From Alphaproteobacteria bacterium (GTDB taxonomy: Bacteria > Pseudomonadota > Alphaproteobacteria > MPNO01 > UBA830), in contig OZ251539.1 of the NCBI GenBank assembly GCA_965243135.1, forward strand, positions 4,608,001-4,672,000: a stretch of 64,000 nt of DNA, given 5' to 3'. The notes beneath the pieces are model-generated. The model ran no database searches, was not told the origin of the DNA, and saw nothing but the letters and a program-made list of their open reading frames with translations. Both the position numbers and the translations under genes were made by a program. Below are positions 1-64,000 of this stretch, piece by piece (position 1 is the stretch's first letter; each line of letters begins with the position of its first letter).

Positions 1-572
1 CGCTCCGTCAGGTGCATAGCGGCCAGGCCGTCCCGATCCCGGGCAACGAACGGGCGCGGGCGGACGGCATGGCGACGAACCGGCCGGGCGTCCTGCTTGG
101 AGTTCTCGCCGCCGACTGCGCGCCGGTGCTGCTGGCCGACGAGGAAAACGGCGTGATCGGCGCGGCGCATGCCGGGTGGCGGGGCGCCTTGGCCGGAATC
201 GTCGAGAGCACCGTGGCCGAAATGGAGAAGATGGGCGCCCGCCGCAGGGCGATAGCGGCCGCGGTCGGCCCCTGCATCGCGCAGGACAGCTATCAGGTGG
301 ACGCCGCCTTCCGGGACCGCTTCGTCGCGAACGGAGAAGGCGACGAAGCCCTCTTCCGACCCGATATCCCGGACGGAAAATATCTGTTCGATCTGCGGCG
401 GTACGTCCGCGGACGGCTGGAACGGGCGCGAATCGGCCGAATCGACCTGGCGGCGAACGACACCTTTTCGGAGACCGGGCTCTTCTTCAGCTACCGCCGG
501 AGCCGGCGCCTGGACGAGGACGACTGCGGGCGGGGCCTGTCGGCCATCGCGCTGGACGAATGCCGTACCTGA
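1..572 (+). CDS. pgeF: Peptidoglycan editing factor / purine nucleoside phosphorylase PgeF (YfiH, laccase-domain), 5' truncated by window edge
   Basis: Motifs ADG..T, ADCAPVLL, AAHAGWRG, GPCI and FFSYRR in ORF 12..572. Confidence 0.9.
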   Translation, partial: LRQVHSGQAVPIPGNERARADGMATNRPGVLLGVLAADCAPVLLADEENGVIGAAHAGWRGALAGIVESTVAEMEKMGARRRAIAAAVGPCIAQDSYQVDAAFRDRFVANGEGDEALFRPDIPDGKYLFDLRRYVRGRLERARIGRIDLAANDTFSETGLFFSYRRSRRLDEDDCGRGLSAIALDECRT

Positions 573-775
573 TCATTTTCGCGATCGCGCTGTTTCTGGG
601 TCTCGTCGCGACCTGCGCGATGCCGTCCGAATCGTCGGCGGCGCCTTCCCGCGGACCCCTCCTCTCTCCGGCGCCGGAACCGGCGTTTACAGGTTCGGAA
701 GCCGCTGCTAGTTTGCCGGACGCGGAAGGATCGCCGCCCGGACGCGGCGAAGGGGCCGAAACGGCAGGTACATGA
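560..775 (+). CDS. Possible small membrane/lipoprotein-like protein
   Basis: ATG at 560; hydrophobic N-terminus [19 protein letters not shown], then a low-complexity tail; overlaps the pgeF stop and the prs start. Confidence 0.35.
686..714 (+). promoter_or_regulatory. Putative sigma70 promoter for prs
   Basis: TTTACA-17 bp-TAGTTT upstream of the prs ATG. Confidence 0.4.
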
Positions 776-1704
776 AAATCATCGCGTGCAACAGCAACCG
801 CCCGCTGTCGGAGGCGATCGCCGCCTACCTTTCCCTGCCGCTCACGGACGCGAGCGTCCGGCGTTTCTCCGACATGGAATGCTTCGTCGAAATCCGGGAA
901 AACGTTCGCGGCGAGGACGTGTTCGTCGTCCAGTCCACCTCTTATCCCGCCAACGACAATCTGATGGAGCTTCTGGTCGCCCTGGACGCCGCCCGGCGGG
1001 GCTCCGCGAGCCGGATCACGGCGGTGATCCCTTATTTCGGCTACGCAAGACAGGATCGCAAGTCGGGGCCGCGCACCCCGATCTCGGCCAAGCTGGTCGC
1101 CAACCTGATCACCGTCGCGGGCGCCGACCGCGTCCTCACCATGGATCTGCACGCCGGGCAGATACAGGGCTTCTTCGACATCCCTCTCGACAACCTGTTC
1201 GCCGCGCCGGTGTTCACTCCCGACATCGAGCGGAATTTCGGCGGCGAGGACCGCATCATCGTGTCGCCCGACGTCGGCGGCGTGGTGCGCGCCCGCGCGT
1301 ACGCGAAACGCCTCGACGCGGGACTCGCCATAATCGACAAGCGCCGCGAGCGGGCCGGCGCGTCGGAAGTCATGCACATCATCGGCGACGTGCGGGACCG
1401 CACCTGCATCCTCGTGGACGACATCGTGGATTCCGGGGGGACGGTGTGCAACGCGGCCGAAGCCCTGATGAACAACGGCGCGAAGGCGGTCCATGCGTAC
1501 ATCACGCACGGCGTTCTGTCGGGCGGCGCGGTCAGCCGCGTTTCCGCGGCCCCTCTGGCCAGCATGGTCATCACCGATTCCATCCTGGGCACCGAGGCGG
1601 TGCGCGTCGCGGAAAACGTGAAGCAGATCTCCATCGCGCCGCTCATGGGCGAGGCGATCGACCGCATCAGCGGATCGCGATCCGTTTCGAGCCTGTTTGA
1701 CTAG
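772..1704 (+). CDS. prs: Ribose-phosphate pyrophosphokinase
   Basis: [33 protein letters not shown] and [10 protein letters not shown] motifs. Confidence 0.98.
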
Positions 1705-1815
1705 CGCTCGTCAAGTCGCTAAACACCGCTGTCCCGGTTGGCGGCGCGACCGAGCGCCGGACGGGAGTCGCCGCGCAGGCGCGAAGGCGGCCGGCGCGTT
1801 TACGGGAGACGTTTC

Positions 1816-2466
1816 ATGGTCGAGACAATCTCCGCCTTGCCGCGGGAAGCCCGAGGCAAGGGCGGCGCGCGGCGCATCCGCCGGGAGGGCAGGATCCCCG
1901 CCGTCATCTACGGCAACAAGCAGGAGCCGGTCACGCTGTCGCTGGAAAGCCGCCGCCTCGCGCAAGCGCTCGGCAACCCGCAATTCTTCATCCAGCTCGT
2001 CGACGTCGAACTCGAAGGACAGAAGCACCGGGTGCTCCCGCGCGAGATCCAGTATCATCCGGTTTCCGACGCGCCGCTGCACGTGGACTTCCTGCGCTTC
2101 GATCCGAACCGCAGGATCGCCGTCGCGGTGCCGGTGCGCTTCGAGGGCGAGAAGGACAGCCCCGGCATCAAGCGCGGGGGCATCCTCAACATCGTCCGCC
2201 ACGAAGTCGAGGTGAACTGCACGGCGGACAACATCCCTCCGGAAATCGTCCTGGACCTCTCGGGGCTGGAAATCGGCGACTCCCTCCACGCGAGCGCCGT
2301 CACCTTGCCGGAGGAGGTCGAATTCGTCATCTCCGACCGCGACTTCACGATCGCCACCATAGCTTCGCCGGCCGTCCTCGTAGAGGAGACGGAAGAAGAG
2401 GCGGAAGGCGAGGAAGAGGCCGGGCAGGCCGACGAAGAGTCGGCCGAGGACGGCGCCGGCGACTGA
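1816..2466 (+). CDS. rplY: 50S ribosomal protein L25 / general stress protein Ctc
   Basis: GKGGARRIRREGRIPAVIYG, HVDF, acidic C-terminal tail; conserved prs-rplY-pth-ychF order. Confidence 0.96.
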   Translation: MVETISALPREARGKGGARRIRREGRIPAVIYGNKQEPVTLSLESRRLAQALGNPQFFIQLVDVELEGQKHRVLPREIQYHPVSDAPLHVDFLRFDPNRRIAVAVPVRFEGEKDSPGIKRGGILNIVRHEVEVNCTADNIPPEIVLDLSGLEIGDSLHASAVTLPEEVEFVISDRDFTIATIASPAVLVEETEEEAEGEEEAGQADEESAEDGAGD

Positions 2467-2471
2467 ACGCC

Positions 2472-3059
2472 GTGCTGATCATTGCCGGGCTCGGAAACCC
2501 AGGTCCGGAACATGCGCGCCACCGCCACAACATCGGCTTCATGGCGGCGGACGAAATAATCCGCCGCTACGGCCTGTCCCTTCGCAAGTCCCGTCACCAC
2601 GCCTACGTCGCCGACGGACAGGTCGACGGCCGGAAGATCCTGCTTCTCAAGCCCAAAACGTTCATGAACGATTCGGGCAGGGCCGTCGGAGCCGCCGCGA
2701 GGTATCACAAGCTCAAGGCGCGCGACGTCGTGGCGATCTACGACGAACTCGACCTCAAGCCGGGCAAGGTGCGGGTCCGGACGGGCGGAGGGCATGCAGG
2801 ACATAACGGAATCCGCAGCCTGATCTCCCACATCGGCCCCGATTTCAGGCGGGTCCGGATCGGCATCGGCCACCCGGGCGACAAGCGGAAAGTTTACCGC
2901 TACGTGCTGTCGGACCTGTCCGCGGCGGACCGGGAATGGGCCGAACCCGTGCTCGAAGCCGTCGCCGACAGCCTGCCGCTGCTCGTCGCGGGCGACGACC
3001 CCGGTTTCATGACGCGGGTCGCCCGGCTGTCGCCGCCGCCGAACGAAGGCGAGGATTGA
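2472..3059 (+). CDS. pth: Peptidyl-tRNA hydrolase
   Basis: GLGNPG, RHNIGF, KPKTFMN, GGHAGHNG. Confidence 0.97.
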   Translation: MLIIAGLGNPGPEHARHRHNIGFMAADEIIRRYGLSLRKSRHHAYVADGQVDGRKILLLKPKTFMNDSGRAVGAAARYHKLKARDVVAIYDELDLKPGKVRVRTGGGHAGHNGIRSLISHIGPDFRRVRIGIGHPGDKRKVYRYVLSDLSAADREWAEPVLEAVADSLPLLVAGDDPGFMTRVARLSPPPNEGED

Positions 3060-4159
3060 TGGGCTTCAAGTGCGGCATCGTCGGCCTCCCCAACGTCGGC
3101 AAGTCGACCCTGTTCAACGCGCTGACGGCGACGGCGGCGGCCGAGGCGGCGAATTACCCGTTCTGCACCGTGGAACCCAATTCCGGACGGGTGACGGTGC
3201 GAGACGACCGGCTGGACGAAATCGCCGACCTCGCGAACTCCGCGGCCGTCGTTCCCGCGCAAATCGAGTTCGTCGACATCGCCGGCCTGGTGTCTGGAGC
3301 GAGCCGGGGAGAGGGGTTGGGCAACCGGTTCCTGGGACACATCAGGGAAGTCGACGCGATCGCCCATGTCCTGCGCTGCTTCGAGGACGGCGCGATCACC
3401 CACGTGTCGGGCCGCGTCGATCCTCTGGCCGACGCGGAAATCGTCGACACCGAGCTTCTCCTCGCCGATCTCGAGAGTCTCGAACGGCGGCGGGAGCCGC
3501 TGATCAAGAAGGCGCGAGGCGGCGACGGACACGCCCGGGCGACGCTGGCTCTGGTCGAACGAACGGCGGCGGCGCTCGGCGACGGTCAGCCCGCGCGCGC
3601 TCTCGCCGTTTCCGAAGAGGAGGCGCCCCTGTTTCGGCAGATGCAGCTTCTGACGGCGCGGCCCGTCATGTTCGTCTGCAATGTCGACGAAGCGGCGGCG
3701 GCTTCGGGCAACGCGCTGTCCGACGGAGTCGCCCGGTTCGCCTCCCGGCGAAACGCGGCTTGCGTCGCGATCTCGGCGGCGATCGAGGCCGAACTGGCGC
3801 AGCTCGAAGACCCCGAGGAACGGCGCGAATTCATGGACGGCCTCGGTTTCGAGAAAACCGGTCTGGAACGGGTCGTACGGGCCGGATACGGGCTGCTCGG
3901 CCTGATTACCTTTTTTACGGCCGGTCCCCGCGAGGCGCGCGCCTGGACGATTCCCGAGGGCGCCACGGCCGTCGAAGCGGCGGCCCTCATTCATACCGAC
4001 TTCGCCCGCGGCTTCATTTGCGCGGAGACCGTTTCCTGCGACGATTACCTGGCTCACGGCGGCGAGAGGCCCGCGCGGGAAGCGGGCCGAATGCGCCAGG
4101 AAGGCCGCGACTACAAGATCCGCGACGGCGACACGATCCTTTTCCGCTTCAACGTCTGA
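3059..4159 (+). CDS. ychF: Redox-regulated ATPase YchF
   Basis: GIVGLPNVGKST, NYPFCT, DIAGLV, TGS C-terminus FRFNV. Confidence 0.98.
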   Translation: MGFKCGIVGLPNVGKSTLFNALTATAAAEAANYPFCTVEPNSGRVTVRDDRLDEIADLANSAAVVPAQIEFVDIAGLVSGASRGEGLGNRFLGHIREVDAIAHVLRCFEDGAITHVSGRVDPLADAEIVDTELLLADLESLERRREPLIKKARGGDGHARATLALVERTAAALGDGQPARALAVSEEEAPLFRQMQLLTARPVMFVCNVDEAAAASGNALSDGVARFASRRNAACVAISAAIEAELAQLEDPEERREFMDGLGFEKTGLERVVRAGYGLLGLITFFTAGPREARAWTIPEGATAVEAAALIHTDFARGFICAETVSCDDYLAHGGERPAREAGRMRQEGRDYKIRDGDTILFRFNV

Positions 4160-4224
4160 CGCTAGATTGCCGGTCCGGGCCGGGGACGAGGCCCTCGGCG
4201 CCAAACACCAAGAAAGGAAAGCAT

Positions 4225-4899
4225 ATGGGACAGACGATTTCGCTCACCGCGGCCGACGGCCACGCGCTCGACGCCTACAAGGCATCGCCCTCGGGCGCTC
4301 CCAAGGGAGGACTGGTCGTGATCCAGGAGATCTTCGGCATCAACGGCCAGATCCGCAGGACGGTCGATCACTTCGCCGGCGAGGGCTACGCGGCGGTCGC
4401 GCCGGCGCTGTTCGACCGCGTCGAAAAGGGCGTCGAGCTGGGATACAACGAGGACGACTTCGCGAAGGGCCGCGAGACGCGCGGAAAGATCACCGACGCC
4501 TGGATCGCGGCCGACGTCGGCGCCGCGGCTCGGGAAGTCTCGTCCGCCGGCAAGGTCGGCGTCATCGGCTTCTGCTTCGGCGGCTACGCCGCCTACGTCG
4601 CCGCCTGCACCGTGGACGGCGTGTCGGCGGCGATGCCGTTCTACGGCGGCGGCATCGCGGCCAAGGTCGGCGAAATGAAGCCCAAATGCCCGACGCAGTT
4701 CCACTTCGGCGACAAGGACGCGGCGATCCCCCTGGACGACCTCCAGAAAATCAGGGACGCCCTGCAGGACTGCCCGCTCTACGTCTACGACGACTCCGGC
4801 CACGGCTTCACCTGCGACGACCGGGACGCGTTCAATCCCGGCGCGACCGAACGCGCCTATGCGCGCGCCCTCGACTGGATGAGCCGGCACGCGACATGA
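4225..4899 (+). CDS. Dienelactone hydrolase family protein
   Basis: QEIFG, GFCFGG nucleophile motif, HGF; RBS-like AAGGAAAG upstream. Confidence 0.92.
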   Translation: MGQTISLTAADGHALDAYKASPSGAPKGGLVVIQEIFGINGQIRRTVDHFAGEGYAAVAPALFDRVEKGVELGYNEDDFAKGRETRGKITDAWIAADVGAAAREVSSAGKVGVIGFCFGGYAAYVAACTVDGVSAAMPFYGGGIAAKVGEMKPKCPTQFHFGDKDAAIPLDDLQKIRDALQDCPLYVYDDSGHGFTCDDRDAFNPGATERAYARALDWMSRHAT

Positions 4900-4919
4900 A
4901 CGCGGCCGCCTGAGTTTAC

Positions 4920-4942
4920 GGCCCCCTCCCGCGGAGGGGGCC
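4920..4942. terminator. Hairpin between convergent genes, probable bidirectional terminator
   Basis: GGCCCCCTCC-CGC-GGAGGGGGCC, a perfect 10-bp stem. Confidence 0.55.
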
Positions 4943-4950
4943 GCCCCGCG

Positions 4951-6972
4951 CTATCGCGGCGCGGCGGCAATGTTGCCGCCGTCGACGGTCATGACCGCGC
5001 CCGTCGTCTTTTTCGCCATGGCGAGGCCGACGAAAGCCTGCGCAACGTCTTCCGCAGTCACTTCCGTTCCCAACAGATTCCCCGACATGTACTCGGCTTC
5101 GCTCACGCCCCGCGCCGCCGCTCTCGACACGATCATGCCGTCGGTCAGCAGCCCCGATCTGATGCGGTCCGCGTTGACGGCATTGGAGCGGATGCCGTCG
5201 GCGCCGTGATCGAGCGCGTATTGCCGCGAGAGAAACAGCGTCGAAGCCTTGGGCAGTCCGTAAGGCCCGAAATCGCGGCCGGGGGAAACGGCCTGCTTGG
5301 ACGCATTGAACAGCAGCGCGCCGCCGGTGCCCTGCGCTTTCATGATCGCGACAGCGGCCTGCGCGCAGCGTTGATGGCCCCAGAAGTTCAGCTCGAAACT
5401 CCGGCGCAGGATTTTCTCGTCGACATCGCCGATGCGTCCCTGCCACGCGGCTCCGGCATTGGAAACCAGAACGTCGATCCCGCCGTAGGCGCGGCAGACG
5501 GCGGCGAACGCGGATTTTACGGACGGCCCCCGCGTCACGTCGCAATGCACGGCGAGACCGTCGACTTCCCCGGCGGCCGCTTTCGCCGCTTCGCGGTCGT
5601 TATCCAGAACCGCCACTTCGGCTCCGGCGCGGGCGAACGCGGCCACGGTCGCTCGGCCGATGCCGGATCCTCCGCCGGTCACCGCGACGACATGCCGCGC
5701 AAGCGGTTTTTCCGCCGCTTTGCCGAGCTTCGCCTGCTCCAGCGACCAATACTCGACATCGAAGATGTCGCGCTCGGAAATGCTTTCGTACCGGCCCACC
5801 CGCTCGGCATCGACGGTCACGCGGGCCGTGGTTTCCGCGAGATCGGCGGCGATCCGCGCCTCCCGCGCCGACTTTCCGAGTCCGAAGAGGCCGAGGCCGG
5901 GCGCCAGAACGACCCGCGGCATCGGGTCGAGCGGACGCTTGTCCTTGCGCCGGTCGTTGCGCCTGAAATACTTTTGGTAGTCGCGAGCGTAGTCAGCGAC
6001 CGCTCCGCGGATCGCGGCGAGGTTCGGCGGCAGGATCAGGGGTTTCGGCTTGGTCCGGATCACGTGATCGGGAGTCGCCGGACCGGCCGCGGCGTACCGC
6101 CCTAAATCGCTTCCATCGACGTATTCGCGAACGGACTTCGAGTCGCGAAATTCGAGGATCAGGCGACGCCAGTCGCCGTCCATGCGTTCCGCGACGGCCC
6201 CCCTGAGGACGGGAGCGAGATCTTCGACCGGCGCCGCCGACCGGCGCGGGCGCGCGGGCGGCATGGCTTTCGGAGCTCGCGCGACGCGGCGTTCCGCGAC
6301 CGCCACCAGATCGATCATGCGTTCGTACGACTCGCGGGCGGTTTCGCCGAAGGAGAATATTCCGTGCTTGACGAGAATCAGGCCTTCGACGTCCGGCCGC
6401 TCTTCCAGAACGCGCGCGCATTCCAGGGCCAGCGCAAAGCCCGGCATGACGTAGGGGACCGGAGCGGCCAGCGGCCCGAAGAGATCCCTGCAGCGCGCTT
6501 CGGCCTCCGGCTGGTCGGTTACGGCGAGAATCGCATCCGCATGCGTATGGTCGACGAACTTGTGCGGCAGAAAGGCATGCAACAGGGTTTCGATGGAGGG
6601 GTTCGGCGCGGACGAATCCAGCAACGCGCCGCGTTGAACGTTGATCATGTCCTCGTCCGACAACGCCTTCAGTCGGCGCAGCCTGAGCAGCGCGTCCATC
6701 CGCACCGCAGGAAGCCCGGCGGGTTCGATTTCGGCCAGATCCCAGCCGGAGCCCTTGACGCAGAGAACGTCCGTTTCCTCGCCGGCGGCGTCCGTCATGC
6801 GGGTCTTTACCGAGGTATTGCCGCCGCCGTGCAGCACGAGGCGTCCGTCGCGCCCCAGCAACCGCGAGGAATACACTCGCATCGCGACGTCTCCAGCCAC
6901 GCCCCTGGCGGCATAGTCGCGCGTCAGAGCGTCCGCATCCCTTTCCGACCACCTGCTTTTCATAAACTTCAA
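4951..6972 (-). CDS. Bifunctional class II aldolase / short-chain dehydrogenase
   Basis: GGGNTSVK, PSIETLLH, HTH, TPDHVIRTK, EYWSLEQAKL; C-terminal TGGGSGIG and YxxxK SDR motifs; start may be ATG 6963. Confidence 0.92.
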   Translation of the reverse strand: MKFMKSRWSERDADALTRDYAARGVAGDVAMRVYSSRLLGRDGRLVLHGGGNTSVKTRMTDAAGEETDVLCVKGSGWDLAEIEPAGLPAVRMDALLRLRRLKALSDEDMINVQRGALLDSSAPNPSIETLLHAFLPHKFVDHTHADAILAVTDQPEAEARCRDLFGPLAAPVPYVMPGFALALECARVLEERPDVEGLILVKHGIFSFGETARESYERMIDLVAVAERRVARAPKAMPPARPRRSAAPVEDLAPVLRGAVAERMDGDWRRLILEFRDSKSVREYVDGSDLGRYAAAGPATPDHVIRTKPKPLILPPNLAAIRGAVADYARDYQKYFRRNDRRKDKRPLDPMPRVVLAPGLGLFGLGKSAREARIAADLAETTARVTVDAERVGRYESISERDIFDVEYWSLEQAKLGKAAEKPLARHVVAVTGGGSGIGRATVAAFARAGAEVAVLDNDREAAKAAAGEVDGLAVHCDVTRGPSVKSAFAAVCRAYGGIDVLVSNAGAAWQGRIGDVDEKILRRSFELNFWGHQRCAQAAVAIMKAQGTGGALLFNASKQAVSPGRDFGPYGLPKASTLFLSRQYALDHGADGIRSNAVNADRIRSGLLTDGMIVSRAAARGVSEAEYMSGNLLGTEVTAEDVAQAFVGLAMAKKTTGAVMTVDGGNIAAAPR

Positions 6973-7370
6973 AGCCTCGCTTCTCCGCCTGCGCCGCCAA
7001 TCGGCTCCTTTCCCGTTACGGATCGAGAAAACCGCCGTACTCTACAAGCTTCCAAGCTCTTCTGCGCCGATTTCACGCAGTATTTCCACATTTCCTCATC
7101 GCGCCGATCGTTCTCCAGCCTTGCGAGCCGCTTTGATCGCTCGCTGTCCATGGTTTCGAACGAGCCTCATGTCACGGACTTGGAAGATCTTTCGCTCCAA
7201 GAGGGCCGCGCAGCGGTCCGACCGTCGGCAATCAGCCGGGAACTTTCCGGGAACGTCCACGGTTGACAGGCGGGTTCCCGGAGATGGGCGAGCCTCATCG
7301 CCTTGAAATCTTCGCGCAGTTCTCGGAGAAATTCAGGTTGTGGTATATATTGAGCACGCACAAGCTAGCC

Positions 7371-9737
7371 CTGCCTGTGCCCCATAAAGATTTTTCTGGA
7401 CTCTGGCCAGCCGATTCGCTACGGTGCCCGGCATGGAGTTCCAGAATCAGGTTCGGCAAAGCCTCCGGAACGATTTTGCGCGCTTGCAAGGGGTGCTGGC
7501 GAACGGGGTTTTCACTCGCCGCAGCGAGGTCGCGGATCGCGTGTGCGAAGCATTCGGGTTTCGTGATGGGCTTGGCCGCCTGCAGCGAGCGGGCTGTCTG
7601 AAGGCGTTGGCGGAGTTTGAGGCGGCGGGACGGATTTCGCTGCCGTCGCCGACGCATTCCGGCGGTGGCGCGTGGCGCCCGCGACGTCTTGCGGAGCCGG
7701 TTCCTCCGCCGAAGAGCGTACCGGAGGAAGTCGGTGCGGTCGAGGGCCTGGAGTTGGTGCCGGTGACGGATGACGATCATCGCCTGGTATGGAACACGAT
7801 GCTGGAGGAGGAGCATCCACGCGGCGCCGGTCCACTGGTGGGCTGTCAGTTACGGTATCTGGTGGGGTCGGCGCATGGCTGGCTGGGGGCTGTCGGGTTC
7901 GCGGCGTCGGCGCACAGGCTCGAATGCCGCGACCGTTGGATAGGCTGGAGCGACGCAGGAAGGCGCGCTTGTTTGCACCGGGTCGTGTGCCTGTCGCGTT
8001 TTCTGGTCCGGCCCGGCGTCGAGTGCCGTAATCTTGCCTCGCATGTCTTGGGCGGCGTGGTCCGCAGGGTGGGAGACGATTTCGAGGCGCGCTACGGCTA
8101 CCGCCCGTATTTGCTGGAGACCTTCGTAGACCGGCATGCGGGAACGAGCTTTCAGGCGTCCAACTGGCACCGAATTGGCGAGACAGCCGGCCGGGGGCGA
8201 CAGGATCGGGAACATGCGGCAACGGAGACGCCGAAGGCTGTATATGTGTACGAATTGGATGCGGACTGGCAGGTGCGCATCCTGGAGCCGCGTGCGCCGC
8301 TTGCACCGTTGGAGGTCGGATCCGGTCTGGATCGGGAGAGTTGGGCGGAACAGGAGTTCGGCGGTGCGCCGCTGGGGGATGTGCGTCTGAGCGCGCGCCT
8401 GGTGACTTGTGCCCGATATCAGGCGGAAGCGCCGACGCAGGCGTTCACGTGCGCTGCGAGAGGGGGCCTTGATAAAGGCTTACTATCGCTTGATCGACAA
8501 GCCGGACAGTGATGCGGTGACGGTGGAGAACATCCTGCAGCCGCATCGGCGGCAGACGCTGCGGCGGATGCAGGGGGAGAAGACGGTGCTGTGCGTGCAG
8601 GACGGCAGCACGCTGAACTTCGCGAAGCGGGGGAAGACCGAGGGTTTGGGAATCATCGGTCGGAACCAGACCGGCGCCGGCACCCGAGGCCTGAACCTGC
8701 ACGCCACGGTCAACACGGAGGGGCTGCCGCTGGGGGTTCTGCGGGCGGCGTTCGATGCGCCGCAGCCGAGCGCGGAGAGGGACAAGCCCCGCGAGAAGAA
8801 GAAGTCGTACCGTTGGATTCAGGGCCTTCAGGACAGCGCCGAGGCTGCTTCTGCACTCGATGGCGTGCAGGTGGTCGGCGTCATGGACCGGGAGGCGGAC
8901 TTCGTCGACCTGTTCGTTGAGCGGCGCGAGCGGGCGCCGGGAGTGGAACTTCTGGTGCGGGCGAAGACGAACCGGGTTCTCGGCAAGGACGACACCGACA
9001 AGCTGTTCGACAAGGTGCGGAAAAGCCCGGTGCAGGGCAAGCGCGTCATCGAGGTCAAACGTCTGAGCGCACGCATAAAGGCAAGCAAGCAGGCCGCGAG
9101 GGCCGTGCGGCCGGAGCGCCAGGCCACGGTCGAACTGCGCTACCTCAAGGTCGAGTTGCCGGCGAAGGGCAAGAATCCCGTCGAGGCGACGATTGTGCAT
9201 GTCCGCGAGAAAGCTCCCCCGCCGGACGCCGGACGGCTGGAATGGTTCCTGCTGACGACGCTGCCGGTCGAGAGCGCCGAGGACGCCGAACGCATCCTGA
9301 CTTGGTATGGCCTGCGCTGGCGTATCGAAGATTATTTCAGGGTCCTGAAGTCCGGCTGCCGAGGACCTTGAGAATCGGACGGCCGAACGTCTTCAGCGTG
9401 CCGCCGCCATCAACATCGTCATCGCCTGGCGCATCCACCTGATGACCCGTCTCGGACGGGAACTGCCCGATCTGCCGCCTGAGATCCTGTTCTCGGACGT
9501 CGAACTCCGGGTGCTGGCGCTCCTCGCCAAATCTTGGCGCATGGCACCGCCGAAAAGCCTCGGAGACGCTGTCTTCCTGGTCGCCCGCCTCGGAGGGTAC
9601 TTCAAGCGCAAGCGTGATCCGCCAGGCGCGGAAGTGATGTGGAACGGCTACGCCCAACTCGCCGCCAAGGCGCATTTCCGGGAACTTGAGGATGAACACG
9701 GATGTTAGTCCAGCAAAACTTTATGGGGCACAGGCAG
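7371..9737 (+). mobile_element. IS4-family (Tn5/IS50-like) insertion sequence, 2367 bp, with terminal inverted repeats and 8-bp target duplication
   Basis: IRL 7371-7402 CTGCCTGTGCCCCATAAAGATTTTTCTGGACT; IRR 9707-9737 is its reverse complement with the outer 19 bp identical; AGCTAGCC duplicated at 7363-7370 and 9738-9745. Confidence 0.93.
7433..9708 (+). pseudogene. DUF4338 (DruA-like) domain fused to IS4/Tn5-type transposase, two frameshifts
   Basis: DUF4338-like GCQLRYLV, RDRWIGWS, SRFLVRP, NLASHVL, ETFVD, ASNW..IGETAGRGRQD; Tn5-like WAEQEFGGAPLGDVRL, VQDGSTLN, VMDREAD, Y..RWRIEDYFRVLKSGC, VARLGGY..RKRDPPG; frame changes near 8465 and 9360. Confidence 0.88.
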
Positions 9738-9859
9738 AGCTAGCCGTAACTCGAAAATCCTGCGATACGGATGTTCCGAATTCGTTCGATGTCGCTCGCA
9801 TACATCCATCAACTTGAGCATGAGCCAATGCCCCGCCCCGCTATGTCGAGCAGGACAGA

Positions 9860-10146
9860 ATGTTCGAGCGGGATCCCGTCAAGGCGGAAAGCAATCTGCG
9901 AAAACACAGCATCAAGTTCGACTGGCCGCAACGGTGTTCGAGGATCCGCTCTCGACGTCAATACGCGATGAGGACCGCGGCGGAATCGAGGAACAGTGGA
10001 TAACGATGGGAGAGGCTCGGAACTGTCAGCTACTGCTGGTGATCCATACCGACCGTCCAACGCTTGGCGGCGAACTTTCCGTGCGGATCATTTCGGCCCG
10101 CCGGGCCACCCGCAAAGAGCGGCGTCAATACGAGTCGGGCGAATGA
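9860..10146 (+). pseudogene. BrnT family toxin (DUF497), frameshifted
   Basis: MFERDPVKAESNLRKHSIKF from ATG 9860, a frame change near 9921, then AATVFEDP...LLLVIHT...RIISARRATRKERRQY. Confidence 0.8.
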
Positions 10147-10976
10147 AACGAGAATACGACTTTTCAGGAGGCGAACGCGGCCGGTACTGCGGCGAGGCCG
10201 CTGGCCTCCCCGCTTCCGACGAGAAACCGGACTGGGCGGGTCCCGAGGGCCCGCTTGGCGCGTTCATCGAGGATGAGGCGAAGAAGACCCTTGATGCCTA
10301 CAGGGCGCAGCCGAGCCTCGTCATCGAGCACGCCAACTTCGAACACGCCCATGGCGGGCATCGGCAACTGTTCGAACTCGTTCAAAACAGTGCGGACGCT
10401 TTGCTTGGCGCGCGGAAAGGGAAGAGCATCCTGATCCGCCTGACGAAAGGCTTCCTCTACTGCGCCGACGACGGAACGCCTATCGATGAAGACGGTGTCG
10501 TCGGAATCATGTTCGCTCACACGTCGAGCAAGCGGAACGCTGGTGCGATCGGCCGGTTCGGAATCGGTTTCAAATCCGTCCTGGGAGTGACCGATTCTCC
10601 CGAGTTCTATAGTCGACGGTGTTCTTTCCGTTTCGATAGGACGCGCGCAGAGGAACGGATAGCAACGGTCGCGCCTGCCGAGCGTTATCCCGTGCTGCGA
10701 TTGCCGGAGCCCATCGATCACCGCCGGGAGATGGACACAGACGAAGAATTGCGCGAATTGATGAGTTGGGCGACGAATGTTGTCCGCCTCCCGCTCAAAA
10801 CAGGGGCGCATAGCGATCTCGCTAAACAGATTCGAGACTTCCCGCCCGAGTTTCTGCTTTTCGTCGATCACGTTCGCTACTTGACCCTTGAGGATGGAGA
10901 GTTTTCCCAAGATCTTATCTTGCATCGCCAAGAGGGCGAACTGCTGCTCGACACGGGGGCAGATCTATTTTTGTAA
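10143..10976 (+). pseudogene. BrnA-like N-terminus fused to sacsin-type GHKL ATPase domain, truncated
   Basis: ATGA overlap with BrnT; MKREYDFSGGERGRY; ELVQNSADA, DDGTP, GRFGIGFKSV, RLPLK; ends in an IS-end-like sequence at 10955-10980. Confidence 0.7.
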
Positions 10977-11480
10977 AACCTTGTTTTTGTTCCGAAAAGC
11001 GATTTCGTGACAAAATCCCGTTCTGGGCGCGGATTCTGGCCAGCGAGCTGGGGAGACAAAAAGGGATGCTCTGGACCGCGCGGCAGAATGTTGGCCCCCA
11101 ACATCATCCTCATGTCAGTCTCGCAGCTCCGTTTGTCCCTTTCGGGGTTCCAGGGGCCGCCGAGGCGCCTTCGCGGCCCTCGTCGACGAAGGACCCGGAC
11201 GAGGGGATCCCGAGGCGTTCGCTGCCGTCGGGCTGCACCAGAAACTCCTCGGTCGCACGGTGCTCGGTAAGTGCGCCGAAGGACGAGAACGACGATCCGA
11301 CGGTCGGGTTTTCTACCGGTCCACCAGAGCGACTTCGAAAACCCGCACTGCCGGTCACGTTCTCCCGTTCGTTGCGCCGCTCGCCGGGAAGCCCGTCGTT
11401 CTCGCCGGTCGACGAAAGCCTGGGCCTGTTCGACAATATCCGTTCAAGACGCCGAACCAGCGACCGGTTGGCGCTACGTC
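10955..11480 (+). mobile_element. Degraded ISKra4-like element: terminal repeat plus N-terminal transposase remnant
   Basis: GCAGATCTATTTTTGTAAAA (10959-10978) is 18/20 identical to 14747-14766; fragmentary peptides DPEAFAAVGLHQKLLGRTVLG, DGRVFYR and PVTFSRSL..SPVDESLGL resemble ISKra4 transposase N-termini. Confidence 0.45.
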
Positions 11481-11543
11481 GCGACGCCCAAAAACCAACT
11501 ATCTCAGGCTGACGGTTGCTCGACCACCGGTCAGGCGCAGCGT

Positions 11544-12299
11544 TCACGCACCCGCGCCCCGGCGCCAGAAAATCGCCCGCGTCGCCGCCGCCGCGACAGC
11601 GAAGCAGATCACCAGGACCGGCCCTGCCGGCAGGTCGGCGGCGGTCGAGACGACGATTCCCACCACGACAGCCGCCGCCCCGTTCACCAGCGCCCGCCTC
11701 AGCGCGTAATCCCCGCCGGAGCGCGCCGCGAGCGCCGGCAGGATCAGGCTCGCGAACACCACGTACACCCCCACCAGCTGGACCGACGCCGTGACGACGA
11801 GCGCGAACGGGACGAAGAATCCCATTCCGCTTCGCGCGCCCGAAACGGCGAGGCGCAGGAGGATCGCAGCGGCGTAGATCGGCGCGAACATGGCGATGTC
11901 GCGCCACGACACGAACAGAATCTGCCCCGAAAGAACGCTCCGCATCTCTTCGCCGCCATGCGGGTCGTCCGTCAGCGCCAGAAGGACCAAGGAGGCGGCA
12001 ACGACGAAAGCGCCGCCGATCACCGCCTCCTGTTCGGCCGACGTGGCGCGTTCGATCCAGCGGAAGAACAGCGCCGCCACGACCCCGGCGCCGAACGCCG
12101 CCGCTTGCCGTGCCATCCACGACGGCTCCTCCAGCCACAGGCCGAGCAGAATGAGCGCAAGTCCCACGATCTGCGCCATCGCCAGATCGATGAACACGAT
12201 CCCGCGCCGCAGGACCTCGATCCCGAACGGCGCGTGGACCGCGGCGACGATCAGCCCCGCGGCCAGCGCGGGCGCCACGATGTCGAGGACGTCAGCCAG
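11544..12299 (-). CDS. Metal ABC transporter permease (ZnuB/ABC-3 type)
   Basis: Hydrophobic; GIEVLRRGIVFIDLAMAQ, SGQILFV, VQLVGVYVVFASLILPA; start codon uncertain. Confidence 0.85.
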   Translation of the reverse strand: MADVLDIVAPALAAGLIVAAVHAPFGIEVLRRGIVFIDLAMAQIVGLALILLGLWLEEPSWMARQAAAFGAGVVAALFFRWIERATSAEQEAVIGGAFVVAASLVLLALTDDPHGGEEMRSVLSGQILFVSWRDIAMFAPIYAAAILLRLAVSGARSGMGFFVPFALVVTASVQLVGVYVVFASLILPALAARSGGDYALRRALVNGAAAVVVGIVVSTAADLPAGPVLVICFAVAAAATRAIFWRRGAGA

Positions 12300-13212
12300 C
12301 CCCGATCTCCTCCAACGACGCGAGCAGGGCGTCAAACAGATCGAACAGGTCGTCAACGCCCTCGCGCCCGCCGACCGTGAACGGCGGCGCCACCACCGGA
12401 AGCCCGGTCCGTTCCGCCAGCCAGTCCGCCGCGTCCGCGGGGTCGTACGGCGCCCGGAGGATCGCCTTGGCGCCTGTCTCCTCCACCCGTTCGAGAACCC
12501 GCGCCAAATGGCTCGCGGTCGGCGGCGCGCCGGGAACCGGCTCCAACGCCGCCGCGCGCTTCAGACCTGCCCAGCGCAGGAAGTGCGCCCAAGACTCGTG
12601 ATGGACGACGATCGGCATGCCGGCGAGGCGGTCGGCCCGCGCTTGCCATTCCGTCATCGCCCGGCGCCAGCGCGCCGCGAAGGAGTCGCGCCGGCCGCCA
12701 TAGGCGGCGGCGTTCTCCGGGTCGATGAGCGCCAGCCGCTCCGCCAGCACGTCGGCGAGCACGAGCGCGTTGCGCGGGTCGAGGTGGAAATGCGGGTTCC
12801 CGCCCGGATGCAAATCGCCTTGGGCGCGGTCGAGCGTTTCGGGGCGGTCCACCGCCTCGAGATGGTCGGCCGCCATGACATGCCCCGGCTGCCCGCGCTG
12901 AACTGTCTGCGGCGCCCCGCGCTCCAACAGGACGGGAAGCCAGCCGGCTTCCAGGTCGGCGCCCGAGCAGACCAGCAGGTCGGCGCGGCGCATCCAGGCG
13001 ATCAGGCTCGGCCGAGCCCGGATATGATGCGGATCCTGATGGGCGGTCGTCGCAGACCGGACGGCGACAGCCTCGCCGCCGACCTCCCGGGCGAGCGACG
13101 CCCATTCGGGCTCGCACGCGAAGACGCGGACTTCCGCCGTGGCGGGGGCGGCCAGCGTCGCCACCGCCACGACGCTCGCGACGGCGGCGAGGGCCGAACG
13201 CTTGCTTTTCAT
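12292..13212 (-). CDS. Zn/Mn ABC transporter substrate-binding protein (ZnuA/TroA fold)
   Basis: Signal peptide; QDPHHIRARPS, GADLEAGWLP, GDLHPGGNPHFHLDP, LEPVPGAPPT. Confidence 0.9.
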   Translation of the reverse strand: MKSKRSALAAVASVVAVATLAAPATAEVRVFACEPEWASLAREVGGEAVAVRSATTAHQDPHHIRARPSLIAWMRRADLLVCSGADLEAGWLPVLLERGAPQTVQRGQPGHVMAADHLEAVDRPETLDRAQGDLHPGGNPHFHLDPRNALVLADVLAERLALIDPENAAAYGGRRDSFAARWRRAMTEWQARADRLAGMPIVVHHESWAHFLRWAGLKRAAALEPVPGAPPTASHLARVLERVEETGAKAILRAPYDPADAADWLAERTGLPVVAPPFTVGGREGVDDLFDLFDALLASLEEIGAG

Positions 13213-13224
13213 CGCGTGTCCTCC

Positions 13225-14619
13225 TCAGAACGCGTGCGCGGCGTGCGCGCCGAGACTCATGACGTATTGCAGAATGAATTGGTTGTCATGATCGCCGTCG
13301 GCGAACACCTCGCGGTTGTATTGCGCGCGGATGCGCCCGAACTCGCTGTTCGTCCAGTCGCCCATGACCCCGATGGCGTAAGGGGAGTGGGCGCTCTCCG
13401 CCGAGTCCGGCGGCTCGAGCCGGGCGTAGCGCGCGCCCACGCGCCAGCGCGGCAGGAACTTGTAAACCGCTTGCACGTACCAACCCGAGCTGGAGCCGTC
13501 GAGCTGTGCGCTGTCGCCCTCCAGAGTGTAAAGCCCCTCCTCCTCAAGCAGGAAATACTCCCCCTGGAGGATGAGCTCGCTTTCACGCGGGTTGCCCGTG
13601 GGTGCCCACGTGTAGCGGATGTCGGCGCCCCAAAGCCGCCCGTCGCCGGTGAACGCGCCGCCGGTCAGGAAGTCCGCATGTGCGAATTCCTCATGTTCGT
13701 CTTCGCCGTGCTCGTCGTCCTCATGCTCCCCGGCGTGTTCGTCTTCGCCGCCGTGGCCGTGGCCGCCGCCGGCGCGGTTGTGCGACGTGCCGTCGAGCAC
13801 GTAGGCGCCGATGCGCCACGCCGAATTCGCGCCGGTCTCGCCGCCGATACGGGCCCAGCCCGAGATTGCGTCGACGCCGTCTTCCGACCCGCCGAACGGC
13901 AGATCGCCGCCGCGAAAGATTCCGCCACCGGCCTCGGCGTATAAGTCCGTGGGCAGGACCCACGAAAACTCCACGCCATCGTCGTTCCAGTGGTTGTCCA
14001 AATAGACCCGGTAAGGCAGCGGTCGGTCGGCGAAATCGTCGCCATGCGCGTGCTGTTCGTTCAGGTAGCCCAGAGTCCACAACGCGCGCCCGGCCTTGAT
14101 CCGCAGCCCGTCGGGCAATCCGGCGCCGGGCAGGGTGCGAATATAAGCCTCCTCCAGATCGAGTTCGGTCGTCCCGCCATGCGCGCCGATCCCGAGCGTG
14201 AGCGCGCCGTGGAACTTGTCGTCGGCGTTGCTCGACAGGGTCACTTCGGTGTGCCCTAGGCTCAGGCCTTCGTCGCTGCGCTCTCCGTGATGGCCGAGCC
14301 GGAAGCCGGGGATATCCGATTCGTCGGCAGAAAACGCCGCGACCCGTCCGTCGAGGACGACGCCGACCGCCGGGTTGAAGGCGTTGTCGGTCGTTGCGGC
14401 ACGGCGCTGCGCTGGCGCCGCCGGGGGCGCGGTGGATTGCGCCCGGATCTTGGCAAGCTGCTTTTCAAGCGCGCGGATGCGCTCTTCGTATTCGCTTCGC
14501 AGCGCCTGGATTTCGTTCGCCAGCTGGGCCGCCGTTTCGGCCTGCGCCCGCGCCGGCGGCGCGACAAGCAGAACCGCACCGCCGACGGCGAGCAGCGCGC
14601 ATATGGCAATGGCTCTCAT
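13225..14619 (-). CDS. Zinc-regulated outer-membrane receptor/porin-like protein with His/acidic loop
   Basis: RBS AGGAGG; signal peptide, coiled coil, AFNPAVGVVLDG, GYLNEQHAH.DDFADRPL, HGHGGEDEHAGEHEDDEH loop, C-terminal SLGAHAAHAF. Confidence 0.82.
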   Translation of the reverse strand: MRAIAICALLAVGGAVLLVAPPARAQAETAAQLANEIQALRSEYEERIRALEKQLAKIRAQSTAPPAAPAQRRAATTDNAFNPAVGVVLDGRVAAFSADESDIPGFRLGHHGERSDEGLSLGHTEVTLSSNADDKFHGALTLGIGAHGGTTELDLEEAYIRTLPGAGLPDGLRIKAGRALWTLGYLNEQHAHGDDFADRPLPYRVYLDNHWNDDGVEFSWVLPTDLYAEAGGGIFRGGDLPFGGSEDGVDAISGWARIGGETGANSAWRIGAYVLDGTSHNRAGGGHGHGGEDEHAGEHEDDEHGEDEHEEFAHADFLTGGAFTGDGRLWGADIRYTWAPTGNPRESELILQGEYFLLEEEGLYTLEGDSAQLDGSSSGWYVQAVYKFLPRWRVGARYARLEPPDSAESAHSPYAIGVMGDWTNSEFGRIRAQYNREVFADGDHDNQFILQYVMSLGAHAAHAF

Positions 14620-14642
14620 TCCTGTCCTCCTCATGTGATTTT

Positions 14643-14662
14643 TGTAATGATATATCATTACA
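14643..14662. promoter_or_regulatory. Zur-like operator (perfect 20-bp palindrome)
   Basis: TGTAATGATATATCATTACA, ~24 bp upstream of the receptor start; resembles the GTAATG-N-CATTAC Zur/Fur-family boxes. Confidence 0.75.
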
Positions 14663-14739
14663 TATCGGCTCGTCAACCCCTTCCTGGCGGAACCGGGCGA
14701 CGCCAGAGACCGCCGGAAACGGGGGGACCGCTCCCGGCG

Positions 14740-15490
14740 GGGATGCGCAGAACTATTTTTGCAAAAACCGTATTTCATGCTCCTGTTTTGCTCGCGGAAT
14801 TCCACCGTTAGGCGGCGTTCAGCGCTGTCGTTCGCGCCGCCCGTTCCGGTCGCCGCGCGGCGTCGAAGCGGCCCGACATCGCCCTGAAGGCGAGAACGTT
14901 CCGGCCTCCGTCGACGCTCCAGCGCACCCGCTTCATGCGTTGGTTGACCAGCGCCTTGTTGGCGGACGACGCCCGTAGCCCTTGGCCATGACGCTCGCGT
15001 AGCGCATGCGGCGCCTGTGCCTGCGGAAGAACCTCGCGCTCAAGAATCGCCGTTTTCGTCGTCGCCTTGTCGCGGAGATAGCGTATCGCCGGTCTTGTCG
15101 ACGCCGTGCGTCGCGCAGGATGGCGCGGTCGTGCCAGTGGTCGCGACGGTCGGCATCTCCGCCGAGACGTTCGCAAGCATGAAAGAAGTCGACTGCCTGC
15201 TCGTCGGGCGGGAACCTCCAGAGAAACGTCCAGTTGTCGGGCGCGGCGTCGGCGACCAGCTTCAGGGCGGGCCGCACTTTCCGGGCGACCTCGGCGGCGA
15301 GCGGCGCTGGCGTCTTTTCGGTTTCGGCCCAAAGCTCAACGTTTTCAAGCGAGCGCCGTCCGCGCCATGGAAACTGACCGTTCCGCTGGACGCCCGGCAC
15401 GCCTCCTCGTCCCTGTCGGGGCGAAGCGGAACCCCGTCGAGCGAGACGGCGCAGTGCGAGCAGTCGCGATAATCGGCAGTTTCAGGCGCA
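14740..15490 (-). mobile_element. ISKra4-like (UPF0236) transposase C-terminal remnant with terminal repeat
   Basis: Fragments AVSLDGV, ASSGTVSFHGADGARLKT, VADAAPDNWTFL, VDFFHACERL, ANKALVNQRMKR.RWSVDGGRNVLAFR spread across three frames; end sequence at ~14740-14769. Confidence 0.72.
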
Positions 15491-15529
15491 AAACGGTCGA
15501 GGGTGCCGCGCCCGAAAGGAAGGCGTTTC

Positions 15530-15750
15530 CTCTCGCGCCTGAGAGTGCCGTGCGGATTGCCTGCTCCGGCCGGATTCCCGATCGCGGTCGTCGAGGCGAA
15601 GGCGAAACGCAAGCAGGTCGGCAAGGGCCTCCAGCAAGTCAGGGAATGCGCGGAGTTCCCGGGGCTGACGTTCGCCTACGCGACCAACGGCGCCGTCGAA
15701 GTCGACTGCGCCACCGGCATCGAGCGCGAGGTTGCGGGCTTCCCGGCCGC
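15530..15750 (+). pseudogene. Type I restriction endonuclease R subunit N-terminal fragment (EcoAI-like)
   Basis: PIAVVEAK...GLQQ...AE..GLTFAYATNG..E.D..TGIEREV..FP. Confidence 0.65.
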
Positions 15751-15756
15751 GGTTTT

Positions 15757-16905
15757 TCAGGCCTCCGGCCCGACGACGCCTTCCTTCGTTTCCGCCACGA
15801 CCAAGTCGACCACGGACCGCAGCGCCTCGTCCTCGGTGTCTCCCTCCATGCGGCGCAGATTGTAGTGATCGATCTGCCGATCGGCCGCGGTGCCGTCGCG
15901 AATGATGGAAAGCGCGCGGCGCATCTCGTCCTCGCAGCCGATCTCCCGGGCGTCGGACGCGAATTCCTCGACCACCCGGCGCGCGAAATCGTCGATATCC
16001 ATGCGCCCGCCCACCTGCATGTTCCCGAAGAAAGACAGAACGCCGTACCGTTGCGCGAGCCACCTGTTCTCGGTGATCATCTCCGTCAACGGCTCGTCCG
16101 GCAGCGCCCCCTCCCGGTCGAGCCGCAGCAGCCCCCGAACGAGCGAGGCGTAAAGCGCCGTGATGCACATCGAGTCTTCCAGGCGCGGACAGATGTCGCA
16201 GATGCGCATCTCGATCGTCGGGTAGGCGTGGGAAGGCCGGATGTCCCACCACAGCTCGCTGCCGTCGTTGATGAATTCCATTCGCCGGTAATTGGCGAGC
16301 AACCGGTCGTAATCCGCCCGCGAATGCAGCGGGCCGGGAAGGCTGGTTCGCGGCAGATTGCCGATGAGATTGAGCCTGTAGGACTTGAACCCCGTCGAGC
16401 GGCCGCCGCTGAACGGCGACGACGTGGACAGCGCGTGGAGAAGGGGGAGATAGCGGCGGATCGCCGTCATGACCCGGATGCGCGAATCGGGATCGCCGAA
16501 CCCGGCATGAACGTGCATGCCCGCGACCAGAAACTGCCGCACGCTGTCCTGGAGCTTGATCTCGAATTTCTTGTAGCGTTCTTTCGGCGTGATCATCTGG
16601 TCCCGCCACGTCGCGAAGGGATGGGTCGACCCCGCCATCACGGCGGCGCCGTGGCGCGCCGCCGCTTCTATGACCAGCCGCCGCGTTTCCCTGAGCGCCT
16701 GGCGCACCTCCTCGACCGACCCGCAGACCCGCGTGTTGGTCTCGATCTGGGCGCGAAGAAGTTCGTGCACGACCTTGTGCGGACCGGCGAGTCTTTCGCA
16801 TTCCTCGAATATGGCGGGATCGGGGTCGACGGCGAGATCGCGGGTTTCGGGATCGACGAGGAAGAACTCCTCCTCGACCCCGAGCGTCAGGGCGTCTCCG
16901 GTCAT
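15757..16905 (-). CDS. Carboxylate-amine ligase (glutamate-cysteine ligase family 2, YbdK-like)
   Basis: TLGVEEEF, GSTHPF, GMHVH, ALSTSSPF, LWWDIRP, TIEMRICD. Confidence 0.93.
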   Translation of the reverse strand: MTGDALTLGVEEEFFLVDPETRDLAVDPDPAIFEECERLAGPHKVVHELLRAQIETNTRVCGSVEEVRQALRETRRLVIEAAARHGAAVMAGSTHPFATWRDQMITPKERYKKFEIKLQDSVRQFLVAGMHVHAGFGDPDSRIRVMTAIRRYLPLLHALSTSSPFSGGRSTGFKSYRLNLIGNLPRTSLPGPLHSRADYDRLLANYRRMEFINDGSELWWDIRPSHAYPTIEMRICDICPRLEDSMCITALYASLVRGLLRLDREGALPDEPLTEMITENRWLAQRYGVLSFFGNMQVGGRMDIDDFARRVVEEFASDAREIGCEDEMRRALSIIRDGTAADRQIDHYNLRRMEGDTEDEALRSVVDLVVAETKEGVVGPEA

Positions 16906-18041
16906 GAAGCGCCTCCGACCGGCTGCGCCGGTTCCGCGGACATTTCGGGATAAAGCCCGCGCAGCCCCTCCTTCGAAGCGGCGCAAATCCCCCGCTCCGA
17001 GATCAGTCCGGTAACCAGGCGCGCCGGGGTTACGTCGAACGCGTAGTTCGCGACCGGACTGTCCTCCGGAATGATTTCGACCGTCGCGACCCTGCCGTCC
17101 GCGGTCAGTCCGGTCATCGCGGAAATTTCCTCCGCGCCGCGTTGCTCTATTGGCATCTCGGTAACTCCGTCGTTCATCGTCCAGTCTATCGTGGGTCCGG
17201 GCACGGCGACATGGAACGGCACGCCGTTGTCCCGCGCCGCGAGCGCCTTCAGATACGTGCCGATCTTGTTGCAAACGTCGCCCGCCGCGGTCACGCGGTC
17301 GGCGCCGGTCACGCAAAGATCGACCATCCCGTTCTGCATGAGATGGCCGCCGGCGTTGTCGACGACGACCGTGTGGGGAACGCCGCGGCGGGCGAGTTCC
17401 CATGCGGTCAGGCGCCCGCCCTGATTGCGCGGTCGCGTTTCGTCCACCCACACGTGCACGGGAATGCCGGCTTCGTGCGCCTTGTAGACCGGCGCCAGCG
17501 CGGTGCCCCACTCCACGGTCGCCAACCGCCCCGCGTTGCAATGCGTCAGAACATTGACGCGCCGGCCTTCCGCTTCCCACGCGCCGCGAATCAGCGGCAG
17601 CCCGTGATCGCCGATCGCCGAGCAGAGCTCCGCGTCCTCCTCGCATATCGCCGCGGCGCGCTTCCACGCCGCCGCCGCCCGCTCGTTCGGCGGCAGCGGT
17701 CGCAGCGACGCCCGCATCCCGTCCACGGCCCAGCGCAGATTAACCGCCGTGGGCCGCGTCGTCGCCAGCGACTTCGCGGCGGCGGCAAGATTTCCGTCGG
17801 ACGGGTCGTCGCGCATCGCGAACGCCATGCCGAACGCGGCCGTCGCGCCGATCAGCGGCGCGCCGCGCACCTGCATGTCGCGGATCGCCGCCGCCGCGTC
17901 GGCGACGGTGCGGAGACGCCGGACGACGAACCGGAACGGAAGCTGCGTTTGGTCAATGATCTCGACGGAGCCGCCGTCTTCCGCGGGCCGGATGGAGCGA
18001 CCCGCCTCGCCGCCGTCAGAGCACCCGGCCAGCGACCGCAT
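16902..18041 (-). CDS. mtnA: Methylthioribose-1-phosphate isomerase
   Basis: IDQTQLP, MQVRGAPLIG, TRPTAVNL, LTHCNAG, ETRPRNQG, GADR, NKIGTY; start uncertain. Confidence 0.96.
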   Translation of the reverse strand: MRSLAGCSDGGEAGRSIRPAEDGGSVEIIDQTQLPFRFVVRRLRTVADAAAAIRDMQVRGAPLIGATAAFGMAFAMRDDPSDGNLAAAAKSLATTRPTAVNLRWAVDGMRASLRPLPPNERAAAAWKRAAAICEEDAELCSAIGDHGLPLIRGAWEAEGRRVNVLTHCNAGRLATVEWGTALAPVYKAHEAGIPVHVWVDETRPRNQGGRLTAWELARRGVPHTVVVDNAGGHLMQNGMVDLCVTGADRVTAAGDVCNKIGTYLKALAARDNGVPFHVAVPGPTIDWTMNDGVTEMPIEQRGAEEISAMTGLTADGRVATVEIIPEDSPVANYAFDVTPARLVTGLISERGICAASKEGLRGLYPEMSAEPAQPVGGAS

Positions 18042-18894
18042 CGAGCTTCGACGTCAGATCGGGGTCCCGCGCATCCGGCGCAGTAATGATCGCGTATTCA
18101 AGCGCCGTATGACAGCCTGCGCCGCAGCGCGCGGCGCGGGAGGAGAGGCGCGGCGCGAGACGGCGCACCAAGTCGCGCGCTTTCCCGGCGTTCTCCTGCA
18201 GGATCCGGATTACGCTCTCCACGGAAACGTCCTCATGATCCTCGCGCCAACAATCGTAATCCGTGACCATGGCTATGGCAGCGTAGCACATTTCGGCCTC
18301 GCGGGCCAGCTTCGCCTCGGGCATGTTGGTCATGCCGATCACGTCGCATCCCCACGACCTGTAGAGCGCGCTTTCCGCGCGACTCGAGAACTGCGGCCCC
18401 TCCATCACGAGATAGACGCCGCCGGCGCCGTGGGGAACGCCGAGCTCCGACAGGGTCTCCGCGACGAGGCGGCCGAGCCGCGCGCAGGTGGGGTCGGCCA
18501 TCGAGACGTGGGCCGCGCATCCTTCGCCGAAGAAGCTTTTCTCGCGCGCGAAGGTGCGGTCGATGAACTGGTCGATCACCACGAACTTGCCCGGCGCGTG
18601 GTCCTCCTTCAGCGACCCGACCGCGCTGATCGAAAGGATATCCGTAACGCCGGCCCGTTTGAGCGCATCGATGTTGGCTCGGAAATTGAGCTTGCTCGGC
18701 GGAATCCGATGGCCGCGTCCGTGCCGCGGCAAAAACGCCACCTTCTGACCGGCGATCTCGCCGCACAGCAACGCGTCGGACGGCTCCCCGAACGGCGTCT
18801 CGACCGGCCGCCACTCGGCGCCGGCCAAGCCGTCGATCTCGTAGACGCCGCTCCCGCCGATCACGCCGATTACCGGCGGTGTTCCGGGCTCCAT
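18016..18894 (-). CDS. mtnP: S-methyl-5'-thioadenosine phosphorylase
   Basis: IGGSG, RHGRGH, SAVGSL, MEGPQFS, GMTNMPEAKLAREAE, VTDYDCW. Confidence 0.96.
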   Translation of the reverse strand: MEPGTPPVIGVIGGSGVYEIDGLAGAEWRPVETPFGEPSDALLCGEIAGQKVAFLPRHGRGHRIPPSKLNFRANIDALKRAGVTDILSISAVGSLKEDHAPGKFVVIDQFIDRTFAREKSFFGEGCAAHVSMADPTCARLGRLVAETLSELGVPHGAGGVYLVMEGPQFSSRAESALYRSWGCDVIGMTNMPEAKLAREAEMCYAAIAMVTDYDCWREDHEDVSVESVIRILQENAGKARDLVRRLAPRLSSRAARCGAGCHTALEYAIITAPDARDPDLTSKLDAVAGRVL

Positions 18895-18921
18895 CGCTTT
18901 CTCCCCGCTTGCGGCGAACCG

Positions 18922-19302
18922 CTATTCCGGCTCGTGACAAGCCGCCTGCAGCTTGTTGCCGTCGAGATCTCGCGCGTAGGCTCCGTAATAGTGCTCGTGA
19001 TAGTGCGGCCGCAGTCCGGGAGCCCCCTCGTCGACTCCGCCCGCCGCAAGCGCGGCCGCATGGAAGGCGTCGACATGGCTGCGGGAAGGGGCGAGGAACG
19101 CGACATGGGTCCCGTTGCCCGCGGACGCGGCCCCGCCGTCGTAGGGACGGACGACGAAGAAGTGCTCGGGCGCGTCGCCCTGGTAGGCGATCACGGCGCC
19201 GTGCGCGAACCGGCGGACGATCCCCAACGTCGCGAGCACGGAATCGTAAAACGCTCCGGCGCGCTCCAGATCGTCCGTCCCGACGGTGACATGGCTGTAC
19301 AT
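18922..19302 (-). CDS. VOC/glyoxalase family protein
   Basis: SHVTVG, GNGTHVAF, EGAPGLRPHY, YYGAYARDLDGNK. Confidence 0.9.
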   Translation of the reverse strand: MYSHVTVGTDDLERAGAFYDSVLATLGIVRRFAHGAVIAYQGDAPEHFFVVRPYDGGAASAGNGTHVAFLAPSRSHVDAFHAAALAAGGVDEGAPGLRPHYHEHYYGAYARDLDGNKLQAACHEPE

Positions 19303-19318
19303 GAGCGCTTCCCCCGCG

Positions 19319-20074
19319 TCAGTGCAGGTCCGCCCATACGCGCCGCTTGGCCACGTAGAGGAGGCCCGTCAGCAGCAAAAGGAAAAGGACCACCTTGACG
19401 CCCATGCGCTTGCGTTCTTCGAGTTCCGGCTCCGCGGCCCACGCGAGGAACGTCGTCACGTCGCGCGCCTGCTGCGCGACCGTCGCGCTGGTGCCGTCCG
19501 CGTACTCCACGCCATCGTCCGTCAACGGCGGCGGCATGGCGATCTGCTTGCCGGAGAAATAGGCGTTGTAACTCATGCCGTCCGGCAGCTGCATACCGGG
19601 CGGCGGTTCGGCATATCCCGTCAGCAGCGCGCTGAGGTAGTCCGCGCCGCCCAATCGCGCCTTGACGATCAGGGACAGGTCGGGAGGGAGCGCGCCGTTG
19701 TTGGCGGCGCGCGCCGCGTTGTCGTTCGGGAACGGCGACTGGAAGCGGTCCGACGGCTTGCCGGGCCGGTCGAACATTTCGCCCTCGTCGTCTGGGCCGT
19801 CCTGAACCTCGACTTCCGACGCGATCGCCTTGACCTCGTCTTCGGAGAATCCGATGTCCGTCAGGTTGCGGTAGGACACGAGCCTGAGGCCATGGCAGGC
19901 CGCGCAGACTTCCTTGTACACCGTGAAGCCCCGCCGAAGCGCACCCCGGTCGAAGGCGCCGAACAACCCGGAAAACGACCAGTGCTGCGCCGGCGCGGCG
20001 TCCCCCGCCGCCCGCGCGGGCGAGGCCGCGCAAAGCCCGATCGCGACGAGAACGATCCCGACGGTTTTCATCAT
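19319..20074 (-). CDS. petC: Cytochrome c1
   Basis: CAACH heme motif, [17 protein letters not shown]-terminal TM helix. Confidence 0.96.
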
Positions 20075-21363
20075 GCCTTCTCCGCCTCGTCGAGCACCGG
20101 CTTGGAGATGCTTTCCGGCACGGGCTTCGGCCTCTCGAAAATCCCCAGCAGCGGGACGATCGCCAGAAAATGGAGGAAGTAGTAGGCGGTCGCAATCCTG
20201 CCGATCAACACGAAATGACCCTCCGCGGGATTCGCGCCGACCCAGCCGAGCACGATGCAATCGAGCAGGAACACCCAGAAGAACTGGCGGTAGAGCGGAC
20301 GGAAACGCGACGACCTGACCGGCGAACGGTCCAGCCACGGAACCGCGAACAACACCGCTATCGCCCCGAACATCGCCAGGACGCCCGCCAGCTTGGCTTC
20401 GAAGACGACGAATCCCATCCAGTCCGTCACCCATGCGCCGACGAAGTTGTCGGGAACCGCGCGCAGAATCGCGTAGAACGGCAGGAAATACCATTCGGGC
20501 ACGATATGCGGCGGCGTCGACAGCGGATTGGCGGGAATGTAGTTGTCGGGTTCGCCGAAGAAATTGGGCGCGAAAAAAAGAAATCCCGCAAACAGGATCA
20601 GGAACACGCCCAAGCCGAACATGTCCTTGATCGTGTAGTAGGGATGGAACGGGATGACGTCCTGGCCGCCCTTGGTGTCGATGCCGACCGGGTTGTTGGA
20701 ACCGTGCACGTGCAACGCCCAGATATGCAGGACCACGACGCCGACGATCGCGAAAGGCAGCAGATAGTGCAAGCTGTAGAACCGGTTGAGCGTCGGATTG
20801 TCGACGGAGAAGCCGCCCCAGAGCAGGGTGACGATCCAGTCGCCGATCCCCCACGGGATGGCCGAGAACAGATTGGTGATCACCGTCGCGCCCCAGAAGC
20901 TCATCTGGCCCCAGGGGAGCACGTACCCCATGAAGGCGGTCGCCATCATCAGAAGCAGGATGACGACGCCGAGAATCCACAGCAATTCTCGCGGCGCCTT
21001 GTACGATCCGAAATACAGCCCGCGGAAAATGTGAATGTAGACCACGATGAAGAAAGCCGACGCGCCGTTCATGTGGATGTAGCGGATCAGCCAGCCGTAG
21101 TTGACGTCGCGCATGATGCGCTCGACCGAATCGAACGCGTGGTCCGTGTGCGGCGTGTAGTGCATGGCCAAGGCGATGCCGCTGACGATCATGACCACGA
21201 GCACGATGCCCGCGAGCGATCCGAAGTTCCACCAGTAGTTGAGATTCCTCGGCGTCGGATACTCGTAGAGCTCGTGGCTCATGAACGTGAAGACCGGCAG
21301 CCGGTGGTCGATCCATTTGACGAGGCCGCTGTCCAGCCACGCCGGTTTCCGGAACTCCGCCAT
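20071..21363 (-). CDS. petB: Cytochrome b
   Basis: [23 protein letters not shown]. Confidence 0.98.
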
Positions 21364-21368
21364 GGCCG

Positions 21369-21908
21369 TCAACCAATCTTGACGACGTTGTCGTCGAGAA
21401 ACGTGTACGCCGGAACTTCGAGGTTGCGCGGCGCCGGGCCCTTGCGAATGCGGCCCGAGACGTCGTAGTGCGACCCGTGGCAAGGGCAGAACCAGCCGTT
21501 GAACTCGCCGCGCGCTTCGCCCTGCGACGTTCCGAGCGGGATGCAGCCGAGATGGGTGCAGACCCCGACGAGAATGAGCCACTCGGGCCGCTGCGCGCGC
21601 TCCTCGTCCGTCTCGGGATCGATCAGGTCGTCCCGGTCGGCGGCTTTCGCCTCCTCGACCTCCGCCTTGGTCCGATGCCGGATGAACACGGGCTTGCCGC
21701 GCCATTTCACCTTGATCGCCTGGCCTTCCTCGATTCCCGAGATGTCGACCTCGATCGAGGCGAGGGCGAGCGTGTCCGCGGCCGGATTCATCTGGTGGAT
21801 GAACGGCCAGGCGACCGCTCCGACGCCGATCGCTCCGATCGCGCCGGTCGTAAGCTGCAAGAAATCGCGCCGGGTTTCGCCGTCGCCGGCCGTCGCGGAT
21901 TCAGCCAT
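21369..21908 (-). CDS. petA: Ubiquinol-cytochrome c reductase Rieske subunit
   Basis: Tat motif RRDFL, CTHLGC, CPCHGS. Confidence 0.98.
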
Positions 21909-22209
21909 GCTCCATACCTTTTCTCCGGTGCCGCGGCTTCGAAGGCACCTCTTTCGCAGATTGGTAACATGCGGCGGCGCACAGTGCATGCGGCGTATCG
22001 CCGCGGGCGCGCCAAGACGAGTCCACCAGCCTGACGGCGTAGCGGTATAGTCCATATTCCGGCGTCTGCAAAGCCTCGGCGGCCGGCGGAAATTTGCGCC
22101 GGCCGCAGGCGCGCTGTAATCCTCGCTCCATGCGCCGTTCGTTTGCCATGCCGCAGGGAGTCTTCCCGCGCCGCGCAATCCGCGAGCCGAACGCTCCCGG
22201 AGGACGCCA

Positions 22210-23049
22210 ATGACCGCGGCGGAAGAGCGGAAGCGGGCGGCCGAGAACTGGTTCCGCAGCCTCCGCGACGAGCTGTGCGCGGCTTTCGAGAAACTGGAGG
22301 ACGACGCGGCTCCGGACGGCGCGCCGGGCCGCTTCGTCCGCACCGCCTGGGAGCGGCCCGGCGGCGGCGGGGGCGCGATGTCGATCATGCGTGGCGGCGT
22401 GTTCGAGAAGGTCGGAGTCAACGTCTCGACCGTGCACGGCGCGTTTTCCGAAGAGTTCAGAAAGCAGATTCCCGGCGCGGAGGAGGATCCGCGCTTTTGG
22501 GCCTCGGGCGTTTCCGTGGTCGCGCACATGCGCTCGCCGTTCGTGCCCGCGGCGCACATGAACACCCGTTTCATCGTCACGACGAAGTCGTGGTTCGGCG
22601 GCGGCGCGGACCTTACCCCCGCCTATCCCGAGCCGGACGACGCGGCGGCGTTCCACGGAGCGCTCAAGGCCGCGTGCGACAAGCGCGACCCCGCCTATTA
22701 CCCGCGCTTCAGCGAGTGGTGCGACGAGTACTTCGACCTGCCGCACCGCGGCGAGAAGCGCGGGGTCGGCGGCATCTTCTACGACAATCTCGACACCGGA
22801 GACTGGGAAGCGGACTTCGCGTTCACCCGCGACGTCGGCAGCGCCTTCCTCGAAGCCTATCCCGGAATCGTGGCGCGGCGGATGCACGCTCCGTGGACCG
22901 CCGAACAACGCGAGCACCTCCTCGTCCGCCGCGGCCGTTACGTCGAGTTCAACCTTCTCTACGACCGCGGCACGGCCTTCGGACTCAGGACCGGCGGAAA
23001 TCCCGAGGCGATCCTGATGTCGCTGCCGCCCGAGGCGAAATGGCCGTAA
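22210..23049 (+). CDS. hemF: Oxygen-dependent coproporphyrinogen III oxidase
   Basis: [39 protein letters not shown]. Confidence 0.97.
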
Positions 23050-23062
23050 ACCGGGCCCGCCG

Positions 23063-24649
23063 TCAGGAAGCCTCGATCGCGAACCAACCTTCGCCTCCAT
23101 CGCGCGCGGCGACGGCCGTTTCCCGGAGTTCGCGGCGCAACACCTTGTTCGCCGCGTTGCGCGGAAACTTTTCGACGAAGGCGTAGGCTTTCGGCCGCTT
23201 GAATCGGGCGAGCGCCGAGGCCCGGCAATGGGCGTCGATCCGCCGCGCAAGCTCGCGGTCCGGCGACGCGCCTTCGGCCGGAATCACGCAGGCGGCGACC
23301 ATGCTTCCCCACCGCGCGTCCGGCATTCCGATAGCGCAGGCACCGGCGACCTCCGCGCAGCCGTCGAGAACGGCCTCGACCTCTTCCGGATGGACGCTTT
23401 CGCCGCCCGTGCGAATCATGTCGTCCACCCGCCCGACCAGGGTGACGTCGCCGTCCGCTCCCTGCACGAACACATCGCCCGTGAAGTACCAACCGCCGCG
23501 CAGTTTCTCCGCCGTCGCGTCGGGACGGCCCAGATATTCCGTGAACGCGGTGTCCACGGTCGCATCCACGATCAGTTCGCCTTCCTCCCCGATTTCCGCG
23601 AGGTCGCCGGGCCCGTCCCCTCCGAGCCGCGCGAGGCGGGTGCGCGAGTAATAGCCCGGTCGCAACGCGGCGTGCCGACCGACCGGATCCGGATGGTATA
23701 GCGAACACATCGTTTCGGTCGTGCCGTAGATGTGACGGACGACCCCGCCCCATTCCCGGTCGATGCGCTCGAGCAGGCCGGGATCGATCGCCGCGCCGCC
23801 GTAGAGCGTCAGCTCCATGGAAGCCATTTTCTCCGGAGCGTAGCCCGCGGACGACATCATCGCCTGAAACATCGTCGGTATGCAGAACGCATAGGTCAGC
23901 CGGTCGCGCGCGACCAGATCGACGGCGGCGGAAGGGTCGAACGCCGGCATGACGAAGTACGTTCCGTTGAACGCGAGCGTCACCAGGAAGAGGGCGTAGA
24001 ACCCGATGGCGTGGCTGAGCGGCATGCAGCCGAGGGTCCGGTTGTGCCCGCCGTGACGCAGTCCGACCTGGGCGGCGAGCCAGAGCAATCGCGGTTCGGT
24101 GGTCCGGTGAGCGAGAACCACGCCCTTGGGCAGGCCGGTCGTGCCCGAAGTGTGGAACACGAACGCGACGTCTTCCGCGCCGGGCCGCCGATACGGGCCG
24201 AGCGCTGCGCGGTCGCCGCGGCACTCCGCGAAATCCGTCGCCTGCTCCGTCGCGCCGCCAGCGGACCACACGGGCGCGGCTTCCGGGAAAACGGCGGCGA
24301 GGCGCCCGGAAAGGCTCGGGTCCGGCAGGACGACGGCCGCCTCGACTTCCGCGGCGGCGCACAGCGCGCCGATTTCTTCCGGCTTCATGCGGAAATTGAT
24401 CAGCACCGGCGCCGCGTTCAGCCGCATGAGGGCGAGCAGCGCGATGCAATGCTCCCGCGACCCCGGCAGGGCGGTCGCGACGCGGCTGCCGGGTCCGACG
24501 CCGCGGGCGGCGAAACCGGCCGCGACCGTCTCGATCTCGTCCGCCAGCTCGCCGTAGGAAAGCTCGCGGCCCGCGCCGCGGTCGACGATCGCCGGACGGT
24601 TCGGCGTGCGCTCGGCCGCGAGCCGGAAGATTTCGAAACCGGAATGCAT
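23063..24649 (-). CDS. Aryl-CoA ligase resembling 4-chlorobenzoate-CoA ligase (FcbA-like)
   Basis: TSGTTGLPKG, QVGLRHGGHNRTLGCMPLSHAIGF, IYGTTETMCSLY, GRVDDMI..GGE.VHP.EVE, PRNAANKVLR; start at 24649 or 24667. Confidence 0.8.
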   Translation of the reverse strand: MHSGFEIFRLAAERTPNRPAIVDRGAGRELSYGELADEIETVAAGFAARGVGPGSRVATALPGSREHCIALLALMRLNAAPVLINFRMKPEEIGALCAAAEVEAAVVLPDPSLSGRLAAVFPEAAPVWSAGGATEQATDFAECRGDRAALGPYRRPGAEDVAFVFHTSGTTGLPKGVVLAHRTTEPRLLWLAAQVGLRHGGHNRTLGCMPLSHAIGFYALFLVTLAFNGTYFVMPAFDPSAAVDLVARDRLTYAFCIPTMFQAMMSSAGYAPEKMASMELTLYGGAAIDPGLLERIDREWGGVVRHIYGTTETMCSLYHPDPVGRHAALRPGYYSRTRLARLGGDGPGDLAEIGEEGELIVDATVDTAFTEYLGRPDATAEKLRGGWYFTGDVFVQGADGDVTLVGRVDDMIRTGGESVHPEEVEAVLDGCAEVAGACAIGMPDARWGSMVAACVIPAEGASPDRELARRIDAHCRASALARFKRPKAYAFVEKFPRNAANKVLRRELRETAVAARDGGEGWFAIEAS

Positions 24650-24924
24650 GCCGCCCTCCCCTGGCATTCATGATTTGGCGGACAGGCGAACCGCGCCGCC
24701 GCCGCAAGCGGTCGTCGGTGCGCGATCATATGTTCTTGACGGCGAGAGACAACCGAACCTCGGCGCCGTCGGCCCGAGGCCGGAAATTCCCGGCGGCGGG
24801 CGCCGTCCGCGCCGCGGACGAGAGCGGACGCGGCGACGCGAAATCCGGCGGCGAAACCTGTGCGGAGCGCCGCGCTTCCGGTCGCCGCCGGTAGAGGGTA
24901 GTCTGCCGCCCGGGAGGAACCGCC

Positions 24925-26478
24925 ATGACGCAATCGGAGACCGGCCTGCGGTCGTGGATTGCGGCGCTCGAAGCGGCCGGCGAATTGCGGCGGGTGAAGG
25001 CGCGCGTGGACTGGGACGGAGAAATCGGCGCCGTGACGCGCGCCAATCTGGCTCTGGCCGGACCGGCGTTGCTGTTCGAGAACATCCGCGACCACGGCGA
25101 CACGCTGTGCACCCGCCTGATGACCTGCGGCCTGTCGACCCGGAAACGCGTCGCCATGATGGCGGGCCTTCCGCCGGACGCGTCCGACAAGGATCTGGTT
25201 CGGCACTTCAGGAACCGGTATCGGTCGCCGACGGCCCCTGTCGTGGTCGACGACGGGCCCGTGAAGGCGCATACGCTGCGCGACAACCAGATCGACCTCG
25301 GCCAGTTCCCGGCGCCGCGATGGCACGGCTCCGACGGCGGGCGCTACATCGATACGTTCTGCGGCGTCGTCACCCGCGACCCCGAGACCGGGCGCGAAAA
25401 CGTCGGCCTCTACCGCGGCATGGTGGCGGGGCGCAACCGGATCGCCAAGCTGATGGCGCCGACGCAGGGCTGGGGCGGGCATTTCGGAAAGCACCGCGAC
25501 GCCGGCGAGAGGATGCCGGTCGCGGTGGTGCACGGCTGGCACGACGCGCTGCCGTTCTGCGCCGGCAGCCCCTTTCCCCGCCGCGTCTGCGAGTGGGACA
25601 TGATGGGAGCGATTCTCGGAAAGCCCGTCGAGCTGGTGAAGTGCGAAACCGTCGATCTGCACGTCCCGGCGAGCGCCGAGTTCGTGATCGAGGGGCATAT
25701 CGATCCGGAGACTTCGGCGATGGAAGGCCCGTTCGCCGACTACCCGGGCCATCAGGGAGGCAAGCCGGCGCCCAGGCCGGTCCTGGAAATCGACTGCGTC
25801 ACCCATCGTGACGACCCGATCCTGCGGGGCGCGCTCGAGGGCGCGCGTCCGGGCCTTCCCAGCGAAGATTCGACCCTCTGCGCCTATTCGTGGTCGGCGA
25901 TCGCCTGGAACATGCTCGACGACGCCGGCGTGGACGGCGTCGTCGACGTCTGGATGCCGCCGGTCGTCACGGGCATGAGCGTCGTCGTCCAGGTTCGCAA
26001 GCGCTATCACGGGCATGCGCAGCAGGTCGCCTCCGCGTTGTGGGGATCGGCGGCCGGCCAGTGGTTTTTCAAGAACGTGACGGTCGTGGAGGAGGACATC
26101 GACCTCCGCGACCGCGAGGCGCTCGAATGGGCGATGGCGTTCCGGGTCAATGCCGGCGAGGGAGGAATCCAGACCTTCGGCCCGACCTTCGGATCCGTTC
26201 TCGACCCTTCGGTCAGAGTCGAGCACGCCGACATCGCCAAGTACGGAACGGGGCGCTGGACCCGCCTCCTGATTGACGCGACCCGCAACTGGACTTTCGA
26301 GCGCAACCCGGATTGGGCCGGCCGGCGCATGGCGCCTATCGCGGCGATGGATCCGGCGCTCGAGAGCAAGATCGCGAAACGCTGGAAAGAATACGGCATC
26401 GGCGTCGACTATCTCGACGAGGACATGCGCGAGCGCCTCACCCTCGAGAAGCTGCGGATGCGCCTGCCCGAGGCTTGA
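24925..26478 (+). CDS. UbiD family (prFMN-dependent) decarboxylase
   Basis: GPALLFENI, DGGRYI, NVGLYR, VPASAEFVIEG, EGPFADYPG, VVEEDID, IDAT; RBS GGAGG. Confidence 0.93.
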   Translation: MTQSETGLRSWIAALEAAGELRRVKARVDWDGEIGAVTRANLALAGPALLFENIRDHGDTLCTRLMTCGLSTRKRVAMMAGLPPDASDKDLVRHFRNRYRSPTAPVVVDDGPVKAHTLRDNQIDLGQFPAPRWHGSDGGRYIDTFCGVVTRDPETGRENVGLYRGMVAGRNRIAKLMAPTQGWGGHFGKHRDAGERMPVAVVHGWHDALPFCAGSPFPRRVCEWDMMGAILGKPVELVKCETVDLHVPASAEFVIEGHIDPETSAMEGPFADYPGHQGGKPAPRPVLEIDCVTHRDDPILRGALEGARPGLPSEDSTLCAYSWSAIAWNMLDDAGVDGVVDVWMPPVVTGMSVVVQVRKRYHGHAQQVASALWGSAAGQWFFKNVTVVEEDIDLRDREALEWAMAFRVNAGEGGIQTFGPTFGSVLDPSVRVEHADIAKYGTGRWTRLLIDATRNWTFERNPDWAGRRMAPIAAMDPALESKIAKRWKEYGIGVDYLDEDMRERLTLEKLRMRLPEA

Positions 26479-26589
26479 CGCGCCGCGGCGGCGTCAGGCC
26501 GCCGAGCCGCCGCCTTCGCTTTGCCGGTTGAACGCCGCGGACGGCAAACGATATGATCAAGCGTCATTCGCAGGAGGGGCAGCTGCGTC

Positions 26590-26870
26590 ATGCACACTTT
26601 CGCTATCGCCTTGAACGAGGCGAACCCGGACATCGTCGAACGCATCGAGGGGAAATACCCGGATCACTACCGGATCACCGACACGTTGTTCTTGGTCGCC
26701 GACGACGCCATAGCCGAAAAGGTGGCGACAACGGTCGGAATCAAGGGCGACGACCGCATCGAGAACGCGCGAGGCGTCGTGTTCAAGCTGAATGGCGCCT
26801 ATTCGGGCCATTCGTCGCGTTCTCTCTGGGTCTGGCTCACAGCCGCCGGAAAAAGGACCGCGACCTGGGA
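26590..26870 (+). CDS. Small hypothetical alpha/beta protein; reading frame continues to 27381, apparent stop lost
   Basis: TTGAAC-18 bp-TATGAT promoter and AGGAGG RBS upstream; ~90 aa protein-like segment ending SLWVWL, then non-protein-like read-through. Confidence 0.55.
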
Positions 26871-27094
26871 AGCGGGCAGCGATTTTCTGCCCAGACCCGA
26901 CGCCTCGGCAAATTCCTGCGGGGATAGGGGGGGGGGGCAACGAGACTCGGCTGGCAAGACTGGAGACCCGCACAGAATACCTTGCGACAAAGGAAGACGT
27001 CCAAAAGATCAAGGTTTGGGTTTTGATGGGCGCGCTCGCCGCCGCGGCGATCTGCGCTACCCTTGCGGTCGGGATCTTGAAACTATTGGGGTAG
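26792..27094 (+). CDS. Small coiled-coil plus TM protein (LATKED motif, DUF1640/CCDC90-like); true start uncertain
   Basis: GGGGNETRLARLETRTEYLATKEDVQKIKVWVLMGALAAAAICATLAVGILKLLG. Confidence 0.55.
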   Translation: MAPIRAIRRVLSGSGSQPPEKGPRPGKRAAIFCPDPTPRQIPAGIGGGGNETRLARLETRTEYLATKEDVQKIKVWVLMGALAAAAICATLAVGILKLLG

Positions 27095-28334
27095 CGGCGG
27101 CGCCCGCGCTCTTCCGTTCGACGATCTCGCGGAGCCGGCCGAGGCAGGCCTCGCGATCGGGACCGAAAGCCCGCGCGATCCACCAGTCCTCGACGGCTTC
27201 GAGAAACGCGCCCACGGCAGGCCCTTCGGAAACGCCCGCCTTCATCACGTCGCCGCCGAAGAGCGGAAACCGCGGCGGCGGATCGGCAGCCATGTCCGTC
27301 AGTTCCCGCCGGTCGCAGTCCGGCTCGGCGGCTCGTTCGAGCAACGCCACGTGGCGAAAGACCTCGGCGCCGAGCCGGTAAAGCAAACGCCGGGCGGACG
27401 CCGAAGGCATGCCGGGAAAAAGGACTCCCCGATGGGCGGCCAACGCATCGAGCAGATCCGCCTCGGCGCGCGACATGCGCATCCGCCTCGCGACCCATCG
27501 CGCGTCGCGCCGCGACAGCGGCGCCAGCGCCATAAGACGACGCACCGGTTCGGTTTCGAGGGACGCCGCGCGCTCGATCCGGGCAAGGTCGACGACCGTC
27601 CCCAAGCTGCGCGGACCCGGCAAAAGCCTGCCCAGCACGCCGGCCTCCTCCATAAGGTAGAGCGCCTGCCCGGGCGAAGGCGCCGCCAGGATCCGCCGCA
27701 TCTCGTACCACGCGCGTTCGCCCGACAGCGCGTCGAGGCGATCGGCCGCCGCCGCGCACGCGGCGATCGCTCTCTCTTCCGGCGGGCCGCGACCGAACCG
27801 CCCGTAAAACCGGAAATACCTCAGGATCCTGAGACAATCCTCCGCAATGCGGTCGGCCGGGTCGCCGACGAAACGCACCCGCCCTTTCTTGAGGTCCTCG
27901 ACTCCCCCGAAGTAGTCGTAAACGCGGCCGGCGCGATCGGCCGACAGCGCGTTGATGGTCAGATCGCGGCGCGCCGCATCTTCCTCCCAGTCCGCGGTGA
28001 AGCTCACCACCGCCCTGCGGCCGTCGGTCGCGACGTCTCGGCGCAGCGTCGTGATCTGAACGGCTTGCCCAAAACCCGGCGCCGCCGTGACGGTGCCGTG
28101 TTCGATGCCGGTCGGGATCGCCCTTATGCCCGCCTTCTTCAACAGGCCGAGAACGCGCGAAGGAACTGCGTTCGTGGCCAAATCGTAATCTTCGATCCGG
28201 CGGCCCGCTATGGCGTCGCGGACGCAGCCGCCGACGAGGCGCACCGCTGCGCCCTCCGCTTCCAGCGCATCGAATACCCGATGGACATCGCCGTCGAACG
28301 TCCATTTCACCGGCTCCGCGGCTAGTTCCGCCAC
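27057..28334 (-). CDS. cca: CCA tRNA nucleotidyltransferase
   Basis: VGGCVRD, DYDLAT, TGIEHGTVT, TTLRRD, EDAARRDLTINAL, EDCLRILRYFRF. Confidence 0.93.
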   Translation of the reverse strand: MAELAAEPVKWTFDGDVHRVFDALEAEGAAVRLVGGCVRDAIAGRRIEDYDLATNAVPSRVLGLLKKAGIRAIPTGIEHGTVTAAPGFGQAVQITTLRRDVATDGRRAVVSFTADWEEDAARRDLTINALSADRAGRVYDYFGGVEDLKKGRVRFVGDPADRIAEDCLRILRYFRFYGRFGRGPPEERAIAACAAAADRLDALSGERAWYEMRRILAAPSPGQALYLMEEAGVLGRLLPGPRSLGTVVDLARIERAASLETEPVRRLMALAPLSRRDARWVARRMRMSRAEADLLDALAAHRGVLFPGMPSASARRLLYRLGAEVFRHVALLERAAEPDCDRRELTDMAADPPPRFPLFGGDVMKAGVSEGPAVGAFLEAVEDWWIARAFGPDREACLGRLREIVERKSAGAAATPIVSRSRPQG

Positions 28335-28594
28335 TCGTGCGTCTCTACGTCGATCGGGCGATAGGGATCTTCCTTGAACATGTCGTGCACGAGCAGGAAC
28401 GTTCCGATCACCGCCATCATGAGAAGAACGGCCGCAAGCAGCAGGCGGCCTTTCGGCGCTTCGTCGAAATCCGGCGGCAACTGGTCGCCCGTCGCGGGAT
28501 CGATCCTGGGCGGCGCGACGAATATCCGCCAGAGATACCATGCCGCGTAGGGCGCGATCAGCGGCAAGACCACCAGGAGCAGCAGCCTGATCAC
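28322..28594 (-). CDS. Small two-TM membrane protein (DUF6111-like)
   Basis: Two hydrophobic segments; sits between the Nudix gene and cca with overlapping start and stop. Confidence 0.65.
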   Translation of the reverse strand: MIRLLLLVVLPLIAPYAAWYLWRIFVAPPRIDPATGDQLPPDFDEAPKGRLLLAAVLLMMAVIGTFLLVHDMFKEDPYRPIDVETHEWRN

Positions 28595-29181
28595 GGCGGA
28601 TCCAGCGCGTCGCACAGCGCGACGAGAAGCCGCGCCGTCAGGCCCCAGATATAGAAATCCCCGTAGGGCATCGCATGAAATCTCCTTTCGACGCCTTCCC
28701 GAAGCCGAACTTCGGTTCTGTGGTTGCCGCGATCGAGCACGAAGGCGAGGGGCACTTCGAACACGGCGTCCACCTCCCCGGCGGCCGGCCGCAGCTCGAA
28801 CGGCGGCCGCGCCAGCCCGACGACCGGCGTGACCCGGAATCCGGTGCCGGTGACTCGCCGGGCGAGACGGCCAAGGATCTCGATCCGTTCGCGGGCCAGG
28901 CCGACCTCCTCCTCGGTCTCGCGCAGCGCGGCGGCCTCTGGAGAGCCGTCGCCCCGCTCGATCTTGCCGCCCGGAAACGAGATCTGGCCGGCATGCTTTT
29001 CCAGATTCCGGGTCCGGCGAGTCAGCAGAATCGTCGCGCCTTCCGGTCGCGGCACGAGCGGCACGAGCACCGCAGCTTCGACAACCGGCGCGAGACCCGC
29101 CTCCGGCGTCTCGTCGAGAGCGACGTCCGCGCAGCGCAGCGCGGACGCGATCCGCTCGCGAAAGACGCAGCCGTCAGGCAT
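28591..29181 (-). CDS. CoA pyrophosphatase (Nudix, NudL/PCD1 family)
   Basis: AAVLVPL, LLTRR...HAGQISFPGG, ALRETEEEVG, IWGLTA. Confidence 0.93.
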   Translation of the reverse strand: MPDGCVFRERIASALRCADVALDETPEAGLAPVVEAAVLVPLVPRPEGATILLTRRTRNLEKHAGQISFPGGKIERGDGSPEAAALRETEEEVGLARERIEILGRLARRVTGTGFRVTPVVGLARPPFELRPAAGEVDAVFEVPLAFVLDRGNHRTEVRLREGVERRFHAMPYGDFYIWGLTARLLVALCDALDPP

Positions 29182-29728
29182 CGTCGAGCGCTCCGATCTC
29201 GAAGAACGCGCCGCCGCTCCAAACGCCCAGCGTCCGGCCGGACGATCCGGCCCGCTCCGCGCCGATCTCCACCAGATCGTAGAAGACCGAACGCGAGATC
29301 AGCGCTTCGAGGCCGTCCCGGACATGGACGTAGGGCGACGGCTCTCCCGTCGCCGCGTCGGTTTCCACGCGAATCGGATGGTCGCGGCCCGCCGCGACTT
29401 CCTCGTCCAGATTAGTCAGAAAAGCGACGATCTGGTCCCGGCCGCTCCCCTTGACGGTCATGCCGACGGCCGTGAACGGCGCGTCCTCGACCCGTATCCG
29501 GCACATCTCGGCCGGCGTGATCAACCAGAATTCGCCGGATTCGTCGCGCCGCAGCACGGACGCGAACAGACGGACGAGAGATTTTCGACCGATGGGCGAT
29601 CCCATGTAGTACCATGTCCCGTCGCGGGCGATCCGCATGTCGATGTCGCCGCACATCTGCGGACCGCCGGACCGCGGCCTGCGTTGTCCAAGCGAACGTT
29701 CGAGTTTATCAAGAGAGCCGACCTGCAT
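29174..29728 (-). CDS. DUF1285 family protein
   Basis: CGDIDMRIARDGTWYYMGSPI.R..LVRLFASVL, ITPAE, VEDAPF, PYVHVR. Confidence 0.9.
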   Translation of the reverse strand: MQVGSLDKLERSLGQRRPRSGGPQMCGDIDMRIARDGTWYYMGSPIGRKSLVRLFASVLRRDESGEFWLITPAEMCRIRVEDAPFTAVGMTVKGSGRDQIVAFLTNLDEEVAAGRDHPIRVETDAATGEPSPYVHVRDGLEALISRSVFYDLVEIGAERAGSSGRTLGVWSGGAFFEIGALDDA

Positions 29729-29763
29729 GAGATCAAGTTACTACCCCTGCACGGAGGTTTGAA

Positions 29764-30771
29764 GTGACCGAAATCCCGAGCGCGGCAACGGACGCGGAAC
29801 GACCGGTCGCCGAGATCGAGGCCCTCGGTCGAAGGATGGACGCCGTCCGGCAGAACATCGGGCGCGTCATTTTCGGCCAGCGCGAGGCGGTCGACCAGAC
29901 GCTCATCACCATCCTCGCGGGCGGGCACGCGCTGTTCGTGGGCTATCCGGGGCTCGGCAAGACGCGGCTCGTGGAAACGCTGGGCGCAGTGCTGGGCCTC
30001 CAGTCGCGCCGCATCCAGTTCACCCCCGACCTGATGCCGCCGGATATCCTGGGATCCGAAGTTCTGGAAGAGGACGATTCCGGCCGCCGCTCGTTTCGTT
30101 TCATACGCGGCCCCGTGTTCAGCCAGCTTCTGATGGCCGACGAAATCAACCGCGCGAGCCCGCGCACCCAGTCGGCGCTCCTTCAGGCGATGCAGGAATA
30201 CCGCGTATCCGTCGCCGGACAGGACCACGTTCTCGACCCGCCGTTCCACGTGCTTGCAACCCAGAACCCCATCGAGCTCGAGGGAACCTATCCGCTGCCC
30301 GAGGCGCAGCTCGACCGTTTCCTGCTGCAGGTCGACATCGGCTATCCGGACGAGTCGGCGGAAAAGCAGATGTTGATCGCCACGACCGGCGTCGAACAGG
30401 CGAGCGCCGACCAGGTTCTGTCCGCGGCGGATCTCGTCGCGGCCCAGCGCCTCGTCCGCATGGTTCCGGTCGGCGATTCCGTGGTGACGGCGATCCTCAA
30501 GCTGGTCCGCGCAGGGCGCCCCGACGAGTCCGACGACCCGACGATTCGCGACAGCCTGTCCTGGGGTCCCGGACCGCGCGCAAGCCAGGCGTTGATGCTG
30601 GCGATCCGGGCGCGGGCGCTTCTGGACGGGAGATTCGCGCCCTCCGTCGACGACGTGATCGCCCTTGCCCCGTCCGTCCTGCGGCACCGCATGGCGTTGA
30701 CGTTCTCGGCGCGCGCCGACGGAATCACCATCGACCAAATCATCTCGCGCCTTTGCGGGCTGCTCGCGTGA
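29764..30771 (+). CDS. MoxR family AAA+ ATPase
   Basis: GYPGLGKT, RIQFTPDLMP, DEINRASPRTQSALL, ATQNPIE.EGTYPLPEAQLDRF. Confidence 0.96.
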   Translation: MTEIPSAATDAERPVAEIEALGRRMDAVRQNIGRVIFGQREAVDQTLITILAGGHALFVGYPGLGKTRLVETLGAVLGLQSRRIQFTPDLMPPDILGSEVLEEDDSGRRSFRFIRGPVFSQLLMADEINRASPRTQSALLQAMQEYRVSVAGQDHVLDPPFHVLATQNPIELEGTYPLPEAQLDRFLLQVDIGYPDESAEKQMLIATTGVEQASADQVLSAADLVAAQRLVRMVPVGDSVVTAILKLVRAGRPDESDDPTIRDSLSWGPGPRASQALMLAIRARALLDGRFAPSVDDVIALAPSVLRHRMALTFSARADGITIDQIISRLCGLLA

Positions 30772-31673
30772 AAACGCCCAGGCCCGCCGTCAACCCGACG
30801 TTGGCGCCGGCCAGGATCCGCCGCCGCGCCGAAGAAGCCGCATCTCATCTTCCGCCTCTGCTGGTCAAGGCGGAACGCGTCGCGACGATCGTCGCCCAAG
30901 GAGTCCACGGTCGCCGCCGGGCGGGAGTCGGCGACGCCTTCTGGCAATACCGCCGCTATCAGCCGGGGGATCCGGTGCAGAGCATCGACTGGCGCCAGTC
31001 GGCCAAGGCGCAGGTGGCCTATGTCCGCGAAAACGAGTGGGAAGCCGCCCAGAACGTCTATCTTTGGGTCGACCGGTCGCGGTCCATGAGCTGGCATTCC
31101 CACCCCGACCTGCCGACCAAAGCGGCGCGCGCGGCGGTGCTGACGCTGGCGCTCGCGTCGCTGCTGGTCCGGGGCGGAGAACGGATCGCCTTGCTCGGCG
31201 GGGGACGGCCCGCCACCGGCCGCGCCGTGCTTTCGCGCCTGGCGGTCGAGTTGTCCCGGGAGACCGGCGGGCAGCCCGGCCTGCCGTCCGTCGAAGGCCT
31301 GCGCCGTCACGGCCGGCTTGTCCTGGTCGGCGACATGCTGCATCCGGTGGAGGAAATAGAACCGGTCATTCGACGCTTTTCCGCGGACGGACACTGCGGC
31401 CACGTCGTTGAGATCCGCGATCCCGCGGAGGAAGCGCTCCCTTTCTCCGGACGCACGAGATTCGAAGGGCTCGAAGGGGAAGGAGCGGCGCTTCTCGGCC
31501 GCGTCGAATCCGTCCGCGGCGAATATGCCGGCCTCGTGGCGGCGAATCGCCGCGCGCTGGCCGACGCCTGCAGAGCGAACGGCTGGTCGTTTTCGCTCAA
31601 CCGGACGGACCAGCCCGTCGAACCCTCGCTGCTCGCGCTGCACATGACGCTGTCGGAGATGGAGCGCATGTAG
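30768..31673 (+). CDS. DUF58 (vWA-like) protein
   Basis: GVHGRRRAG.GD.FWQYR.YQPGD...IDWRQSAK, DRSRSM. Confidence 0.92.
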   Translation: MKTPRPAVNPTLAPARIRRRAEEAASHLPPLLVKAERVATIVAQGVHGRRRAGVGDAFWQYRRYQPGDPVQSIDWRQSAKAQVAYVRENEWEAAQNVYLWVDRSRSMSWHSHPDLPTKAARAAVLTLALASLLVRGGERIALLGGGRPATGRAVLSRLAVELSRETGGQPGLPSVEGLRRHGRLVLVGDMLHPVEEIEPVIRRFSADGHCGHVVEIRDPAEEALPFSGRTRFEGLEGEGAALLGRVESVRGEYAGLVAANRRALADACRANGWSFSLNRTDQPVEPSLLALHMTLSEMERM

Positions 31674-34385
31674 ATGCTGGAACTCGGCGGACTCGCCTTC
31701 TCCTCTCCATGGATGCTCGCGGCGCTGGCCGGGCTGCCGATCCTGTGGTGGCTGCTCCGCGTCACCCCGCCCTCGCCCCGTCTCGTCAGCTTCCCTCCCC
31801 TGCGCTTTCTCCTGGCGCTTCGTCCCGAAGAGGAAACGCCGGCGGCGACCCCGTGGTGGCTCATTCTCCTCCGCATCCTCATCGCCGCGCTCGTCATCCT
31901 CGCGCTTTCCCATCCGCTGCTGAATCCCGGCGTCCGGCTTTACGGATCCGGACCGGTCATCCTCGTCGTCGACAACGGCTGGCCGGCCGCGGCGGACTGG
32001 CCCGCGCGCCAGCGCAAGATCGACGAGCTCCTGGACCGGGCGGAACGCCAGAACAGGCCGGTTCATTTGATGGCGACGGCGGCCGAAGCGCCCGACGCGC
32101 CCATCGGCCCCAGCCGCCTGATGCGCGCCGCCGAGGCGAAGGCGCTAGCCGCGAACCTGTCGCCGAAGCCCTGGCCGACGGACCGGACCCAGGCGCTGAC
32201 CGCGGCGCGCTCGATCCGCGCGGACGGCCCTGCCCATGCGTTCTGGATCGCGGACGGCCTCGGCGGCGGCGAGTCGACGGAGAGGCTGGCGGAAGCGTTG
32301 CAATCCCTCGGCAACCTGACGGTGATCGAGCAACCCGCCGCGGCACGGGCGCGGCTGATCGGAACGCCGGTCGCGGAGGGCCAGGCGCTTTCCGTTCCCG
32401 TCTCGCGGGTGCCGTCGCCGGCCGAATCCCGGATCCGGTTGCGGGCCGTGTCGGAAGACGGACGGCTGATCGCCAGCGAAGACGCCCGGTTCGCCGAAAA
32501 CGCCGGAACCGCGATCGTCCGGATGGCGTTGCCCGCAGAGCTTCGCAACGAGATCGGACGACTCGAAATCGAAGGCGGCCGCAATGCGGGCGAAGTGTTC
32601 CTGATGGACGAACGATGGCGCCGCAGGCCGGTCGGCATCGTGTCCGGCGACGCGTCGGAAGCGGAGCAGCCTTTGCTGTCCTCGATCTATTACCTGGAGC
32701 GCGCGCTCGGCCCGTTCGCCGAAACGCGCCTTGGGAGCGTCTCGAAGCTGCTCGAGCGGGAGATCTCCATGATCGTGCTCGCCGACATCGGCAAGGTTCT
32801 GGAAACCGACGCGCGGTCCCTGGAGGATTGGATGTCGAACGGCGGCGTGACGCTTCGCTTCGCCGGCCCCAGACTCGCCAGCGGCGGCGACGATCTGATC
32901 CCGGTCCGGCTGCGCCGCGGCGGACGCGTTCTCGGCGGCGCCATGTCCTGGGCGGAACCGGCCCGGCTGCTTCCGTTCGAGGAAGCCAGCCCCTTCGCCG
33001 GACTGCCGACGCCACGAGACGTCCGCATCCGCCGTCAAGTTCTCGCCGAACCGGGGATCGACCTCAACCGCAAGACCTGGGCGCGGCTGGCGGACGGGAC
33101 GCCGCTGGTGACCGCGGAAGAGCGAGGAAGCGGCTGGCTCGTCCTCGTCCACACCACCGCGAACACTGATTGGTCGAACCTGCCGATCTCGGGCTTGTTC
33201 GTCGAGGTTCTGCGCCGCATCGTCGGCCTGAGCGCTGGCGTCGGCGGCGAAGACGGCGACGCCCTCCTGCCTCCTCTAATGACCCTGGACGGCTACGGGC
33301 GTCCCGGACCGCCTTCCGCCGACGCGATCAGCATTCCGGCGCGCGCGTTCGAGGATGCCCGGCCCTCGCCGGCCACGCCGCCGGGATACTACGGCCGCGA
33401 CAACGGCCGGCGGGCGCTCAACCTGGGGTCCAGCGCGGCGGACCTGGCGCCGATCGGAGAGCTTCCTTCCGGCGTGGAGCGCCGCGGCTTCTCCTCCAAG
33501 CCGTCGGTGGATTTCAAGCCGTGGCTGTTGCTCGCCGCTTTCGTTCTGGCGATGGCGGATCTCGTCGTCGGCCTCGCCCTTCGCGGATTGCTTCGCTTCG
33601 GAGCGGCCGGACTGGCGCTGCTCGCCGTCCTGCCGGAGCCCGCGCAGGCGGATCCTTCGGACGCGCGGGCGCTGGAGGCGACGCTGACGACGCGGCTCGC
33701 CTACGTGCGAACCGGAGACGCCCAGCTCGACCGCATGACGGTCGCCGGCCTCCGCGGGCTGTCGCGCGTCCTGGAGCGCCGGACTTCGGTCGAGCCGGGG
33801 GCGCCTCTGGCGGTCGACATCGAAACCGACGAGCTCGCCTTCTTCCCGTCGCTCTACTGGGCCGTCTCGCCGCGCCAGGCCGGACTGTCCGAGAACGCGC
33901 GCGACAAGTTGAACCAGTACCTCAAAGCCGGCGGTTCCGTTTTCTTCGACACCGGAGAGCAGGGCGGATTCCTGTCCGACGTTTCGGGAGGGGTCGGCTC
34001 GGCGGGGCTTCGTCTCCGGCAACTGCTGCAGGGACTCGACATACCGCCGCTAATCCGCGTGCCGCCGGACCACGTGCTGACCCGGGCCTTCTATCTTCTC
34101 GACGACTTTCCGGGGCGATGGGCCGGAGGCGCGGTCTGGGTCGAGCGGCGGGGCGGCCGCCACAACGACGGCGTTTCGTCGATTCTCGTCGGCTCCAACG
34201 ACTGGGCCGGGGCGTGGGCGGCGGACGAGGCGGGACGCCCCCTCGCGGCCGCGGTCCCGGGGGGCGAGCGCCAGCGGGAGTTCGCGTACCGCTTCGGCGT
34301 GAACTGGATCATGTACGTGCTGACCGGAAACTACAAGACCGATCAGGTGCACGTGCCCGCCATCGTCGAGAGATTGGGGCAATAG
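31674..34385 (+). CDS. BatA-domain / DUF4159 membrane protein
   Basis: N-terminal BatA-like P..WWLLR..PP....FP; C-terminal FFPSLYW, NDWAGAWA, LTGNYKTDQVHVP. Confidence 0.88.
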   Translation: MLELGGLAFSSPWMLAALAGLPILWWLLRVTPPSPRLVSFPPLRFLLALRPEEETPAATPWWLILLRILIAALVILALSHPLLNPGVRLYGSGPVILVVDNGWPAAADWPARQRKIDELLDRAERQNRPVHLMATAAEAPDAPIGPSRLMRAAEAKALAANLSPKPWPTDRTQALTAARSIRADGPAHAFWIADGLGGGESTERLAEALQSLGNLTVIEQPAAARARLIGTPVAEGQALSVPVSRVPSPAESRIRLRAVSEDGRLIASEDARFAENAGTAIVRMALPAELRNEIGRLEIEGGRNAGEVFLMDERWRRRPVGIVSGDASEAEQPLLSSIYYLERALGPFAETRLGSVSKLLEREISMIVLADIGKVLETDARSLEDWMSNGGVTLRFAGPRLASGGDDLIPVRLRRGGRVLGGAMSWAEPARLLPFEEASPFAGLPTPRDVRIRRQVLAEPGIDLNRKTWARLADGTPLVTAEERGSGWLVLVHTTANTDWSNLPISGLFVEVLRRIVGLSAGVGGEDGDALLPPLMTLDGYGRPGPPSADAISIPARAFEDARPSPATPPGYYGRDNGRRALNLGSSAADLAPIGELPSGVERRGFSSKPSVDFKPWLLLAAFVLAMADLVVGLALRGLLRFGAAGLALLAVLPEPAQADPSDARALEATLTTRLAYVRTGDAQLDRMTVAGLRGLSRVLERRTSVEPGAPLAVDIETDELAFFPSLYWAVSPRQAGLSENARDKLNQYLKAGGSVFFDTGEQGGFLSDVSGGVGSAGLRLRQLLQGLDIPPLIRVPPDHVLTRAFYLLDDFPGRWAGGAVWVERRGGRHNDGVSSILVGSNDWAGAWAADEAGRPLAAAVPGGERQREFAYRFGVNWIMYVLTGNYKTDQVHVPAIVERLGQ

Positions 34386-34386
34386 G

Positions 34387-36390
34387 GTGCTGAGCGTCGC
34401 CTTCGCGCCGATGTTCCCCTGGCCGGCGATCGGCGTCCTGGCCGCCGTCGCCGCGCTGCTCTTCGGGCTCCGCCCGCGAGCGCGGGGCGCCGGATGGCGG
34501 CTGGCGGCGGCGGCTGTGCTGCTGGCCGCGCTCGCCAACCCTTCCCTCGTCGAAGAAGAGCGCGTCGAAAACCCCGACGTGGTCGCCGTCGTCGTCGACG
34601 CGAGCGCGTCGCAGCGCGTCGGCTCGCGCCGGGAACAAACCGACGCCGCGCTGGCCGCGCTTGCGGAACGGCTTCGCGGCATGCGCGGGGTCGAGACGCG
34701 GATCGTCCGCGCCGGCAGCGGCCGGGACGGCACGAAGCTGTTCGACGCCGTGCAACGAACTTTCGCGAACGTGCCCCGGGACCGGATCGGCGGCACGTTC
34801 CTGATCACGGACGGCCAGGTGCACGACGCCGGCGACCCGCCGGTCCCGGGACCGGTCCACGCCCTGCTCAGCGGCTCGCCCGGCGAAATCGACCGCCGGC
34901 TGGAAATCGAGAACGCGCCGCGTTTCGGCCTCGTCGGCAAGTCGGTCGAAATCGACGTCCTGATCCGCGGCGGCGCCGGCGCGGCGCGAATCGCATTGAC
35001 CCAGGACGGAAAGCCGAAACGGACGGTTACCGCGCCTGTCGGACGCAGCCATCGGATTTCGCTCGATCTCGACCACGCAGGCGCGAACGTCCTTCAGCTG
35101 GAGGCCGAGCCCCTCGAGGGAGAGATCGCCCGCGTCAACAACCGCGCGGTGGTGCAGGTCAACGGCGTTCGCGAACGGCTTCGCGTTCTTCTCGTTTCCG
35201 GCGAACCTCACGCCGGAGAACGCGTGTGGCGCAACTTCCTGAAGGCGGACCCGTCGGTCGACCTCATCCACTTCACCATCCTCCGCCCGCCCAGGAAGCA
35301 GGATTCCACGCCGGTGCGCGAGCTGTCGCTGATCGCGTTTCCCACCCGGGAACTGTTCGACGAAAAGATCGCGGAGTTCGACCTTATCATCTTCGACCGC
35401 TACCGCCGCCGCGGCGTGCTGCCCGATCTCTATCTGGAGAACATCGTCCGTTACGTGGAGAACGGCGGCGCGTTCCTGACCGCGGTCGGACCGTCGTTCG
35501 CGACCGAACTCAGCCTTTTCGAAACGCCGCTCGGAAACATCCTGCCCGGCCGTCCCACGGGCCGGATTCTCAAGCGAGGCCTGCGGCCGCGCCTGTCGGA
35601 CTACGGCTTCCGCCACCCCGTCACCGCGGATCTGGCGGACGAAACGCGATGGGGCCGGTGGTTCCGTCAGATAGAAGCCGACGCTGGCCGCGGACGCGTG
35701 CTGATGAACGGCCCCGGCGACCGGCCCTTGCTGATCCTGGACCGGGTCGGCGACGGGAGGGTGGCCCAGCTGCTCAGCGACCACATCTGGCTCTGGGCCC
35801 GCGGCTTCGAGAACGGCGGCCCGCATTCGGAAATTCTGCGCCGCCTTGCGCACTGGCTCATGAAGGAGCCCGACCTGGAGGAAGAAGCCATCGGCGGCAA
35901 GGCCGAGGGCGGAGAACTCGTCATCGTCCGGCGAAGCGCGGCCGGCGAGTTCTCGGAGGTCACCGTCACGACGCCCTCCGGCGCGGTGCGGAAGGTGACT
36001 CTGAAAGCGGACGGACGGGGCCGGGCGCAGGCGTCGATTCCCGCGGAAGAGACCGGGCTCTACAGGCTGGAAGACGAAAGCAGCAGCGCCGTCACCGCCG
36101 TCGGCAATCCCAACCCGCGGGAATTTTCCGACATGCGGGCCACCGCCGAACCGCTCGCCGCCACGACCGCCGCCTCCGGCGGCGGCCTGCATTGGTTGAA
36201 GGACGGCTTTCCGGATTTGAGAAGGGTCCGCCCGGGCGCGACGGCGTCCGGCGAGCGCTGGATGGGCGTGGTGGCGAATCGCGACTACAGGGTCGCGAAC
36301 ATCCGGGAGATCCCGCTCCTGCCCGCGATCGCGGTGCTGATCCTCGGCCTCGGCGCGCTGCTCTGGGCCTGGCGCCGCGAAGGCGATTGA
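34387..36390 (+). CDS. Membrane protein with vWA-like and glutamine-amidotransferase-like domains (MoxR cluster)
   Basis: VVDASAS, ITDGQVHD, VSGEPH.GER.WRN.LK.DPSVDL.HFTILRPP, WLWARGFE.GGP. Confidence 0.85.
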   Translation: MLSVAFAPMFPWPAIGVLAAVAALLFGLRPRARGAGWRLAAAAVLLAALANPSLVEEERVENPDVVAVVVDASASQRVGSRREQTDAALAALAERLRGMRGVETRIVRAGSGRDGTKLFDAVQRTFANVPRDRIGGTFLITDGQVHDAGDPPVPGPVHALLSGSPGEIDRRLEIENAPRFGLVGKSVEIDVLIRGGAGAARIALTQDGKPKRTVTAPVGRSHRISLDLDHAGANVLQLEAEPLEGEIARVNNRAVVQVNGVRERLRVLLVSGEPHAGERVWRNFLKADPSVDLIHFTILRPPRKQDSTPVRELSLIAFPTRELFDEKIAEFDLIIFDRYRRRGVLPDLYLENIVRYVENGGAFLTAVGPSFATELSLFETPLGNILPGRPTGRILKRGLRPRLSDYGFRHPVTADLADETRWGRWFRQIEADAGRGRVLMNGPGDRPLLILDRVGDGRVAQLLSDHIWLWARGFENGGPHSEILRRLAHWLMKEPDLEEEAIGGKAEGGELVIVRRSAAGEFSEVTVTTPSGAVRKVTLKADGRGRAQASIPAEETGLYRLEDESSSAVTAVGNPNPREFSDMRATAEPLAATTAASGGGLHWLKDGFPDLRRVRPGATASGERWMGVVANRDYRVANIREIPLLPAIAVLILGLGALLWAWRREGD

Positions 36391-36410
36391 ACGCCGTCGG
36401 CGCCGGAGAC

Positions 36411-36566
36411 TTATTGGATGCCGAGACCGGCGCAGATGGACAGCACGAAGGACTGAACCAGGTAGACGTCGGCCACCGCGGGGACGGCGAGCGCGCCGAT
36501 CAGTAGCAAAGCTCCGATCAGCAGGTATTCCGGCCGCACGGTCGGCCTTTTGTCGTTTTCGGACAT
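36411..36566 (-). CDS. Small 51-aa membrane protein (below ORF-track cutoff)
   Basis: ATG at 36566 to TAA at 36411: MSENDKRPTVRPEYLLIGALLLIGALAVPAVADVYLVQSFVLSICAGLGIQ; GC-rich third codon positions. Confidence 0.6.
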   Translation of the reverse strand: MSENDKRPTVRPEYLLIGALLLIGALAVPAVADVYLVQSFVLSICAGLGIQ

Positions 36567-36702
36567 GACGCGAGATTAGCGCGTTCGGCAAAGAATTCAA
36601 TGACGGAATTCCGTCCGAGAACGACAGGAAACGGACGGCGGTGTTGCTATCGGCCGAAATACGGAATACAGTCCAGACAACGGTCGGCACACTGATTTTT
36701 CC

Positions 36703-37356
36703 ATGGATTCTGGAACGCAGATCACGGGGGACCCGGCGGCTCGTCCCGCGACGAAGAGAGAGCGGCGAGCGGCCAGCATCGATGCGCTCCTGACGGCCGC
36801 GTTGCGCCTGTTCATCACGCAGGGCTACCACGCCACCACGGTCGAGGAAATCGCGCAATCGGCCGGGCTGACGAAGGGCGCCGTGTATTTCTATTTCAGA
36901 AGCAAGGCGAACGTGCTTCGCGCGCTGCTCGACCGGACGGAGACGCTGACCGTCGCGCCGACCGTCGCCGCCATGGAGGCCGTCGGAAAGGAGCCGCGAG
37001 CGCGCCTCAACGCCTTCATCCGCACGCAGTCGGCGATCGGCGCCGAGAAAACGGAATACATGCTGCTCGCGATCCTGATGAGCGCCGAGTTCAACGGCTC
37101 GGGCGACGAAACCGAAACGAGGCTGCGGGAACTCATGGCGCGGATGGAGGACGCCCTGCGCGACACCGTGACGGCGGGACAGAAAAGTGGCATCTTCCGG
37201 CGCGGGATCGGAGCCGGCGAACTCGCCAGCGTCATCATGGCGACCAACAAGGGTTGCTACGTGGAATGGTACATGCGCCGCGGCGATCTCGACGGTCACG
37301 ACTTCGCGCGCGCCTTTCGGGATTTCGTGGTGAACGGCATCGTGGCGGAACGTTAG
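36703..37356 (+). CDS. TetR/AcrR family transcriptional regulator
   Basis: HTH: A.RLF..QGY.ATTVEEIAQSAGLTKGAVYFYF.SK. Confidence 0.95.
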   Translation: MDSGTQITGDPAARPATKRERRAASIDALLTAALRLFITQGYHATTVEEIAQSAGLTKGAVYFYFRSKANVLRALLDRTETLTVAPTVAAMEAVGKEPRARLNAFIRTQSAIGAEKTEYMLLAILMSAEFNGSGDETETRLRELMARMEDALRDTVTAGQKSGIFRRGIGAGELASVIMATNKGCYVEWYMRRGDLDGHDFARAFRDFVVNGIVAER

Positions 37357-37372
37357 AGAAGATGGAGCGAAC

Positions 37373-38314
37373 ATGACGATTCAACGGGAAGATCCGCGCG
37401 AACGCGCGCTGCAGGAACGCATCGCGGCCGGGCACGTGCTCGAAGACGCCGAGGAGATGACGCCGCGCTATCGGGACGTGCTGGTCAACACGATCCACAT
37501 CGCGGCCGACCTCGAGGTCGTCACGCTGCCCACTTACTCGCCCGCGATTCGCACGTCTCCCACCCTGGAAGACAAGATCGCCATCGCCGCCGCGTGCCAG
37601 GACGAACTCGGCCACGCCCAGATGATGTATCGGATTCTGGAGGATTTCGGCTACGACACGCACAACTTCCTGTTCGAGCGCGACCCCGAGGAGTGGCGCA
37701 CGTTTCAGATGCTCGAATTTCCGCACGAGGACTACATCGAATCGGTCGTGTCCATGTGCTACGGCGACCGCGCCGGCTACATAACGACCGTCGACCTCGA
37801 AGAGAACTGCTCCTACGCGCCGTTTTCGCGGTCGTTGCGCAAGGTGAACTACGAGGAGACGTTCCACGTCGGTCACGGCGAACGCTGGGTCCGCTTCTTC
37901 TGGAACCATTCGGAGGACGCGCGGCGGCGCGTCCAGGAAGCGGTCGATTTCTACTTTCCCCTGTGCGCCGCCTGGTTCGGACTGCCCGACGACCTCAAGA
38001 CGCGCACCGACCAGATCAGATACCGCATCCGCGGCGCCTCGAACGACGAAATGCGCCAGAAATGGCTGTCGCGGATCGTGCCGTTCTCCGAGGGCGTCGG
38101 GATCAAGGTGCCCGCGCATTTCGACGAGGACCGGGGCAAGTACGTGCTGGACTACGAGCCGCCGATCGCGCTGGACGAGGAATCCCGGAAATGGGACTAC
38201 GGAAAGCGGATATCCTGGGAGGAGCAGCTCCGGATATGGAAGAAGGGATCGAAGCACAAGGTGCCGTCGATCAACCGCGTGCTTTCCGAAGTCTGGGGCG
38301 ACGAACTCTGGTGA
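37373..38314 (+). CDS. PaaA-like ferritin-fold diiron oxygenase alpha subunit (divergent)
   Basis: Ligand pattern ADLE, QDELGH, GDRAG, EETFH; CSYAP; WFGLPDD; SNDEMRQ. Confidence 0.85.
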   Translation: MTIQREDPRERALQERIAAGHVLEDAEEMTPRYRDVLVNTIHIAADLEVVTLPTYSPAIRTSPTLEDKIAIAAACQDELGHAQMMYRILEDFGYDTHNFLFERDPEEWRTFQMLEFPHEDYIESVVSMCYGDRAGYITTVDLEENCSYAPFSRSLRKVNYEETFHVGHGERWVRFFWNHSEDARRRVQEAVDFYFPLCAAWFGLPDDLKTRTDQIRYRIRGASNDEMRQKWLSRIVPFSEGVGIKVPAHFDEDRGKYVLDYEPPIALDEESRKWDYGKRISWEEQLRIWKKGSKHKVPSINRVLSEVWGDELW

Positions 38315-38326
38315 GCCTCCGCCGCG

Positions 38327-40996
38327 TCAGCCGGCCGGCATTCCGGAAAGGCTTTCGAGGAAACGCCTGACGGCGACGACCGACGCCGGTCCGTCTCCGG
38401 ACAGGATGCGCATCGCGTCGGGCGGCAGTTCCTCCGGCGCCTTCAACGTCAGGTACTCCGCCGCCGCGTCTGCGTCGTCGGGTTCCGCGTCGCCGCGCAA
38501 GGCCGCCAGCGCGGCGGTCGCGAGCCGGGCCGCCTCGACGATCGGAGCCCGCGCCTCCTCGGCGAAGCCTCCGCCTTCGAGAAGCGCGGCGGCCTTCAGC
38601 TTGCGCTCCGCGCTTTCGGCAAGCGTTTTCATCCGGAGGTCGCGTCCGTTGGGAGCTTCCGCCCCGCCGGCGCCCGGATAGATTTCCCGGAGGTTTTCGG
38701 CCGGCATCGACACCAGTCCCGACTCCGCCAGCCGGAGCATCGTTTCATGCGTGTCCGGATCGATCACGCTCACCCGCAGGCCCGTCGCCTCCGAAAGCCG
38801 GCGTTCTTCCGCGGCGCGGCGCGAAGGCGGCAGCGCGATCACGACGAGCACCGTATCCTCCCGCGCGAGAATGCGGCGCAACGCCGCGCCGTGCCCCGCC
38901 GCAAGATCGTCCCGAAGCTTGTCCAGGGGCGACGGCTCCACGACCGCCTTGTCCTTCTCCTCGCCGAGCACCGCTTCCAGGCGCTCCATGAAAGCCGTCC
39001 GGCTGCTCGGCAAACGGATCTCCGAAAGGTCGCCGCGACGGTCGAGCACGCCTTCCGCCAGCGCCCGCTTGGCGTCCAGCAAGGTGAGCATGCGGGATTC
39101 GATGCTGTTCTCGGTCACCAGGTTAATGACGTTGACGGCGCGAGTCTGGTGCTTGCGCCAGGCGCGAGCCACCCGCTGCTCGAGCCGGGCCGGGTTCCAG
39201 GGCTGGTCCATGTTGACCACGGTGTCGGCCACCTGGAGGTTCAGGCCGACCCCCCCGGATTCGGAGGAGAGAAACAACCGGCAGTCGGGATCCTCGCGGA
39301 ATCTGTGGATTTCGGCGCGGCGCCGTTGCTGCGGGACCGACCCGGTGTGCCAGGCGAAATCGAAGCCGTTCTCCACCGCGTAGCTCCGCACCAGTTCCAG
39401 CATTCGCACCCACTCGGAGAAAACGATGATCTTCCGCTGCGGATCCTCCAGAAGATCGGGAAACAGGCGCTCGATCTCCTCCAGCTTGGGACAATCGACG
39501 TTCTCGTCCCCAAGGATGTACGTCGTGTCGCAGATCATGCGCATGCAGGCGAGATACCGTTGCAGCCTTTCGAATTCTTCCTTCGCCAGCGGCCGCTTCC
39601 GCGCCTGCGCCGCAAGTTTTCTCACGCGATATTCGTAGTCCTCGTAGAGATCCGTCTGGGCTTTGGTCATGTGAACGAAGAAGGTCTTCGTGGCCCGGCC
39701 GGGAAGCTGGCCTTCGACGTCCTCCTTGCGCCGCCGCAGCATCACCGAAGAGATGCGGTTCGCCAGTTCGTCGAGATTTTGAAACCCTTCCGGCCTCCCC
39801 TTTTCGTCCAGGCTGTAGAACTCGCGGTTGAAGCGGAACAGGGGGCCAAGAAGTTCCGGATCCAGGAACTGGACGATCGAGTAGACTTCGTCGATCCGGT
39901 TCTCGAGCGGCGTTCCCGTAAGGACGAACGCGTACTTGCTGCGCAGCTTCTTCACCGCGTTCGCGGTTTTGGTCTGCCAGTTCTTGATGCGCTGGGCCTC
40001 GTCGAGAATCACGATGTCGGGCCGCAGCGTGTCGAGAAGATCCTCGCCGTCGACCACTATCTGCTCGTAGTTGGCGAGCGTGAAAAACGCGGGATCGGCG
40101 TAGATCCTTCGCCGCGCCAGACGGTTGCCGTACACGATCTTCGAGGACAGGTCCGAAAATTTGGCGATCTGCTCTTCCCACTCGGCCTTGAGCGACGCCG
40201 GCGAAATCACGAGCACGCGCGATATGCCGCGCGCCTGACGCAACAACGCGCAGGCAGCGATCGCCTGCACCGTCTTGCCGAGACCCATGTCGTCGGCGAG
40301 CAGCGCACGCTCCCCGAAGGCGAGATGGAGCGCGCCCTCGACCTGATACGGCAGCAACGGCATCTTGAGGAAATCGAGCGAGCGGCGTCCGCTCTCCAGG
40401 TCCGCCGCGAAACGCGCGCGCTCCCGATGCCTGCGATTCGCGGCTTCGCGAGAGGCGACCCACCCGTTCAGCCGCCGGGATACCCGCAAACCGTCGACAT
40501 TGGCCTGCGCCAGTTCGCGGAGTTCGCGAAGGGCTTTCGGCGATCCGCGGCCCACATGAGAGAACAGGCGCTCGACCTCCTGCAGCAGGTCCGAACCCGC
40601 GAACGCTTCCGGGGCCGTCATCTTCGGGAGCCGCTCGTCCGCCTCGTCGAGAAAGATCTCGATGCGGTCGTTCGCCTCCGCCGGCCGCGCGTTGCGGTTC
40701 CGAAGCCGGTGAAGCACGCCTTCGACATGCTTGCAGGTTCCGAGCCGATTGGTGCGGTAGTCCTGGCAATCGCAGGAGTTGACGCGCTCCCGGAGCGAGC
40801 GGATTTCCACCGTATAGCCGCCGCCGCTCGAAGACACGACCCGGTAATCCCCGAAAAGCCGGGAATCGAGCGCTTGCACCTCCTCGATTTCAGTGCGGCC
40901 CCGCCATTCCCGCCGCTTGATCTCGTCCTCGTCCGTGGATATCCAGCCCCGGAAAACGGGCGGACGTTCTTTGGCCTTCTTTTCTTTCTCGGTCAC
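38327..40996 (-). CDS. SWIM zinc-finger SNF2-family helicase
   Basis: CDC...GTCKH SWIM; LLADDMGLGKT, DEAQRIKN, LTGTPLEN, GGVGLNLQ, PWNPARLEQRVARA; GTG start after GGAG. Confidence 0.93.
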   Translation of the reverse strand: MTEKEKKAKERPPVFRGWISTDEDEIKRREWRGRTEIEEVQALDSRLFGDYRVVSSSGGGYTVEIRSLRERVNSCDCQDYRTNRLGTCKHVEGVLHRLRNRNARPAEANDRIEIFLDEADERLPKMTAPEAFAGSDLLQEVERLFSHVGRGSPKALRELRELAQANVDGLRVSRRLNGWVASREAANRRHRERARFAADLESGRRSLDFLKMPLLPYQVEGALHLAFGERALLADDMGLGKTVQAIAACALLRQARGISRVLVISPASLKAEWEEQIAKFSDLSSKIVYGNRLARRRIYADPAFFTLANYEQIVVDGEDLLDTLRPDIVILDEAQRIKNWQTKTANAVKKLRSKYAFVLTGTPLENRIDEVYSIVQFLDPELLGPLFRFNREFYSLDEKGRPEGFQNLDELANRISSVMLRRRKEDVEGQLPGRATKTFFVHMTKAQTDLYEDYEYRVRKLAAQARKRPLAKEEFERLQRYLACMRMICDTTYILGDENVDCPKLEEIERLFPDLLEDPQRKIIVFSEWVRMLELVRSYAVENGFDFAWHTGSVPQQRRRAEIHRFREDPDCRLFLSSESGGVGLNLQVADTVVNMDQPWNPARLEQRVARAWRKHQTRAVNVINLVTENSIESRMLTLLDAKRALAEGVLDRRGDLSEIRLPSSRTAFMERLEAVLGEEKDKAVVEPSPLDKLRDDLAAGHGAALRRILAREDTVLVVIALPPSRRAAEERRLSEATGLRVSVIDPDTHETMLRLAESGLVSMPAENLREIYPGAGGAEAPNGRDLRMKTLAESAERKLKAAALLEGGGFAEEARAPIVEAARLATAALAALRGDAEPDDADAAAEYLTLKAPEELPPDAMRILSGDGPASVVAVRRFLESLSGMPAG

Positions 40997-41092
40997 GTTG
41001 GAATCTCCATGCCAGCCGGTCGACAACCCGATCCGCGTCAAACTATCACAATGTCGAGAATCGCCGAGCCGGCCGGACGCGCCGAAGATGCC

Positions 41093-41121
41093 TTGACGAC
41101 GGCGGAAGATGCGGCCACAAT
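41093..41121 (+). promoter_or_regulatory. Putative sigma70 promoter for the downstream paa-like genes
   Basis: TTGACG-17 bp-CACAAT. Confidence 0.45.
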
Positions 41122-41230
41122 CGCCTCTTGAAGATTGGCGTCACGCTTCCGGGCGAGCGCGGAAAGGACTTCTGAAAGATGCGGCACTCGCGGCGTCCCC
41201 TCCGGACGCGGGCAATTCTTGCGCTACGGC

Positions 41231-41557
41231 ATGAGCGGCGGACCTCCGACGCGCGATGACGTCGCCGCTGCGCTCGAAGCGGTCAACGATCCCCATGTGC
41301 CCGCCAGCCTCCGGAGGATGGGGATGCTCCGCGAAATCGAGGTTTCCGGCGACGGCGTCGTCGTCGTTCGCCTTTGCATTCCTTGCATGGGCTGCCCCGG
41401 CACGGGCCTTCTGCGCGACGCCGTGCGCGACGCCGTCATGTCCCTCGACGGCGTCGCCGACGTGATCGTGGAGGAAGGGTGGCATCTCCCGTGGTCGCGG
41501 GAAATGGTGGATCCCGAGGTCCGGAGCATGATGCGCGCCAACGGCATACAGGTTTGA
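41231..41557 (+). CDS. DUF59 / PaaD N-terminal-like metal-cluster assembly protein
   Basis: AL..VNDPH...SL..MGM, PCMGCP, PWS. Confidence 0.82.
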   Translation: MSGGPPTRDDVAAALEAVNDPHVPASLRRMGMLREIEVSGDGVVVVRLCIPCMGCPGTGLLRDAVRDAVMSLDGVADVIVEEGWHLPWSREMVDPEVRSMMRANGIQV

Positions 41558-41558
41558 A

Positions 41559-41819
41559 ATGACGATCAGAAAGACGATAGACCAGAAACGCGAGCGCGGC
41601 GGGGAGACGCCGAAATATTACGAGGTCTTCGCGCGCAGGAATTCCGGATCCGACCTTTCCCATGTCGGATCGGTGGAGGCGCCGAACGACGATCTCGCGA
41701 AAGTTCGCGCCTGGTACATCTACGATCAGCACCAGTGGCGCGAGATGTGCATCGTGCCGCTCGACGCGATCGTTACCGTCACCGAAGAAGGCAAATCCGC
41801 CAAAATCAAGATGGGATGA
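41559..41819 (+). CDS. PaaB-like small subunit
   Basis: YEVFAR...LSHVGSVEAP...A..RA...Y. Confidence 0.82.
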   Translation: MTIRKTIDQKRERGGETPKYYEVFARRNSGSDLSHVGSVEAPNDDLAKVRAWYIYDQHQWREMCIVPLDAIVTVTEEGKSAKIKMG

Positions 41820-41835
41820 GCGGGGAAGCGGGAGA

Positions 41836-42606
41836 ATGACTTACATACCGGGCGATCCGGGCAGCAGGCTCAACGCGCGTTTCGAGAACGATCTGCTGGC
41901 GATCGCCGACACCAAGCTGGTGCTCGGCAACTGGTACGCCGAATGCGTGATGAACGGTCGCTCGCTGCCCGACTTCGCGGCGATTCTGGGCATGTGCACC
42001 GCCAACTACGGACATACCCGCGCGATCTATCAGTATCTCGCCGCCCACGGCCGCGACTACGTTCACCTCGAACGCGGGCGCGGGCCCGACGACATTCGTT
42101 CCATGAACCTTCTCGACGAAGCGCCCGCGAACTGGGAAGATTTCATCGTCAGCACATGGCTGGCCGAACTCGCGACCTGGATGTTGACGTCCGGGTTTCT
42201 CAAACAGCGAGACCGCGTCGTCGCCGGCTTCGCCAAGAAGATCGGCGAGGAAACCTACTTCCACCTCAAGTACGCGCATGGATGGTTTCGCGTCATCGGC
42301 GAAGGCGAGAAGGAAACCCGGCGATTTCAGGATTCCTACGCTCGCCGCTTTCCTTTGGCGCTGGAGTGGTTCGGCCCGGAGGAAGAGGATCCGGCGGCGG
42401 AGATGCGCGACGCGCCCATCTCCGAACTCCGGCAGGCGTTCGTCAAGCAGGCCGCCGAGGCCGGCGATCTGCTCGGAGCTTCCCTCGAACGGAACGCGGC
42501 CGTCCGGATTCCCGAGAGCTGGCGGACCGACGCCCGCCGGACCGGGCCGATGCCGGATCGGTTGTTCGAAGTCGTAAGGTTCAAGGATTCCGCGCTTGCC
42601 CATTGA
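41836..42606 (+). CDS. PaaC-like ferritin-fold beta (structural) subunit
   Basis: AIADTKLVLG, YGHTRAIY, AKKI.EETYFH...A..W; first ExxH motif degenerate. Confidence 0.8.
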   Translation: MTYIPGDPGSRLNARFENDLLAIADTKLVLGNWYAECVMNGRSLPDFAAILGMCTANYGHTRAIYQYLAAHGRDYVHLERGRGPDDIRSMNLLDEAPANWEDFIVSTWLAELATWMLTSGFLKQRDRVVAGFAKKIGEETYFHLKYAHGWFRVIGEGEKETRRFQDSYARRFPLALEWFGPEEEDPAAEMRDAPISELRQAFVKQAAEAGDLLGASLERNAAVRIPESWRTDARRTGPMPDRLFEVVRFKDSALAH

Positions 42607-42829
42607 GGGCGTTTCCCGGCGCGGCGCGGCGCGGCGGCACCGGGAACTTCATTCGGACGATCCGGACTTCGGAAACGTAACCTGCCCGGATTGCGGCGGC
42701 GGCGATCTGGAAGTGATTTCCCTGTTCGGCGGCGCGGCGTCCGAGGTCATGTTCCGCTGCAATGCGTGCCGTTCCGCCTTCAACTGGATCAAGTGGGACG
42801 GACGGCTTCCGCCGACCGTCGGAGACTGA
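42596..42829 (+). CDS. PaaD C-terminal zinc-ribbon-like protein, stand-alone
   Basis: CPDCG...ISLFGGAASEVMFRCNACRSAF.WIK, matching the PaaD C-terminal pattern CPxC...S.FG...C..C..PF. Confidence 0.75.
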   Translation: MPIEGVSRRGAARRHRELHSDDPDFGNVTCPDCGGGDLEVISLFGGAASEVMFRCNACRSAFNWIKWDGRLPPTVGD

Positions 42830-42889
42830 GCGCCGCAGCGCGTCCGCCGCTCCCGGAAGCGCCCGCTCCCGGGCATGTTCTAGCCGAAC

Positions 42890-43582
42890 CTATTCCGCAT
42901 GCGCTTCCTCGCGACGCAGCCACAACGGATTCTTCAATGTCGCAACGAACGCTTCATGGGCGGCCAACTCATCATCCGTAGGGGCGTGCGGGCGCGGCGG
43001 TCGGGCGATCGTCGCCTCCGGTTCGGCTTTCGCGGCTTCCGCCTTCGCAGAGCCCAGATCGAAACCGGGCTGGCGGCCTCCCCGCAACTCAAGATAAACG
43101 CTGGCCAGCAATTCCGCGTCAAGCAAGGCTCCATGCCTCTCGCGGACCGAAATGTCTATTCCGAAACGGCGGCATAAGGCGTCGAGGTTCGCAGGTGCTC
43201 CGGGAAACCGCCTTCTCGCCATCGACACCGTATCGGTCGCCCGGTCCGACGGGATCGGAGGCCGTCCGATTCTGTACAGTTCCTCGTTGAGAAAGCCGAG
43301 ATCGAACGCAGCGTTGTGAATGACCAGCCGGGCGTCGCCGATAAACGAAAAGAAATCTTCGACGACGCCGTCGAAGGTCGGAAAGCCGGAAAGGAACTCA
43401 GCGCTCAGACCATGCACCTCGAACGCTTCGCGCGGAACGTCGCGTTGCGGATTTACGTACCGATGCCAAGTGTTTCCAGTCGCCACGTGATTGAATAGCT
43501 CGACGCAGCCGATTTCGACGAGGCGATGGCCGTCCTTCGGGTCAAGGCCGGTGGTTTCCGTGTCGAGGACGATTTCGCGCAT
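42890..43582 (-). CDS. dnaQ: DNA polymerase III epsilon subunit
   Basis: VLDTETTG, HNAAFD, HGALLDAELL. Confidence 0.96.
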   Translation of the reverse strand: MREIVLDTETTGLDPKDGHRLVEIGCVELFNHVATGNTWHRYVNPQRDVPREAFEVHGLSAEFLSGFPTFDGVVEDFFSFIGDARLVIHNAAFDLGFLNEELYRIGRPPIPSDRATDTVSMARRRFPGAPANLDALCRRFGIDISVRERHGALLDAELLASVYLELRGGRQPGFDLGSAKAEAAKAEPEATIARPPRPHAPTDDELAAHEAFVATLKNPLWLRREEAHAE

Positions 43583-44219
43583 TTCGGACGGCGCCTTCCG
43601 CATGGACGTTCGGCGGCCAGCGGCCTGCCGGGAGAGCTCGCGCAAACCTGACGACTCGGACGAGTCGACGCAAGGCATTTCGCTTGCCCGCGCCGCTCGG
43701 CACCACGAAATCCGCGCGGCGGCGTTTTTCGGCGTCGGAAAGCTGCCGCGCCAGAATTCCCCTGAATTTTTCGCCGGTCATGCCCGGCCGTCCCAGAACC
43801 CTGGCGGCCTGAACGAACGGAGGCGCGGACACCACGACCGTAACGTCGCAGCGGGCATCGAGTCCGATCTCGAACAGAAGCGGCACGTCCAGCGCCGCGA
43901 CGGGAACGCGCCGCGCGGCGCAACGTTTTAGAAATCCGTCCTGAATCCCGCGCACCAAGGGGTGAACGATCGCCTCCAGCCGGGCAAGCGCTTCGTCGTC
44001 GCGGAACACGCGTTTGCCGAGCAGATTCCGATCGACGGCTCCGGCCGCGACGACCCCGGGAAACGCCGCGGCAATCGCGGGAACTGCCGCTCCTCCCTTT
44101 CCCAGAACGCGATGAACTGCCGCATCGGAATCGTAGACGGGAACGCCTTCGCGAAGAAGCATGGCCGCCGCCGTCGACTTGCCCATGCCGACGGAACCGG
44201 TCAGGCCCAATACGATCAT
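43542..44219 (-). CDS. coaE: Dephospho-CoA kinase
   Basis: GLTGSVGMGKST, LEAIVHPLV, DVPLLFE. Confidence 0.95.
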   Translation of the reverse strand: MIVLGLTGSVGMGKSTAAAMLLREGVPVYDSDAAVHRVLGKGGAAVPAIAAAFPGVVAAGAVDRNLLGKRVFRDDEALARLEAIVHPLVRGIQDGFLKRCAARRVPVAALDVPLLFEIGLDARCDVTVVVSAPPFVQAARVLGRPGMTGEKFRGILARQLSDAEKRRRADFVVPSGAGKRNALRRLVRVVRFARALPAGRWPPNVHAEGAVRNARNRPRHGNHRP

Positions 44220-45067
44220 CGGTCCCGCAGATCCGCCAGGACGTGATTTCTCAGCGCCTGGTCGACCGCGGGATCCCGGCCGAACCAGGATCGGAATCCC
44301 GGCCTCGCCTGGTGCAGCAGCATGCCAAGTCCGTCGATCGTCGCGTTGCCGCGCGACCGGGCAGCTTTCAGCAGAGGCGTTTCCAAGGGCGCGTATACGA
44401 TGTCGTAAACGATCGCGGCGGCGGAAAGCGAGGAGAGGTCCATCTCCAAAGCGGCGGCGCCCCGCATCCCGAGCGACGTAGCGTTAACAAGCAGTGCGGC
44501 GTCGTCCAGAATCTCCGTCCGGCTTCGCCACTGCGCGGCGCGAACCGGCTCCCCGAGTTCTCTTTCCAACGCCTCCGCGCGCTCGCGGGTCCGATTTATC
44601 ACCCGAATGTCGAGCGCGCCGGCATCCTGAAGGCTCGCGACGATCGCCCGCGCAGCCCCGCCGGCGCCGATGACGACGGCAGGACCGCTCTCGGCGCGCC
44701 ATTCCGGACAGCTCTCGGCAAGCGCTTCCATGAAGCCGAATCCGTCCGTATTTTCGCCATAGAGGGATCCATCGTCGCGCACGGTCACCGTATTGACGGC
44801 CTGCATTCGTTCCGCCCGGGAATCGACGGCGTTCATGGACGCGAACGCCGCCTGCTTGTGAGGAACGGTAACGTTCACCCCTGCCATTCCCATGGCAGGC
44901 AACGCTCGCAATGCGTCGCCGATCCGATCGGGCGGTATGGATAGCGGAACGTAGACCCCGTCGATTTCGTACTTTTCGAGCCAGAAGTTATGGATTCGCG
45001 GCGAACGCGAATGCTTTACCGGCCAACCCGCGACCCCGGCAACGACGGCGGCTCCCGTAAAGTTCAT
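44216..45067 (-). CDS. aroE: Shikimate dehydrogenase
   Basis: HSRSP, NVTVPHK, AVNT, NTDG, GAGGAAR, DGLGMLLHQA. Confidence 0.96.
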   Translation of the reverse strand: MNFTGAAVVAGVAGWPVKHSRSPRIHNFWLEKYEIDGVYVPLSIPPDRIGDALRALPAMGMAGVNVTVPHKQAAFASMNAVDSRAERMQAVNTVTVRDDGSLYGENTDGFGFMEALAESCPEWRAESGPAVVIGAGGAARAIVASLQDAGALDIRVINRTRERAEALERELGEPVRAAQWRSRTEILDDAALLVNATSLGMRGAAALEMDLSSLSAAAIVYDIVYAPLETPLLKAARSRGNATIDGLGMLLHQARPGFRSWFGRDPAVDQALRNHVLADLRDR

Positions 45068-45675
45068 GCTGCGAGGATTCCGATCTGGCGCAGATATTCC
45101 AGCAACGGCAGCATAGGAAGCCCCATAACGGTAAAATGACTTCCTTCGATCCGGCTGAAAAGCTGGACGCCGATTCCCTCTATTCTGTAGGCGCCCGGCC
45201 CGTTCAGAAAATCGTCCCCGATGGCGTCGAGATAGGATTCCAGAAAATCGTCGCTGACGCGGCGCATTTCGAGTTGCGCGCGATCCACCGCATGCCAAGT
45301 CCGCAGGCCATCCTTCACCGCGACCGCGCAGCTGACGAGTTCGTGGCGCAGACCGCGAAGCGCCTTCAGTTGCGAAAGGGCATCCACCCTGTCGACCGGT
45401 TTGTCGTAGCGCCGGTCGCCGCACTGGAGAACCTGATCCGCGCCTACGACCGTCAGACCCGGCCTCCGCCGCGATACTCCGACGGCCTTCGCTTCGGCAA
45501 GCACTTCGGCGATTCGGGCCGCGGACGCGCCTTCCTCCTCCAGACCAAGCTTGAATTCGCGCTCGTCGACCCTCGGCGCTTCGACGACGAACGACACGCC
45601 GCTCGCTCGCAACAAGCGCTGCCGCGTCGAGCTCGTCGATGCGAGAACGATTTCTTCGCTACCCGCCGGACTCAT
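45064..45675 (-). CDS. maf: Maf family nucleoside triphosphate pyrophosphatase
   Basis: LASTS..R, KA..VS, GADQ, KP, GAYRIEG, GLP. Confidence 0.93.
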   Translation of the reverse strand: MSPAGSEEIVLASTSSTRQRLLRASGVSFVVEAPRVDEREFKLGLEEEGASAARIAEVLAEAKAVGVSRRRPGLTVVGADQVLQCGDRRYDKPVDRVDALSQLKALRGLRHELVSCAVAVKDGLRTWHAVDRAQLEMRRVSDDFLESYLDAIGDDFLNGPGAYRIEGIGVQLFSRIEGSHFTVMGLPMLPLLEYLRQIGILAA

Positions 45676-46498
45676 CGCCGCGTCCTGCCTGCAACTTCGT
45701 GTAAAGCTGGAATATCGCCGCGGCCGTTTCCTCGATCGAGCGCCTCGTCACGTCGATCACCGGCCACGCGTTCCTCAGGAACACCCTTCTAGCATCCCTG
45801 ATCTCGTTCTTCACGTTGCCCATGTCGACATACGCCGTCTTGGGATCCTGGCCAAGCATCAGAAGACGATTGCGCCGAATCTGGACGAGCCGATCCACCG
45901 AGGCCGTCAACCCGACTACCAGCGCGCCCCCGGAATCGAACAGCTCGTCCGGCAGGGGCGAACCGGGAACGAACGGTATGTTCGCCGTCTTCAGCCCGTA
46001 ATGGTTGGCGAGATAGATGGAGGTCGGAGTTTTCGACGTTCGGGATACCCCGACGAGAACGAGATCGGCCTCCGAAAGGCTGTCGGCCGCCTGACCGTCA
46101 TCATGCGCCATGACGTAATGAAGCGCATCGATCCGATCGAAATAGTCGGAGTTCAGAATGTACTGGCCGCCAGGACGGTTGACGGTTTTCCGGTTGAAGT
46201 GTCCGGCGAAGACGTCGATGACCGGATCGAGCACCGACACGCAAGGAATGTTCAAACGCTGGCATTCCTCGCGAAGCTCGCGGCTCGTCAGAGCGCTGAT
46301 CAACGTGAATATGACGATTCCCGGATTTTCGCGAATGCCCTCGATCACGGGCTCGAGCTGGCCGGTGGAAAGAATCATCGGCCAAAGGTGCTCAATCGCG
46401 GCAACGCCTTCGAACTGGGCCAAGCAGGCGCGCACGACGCCCTGAGTCGTTTCGCCCGTGGCGTCCGAAACCAAATGTATATGGAAAACCTCGCTCAA
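45659..46498 (-). CDS. ppsR: Kinase/pyrophosphorylase (PPDK/PEPS regulatory protein, DUF299)
   Basis: HLVSDATGET, HDDG, VGVSRTSKTPTSIYLA, SIEETAA; TTG start assumed. Confidence 0.92.
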   Translation of the reverse strand: MSEVFHIHLVSDATGETTQGVVRACLAQFEGVAAIEHLWPMILSTGQLEPVIEGIRENPGIVIFTLISALTSRELREECQRLNIPCVSVLDPVIDVFAGHFNRKTVNRPGGQYILNSDYFDRIDALHYVMAHDDGQAADSLSEADLVLVGVSRTSKTPTSIYLANHYGLKTANIPFVPGSPLPDELFDSGGALVVGLTASVDRLVQIRRNRLLMLGQDPKTAYVDMGNVKNEIRDARRVFLRNAWPVIDVTRRSIEETAAAIFQLYTKLQAGRGDESGG

Positions 46499-46499
46499 A

Positions 46500-46880
46500 C
46501 CGATTCGCCCACAATTCCGCCGATTCGCTCCCGCAGCGGGGATAACCCCGTTCTCCCGCCGAAGCAGCCGAAATCCCTCCCGTTCATTCAATGGATGCTC
46601 AGAGGTTATCATGGATTTCCAAGCAAGGCCACATGTAGCTGAAAAAAGGCGCCATGCACGGAATTCACAATTCCGCGGCTCCCTCTAAATTCAAACCCAT
46701 AAACGATTTTTCCGCGTTATGCACATGAACTTCCGCCCGTATCGCTCCTGAATTGTTTCGTGGATTATCTGTGAACGGAATTTTATCCTCATATTTCATG
46801 CATCAATCTAGATCGAACGAATCTATAAATTATAATTATTTAAATCAAATATATTGTTATTGAATGGAATTCTGCCATAC
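46500..46880. other. Putative chromosomal replication origin (oriC)
   Basis: Intergenic between divergent ppsR and hemE; DnaA-box-like TTATGCACA 46717-46725, TTATCCTCA 46783-46791, CGTGGATTA 46759-46767, CGGGGATAA 46537-46545; very AT-rich tract at ~46820-46865. Confidence 0.75.
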
Positions 46881-46887
46881 TAGGCTC

Positions 46888-47910
46888 ATGGACGTTCGCA
46901 AACCAACGATTGCCGCCTTGCTGGGACGGCGGGTGGATCCGCCTCCTGTCTGGTTGATGAGGCAGGCCGGCCGATACCTTCCGGAATATCTTCAGGTACG
47001 AAAACAAGTTCCGGAGTTCCTCGATCTTTGTTTCGATCCTTTCAAAGCCGCGCAAGTGACGCTACAACCGATCGAAAGATTTAATTTCGATGCAGCCATT
47101 CTTTTTTCCGATATTTTGGTCGTTCCGTACGTTCTTGGACAAAAGGTGGAGTTTGCGGAAGGCCCCTGTCTCGATCCCGTGCGCGATGCCGCTGCGCTTG
47201 CGGCTCTGTCCGTCGATCTGACTCAAGACAGGTTTTCCCCGATCTACGAGACGATCGACAGGGTCAAGGAAAAATTATCGAGCGGCGTCGCTCTGGTCGG
47301 TTTCGCGGGCGCGCCATGGACGGTGGCTACCTATATGGTCGAAGGAGGCGGCAGCCGGGATTACGTGAACGTGAAGCGGTGGGCTCTGGGCGACCCCTCC
47401 GGATTTCAGTCCTTGGTCGATCTTCTGGTCGACGTTACGGCGGATTACCTCAAGGGGCAGATCGCCGCCGGCGCGGATGCCGTCCAGCTATTCGACACTT
47501 GGGCGGGAGTCTTGCCGAAGTCGGCGTTCGACAGATTCTGCGCCGCTCCCGTCCTCGATATTGCGCGGCAGGTGAAATCCGGGCATCCGGATACGCCGGT
47601 GGTGGTCTTTCTTCGCGGATCGGCCGTGAATTTGCCGGAGTTGGCGTCGGCTCCCGAGATTGACGCGATCGGAATCGACCATGCGGTCGATCCCGTTTGG
47701 GCGGCGAAGGAAATCCAGCCGCGAGCGGCGGTCCAGGGAAACCTCGATCCGGTTTTGCTGCTAGCCGGAGGTCCCGAACTGGAGCGCGGGGCGCGAGAGA
47801 TCGTTGATTCGTTGTCCGGAGGAGCTCATGTCTTCAATCTGGGACATGGCATTCTGCCCCAGACGCCGGTGGAGCACGTCAAATTCTTGGTCGACCTGAT
47901 CCGATCATGA
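46888..47910 (+). CDS. hemE: Uroporphyrinogen decarboxylase
   Basis: PVWLMRQAGRYLPEY, AAILFSDIL, GFAGAPWT, FNLGHGI. Confidence 0.97.
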   Translation: MDVRKPTIAALLGRRVDPPPVWLMRQAGRYLPEYLQVRKQVPEFLDLCFDPFKAAQVTLQPIERFNFDAAILFSDILVVPYVLGQKVEFAEGPCLDPVRDAAALAALSVDLTQDRFSPIYETIDRVKEKLSSGVALVGFAGAPWTVATYMVEGGGSRDYVNVKRWALGDPSGFQSLVDLLVDVTADYLKGQIAAGADAVQLFDTWAGVLPKSAFDRFCAAPVLDIARQVKSGHPDTPVVVFLRGSAVNLPELASAPEIDAIGIDHAVDPVWAAKEIQPRAAVQGNLDPVLLLAGGPELERGAREIVDSLSGGAHVFNLGHGILPQTPVEHVKFLVDLIRS

Positions 47911-48926
47911 CCAGAATCGCGGTGGTCGTGTTCAACCTCGGAGGCCCGGACTCGCTCGGAGCGGTTCGTCCATTTCTTAAAAATTTGTTTTCGGATCCGA
48001 TGATCTTGCGCGTGCCCGGCGTTTTGCGCAAGGCGCTGGCAGCTCTGATTTCCCGGCGCCGCGCGCCCGTGGCTCGCGCAAATTACGAAAAAATCGGCGG
48101 TCGTTCGCCCATTCTTTCGGAAACTCGTAAGCAAGCCGTCGCGCTGCAGAACGCCTTGTCGGAAGAAAAGGAAACGTATCGCGTTTTCGTTTCCATGCGT
48201 TATTGGCATCCTTTTGCGGAAGAAACGGTCGCGGAAGTCGCTCGGTGGAAACCCGACCGCGTTTTGCTGCTTCCGCTCTATCCGCAGTTTTCCACCACGA
48301 CGACGGAATCTTTCCTTCGCGTATGGAAGCGGGCTGAGCAAGGAAACGACTTCGATACGCATTTTGTCTGTTGCTGGCCCGATCTCGATGGCTTCGTCCG
48401 TTCCGTCGCGAGCGGCGTCGCAAGCGCCATCGAACGGCTTCCTGCCGGAATTCGGTTTCGAGTGTTGTTCTCCGCGCACGGATTGCCGCAGAAATTCGTC
48501 GATGGCGGAGATCCTTACGAAGCGCAGATTCGCAGAAGCGTGGACGCGGTGGCGAGGAGATTGTCCCTTTGCGGTTCGGATTACGCGATCTGCTATCAGA
48601 GCCGGGTGGGAAGGATGGAGTGGTTGCGACCCTACGCGGAAGACGAGATTCGGCGCGCGGGGGCGGAAGGCGTTGCCCTGGTCGTCGTTCCCATAGCCTT
48701 CGTCAGCGAACATTCGGAAACGCTCGTCGAACTCGATATGGATTATGCCGAACTGGCCGCCTCTTCCGGCGTGCCCAGTTACGAGAGGGTAAGAACCGTC
48801 GGCGACGATCCGAGCTTCATAACGGATCTGGCGGAACTGGTTCGAAGAACCGAATCCAGCGGCCCGGGCGGAAAGGCGTGCGACCCCGCTCTGTCCGAAT
48901 GCCCCTGCCGGGGAAAAGCCGGTTGA
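47907..48926 (+). CDS. hemH: Ferrochelatase
   Basis: NLGGP, MRYWHP, PLYPQFS, FSAHGLP, GDPY, FVSEHSETLVELD. Confidence 0.96.
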   Translation: MTRIAVVVFNLGGPDSLGAVRPFLKNLFSDPMILRVPGVLRKALAALISRRRAPVARANYEKIGGRSPILSETRKQAVALQNALSEEKETYRVFVSMRYWHPFAEETVAEVARWKPDRVLLLPLYPQFSTTTTESFLRVWKRAEQGNDFDTHFVCCWPDLDGFVRSVASGVASAIERLPAGIRFRVLFSAHGLPQKFVDGGDPYEAQIRRSVDAVARRLSLCGSDYAICYQSRVGRMEWLRPYAEDEIRRAGAEGVALVVVPIAFVSEHSETLVELDMDYAELAASSGVPSYERVRTVGDDPSFITDLAELVRRTESSGPGGKACDPALSECPCRGKAG

Positions 48927-49360
48927 CCGATCTGTATTTTTGGCTGAAGGCCTGTCACGTCGTCAGCGTGATCGCTTGGATGGCGGCCCTTCTCTATCTG
49001 CCGAGGCTTTACGCGTACCACGCAGACGCGGAGCCGGGGTCCGCCACGTCGGAAACGTTCAAGACCATGGAGCGCCGATTGCAGAAAGCGATCATGACGC
49101 CGGCCATGCTTGCGAGCGTCGCGTTCGGGGCGGCCTTGGCAGCGCTGCCGGGGGTAGTCGACTGGACCGCCGGATGGGTCTGGCTCAAGGTCGCCGCGCT
49201 TGCGGCCCTTTTTGCGTATCACGGTCTTCTGATGCGCTGGCGCGGGGATTTCGAGAAGGATGCCAATCCGCGCTCCTCGCGGTTTTACCGGATCGTCAAC
49301 GAGGTTCCTGCGGCGCTGATGATCGTGATCGTGGTTTCGGCGGTCGCGAAGCCGTTCTGA
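48923..49360 (+). CDS. hemJ: Protoporphyrinogen oxidase HemJ
   Basis: WLKA.H....IAWMA.LLYLPRL..YH, MERRL, NEVP. Confidence 0.93.
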   Translation: MTDLYFWLKACHVVSVIAWMAALLYLPRLYAYHADAEPGSATSETFKTMERRLQKAIMTPAMLASVAFGAALAALPGVVDWTAGWVWLKVAALAALFAYHGLLMRWRGDFEKDANPRSSRFYRIVNEVPAALMIVIVVSAVAKPF

Positions 49361-49389
49361 AAATCTGTGTACCGTCGCGAAATTCTTGC

Positions 49390-49418
49390 TTGACATGGCA
49401 TCCGAAGATCTCCATATT
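49390..49418 (+). promoter_or_regulatory. Putative sigma70 promoter of rho
   Basis: TTGACA-17 bp-CATATT. Confidence 0.6.
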
Positions 49419-49523
49419 GCGGAGACTAGCCGTCCGGCGAAATCCGCGTAAAGCCGACTTTTCCGCATGTCCGCAGCGCGGACGCGCAGTCTTTGCGTCA
49501 CCCGCAACATTCCAGTCGACGCC

Positions 49524-50780
49524 ATGAATCTTCAAGAACTGAAAAAGAAGACGCCTGCCGACTTGATCGCGTATGCCGAGGAACTCGAAATCGAGAACGC
49601 CTCGAACCTGCGCAAGCAGGACATCATGTTCGCGATCCTCAAGCAGCTTGCCGAAAACGACGTGTCTATCTTCGGCGACGGCGTTCTCGAAATTCTGCAG
49701 GACGGTTTCGGTTTCCTGCGTTCTCCGGAAGCGAACTACCTTCCCGGGCCGGACGACATCTACGTGTCGCCGAATCAGATTCGCCGTTTCGGCCTCCGCA
49801 CCGGCGATACGGTCGAAGGCGAAATAAGGGCGCCCCGAGACGGAGAGCGGTACTTCGCTCTTCTCAAGGTCGGTCAAATCAATTTCGACGGACCCGACAA
49901 GGTTCGCCATCGGATAAACTTCGACAACCTGACGCCTCTCTATCCCGACGAGAAGCTGGGACTCGAGTCGATGAACCCGGCGTCGAAGGACATGACGTCG
50001 CGCATCGTCGATCTGATCGCGCCGCTCGGCAAGGGCCAGCGAGCGCTGATCGTCGCGCCTCCGCGCACCGGCAAGACGATGATGCTGCAGGCCATCGCGG
50101 CCGCGATCACCTCGAACCACCCCGAAGTCTATCTGATCGTGCTGCTGATCGACGAACGTCCGGAGGAAGTCACCGACATGCAGCGTTCGGTCGACGGCGA
50201 AGTGGTCAGTTCGACGTTCGACGAGCCCGCGCTGCGTCACGTGCAGGTTTCCGACATGGTGATCGAGAAGGCGAAGCGCCTCGTGGAGCACAAGCACGAC
50301 GTCGTCATCCTGCTCGATTCGATCACGCGCCTGGCGCGCGCTTACAACACGGTGGTGCCGTCGTCCGGCAAGGTGTTGACCGGCGGCGTCGACGCGAACG
50401 CCCTTCAGCGCCCGAAACGTTTCTTCGGAGCGGCGCGCAATATCGAAGAGGGAGGATCGCTGACCATCATCGGCACCGCGTTGATCGATACGGGCTCGCG
50501 CATGGACGAGGTCATATTCGAAGAGTTCAAGGGCACGGGCAATTCGGAGCTCGTGCTCGACAGGAAGCTGGCCGACAAGCGCACTTTTCCGGCGATGGAC
50601 ATCACGAAATCGGGCACCCGCAAAGAAGAGCTTCTGGTCGACAAGGGAGTGCTCGCCAAGATGTGGGTTCTGCGGCGGATCCTCACTCCGATGGGCGTCG
50701 TCGATTCGATGGAATTTCTGCTCGACAAGCTCAAGGGCACGAAGTCGAACACGGACTTCTTCGAAGCGATGAATCAGTAG
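49524..50780 (+). CDS. rho: Transcription termination factor Rho
   Basis: [43 protein letters not shown]. Confidence 0.99.
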
Positions 50781-50812
50781 GTTCCGCGCCGGCGGCGCGA
50801 AATTCGGTCCGC

Positions 50813-51787
50813 TTACGGCTCCAGCACGATGGATCCCATGGTTTTGCGGTTGGCGAGGTCGCGATGGGCGCGCGACGCCTCCCGAAGCGAATATTTGTGA
50901 TTCACCTGGACTTTCACGACGCCCGCCTTGATGACCTTCATGACGTCGCCGGCCATTCTCTTTAGATCTTCGGGCGTTTTCGCGAAGTCGAAGAGCGTCG
51001 GCCGGGTCATCATCAACGATCCCTTTTGCGACAGGATGGCCGGCTCCATCGGAGGAATGGGTCCGGACGCATTGCCAAACGTCACGAAGAGGCCCCGCGG
51101 CCGCAGACAGTCGAGGGAAGCCGGCCAGGTCGCCTTGCCTATGGAGTCGTACACCACGGGAAGCATCTCGCCCTTGGTGATTTTTCTTATCCGGTCGACG
51201 AAATTCTCGCGGGTGTAGATGATCGGGTAGTCGCAGCCGTGCGCTTTCGCGAGGCGCGCTTTCGCCGGCGAACTGACGGTGCCGATCACCGTAGCGCCGA
51301 GATGTTTGGCCCATTGGCAAAGGATCAGTCCGACTCCGCCGGCGGCGGCGTGGATCAAGATCGTGTCGCCCTTGCCGACCTTGTAGACTTGCCGGATCAG
51401 ATACTGGACGGTCATGCCTTGCAGCATCATCGACGCCGCGACGTCGTCGGAGATTTCGCGCGGAACCTTGACCAGTTTGGCGGCCGGCATGTTCAGCACC
51501 TCCGCGTAACATCCCTTGCCGGCGGTGCCGGTCGCGACCCGGTCGCCGATGCGGAAGCCGGTAACGCCGGATCCGATCGCTTCGATTTCGCCGCACATCT
51601 CTCCGCCGGGCGTGAAGGGAGTCGGCATCGGATAGAGCCCCGAGCGCTGGTAGATGTCGATAAAGTTGACGCCTATGGCGCGGGTGCGCACCGTAACTTC
51701 GTCGTTTTTGGGTCGTCCGATCTCGATTTCCCGCCATTTCATGGCGGAGGGAGGCCCTGGCTGTTCGACGAGAATTGATTTCGGCAT
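50813..51787 (-). CDS. qor: NADPH:quinone oxidoreductase (zeta-crystallin family)
   Basis: GVNFIDIY.RSG.Y, HAAAGGVG, FGNASG, KGSL..TRP. Confidence 0.92.
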   Translation of the reverse strand: MPKSILVEQPGPPSAMKWREIEIGRPKNDEVTVRTRAIGVNFIDIYQRSGLYPMPTPFTPGGEMCGEIEAIGSGVTGFRIGDRVATGTAGKGCYAEVLNMPAAKLVKVPREISDDVAASMMLQGMTVQYLIRQVYKVGKGDTILIHAAAGGVGLILCQWAKHLGATVIGTVSSPAKARLAKAHGCDYPIIYTRENFVDRIRKITKGEMLPVVYDSIGKATWPASLDCLRPRGLFVTFGNASGPIPPMEPAILSQKGSLMMTRPTLFDFAKTPEDLKRMAGDVMKVIKAGVVKVQVNHKYSLREASRAHRDLANRKTMGSIVLEP

Positions 51788-51814
51788 GAGAAGTACCCTT
51801 TCTGGACTTGATCT

Positions 51815-52519
51815 TCAGGCAAGACGCGTGCGGAAAAGTTCCGAGGTGCGCGCATTGGCTTTCGCCGCCGCCGCTTCGTCGTAGTTCGCGCCGCCGGTTC
51901 TGGCGAACGCGTGATCGACGTCCGGGTAGGAATAAACCGTCACGAGTTCGTTCTTTCCGAGCTCCCGGCCGATCTTTTCCTGCGCTTCGGGCGGGCAGAA
52001 GTGGTCCTTTTCGGCGATATGCAGGATCAGGGGGTTGCGAATGCCCGAGGCGGCATCGAGCGAATTCTCGATCTGAACCGGGTAATAGCCGGACGCGGCA
52101 TCCACGTCCGTATGGCAAGCCGAAGCGTAGGCGAGACTGCCGCCGAGGCAGTATCCGACCGCGCCGACCTTGCCGGCGCAGCTTTGATGGGAGCGAACGG
52201 CCGAGACCGTCGCCTGGATATCGGCGACTCCTTGTTCGAACATAGGCAAAAAGGCGTTCATCAGTTCGAACGCCCGATCCCACTCCGCTTGCGTGCCGTC
52301 GGTCAGTTCGACCCCCGGTTCGATGCGCCAGAAAAGATCGGGACACGCGGCGACGTAGCCTTCGGCGGCCAAGCCGTCGCAGACTTCGCGCATGAAGCCG
52401 TTGACGCCGAAGATTTCCTGAAGGACTACGACGCCGGGGCCGGATCCGGATTCCGGCACTGCGCAGTAGGCGGAAAATTCGCCGCTGCCGTCCGTCGCGG
52501 GAATGGTCAGCTTGGACAT
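51815..52519 (-). CDS. Dienelactone hydrolase family protein
   Basis: QEIFGVN, PDLFWR, GYCLGG, HAF; RBS AAAGGA. Confidence 0.92.
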   Translation of the reverse strand: MSKLTIPATDGSGEFSAYCAVPESGSGPGVVVLQEIFGVNGFMREVCDGLAAEGYVAACPDLFWRIEPGVELTDGTQAEWDRAFELMNAFLPMFEQGVADIQATVSAVRSHQSCAGKVGAVGYCLGGSLAYASACHTDVDAASGYYPVQIENSLDAASGIRNPLILHIAEKDHFCPPEAQEKIGRELGKNELVTVYSYPDVDHAFARTGGANYDEAAAAKANARTSELFRTRLA

Positions 52520-52624
52520 GTCGTTTTCCTTTCTGTCTTCGACTCCGTTTCGCCAGCGGAGGGATGCGGAAGAAAAGGTCGACCGCTCGCCTCGATGCCA
52601 CCGTCGGCGAACAACCACCGCGTC

Positions 52625-52653
52625 ACGATAGCGGCTAGGTTGAAAAACGTCAA
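52625..52653 (-). promoter_or_regulatory. Putative sigma70 promoter for the DLH-qor genes
   Basis: Minus strand TTGACG-17 bp-TATCGT. Confidence 0.5.
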
Positions 52654-53203
52654 GAACGGTGCGCAAGGGGCCCCACGACGTTTCGCTTTCCGGGGCCGCC
52701 GAGCGCCATTGCCGCGAATTGAGAATTTTTCGTGGCGAGGCACTCTCCGGCAGTCAGGGAGCAAGAGGCCGAGGGCCTCCTCTCCTCAGAGATGACGAGA
52801 CGGGTCAGGCGCACCGCTCGGATCCGCGCCAGCTCGGCAAGACAGCGGACCACGAGGCCCGTTGCGCGAGCGCCATCACCGCTCCTTTCTGATGCGCGGC
52901 GCCGGTCGAGAGGGACAGCGGCAGCCTCGCCGTGGCGCTTGGAGGCGCCGGGCAGGCCGCCTCCGAAAGCCAACCCCGGAGCGCGACCGCGAACCGCGGC
53001 CGGAAGAGCGTCTGAATCCCGGCATTGGTTCCGTCGAACGAGAACGTTCCGCTTGATGCGCTCGCCCGGTTCGAACGAAGCGGCCTCCCGCCTCTTCGGA
53101 GAACGATTCTCGGGGCGGAAATTTCCTCCGAAGCCGTGGCCAACGATTTGCCGAATCGGCTCGCGAAGGCGAAATTCGGCGCAAAAAATACGGAAAGTCG
53201 CCG

Positions 53204-53674
53204 TCAAGGGCGGCGTTGGACAGCCTTGACGCGGGAGCCTTCCAAGCCAAGCAGAAAGGACTTGGTGGAGAGGCCTCCCTTTCCCGAGTACCCGCCGCCC
53301 TTGCCGTCGGCGCCCACCACCCTGTGGCAGGGCACGATGATCGGAAGCGGATTCGCGCGGCAGGCGCCGCCGACAGGACGCGCCGCCGTCTCCAGGCGCC
53401 GCGCAAGCGATCCATAGGTCGCCGTTTCGCCGTAGGGGATTTCCGCCATGGCTGCCCAGACCCGTTTCCGGAACGGACTGCCGACCGGATCGAGCGGCAA
53501 ACCGAACTCGGTCAGCGCGCCGTTGAAATAAGCTTCGAGCTGGCGCGCCGCTTCGCGAAGGAGCGGGGTCGCCGCGCCGCGGGACGCGCAATCCCATCCG
53601 ATGCGGACGATAGCGCCGTCCCGTTCCTCGACGGTCAACGCTCCGACAGGCGATGCAAGCGCAAGGCAAGGCAT
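53204..53674 (-). CDS. ogt: Methylated-DNA-protein-cysteine methyltransferase
   Basis: IPYGETATYG, ARPVGGAC.ANP.PIIVPCHRV. Confidence 0.93.
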   Translation of the reverse strand: MPCLALASPVGALTVEERDGAIVRIGWDCASRGAATPLLREAARQLEAYFNGALTEFGLPLDPVGSPFRKRVWAAMAEIPYGETATYGSLARRLETAARPVGGACRANPLPIIVPCHRVVGADGKGGGYSGKGGLSTKSFLLGLEGSRVKAVQRRP

Positions 53675-53776
53675 GCCGCATTGTAATGCGCCGCCGGTTC
53701 GGCCGCACGATCCTGCGGCGACCGTTGCGCCGTTGGTTCCGATGGTGCAGGATCGCCGGGCTCGGGGGAGGCGCCG

Positions 53777-54595
53777 ATGGGAATCCGCGTGACGGAAGAG
53801 GAAACTCGCAAGTTTCATGAGGAAGGCGTCGTGCGGCTGCAGGGCGTCGTCGACGGCGAATGGCTCGACGTTCTGGCTGCAGGCTTCGAGGAAGCGGTCG
53901 CGTCGCCGAGCCCCCACGCCAAGAACTATTCGCCCGAAGGCGCTCCCCGCTATTTTACCGATCACCGGCTGTTCAACAGGTTCGGCGCGTTCCGGGAGTT
54001 TCTGTTCGAGGGACCTCTGGCGGAGATCGCCGCCGAAATCCTCGGGGCGTCGCGCATAGATCTCTACGACGAGCATCTCCTGATCAAGGAACCCGGGTCG
54101 CCGACGCCCACCTACTGGCATCACGACATGCCGTATTTTTCCATAGACGGTTACGATCTGGCGAGCGTCTGGTTTTCGCTGGATCCGGTCACCGAGGAGA
54201 CGGGCGCCCTGCGTTTCGCTCTGGGTTCTCACAAGTGGGGAAAACTCTACCGGCCGGTGAAGATCGGCCTCAACGAACCTGTCGAGACTTTCGACAGGGA
54301 CGATCTGGTGGAGGAGGTGCCCGACATCGACGGCAATCCCGGCGAGTATCCGACGGCGCTGATGGAAACCGACCCGGGCGACATCGTCGTTTTTCACGGA
54401 TGCGCGCTGCACGCTTCGGGACCCAACGCGCGCCCCGACGTGAGCCGGCGGGCGCTTTCCTATCGTTTTGCGGGAGACGATATTCGTTGGAGGAACCGGT
54501 CGGACAAGCCGCTGATATTCGACAGTTGTCTCGAGGATGGCGATCCGCTCAGCCTGATCGCGGATCAATGCCCGCGCGTATGGCCGAGAGCCTGA
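53777..54595 (+). CDS. Phytanoyl-CoA dioxygenase (PhyH) family Fe(II)/2OG enzyme
   Basis: KEPG...TYWHHD, GSHKWG, PGD...FH...LH, RRA.S. Confidence 0.9.
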   Translation: MGIRVTEEETRKFHEEGVVRLQGVVDGEWLDVLAAGFEEAVASPSPHAKNYSPEGAPRYFTDHRLFNRFGAFREFLFEGPLAEIAAEILGASRIDLYDEHLLIKEPGSPTPTYWHHDMPYFSIDGYDLASVWFSLDPVTEETGALRFALGSHKWGKLYRPVKIGLNEPVETFDRDDLVEEVPDIDGNPGEYPTALMETDPGDIVVFHGCALHASGPNARPDVSRRALSYRFAGDDIRWRNRSDKPLIFDSCLEDGDPLSLIADQCPRVWPRA

Positions 54596-54807
54596 AACGC
54601 CCGCTGCGCGAAATCCGCGGAGAAACGCCCGCGAATCCCCGTCCCGGGAAATTCGAGCTGCCGTCGGAAGGAGAGGCGAAGACGGCTCGGAATTTCGCCG
54701 ATTTCCGTCGGGAGCGAGACGAGGTCCTGCGGCGACGTTGCGATAAAAGCGTGCGGCCTGGAACCTCCCGAACCCCCGGACGGGCGTCGATTCTCGCTCG
54801 CCGGGCG

Positions 54808-56298
54808 ATGGAACGACGCCACGGGATCCTGCGGGCCTTCGGGAAATTTTCGGGCCGGCGGGCAAGGGGAGTTCTTCTGGCCGCCGCGTTGTCCCTGGGA
54901 GTTTCCGGAAGCGTTGGTTGGGCTGCGGAAGGCAAGACCGGAAGAGGGTTCGGCGAGGGCGGGGGAACGGCTTCCGATTCGCGCGCGGCATCGTCCGAGG
55001 GACCGGCGGAACGCTACCTCGAAGCCGTATCGGCGTATCTGACGCAATTTTCAGGCCGGGTGTTGGGCGGCCTTTCCATGACCGGTTCGGTCACGGCCGC
55101 GAATCTCGGAGACGCGGTGGAAATCCTTTTCCCGGGCGTCGCGGTCGGCGGCGGTCGAATCCGGCTGGGCGACGTCGCGGCTCGCCCGAGGCCGTTGGAG
55201 GAACCTCTGTACGATGTCGATTTTTCATGGGACGGACGAGCGGGGATTTACGCGAACGGCGTCAGAACCGGTGCCATCGGCGTTGCCGATCCCCGGCTGA
55301 AGGGACGGTGGGATTCCGAGCTGAAGGCCCTCGTCCGGTTCGATGTCGAAACCGGACCGATCGTCTGGACGAAGGGAGCCGAAAGAGTCCTTTCGGCCAA
55401 GGCGTCGAGCGCGAACCGCAGGCTTCTCCCGAACGGGAAGGGAGGATGGGAAGAAGATTCGATCTTGCGCGTGACCGGCCTGGACCTGGGCGGACGGGAA
55501 GGAAACGGATACGCGAGAATAGGAGACGGAAGGATCGAACTCCGTCGAACGAGTTTCGATCCCGCGGCATGGTTGTTCTTTCCGGATGTCTTCGGGGTCT
55601 CGCGCGCGAGCGGCAAGACGAACGAAGCCGTCGCGGCGCTGGCCAGGGAACCGGAAACGGCCGGAGAAAGCCATGGCGAGATGCGGTTCGCCGACATCGA
55701 GATCGCGAACGACGACGGGATGCGGCTCGCGCTCGGGGAGTTGGCGCTCCGCGTGGATTACAAGGAAAATACGGGAAGCTTTTTCGTCGATATCGGCGCC
55801 CCGCGCGTGCCGGGAACGCCGTTTCGTTTCCTGCCGGAACGCGTTGCCGCGGAGGTCGAAGTCCTCGGATTTCCGTTGAAAAGGCTCTTCGCGGAGATGG
55901 GCGACGAGCGGTTTTGGAGAGCCCATGGCGAGGATGCGCTTGTCGAAGCGGGACGCCGGTTTTGGTCCCGCGCGGGACGGGATTCGGAATTCCGCATTTC
56001 CGGATTCAAGGTTGGACTTCCGCCCGCGGAAGCGAACGCGCATGGAACGTTGCGGCCGGACGGCGCGGGCTGGGTCGTCGGCGAGCTCCGCGTCCGAATA
56101 ACCGGCCTGGACGAATACCTCGGAGCGCTGCCGAAGTCCGAGTCGCCTGCGGCCATGATGGTTGTCGCGCCCCTCAAGGGTCTGGGCCGGCCGGTCGCCG
56201 GGAAAGATGGACGCATCGCTTATGCGTACGATATCGACTTTTCTCCCGGCGGACTGATCTCCGTCAACGGAATGCCGCTGGCTCCTCTGGCCGAATAG
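54808..56298 (+). CDS. Exported hypothetical protein (DUF2125/YdgA-like C-terminus)
   Basis: Signal-like hydrophobic stretch; C-terminal G.L...ITGLD, Y..D....G.ISVNG.PL; start uncertain. Confidence 0.6.
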   Translation: MERRHGILRAFGKFSGRRARGVLLAAALSLGVSGSVGWAAEGKTGRGFGEGGGTASDSRAASSEGPAERYLEAVSAYLTQFSGRVLGGLSMTGSVTAANLGDAVEILFPGVAVGGGRIRLGDVAARPRPLEEPLYDVDFSWDGRAGIYANGVRTGAIGVADPRLKGRWDSELKALVRFDVETGPIVWTKGAERVLSAKASSANRRLLPNGKGGWEEDSILRVTGLDLGGREGNGYARIGDGRIELRRTSFDPAAWLFFPDVFGVSRASGKTNEAVAALAREPETAGESHGEMRFADIEIANDDGMRLALGELALRVDYKENTGSFFVDIGAPRVPGTPFRFLPERVAAEVEVLGFPLKRLFAEMGDERFWRAHGEDALVEAGRRFWSRAGRDSEFRISGFKVGLPPAEANAHGTLRPDGAGWVVGELRVRITGLDEYLGALPKSESPAAMMVVAPLKGLGRPVAGKDGRIAYAYDIDFSPGGLISVNGMPLAPLAE

Positions 56299-56385
56299 TC
56301 GCTTTCGGAACCTGCGACCGTCGGCGCGCTTCCGCGGCCTTCGCGCCGGCAGTGGCGAACTTGCGCGGCGGCGGAAAAATCCCGC

Positions 56386-56414
56386 TTGATCTCCATCGTC
56401 GGGCGTTCTATTCT
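56386..56414 (+). promoter_or_regulatory. Putative sigma70 promoter of the tRNA gene
   Basis: TTGATC-17 bp-TATTCT, 12 bp before the tRNA. Confidence 0.55.
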
Positions 56415-56426
56415 TCCCTCGTAAGC

Positions 56427-56502
56427 GTCCCCTTCGTCTAGCGGCCTAGGACATCGGCCTCTCACGCCGAAAACAGGGGTTCGAGTCCCCTAGGGGACGC
56501 CA
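56427..56502 (+). tRNA. tRNA-Glu (anticodon CTC)
   Basis: Acceptor stem GTCCCCT/AGGGGAC, anticodon arm TCGGC-CTCTCAC-GCCGA, T arm AGGGG-TTCGAGT-CCCCT, encoded CCA; 76 nt. Confidence 0.97.
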
Positions 56503-56536
56503 ATCCGGCGTTCGAACGATTCGACGGCCCGCCGGG

Positions 56537-56552
56537 GCAGGGGGCCCCCTGC
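56537..56552. terminator. GC-rich palindrome between the tRNA and the convergent gene
   Basis: GCAGGGGGCCCCCTGC, a perfect 16-bp palindrome. Confidence 0.4.
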
Positions 56553-56558
56553 GGACTC

Positions 56559-57611
56559 TCAGTAGCTGATGGCCGGATTGTCGCCGGGGCAGATGGCGCC
56601 GACGACGAGCATGCCGTCCTCGCCGAACGCCTCGAGGGAATGGGATTGCTTGCGCGGCAGGAAGATCGCGTCGCCCGCCGCGACGGGCGCCCTCAGATTC
56701 TCGGTCCACATGCGCCCCCGTCCGCTCAGGACGATCAGCGATTCCTCGTAGAGGTGCCGGTGCGGCTCCGCCCTGGATCGCGGGATGTGGCCGATGAACT
56801 GCGCGACTGTCTCCGAACCCGCCGCCTTGTCGACGAGCATCTGGAAGTAACGGTTCGCCATGCCGTGCCGCTGCGACGGATCGAGAGGCACGACGCGTTC
56901 GCGATACGCTTCGTCGAAGCCGGCCGGCATGGCGTCGGCGAATTCCGGAGCCGCCGTTCTTGGGCAGACCGTGACCTGGAACCTGACCTCGCGGCCGTCG
57001 GCGTTCGAGACGCGGAAAGCCTCTCCCGCCCTGACGCAAACGCCCGAATGGCGCGCCGCGAGGAAGCGTCGGCCCGAGATCTCGATGTCGAGTTCTCCCT
57101 CGAAGACGAACAGCACGGCGGCCCTGTCGCCAAAGGAAACCACCGGGGAAACGCCCTCCGCCGCCTCGAAATCGAACAGCGATTGATGGATCGAACCGTA
57201 TTCCGGCCCGATCAGGGCGCGGTAATTCAGGGATCCCGCCGAGGTTTTCGGCGCCGCGCCGGGCGAAACGACGTAGCACCCTCCGTTCAGGATCGTTCGT
57301 CCGTCTCCTTGGGGAAACGCGTCCTCGGCTTCGCGATCTTCCGCGCCGCCGGCCTCCGGCAATCCATTGTGCGAGCCGTCGCAGAACGGCGGGGTTTCCG
57401 TGCGCTTGCAACCGCAGAAGACGACCTCCTCTTCTTTGGCGCCGGCCCCGTAGCGAACCGGGCGAAACCCGGTGCCGGCGTGAGAGCCGTCGCAGAACGG
57501 CTGGACGCCGCTGCGTCCGCAACTGCACCATGCGTAGACGCGGCCTCGTTCGAGTTCGGCGTAGTAGCCCTTGCCGCGGGCGATCCGCGGAGGTTCGACG
57601 GCGTTCGGCAT
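56559..57611 (-). CDS. Fusion protein: two CDGSH 2Fe-2S motifs plus a tandem cupin region
   Basis: WCSCGRS..QPFCDGSH and FCGCKRT..PPFCDGSH; C-terminal cupin PHRHLYEE...GDAIFLP...HSL; RBS AGGAG. Confidence 0.85.
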   Translation of the reverse strand: MPNAVEPPRIARGKGYYAELERGRVYAWCSCGRSGVQPFCDGSHAGTGFRPVRYGAGAKEEEVVFCGCKRTETPPFCDGSHNGLPEAGGAEDREAEDAFPQGDGRTILNGGCYVVSPGAAPKTSAGSLNYRALIGPEYGSIHQSLFDFEAAEGVSPVVSFGDRAAVLFVFEGELDIEISGRRFLAARHSGVCVRAGEAFRVSNADGREVRFQVTVCPRTAAPEFADAMPAGFDEAYRERVVPLDPSQRHGMANRYFQMLVDKAAGSETVAQFIGHIPRSRAEPHRHLYEESLIVLSGRGRMWTENLRAPVAAGDAIFLPRKQSHSLEAFGEDGMLVVGAICPGDNPAISY

Positions 57612-57621
57612 TCTCTCCTTC

Positions 57622-58869
57622 CTATATCGAGACGTTCCTGTATTCGGGCGCGCGCCAGCGTTCCGAAGCCAGAACGCTCTTGACGGTCTGCACGGCGTGC
57701 CAGACGTCTTCGTGGCTGTGATAGAGCGGACTCATGCCGAAACGGATGGAATCCGGACGGCGAAACGACGAAACCAGTCCGCAATCCGCCAGCGCTTCGC
57801 ACACCGAGCCGCCGCCGGGATGGCTGAAAGACACGTGGCCGCCGCGTTCCGCGTAATCGCGGGGAGAGGTCACGGCGACGCCGAGCGCGCCGCAGTCGGC
57901 GTCGAGCAGCGCGATGAGCGTTTCGGTGAGGGATTGGTGCTTGGCGGCGACGGTCCGGCGATCGGCGTCGCGCCAGATGTCCGCGGCCGCCGAGAACACC
58001 TCGTTGGCGACGACCTGGGGCGTGCCGGTGAGATGGCCGGCGATTCCGGCGGCCGGCTCGAATTCCGGGAGGAAGGCGTCCCGCTTCGCATGCCCCATCC
58101 ATCCCGCGATGGCGGGCCACGCGGCGCCCTGATGCGCCGGGTTGACGAACAGGAAGGCGGGACCGCCCGGGCCGCCGCAGAGATACTTGTAGCCGCACCC
58201 CACCGCGAAATCCGCCCCCGACAGGTCGATGTCCAGAGCGCCCGCCGAATGGGAAAGATCCCAGACGGTCAGCGCGTCGACCGCCCTGGCGCAGGCGTTG
58301 ACCTCCTGGATGTTCCAGCGTTCGCTCGATCGGTAATCGGTCTGGGTGAGGTAGAGGATCGCCACGTCGCGATCCAGCATGTCGAGAAGCTGCGAGCGGT
58401 TCTCCGCCGTTCGGACGGCGCCCTCGGCGCCGAGATCCCGGAGCAGGCGCAAGAACCCCTGCGCGACGTGCAGGTCGGTCGGGAAATTGTGCGTTTCCGT
58501 GAGGATCGCGTTGCCGCTGCCGCGTCGTTTCCAGGCGTAGCTGATGGCCTTGAACAGGTTGACCGTCGTGTTGTCGCAGACGATGACGTCGTCCGGGTCG
58601 GCGCCCAGCATGTGGGCGATGTTCGCGCCGAGGATGCGCGGCTTCTCCATCCAGTCCTCGGTCGCCCAGCAACGCCGTCCCTTGTTCCGCCAGCAATCCG
58701 TGAGGAGACGCGTCGTCCGGTCCGGCGCGTCCGCCGGCATGGCGCCCATGGAATTGGCGTCGAAGTGGATGTTTCCGGATTCGGGGAGCGCGAATTTCTC
58801 GCGAAGGCCGGCCAGAGGATCGCGGCGGTCCAGTTCGCGGCAGCCTTCGAGGGTGAGCGGAACGTCCAC
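57622..58869 (-). CDS. kynU: Kynureninase-like PLP enzyme
   Basis: LDRRDPL, ANSMG, NFPTD, WDLSHSAGA, GCGYKYLCGGPG.P, GWMGH, RGGHVS, RFGMSPLY. Confidence 0.85.
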   Translation of the reverse strand: MDVPLTLEGCRELDRRDPLAGLREKFALPESGNIHFDANSMGAMPADAPDRTTRLLTDCWRNKGRRCWATEDWMEKPRILGANIAHMLGADPDDVIVCDNTTVNLFKAISYAWKRRGSGNAILTETHNFPTDLHVAQGFLRLLRDLGAEGAVRTAENRSQLLDMLDRDVAILYLTQTDYRSSERWNIQEVNACARAVDALTVWDLSHSAGALDIDLSGADFAVGCGYKYLCGGPGGPAFLFVNPAHQGAAWPAIAGWMGHAKRDAFLPEFEPAAGIAGHLTGTPQVVANEVFSAAADIWRDADRRTVAAKHQSLTETLIALLDADCGALGVAVTSPRDYAERGGHVSFSHPGGGSVCEALADCGLVSSFRRPDSIRFGMSPLYHSHEDVWHAVQTVKSVLASERWRAPEYRNVSI

Positions 58870-58980
58870 GAGTCCGCCTCGCTTGATGTCGACGCCGCGA
58901 ATTTTCCATATCTGCAACTTTCTTGCAACGCGCCGCGGTCGCTTCGTATGATGCGGCTCCGTCACCGGAGAAACGGGACC

Positions 58981-61059
58981 ATGGACCGGGAAGCGAGACT
59001 GGCCGCCGACATCGGCGGGACCTTCACGGACGTCGTTCTCGACGCGCCGGCGGGACGTTTCGCGACCAAGGTGCTGACGACGCCGGGCGCGCCGGAACGC
59101 GGCGTCGTCGAGGGCGTCGAACGGGTTCTGCGGGAAAGCGGCGTCGCGGCGCGGGACGCGCGCATCTTCGTTCATGGAACGACGCTGGCGACCAATGCCC
59201 TGATCGAGCGCAAGGGAGCGAAAACGGCGTTCCTGACGACGGAAGGATTCCGGGACGTCCTCGAGACCGGTTTCGAGAAGCGGTTCGAACAGTACGACGT
59301 CTTCATGGACAAGCCGCCTCCGCTGGTGCCCCGCCCGCTGCGGCTTCCGGTCAGGGAGCGCGTCTCGGCGCGCGGGCGCGTCCTCGTGCCGCTGGACCGC
59401 GCTCAGGTGCGCGGCGTCGCCGCCGACCTCAGGGAGCGGGGCGTCGAGGCCGTAGCGGTCGGGCTGCTTCATGCCTACGCGTTCCCCGCCCACGAAAACC
59501 GCGTTCGAGAAATCCTTTCCGAAGAGCTTCCGGACGCGACGGTCTGCCTGTCGAGCGAGGTGTGTCCCGAAATCCGCGAGTACGAGCGGTTTTCCACGAC
59601 TTGCGCGAACGCCTACGTGCGCCCTCTCGTGTCCGGCTATCTGATCCGGTTGCGCGACATGCTGCGGGAACGCGGGATCGCCTGTCCGTTTTTCGCCATG
59701 GTGTCGGAGGGCGGCCTCACGACGCTCGAGAACGCGGCGCGGTTTCCGGTGCGCCTGGTCGAATCGGGCCCGGCCGGGGGAGCGATCATGGCCGGCCGCG
59801 TCGCGGAGGAATGCGGACTGGACGAGGCGCTCTCCTTCGATATGGGCGGAACGACGGCGAAGATCTGCTTCGTCGAAAACGGTCGTCCGCACCGCTCGCG
59901 ATCCCTCGAGGTCGCGCGGGCGTATCGCGGCCTGAAGGGGAGCGGCCTGCCGCTTCGCGTGCCGACGGTCGAACTGACGGAGATCGGCGCTGGCGGCGGG
60001 TCGATCGCCGGCGTGGACGGGACCGGCCGGATCCGCGTCGGACCCGAGAGCTCCGGCTCCGATCCGGGCCCGGCCTGCTACGGCCGCGGAGGCCGGCGGG
60101 CGACCGTAACCGACGCCAATCTGGTTTTGGGGAAGCTCGATCCGGATCGTTTCGCGGACGGAGCGATCGCGCTGAAGACGGACCTGGCGCGGGCCGCTCT
60201 GTCGCGCGACGTCGGCGAGCGCCTCGGACTCGAAGAGCTCTGGCCGGCCGCCGGGGTCGTCGAGATCGTGGAAGAGAACATGGCCAACGCCGCGCGCATC
60301 CACGCGATCGAACGGGGCAGGATCGTCGGACGCCACGCGATGGTGGCGTTCGGCGGCGCCGCGCCGCTTCATGCGGGACGGCTTGCCGAGAAACTGGGAA
60401 TCGCGCGCGTCGTCGTCCCGAAAGGAGCGGGCGTCGGATCGGCCATCGGATTCCTTCTGGCGCCGGTTTCCTACGAAGTCGCGCGCTCCCTTTCCGTCGA
60501 CCTGTCCCGGTTCGAGGCCGACCGCGTCAATGCGATGCTCGACGACATGCGAAGCGAAGCGGCGGCCGTCGTGGCCGGAGGCGCCGCGCCGGGAACCCGC
60601 TTTCTGACGGCCCGAAGCGTCGACCTGCGATACGCCGGGCAGGGGCACGAACTTGCGGTCGCGCTGGAGGACGGGCCGCTGGACGAACGGGAAGTCCGGA
60701 CGCTCAGGAACAGGTTCGAAACCCTCTACGCCGAGCTTTACGGACAGGCCATCCCGGACATGGACGTCAGGAGCGTGTCGTGGTCGGTCACCGTGTCTAC
60801 GGAGGCTCCGCTCGCGCCGGAGGCCGGAACGGAGACGGAAGTTCCGGCGGCGCCGAACGGCGTCCGCCGCGACCTCTACGACGCCGCGCAGGGAGAGATC
60901 GTCTCCTGCCGGGTTTACCCGAGGTCGAAACTGCCGGCCGGCGTCCGGATCGACGGTCCCGCGATCATTGCCGAAGAGCAGACCTCGACGGTCGTTCCGG
61001 CGAACTTCCACGCTTTCGTCAACGCGCCGGGCCACATCGTGATGGAAAGCAAGCGGTGA
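58981..61059 (+). CDS. Hydantoinase A / 5-oxoprolinase family subunit
   Basis: DIGGTFTD, HGTTLATNA, ESGPAGG, DMGGTT, IGAGGGS, PGPACY, AFGGA. Confidence 0.94.
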   Translation: MDREARLAADIGGTFTDVVLDAPAGRFATKVLTTPGAPERGVVEGVERVLRESGVAARDARIFVHGTTLATNALIERKGAKTAFLTTEGFRDVLETGFEKRFEQYDVFMDKPPPLVPRPLRLPVRERVSARGRVLVPLDRAQVRGVAADLRERGVEAVAVGLLHAYAFPAHENRVREILSEELPDATVCLSSEVCPEIREYERFSTTCANAYVRPLVSGYLIRLRDMLRERGIACPFFAMVSEGGLTTLENAARFPVRLVESGPAGGAIMAGRVAEECGLDEALSFDMGGTTAKICFVENGRPHRSRSLEVARAYRGLKGSGLPLRVPTVELTEIGAGGGSIAGVDGTGRIRVGPESSGSDPGPACYGRGGRRATVTDANLVLGKLDPDRFADGAIALKTDLARAALSRDVGERLGLEELWPAAGVVEIVEENMANAARIHAIERGRIVGRHAMVAFGGAAPLHAGRLAEKLGIARVVVPKGAGVGSAIGFLLAPVSYEVARSLSVDLSRFEADRVNAMLDDMRSEAAAVVAGGAAPGTRFLTARSVDLRYAGQGHELAVALEDGPLDEREVRTLRNRFETLYAELYGQAIPDMDVRSVSWSVTVSTEAPLAPEAGTETEVPAAPNGVRRDLYDAAQGEIVSCRVYPRSKLPAGVRIDGPAIIAEEQTSTVVPANFHAFVNAPGHIVMESKR

Positions 61060-62708
61060 CGGCCCTCGACGCCATTCGCCGGCAGGTGATGTGGAACCGG
61101 CTCGTCGCCGTGGTCGAGGAGCAGGCGCAGACCATTCTGCATACCGCCTTCGGCGCGGTGGTGCGCGAGGCGGGAGACCTCTCGGCCGGCATCTACGATC
61201 GGCGCGGCCGCATGATCGCGCAAGCGGTTACCGGAACGCCCGGGCACGTCAACACGATGGCGCGGGCCGTGGGGCATTTTCTCGAGCGCTTCCCGCTCCC
61301 GGAAATGGAGCCCGGCGACGCGTTCGTCACCAACGATCCATGGCTCGGAACCGGGCATCTGTTCGACTTCGTCGTCGTCTCGCCGGCATTCCATCAGGGG
61401 CGCGCCGTCGCCCTGTTCGCTTCGACCTGCCATGTCGTCGACGTGGGCGGCCGCGGCTTCACCGCCGAAGCGAGGTCGGTCTACGAAGAAGGGATCGCCG
61501 TCCCGCATATGAAGCTGCGGGATCGCGGCCGCCTCAACGAAGATCTGATGGCGATCCTGTCGGCGAACAGCCGGAATCCCGTCGAGGTCAGGGGCGACGT
61601 CCTGTCGCTGGTCGCCTGCAACGACAAGGGCCAGGAGCGGCTCCGCGACATGATGTCGGAGTTCGGGCTGACGGGGATCGACGCGCTCGCCGACCATATC
61701 GTCGACAGTTCGCGGGAGGCGATGATCGAAGCGATCCGCGCCGTTCCCAACGGCCGGTATCGGACGGAGATGGAGCTCGACGGCTACGAAGAACCGCTGT
61801 TCGTCAAGGCGGAAATGACGGTTTCGGACGCGGAAATCGCGGTCGACTACGCCGGCACTTCCAGGGCGTCCCGCTTCGGGATCAATTCTCCGTTCTGCTA
61901 CACGGAGGCGTATACCTGTTTCGGCATCAAATGCATCGTCGCTCCCGCCGTTCCGAACAACCACGGTTCGTTGAGCGCGTTGAGCGCGGTCGCGGAGGAA
62001 GGTTCGGCCGTCAATCCCGTCCGCCCGAGTCCCGTCACCGCCCGCCACGTCATCGGCCAGATGCTGCCGGACGTGGCGTTCGGCTGCCTTTCCCAGGCGC
62101 TGCCGGACGGGGTGCCGGCGGAGAGCGCGGGCAGCATATGGGTCCTGCCCTTCGCGGACGCAGGCGAAGGTCCGCGGTTCAACGTCATGAACGTCGGCAT
62201 GGGCGGCGTCGGCGCCCGGCCCGGCAAGGACGGATTGTCGGTGACGGCGTTTCCGAGCGGCGTCGGCGCGATACCGATCGAGGTGACGGAAGACGAGTCC
62301 CCTCTCGTCTTCAGGCGCAAGGAGCTTCTTCCGGATTCCGGAGGCCCCGGCAAGCATCGCGGAGGCCTGGGGCAAATCATCGAGATCGCGAACGCCGAGG
62401 GCTTTCCCTTCACCGTTTCGGCCGCCACGTTCGACCGCATGCGGAATCCGGCGCGCGGCCGCGACGGCGGCCGTCCGGGCGCGCGGGGAACCGCGCGCCT
62501 GGCGTCGGGGCGGGAATTCGCCGACAAGGCGGTTCATGCCGTTCCGCGAGGGGACAGCCTCGTCGTCACGTTGCCGGGCGGCGGCGGTTTGGGGGACCCT
62601 TGGGAAAGATCGGAGGACCTTGTGGCCTCGGATCTGCGCTCCGGCTACGTTTCGGCGGAAGGAGCGGAAAGGGATTACGGGCAACTTCAACGGGGAGAAA
62701 AACGATGA
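61056..62708 (+). CDS. Hydantoinase B / 5-oxoprolinase family subunit
   Basis: VREAGD.S, TNDPW.G.GH..D, HVVDVGG, EEG, DSGGPG..RGGLG, PGGGG.GDP. Confidence 0.94.
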   Translation: MTALDAIRRQVMWNRLVAVVEEQAQTILHTAFGAVVREAGDLSAGIYDRRGRMIAQAVTGTPGHVNTMARAVGHFLERFPLPEMEPGDAFVTNDPWLGTGHLFDFVVVSPAFHQGRAVALFASTCHVVDVGGRGFTAEARSVYEEGIAVPHMKLRDRGRLNEDLMAILSANSRNPVEVRGDVLSLVACNDKGQERLRDMMSEFGLTGIDALADHIVDSSREAMIEAIRAVPNGRYRTEMELDGYEEPLFVKAEMTVSDAEIAVDYAGTSRASRFGINSPFCYTEAYTCFGIKCIVAPAVPNNHGSLSALSAVAEEGSAVNPVRPSPVTARHVIGQMLPDVAFGCLSQALPDGVPAESAGSIWVLPFADAGEGPRFNVMNVGMGGVGARPGKDGLSVTAFPSGVGAIPIEVTEDESPLVFRRKELLPDSGGPGKHRGGLGQIIEIANAEGFPFTVSAATFDRMRNPARGRDGGRPGARGTARLASGREFADKAVHAVPRGDSLVVTLPGGGGLGDPWERSEDLVASDLRSGYVSAEGAERDYGQLQRGEKR

Positions 62709-63724
62709 AGACCGGATTGGTTACCGCGGTCGCCGCTGCCGCGGCCATAGCGGCGGGCGTTTCGGCCGGCGCGCAGGCGCAGAGTCTCAAGGCCGGACTC
62801 ATGCTCAAGAAGGGCTTTCCCGGCGCGGAGCCGGTGAACGGCATGTACGAATTCTTCGAAGCCGAGGTGGAAAAGGGCTCCGGCGGCAAGATCGGCATGG
62901 AGATCGTCTACGGCGGGGCCTTGGGGAAGCCCAACGAACGCCTGAACCAGGTCCGGCGCGGCATCATTCAGATGTCCGACGCTTCGGACGGGAATTACGC
63001 CTCCATCTACAAGGACATCCAGGTTCTCTCGATGCCCTATCTGTTTCCCGACGAGCGGACCGCATGGAATCTTCTGGACGGCTCCATCGGGAGCCGCATC
63101 GCCGAAGATCTGCGCAAGAAGACCGGCATTCGCGTTCTCGGATGGTGGGAGTCGGGCGGCTTCAAGCACTACAGCGCGAACCGCGCCATTCGGAAGCCCG
63201 ACGACATGAAGGGATTGAAGATGCGGGTGATGGCGCCGATCTTCGGCATCCCCGTCCTGACGCTGGGCGGGTCGGCGACGCCGATCGCGTTTCCCGAGCT
63301 GTACACCTCTTTGAGGACGGGCGTGGTCGACGGTCAGGACAATGCGGTCTGGGTCTTCAACCTGATCAAGCTGCACGAGGTTCAAAAGTTTCTGATGCTG
63401 GACGGCCACATTTATTCCTTCGGCCCTCTCGGCATCAACGATCGCTGGTTCAGCGGCCTGTCCGCCGACCTTCAGGCCGTCGTTCTCGACGCCGGGAAAA
63501 AGGCCGTGGCGTACAACCGCAGGGAGTCGCGGGCGGCCGAAGCCAGGAACGTCGCGCTGGCGAAGGAGAAAGGCGTGACGGTCATTCCCTTCACGGCGGA
63601 GATGAAGAAGGAGTTCGCCGACCGCGTCAGGCCCGCGGCGGTGAAGTGGCTGAAGGAAAACGTCGATACCCCTGCGCTCGTCGACGAGGTGATCGCGGAA
63701 GTCGCGAAGCTCTCGCGGCAATAG
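62705..63724 (+). CDS. dctP: TRAP transporter substrate-binding protein (DctP family)
   Basis: Signal peptide, MPYLF, DMKGLKMRV, ELYTSL.TGVVDGQDN. Confidence 0.92.
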   Translation: MKTGLVTAVAAAAAIAAGVSAGAQAQSLKAGLMLKKGFPGAEPVNGMYEFFEAEVEKGSGGKIGMEIVYGGALGKPNERLNQVRRGIIQMSDASDGNYASIYKDIQVLSMPYLFPDERTAWNLLDGSIGSRIAEDLRKKTGIRVLGWWESGGFKHYSANRAIRKPDDMKGLKMRVMAPIFGIPVLTLGGSATPIAFPELYTSLRTGVVDGQDNAVWVFNLIKLHEVQKFLMLDGHIYSFGPLGINDRWFSGLSADLQAVVLDAGKKAVAYNRRESRAAEARNVALAKEKGVTVIPFTAEMKKEFADRVRPAAVKWLKENVDTPALVDEVIAEVAKLSRQ

Positions 63725-63745
63725 CCGCGGGCGCGTCGCCCGGCC

Positions 63746-64000
63746 ATGACGGGCCGTCTGGAACGCGGCCTGCGCGCGGTCTGCGCGGCGGCGCTTCTCG
63801 CGCTGTTCGCGCTCGTCGTCGCGCAGGTCGCGCTCCGATACGGTTTCGGCTACACGCCGTTCTTCACGGAAGAGGTGGCCCGCTACATGCTCGTCTGGTC
63901 GGTGCTGGCGGGCGCCGCGGCGTCGGTCGACGCCCATATCCGGGTTCCGTTCGTGCCGGATCTTCTGAGGCCCGCCGCGCGGCGGGCCTGGATGCTGGCG
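63746..64000 (+). CDS. dctQ: TRAP transporter small permease (DctQ), 3' truncated by window edge
   Basis: QVALRY, TEEVARYMLVW, HIRV. Confidence 0.85.
   Translation, partial: MTGRLERGLRAVCAAALLALFALVVAQVALRYGFGYTPFFTEEVARYMLVWSVLAGAAASVDAHIRVPFVPDLLRPAARRAWMLA

Follow-up and report, generated by a model that had tools for sequence, protein, structure and literature searches.

A PaaABC-type diiron oxygenase cluster with a split PaaD, probably outside the phenylacetyl-CoA epoxidases, and its operon split by a relocated helicase gene

A gene cluster from an alphaproteobacterial genome, found in a window of 64,000 nucleotides (the whole stretch of DNA that was analysed), encodes a PaaABC-type diiron oxygenase. 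It probably belongs to a separate, non-Paa subfamily, likely acts on a CoA thioester other than phenylacetyl-CoA, and would come from an operon that was remodelled twice in this genome; the probability of this reading is put at about 0.6. The family is rare, widely scattered and uncharacterised, and most likely not a phenylacetyl-CoA epoxidase; of 401 genomes sampled from the class, 3 carry it. All six genes named by the initial annotation (TetR, alpha, DUF59, PaaB-like, beta and ribbon) were recovered with their described features by Pfam and TIGRFAM profiles (Table 1). The order it gave, A-(D N-term)-B-C-(D C-term), holds as a sequence of genes, but the cluster is not contiguous: an antisense helicase gene lies between A and DUF59. 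Neither this insertion nor the disappearance of downstream partner genes from this genome had been noticed.

Table 1. Features of the oxygenase locus and its possible partner genes (window coordinates)
Feature	Coordinates	Strand	Evidence and remarks
AMP-forming acyl-CoA ligase, possible partner	23066..24667	-	Pfam
UbiD-family decarboxylase, possible partner	24925..26475	+	Pfam; divergent from ligase
TetR-family regulator	36703..37356	+	PF00440, 67 bits; 16 bp upstream of alpha gene
Alpha (catalytic) subunit, PaaA-like ferritin-fold diiron protein, 313 aa	37373..38314	+	PF05138, 170.7 bits
SNF2-family helicase gene, 904 aa	38327..41041	-	PF00176, 152 bits; PF00271, 75 bits
Sigma-70-like promoter match (candidate)	41093..41121	+	110 bp upstream of DUF59 gene
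DUF59 protein, N-terminal half of PaaD as own gene, PCxxCP motif	41231..41557	+	PF01883, 53 bits
PaaB-like small bridging subunit	41559..41819	+	PF06243, 31.6 bits (cut-off 27)
Beta (structural) subunit, PaaC-like, degenerate ligands	41836..42606	+	PF05138, 82.8 bits
Stand-alone Cys4 ribbon, PaaD C-terminal domain as own gene	42596..42829	+	PF23451, 44.7 bits

In the preferred reading, the complex would consist of alpha as the catalytic subunit, beta as the structural one and a small bridging protein, the DUF59 protein and the ribbon would make up a two-piece PaaD-type maturation factor, and TetR would be the regulator. The oxygenase would epoxidise or hydroxylate the CoA thioester of another, probably aromatic, carboxylic acid, with electrons coming from a shared reductase or from one encoded away from the cluster. 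The first remodelling brought a native SNF2 helicase gene, which lies beside recA in same-genus genomes, antisense between alpha and DUF59. The second removed the nitroreductase and enoyl-CoA hydratase (ECH) genes that are found 3' of the cluster in relatives.

The alpha subunit has the diiron ligands E48, D77-E78-x-x-H81, D132 and E161-E162-x-x-H165 in alignment to PDB 3PVR_A, and 26-29 of 29 family rows have the ligand at each of the six positions. Its AF2 model (pLDDT 90.8) has PaaA (3pw8_C) as its best PDB match, with a TM of 0.84/0.87. However, it reaches only 124.3 bits against the PaaA equivalog TIGR02156 (cut-off 280); family representatives score 65-153 bits and 11 canonical representatives 282-534 bits. 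The PaaA segment RQISQHAHSE..GMLPEGNW had been reported as missing, and a different helix was indeed found there in the alignment to 3PVR_A. Phe108 of PaaA positions the phenylacetyl ring. This position is F in 11/11 canonical rows and varies in the family (L in 8, F in 5, T in 5, M in 4, V in 3, and others). A basic residue at the PaaA Lys103 'door' position is present in 26/29 family rows. The lysine bridge of Lys68 and Glu49 is found in all 11 canonical rows and in none of the 29 family rows; at the lysine-bridge and Phe108 positions the window alpha has A74, Y55 and L114. In the accessible part of one study (PMC4498308), the diiron ligands of E. coli PaaA are given as E42, E72, H75, D126, E155 and H158, and the lysine bridge is proposed to share in electron transfer from PaaE.

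Phylogenetic analysis placed the alpha in a clade of 29 rows (SH-aLRT 97), and a separate clade (support 100) holds all 11 rows that score at least 280 bits, in a tree obtained by a quick search and rooted on two long PaaC-like branches. The proposal of a distinct oxygenase subfamily is thus upheld by a clade lying outside the equivalog-passing PaaA; nesting within characterised PaaA, the outcome that the initial annotation had set against its proposal, was not seen. An ESM Atlas search returned only automatically named PF05138 clusters, and a full-text literature search, covering material other than subscription journals and supplements, returned no paper on the alpha's subfamily.

The partner proteins also fall short of the Paa equivalogs. 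Both alpha and beta pass the PF05138 gathering score (28.5). At the alpha ligand positions the beta subunit carries K for E48, N for E78, T for E162 and E for D132; its PDB matches are PaaC chains, and it does not pass the PaaC equivalog TIGR02158 (39.6 bits, cut-off 133.35). The PaaB-like protein, 82-89% identical to close relatives, does not pass TIGR02157 (30.3 bits, cut-off 85.45). The DUF59 protein covers positions 1-88 of the 146 in TIGR02159 (PaaD) at 49.1 bits and the ribbon covers positions 104-144 at 31.5 bits, against a cut-off of 108.15. The ribbon gene has a TTG start and overlaps the end of the beta gene.

The split PaaD pointed out by the initial annotation is a conserved trait of the whole family across related loci. 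The DUF59 and ribbon genes are parted by B and C in 51/72 loci and by B alone in 12 (plus 1 cut), and PaaD is fused in the canonical loci L095b, L096, L099, L100 and L103. Cys52 of the DUF59 protein was found in 68/73 aligned sequences and Cys55 in 73/73; the canonical fused PaaDs shown with them have only the second Cys of this motif. All four Cys of the ribbon are kept in 69/69 aligned sequences. A complex prediction for DUF59 and ribbon, each with its own alignment, scored 0.00, with the fold of the partner uncertain. It had been suggested that the ribbon supplies electrons to the oxygenase. This is not supported, because the ribbon is a homologue of the PaaD C-terminal domain, canonical PaaD coexists with PaaE, and in vitro catalysis requires PaaE but not PaaD, according to the available text of PMC4498308.

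The absence of paaE, paaG, paaZ and paaK, first noted for the window, extends to the whole genome (6.1 Mb, 98.8% complete), where none passed its cut-off in profile searches. The best scores were 77 bits for PaaE, the dedicated class IA reductase of the canonical enzyme (TIGR02160, cut-off 420.8), 222 for PaaG (345.15), 126.9 for PaaZ (562.8) and 241 for PaaK (646.3). Moreover, the missing PaaE-type reductase is a conserved trait of the family neighbourhoods: phmmer searches with two FNR-type queries found none among 846 neighbour proteins from 72 loci, apart from one unrelated FNR (L082).

Within 8 kb of the cluster in the 72 loci, the neighbours include AMP-binding ligases (45), ECH (30), MaoC (15), SDR (13), UbiD (9), ALDH (8), thiolase (8) and CoA-transferase III (6), counts that include many close relatives (about 25 loci form one marine clade), so that the loci are not independent, and that rest on single-linkage families each named from one representative. 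A nitroreductase-family flavoprotein gene lies directly downstream in 18/72 loci. Clustering at 40% identity or above sorts the co-oriented ligases immediately 3' of the oxygenase genes into several groups. NCBIfam profiles gave only generic names, all below cut-off, to the adjacent ligases, hydratases, UbiDs and nitroreductase. Since ligases, ECH, MaoC and UbiD are found near the clusters of relatives, one of these UbiDs being a strong homologue of phthaloyl-CoA decarboxylase, a CoA thioester is favoured as the substrate, which narrows the earlier choice between an (aryl-)CoA and a non-CoA substrate; in this window, however, the oxygenase cluster has no ligase, hydratase or thioesterase gene directly beside it. 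A furoyl-CoA oxygenase route was also considered from the HmfF-like UbiD and Mo-XDH neighbours of 5 loci, and was set aside as too thinly supported.

A ligase and a UbiD gene lie 10-13 kb upstream of the cluster, and it is possible that they are tied to the oxygenase. The ligase is 63% identical to a ligase in the same relative place in five related marine loci, about 5 kb upstream of the cluster and on the opposite strand, and the UbiD is 65% identical to one inside the Mycobacterium sp. SM1 cluster (L079). A TetR gene occurs within 8 kb in 53/72 related loci, mostly directly upstream and on the same strand; in this genome its dN/dS against same-genus orthologues is 0.09-0.19.

The operon was found to be split in this genome by a relocated native SNF2 helicase gene. 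The 2.7-kb gene, whose product contains a CxC...CxH SWIM-like motif in its N-terminal region, ends on the opposite strand 12 bp from the alpha stop. It is present in 0/72 related loci, and the spacing between alpha and DUF59 is 0-89 bp in 67/67. Three same-genus genomes align to positions 36746-38312 and then to 41252-42816. Helicase orthologues (53-66% identity) are located elsewhere in 4/4 same-genus genomes, and the two genomes where synteny is clear, G002 and G004, have them next to recA-alaS. Misassembly was ruled out as the reason for this position, as both junctions are spanned by independent contigs from two studies (runs X1, X3 and X5); another study yielded a strain, about 1.6% diverged, with the same arrangement (X5 records 25 and 32). 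The insertion borders show no transposase, and no target-site duplication or terminal inverted repeat above short chance-level repeats. PADLOC gave no ground for reading the helicase as part of a defence system: its matches to the ZorD and DpdE models are confined to the SNF2 core, and partner genes are lacking. Given the antisense gene between alpha and DUF59, TetR-alpha and DUF59-B-beta-ribbon would have to be separate transcripts. The promoter match upstream of DUF59 is the sole one in 36300-43000 and suggestive by position only, its count being at chance level (1 found, 0.9 expected in shuffles). A terminator scan of the locus likewise gave counts at chance level, with no terminator-like site between the alpha stop and the helicase.

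Downstream of the cluster, a nitroreductase gene is found 3' of the ribbon in 2/3 same-genus genomes and has no match in the present genome, where about 88 kb now separates a DctP/thioesterase/MBL block from the cluster. As a separate observation, the helicase insertion together with the lost downstream genes could mean that the system is idle in this genome.

It is doubtful that the locus is a decaying or silent remnant, in which the insertion uncoupled alpha from its partners and downstream genes were lost. The antisense gene so close to the alpha stop, with no terminator-like site between, the unmatched nitroreductase and the displaced block would fit such decay. On the other hand, all six reading frames are intact and have a dN/dS of 0.03-0.26 against same-genus orthologues, although dS values of 0.7-2.3 are near saturation, so that recent relaxed selection would escape detection. 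The arrangement is also kept in the diverged strain of the other study, a weak promoter-like site precedes DUF59, and the relative L024 likewise lacks nitroreductase and ECH beside its cluster. An ordinary divergent phenylacetyl-CoA 1,2-epoxidase, whose remaining paa pathway genes would lie elsewhere, is very improbable. While the set of subunits resembles PaaABCD, PaaA is the best PDB match in both sequence and fold, and homologues are automatically named PaaA, PaaC or PaaI, this reading conflicts with four missed equivalog cut-offs, the separate clade, the lack of the lysine bridge and Phe108 in alpha, and a nearly complete genome with no PaaE, PaaK, PaaG or PaaZ over cut-off. Furthermore, the Calidifontibacillus locus L095 holds the family cluster side by side with a canonical paa-type cluster with fused PaaD.

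A substitute for BoxB is possible, albeit unlikely: the enzyme would epoxidise (substituted) benzoyl-CoA after a ligase and a UbiD-type aryl-CoA decarboxylase, in an aerobic hybrid route for phthalate-type acids. The UbiD of an Amycolatopsis cluster matches phthaloyl-CoA decarboxylase (Pcd; PDB 8PMK/8OZ5) at 606 bits, and Pcd-like UbiDs, defined as at least 51% identical to the L049 protein, which scores these 606 bits, occur in five clusters (L048, L049, L061, L077 and L078). The present genome carries a Pcd-like gene as well (C1:552379-553896), and the neighbouring ECH, MaoC and ALDH genes can be likened to BoxC/BoxD and PaaG/PaaZ. Counted on the same side, the accessible part of a 2026 review (PMC13040137) describes phthaloyl-CoA decarboxylase from anaerobic clusters only. 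Five of 72 loci is a small share, however, the rest having other UbiD types or none, and the genome already has a canonical BoxB, the sole one over cut-off (TIGR03225, 839.6 bits), at C1:4011478-4012890, away from the cluster. The Phe108-position residue differs between subclades and the adjacent ligases form several groups, which argues for several substrates. An oxidase or desaturase that uses its diiron centre on a free acid or carrier-bound substrate, and needs no external reductase, is quite improbable. It would explain why none of the 72 neighbourhoods has a dedicated reductase, why the lysine bridge, proposed for PaaE electron transfer in the available text of PMC4498308, is absent, and why no ligase adjoins the cluster in the nearest genus, which has retained it. 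Yet the commonest neighbours are genes that form or process CoA esters, the basic 'door' residue is widely kept, and the fold is closest to the CoA-binding PaaA.

A bolder form of the preferred reading, in which the family is the key oxygenase of unrecognised aerobic CoA-dependent hybrid pathways that lack a PaaE-type reductase and use a new electron route, is rather unlikely. In some actinobacteria, a ligase, a phthaloyl-CoA-type decarboxylase and ring oxygenation would follow one another. Electrons might then come from the downstream nitroreductase-family flavoprotein or from the two-piece PaaD, whose DUF59 CxxC and four invariant ribbon Cys could jointly hold an iron or Fe-S centre.

PaaABCE and BoxAB define the 'hybrid' aerobic pathways for aromatic acids and, to our knowledge, are the only two CoA-ester ring epoxidases known in biochemical detail. 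If this third conserved clade, with its own residue signature, split maturation factor and no cognate reductase, is also a CoA-ester ring epoxidase, further substrates would be handled by the hybrid aerobic route, possibly including phthalate-type plastic-related acids, and there would be a different way of feeding electrons to the diiron centre. Because members of the clade are annotated automatically as PaaA, PaaC or PaaI, the inferred capacity to degrade phenylacetate comes out too high, as in studies that take PaaA/PaaC to mark the pathway. In addition, the window offers a clean natural case of an operon split by a relocated housekeeping-type gene.

Compared with PaaABC(D)E of E. coli and Klebsiella (PDB 3PW1, 3PVR, 4IIT), the system is built on the same plan: alpha carries the diiron centre, beta has the same fold but no iron, a small subunit serves as a bridge, and PaaD-type domains are present. 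The alpha shares the six ligand positions and the fold of PaaA. It differs in its 23-24% identity, in its clade and equivalog scores, in the bridge residues (K68, E49) missing from the family and the Phe108 missing from the window alpha, in a PaaD encoded by two genes, the DUF59 one having an additional Cys, in having no PaaE, and in neighbours that are fatty-acyl-type AMP-binding ligases (not PaaK), UbiD and TetR. SSO1313 of Sulfolobus (PDB 4MUD), an uncharacterised PaaA/PaaC-like protein, shares the PF05138-type ferritin fold but is shorter (235 aa) and matches at only 49.8 bits. BoxAB, the benzoyl-CoA 2,3-epoxidase, is likewise a diiron ferritin-fold enzyme and acts on an aryl-CoA. Unlike the 313-aa alpha, BoxB is monomeric, about 470 aa long and served by its own reductase, BoxA; no BoxB match appeared in the PDB sequence search with alpha, and its fold matched only at a TM of about 0.55. 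After BoxAB come, as described in the accessible sections of PMC4498308, an ECH-family enzyme that opens the ring and an aldehyde dehydrogenase; relatives of the present cluster have similar neighbours.

Gene calls from an ORF listing combined with Pfam and NCBIfam scans place the six genes of the oxygenase cluster as listed below, with a convergent dnaQ following the ribbon gene. The gene set of the initial annotation was upheld by these scans and by alignments, as were the complete ligand set of the alpha subunit (E48, D77-E78-x-x-H81, D132, and E161-E162-x-x-H165) and the degenerate beta subunit, in which the corresponding residues are altered (E48 to K, E78 to N, E162 to T, and D132 to E); the helicase gene between the alpha and DUF59 genes had gone unreported. 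Of the 146 positions in the PaaD model TIGR02159, the DUF59 protein aligns to 1-88 and the ribbon to 104-144. The two proteins together are a PaaD split over two genes.

Genes of the oxygenase cluster and associated genes in the window
Feature	Position	Strand	Match or remark
AMP-forming ligase	23066-24667	-	10-13 kb upstream of cluster
UbiD	24925-26475	+	10-13 kb upstream of cluster
TetR regulator	36703-37356	+	PF00440, 67 bits
PaaA-like alpha (A)	37373-38314	+	PF05138, 170.7 bits
SNF2-family helicase, 904 aa	38327-41041	-	PF00176, 152 bits; PF00271, 75 bits
DUF59 protein	41231-41557	+	PF01883, 53 bits
PaaB-like protein (B)	41559-41819	+	PF06243, 31.6 bits
PaaC-like beta (C)	41836-42606	+	PF05138, 82.8 bits
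Cys4 ribbon, 77 aa	42596-42829	+	PF23451 (Zn_ribbon_PaaD), 44.7 bits

The window system is very probably not a phenylacetyl-CoA epoxidase. The NCBIfam equivalogs were all missed, with 124.3 bits for PaaA (cut-off 280), 39.6 for PaaC (133.35), 30.3 for PaaB (85.45), and, for PaaD (108.15), 49.1 for the DUF59 part and 31.5 for the ribbon. Among 1.84 billion representative proteins, 779 homologues of the alpha subunit were found at E ≤ 1e-3, of which 25 reached E ≤ 1e-30. When 42 full-length homologues from this and an earlier homologue search were scored against NCBIfam, 11 passed the PaaA cut-off, 8 fell at 190-240 bits, one was a PaaC, and the others reached at most 153. In a tree of 56 rows (IQ-TREE quick mode, LG+C20, rooted on two PaaC-like rows), the window alpha falls in a 29-row clade of low-scoring rows only (SH-aLRT 97), apart from the clade holding all 11 rows of canonical PaaA type (support 100), which bears out the distinct subfamily first proposed.

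The AlphaFold model of the alpha subunit (pLDDT 90.8) is nearest to PaaA chains (TM 0.84/0.87, 24% identity), compared with about 0.67/0.85 for PaaC and only about 0.55 for BoxB. Residues were compared through alignments and the E. coli PaaA list in the available excerpt of PMC4498308. The six iron ligands are retained in 26-29 of the 29 family rows, and 26 of them have R or K at the position of Lys103, the basic "door" residue. The lysine bridge (Lys68 and Glu49) is present in 11/11 canonical rows versus 0/29 family rows, these positions being A74 and Y55 in the window alpha. Phe108, which positions the phenylacetyl ring in E. coli PaaA (PMC4498308, excerpt), is F in every canonical row; the family is mixed (L in 8, F in 5, T in 5, M in 4, V in 3, and others).

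The lack of paaE, paaK, paaG, and paaZ noticed in the window extends to the whole genome (a single contig, C1, 98.8% complete), where all four scored below cut-off and no PaaB was found besides that of the cluster. A canonical BoxB is encoded at C1:4011478-4012890 (839.6 bits), adjoined by an ECH-family ORF. A weak PF05138/BoxB-like ORF (C1:1270504-1272159, 37 bits) lies beside an enoyl-CoA hydratase gene and may be a third ferritin-like oxygenase. In Calidifontibacillus erzurumensis (locus L095, 7067-13820), a family cluster stands beside a paa oxygenase cluster of canonical type, in which PaaD is fused; this arrangement is consistent with separate roles for the two clusters.

Scanning one genome per species for the pattern gave 80 loci. 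Those with 39% or more identity to the alpha subunit (72 loci, L024-L095) were taken as the family, and the eight at 27-30% (L096-L103) were left out. In tblastn searches with the window's proteins, the order A-DUF59-B-C-ribbon was found in 51 of the 72 loci, A-DUF59-B-ribbon-C in 12 (plus one cut by a contig end), and A-B-C alone in four, the remainder being cut by contig ends; in this comparison PaaD is split throughout the family. Family DUF59 proteins usually hold both cysteines of the PCxxCP motif (the first in 68 and the second in all 73 aligned sequences), whereas the canonical fused PaaDs shown hold only the second. All four ribbon cysteines are present in 69/69 sequences. The family is rare (at E ≤ 1e-70, found in 3 of 401 genomes drawn evenly from the class and in 2 of 337 high-quality ones), yet its distribution is scattered, with members in Alpha-, Beta-, and Gammaproteobacteria, Actinomycetota, Bacillota, and one haloarchaeon. 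A literature search found nothing on this oxygenase subfamily.

The helicase gene ends 12 bp from the alpha stop codon. Alpha and DUF59 hits are 0-89 bp apart (median 27) in all 67 loci holding both (tblastn), and tblastn with the window's proteins found no helicase match in the fetched flanks of the 72 family loci. Three same-genus genomes align to window positions 36746-38312 and then straight to 41252-42816; the window therefore holds about 2.94 kb extra, and the helicase insertion is specific to this genome. Orthologues occur in all four same-genus genomes (66, 66, 66, and 53% identity), each at another place, and in two of them (G002 and G004) adjoin recA and alaS. The stretch of C1 syntenic with this block is at about 0.98-0.99 Mb; there, recA is now separated by other ORFs from the next gene in common (C1:980002-990000 examined), those at C1:983872-984861 and 986135-987313 filling the helicase's old site. 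The gene appears to have moved from the recA-alaS-adjacent site into the oxygenase operon. Its third-position GC (0.83) agrees with that of its neighbours (0.84-0.86), and neither flanking repeats nor a transposase were found at the insertion.

Assembly error as the cause of this position was ruled out by contigs of three sequencing runs that bridge the junctions. In run X1, which may be the assembly's source, one 20.6-kb contig covers 37800-41700 with zero differences, and each of the two junctions is crossed by contigs of X3, which belongs to the same study. Both are also bridged in X5, from another study and a strain about 1.6% diverged, by record 25 (37800-40295, 39 differences) and record 32 (40268-41700, 29 differences). 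Since the helicase is antisense, we infer that TetR-alpha and DUF59-B-beta-ribbon must be on separate transcripts. One sigma-70-like match was found in 36300-43000 (41093-41121, 110 bp upstream of DUF59), and chance gives one. The helicase-split operon is a curiosity.

Each of the six cluster genes is intact, and comparison with same-genus orthologues gave a dN/dS of 0.03-0.26, although dS is near saturation and the ratio therefore says little on recent relaxation. No CoA-pathway gene adjoins the cluster in the window. No match to the nitroreductase gene present in two same-genus genomes was found in this genome, and the DctP/FlK-thioesterase/MBL block, which comes after the cluster in relatives, is here displaced to about 88 kb downstream (C1:4738404-4741202); a second breakpoint is seen directly after the ribbon gene (42829-42890). 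The position of the upstream ligase relative to the cluster is conserved in five related marine loci, and the upstream UbiD shares 65% identity with the UbiD of the Mycobacterium sp. SM1 cluster. This genome has an unusually large UbiD-family set: tblastn with a single UbiD query gave at least 19 matches at E ≤ 1e-10, including one Pcd-like copy (examples of the set are C1:552379-553896, 3514787-3517896, and 5719887-5721287).

Directly upstream of TetR (29764-36390) lies a MoxR/DUF58/BatA-DUF4159 set with a 667-aa protein without family; the set also precedes the cluster in L024, L038, L040, L041, L043, and L044. Elsewhere in the window, positions 7424-9368 hold an ORF that matches Pfam DruA (Druantia) at 95.7 bits and, after it, a DDE transposase ORF; PADLOC gave no match for either. 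G+C is 0.555-0.593 at 46001-50000 versus about 0.65-0.70 elsewhere; this stretch runs between a PEP-synthase-regulator-like kinase gene and rho and is without a called gene at about 47910-49467. At 56562-61056, the beginning of a 1162-aa ORF, whose C-terminal 700 residues contain hydantoinase/oxoprolinase A domains, is overlapped by a 350-aa CDGSH iron-sulfur and cupin protein.

The earlier suggestion that the ribbon supplies electrons was not supported. The ribbon is a homologue of the canonical PaaD C-terminal domain, which coexists with PaaE, and PaaD is unneeded for catalysis in vitro (PMC4498308, excerpt); by homology, the ribbon is probably a maturation-factor domain and not a rubredoxin. 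Two phmmer queries, of limited sensitivity, found no PaaE-type reductase in the neighbourhoods of the 72 loci (846 proteins). The sole recurrent flavoprotein adjoining the cluster belongs to the nitroreductase family and lies directly downstream in 18 loci, all in the marine clade nearest the window. The lysine bridge was proposed to help electron transfer from PaaE (PMC4498308, excerpt), and the loss of both together is a notable correlation that shows no mechanism. According to an excerpt of PMC13186573, certain strains and conditions do not require PaaD and PaaE, and lack of a cognate reductase therefore has precedent.

To specialists in aromatic catabolism, the substrate would be of most interest. 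Neighbours within 8 kb of the 72 loci were grouped into single-linkage families, each named from one representative, and the counts are not independent because many loci are close relatives. The commonest families are TetR (53), AMP-binding CoA ligase (45), enoyl-CoA hydratase/isomerase (ECH, 30), nitroreductase (18), metallo-beta-lactamase fold (17), TRAP DctP (15), MaoC dehydratase (15), SDR (13), two groups of FlK-type hotdog thioesterase (10 and 8), UbiD (9), aldehyde dehydrogenase (ALDH, 8), thiolase (8), FadB-like (6), and CoA-transferase III (6). For the adjacent ligases, hydratases, UbiDs, and nitroreductase, NCBIfam offered generic names alone, none above cut-off. The adjacent ligases form several groups at ≥40% identity and the residue at the Phe108 position varies, so different substrates are expected, on these sequence grounds, in different subclades. 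The UbiD of the Amycolatopsis alkalitolerans cluster (L049:15001-16542) matches phthaloyl-CoA decarboxylase (PDB 8PMK, 8OZ5) over its full length at 606 bits, and such genes occur in five of the 72 clusters (L048, L049, L061, L077, and L078). A 2026 review (PMC13040137), in the excerpt available, places this decarboxylase in anaerobic clusters only; the UbiD-bearing clusters may represent an aerobic CoA-dependent phthalate-type route.

Typical orders are TetR, oxygenase, ECH, ligase, UbiD, and MaoC in Actinobacteria; oxygenase, ligase, MaoC, TetR, ALDH, and ECH in Azospirillum and Burkholderiales; and TetR, oxygenase, ligase, binding protein, thiolase, and FadB in Bradyrhizobium. An alternative route would run from ligase to hydroxylase to thioesterase. 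In the pathway proposed here, a ligase would act before the ring oxygenase, followed by a crotonase-type isomerase/hydrolase, MaoC with ALDH, and beta-oxidation; the neighbour sets of the relatives share this logic with the paa and box pathways.
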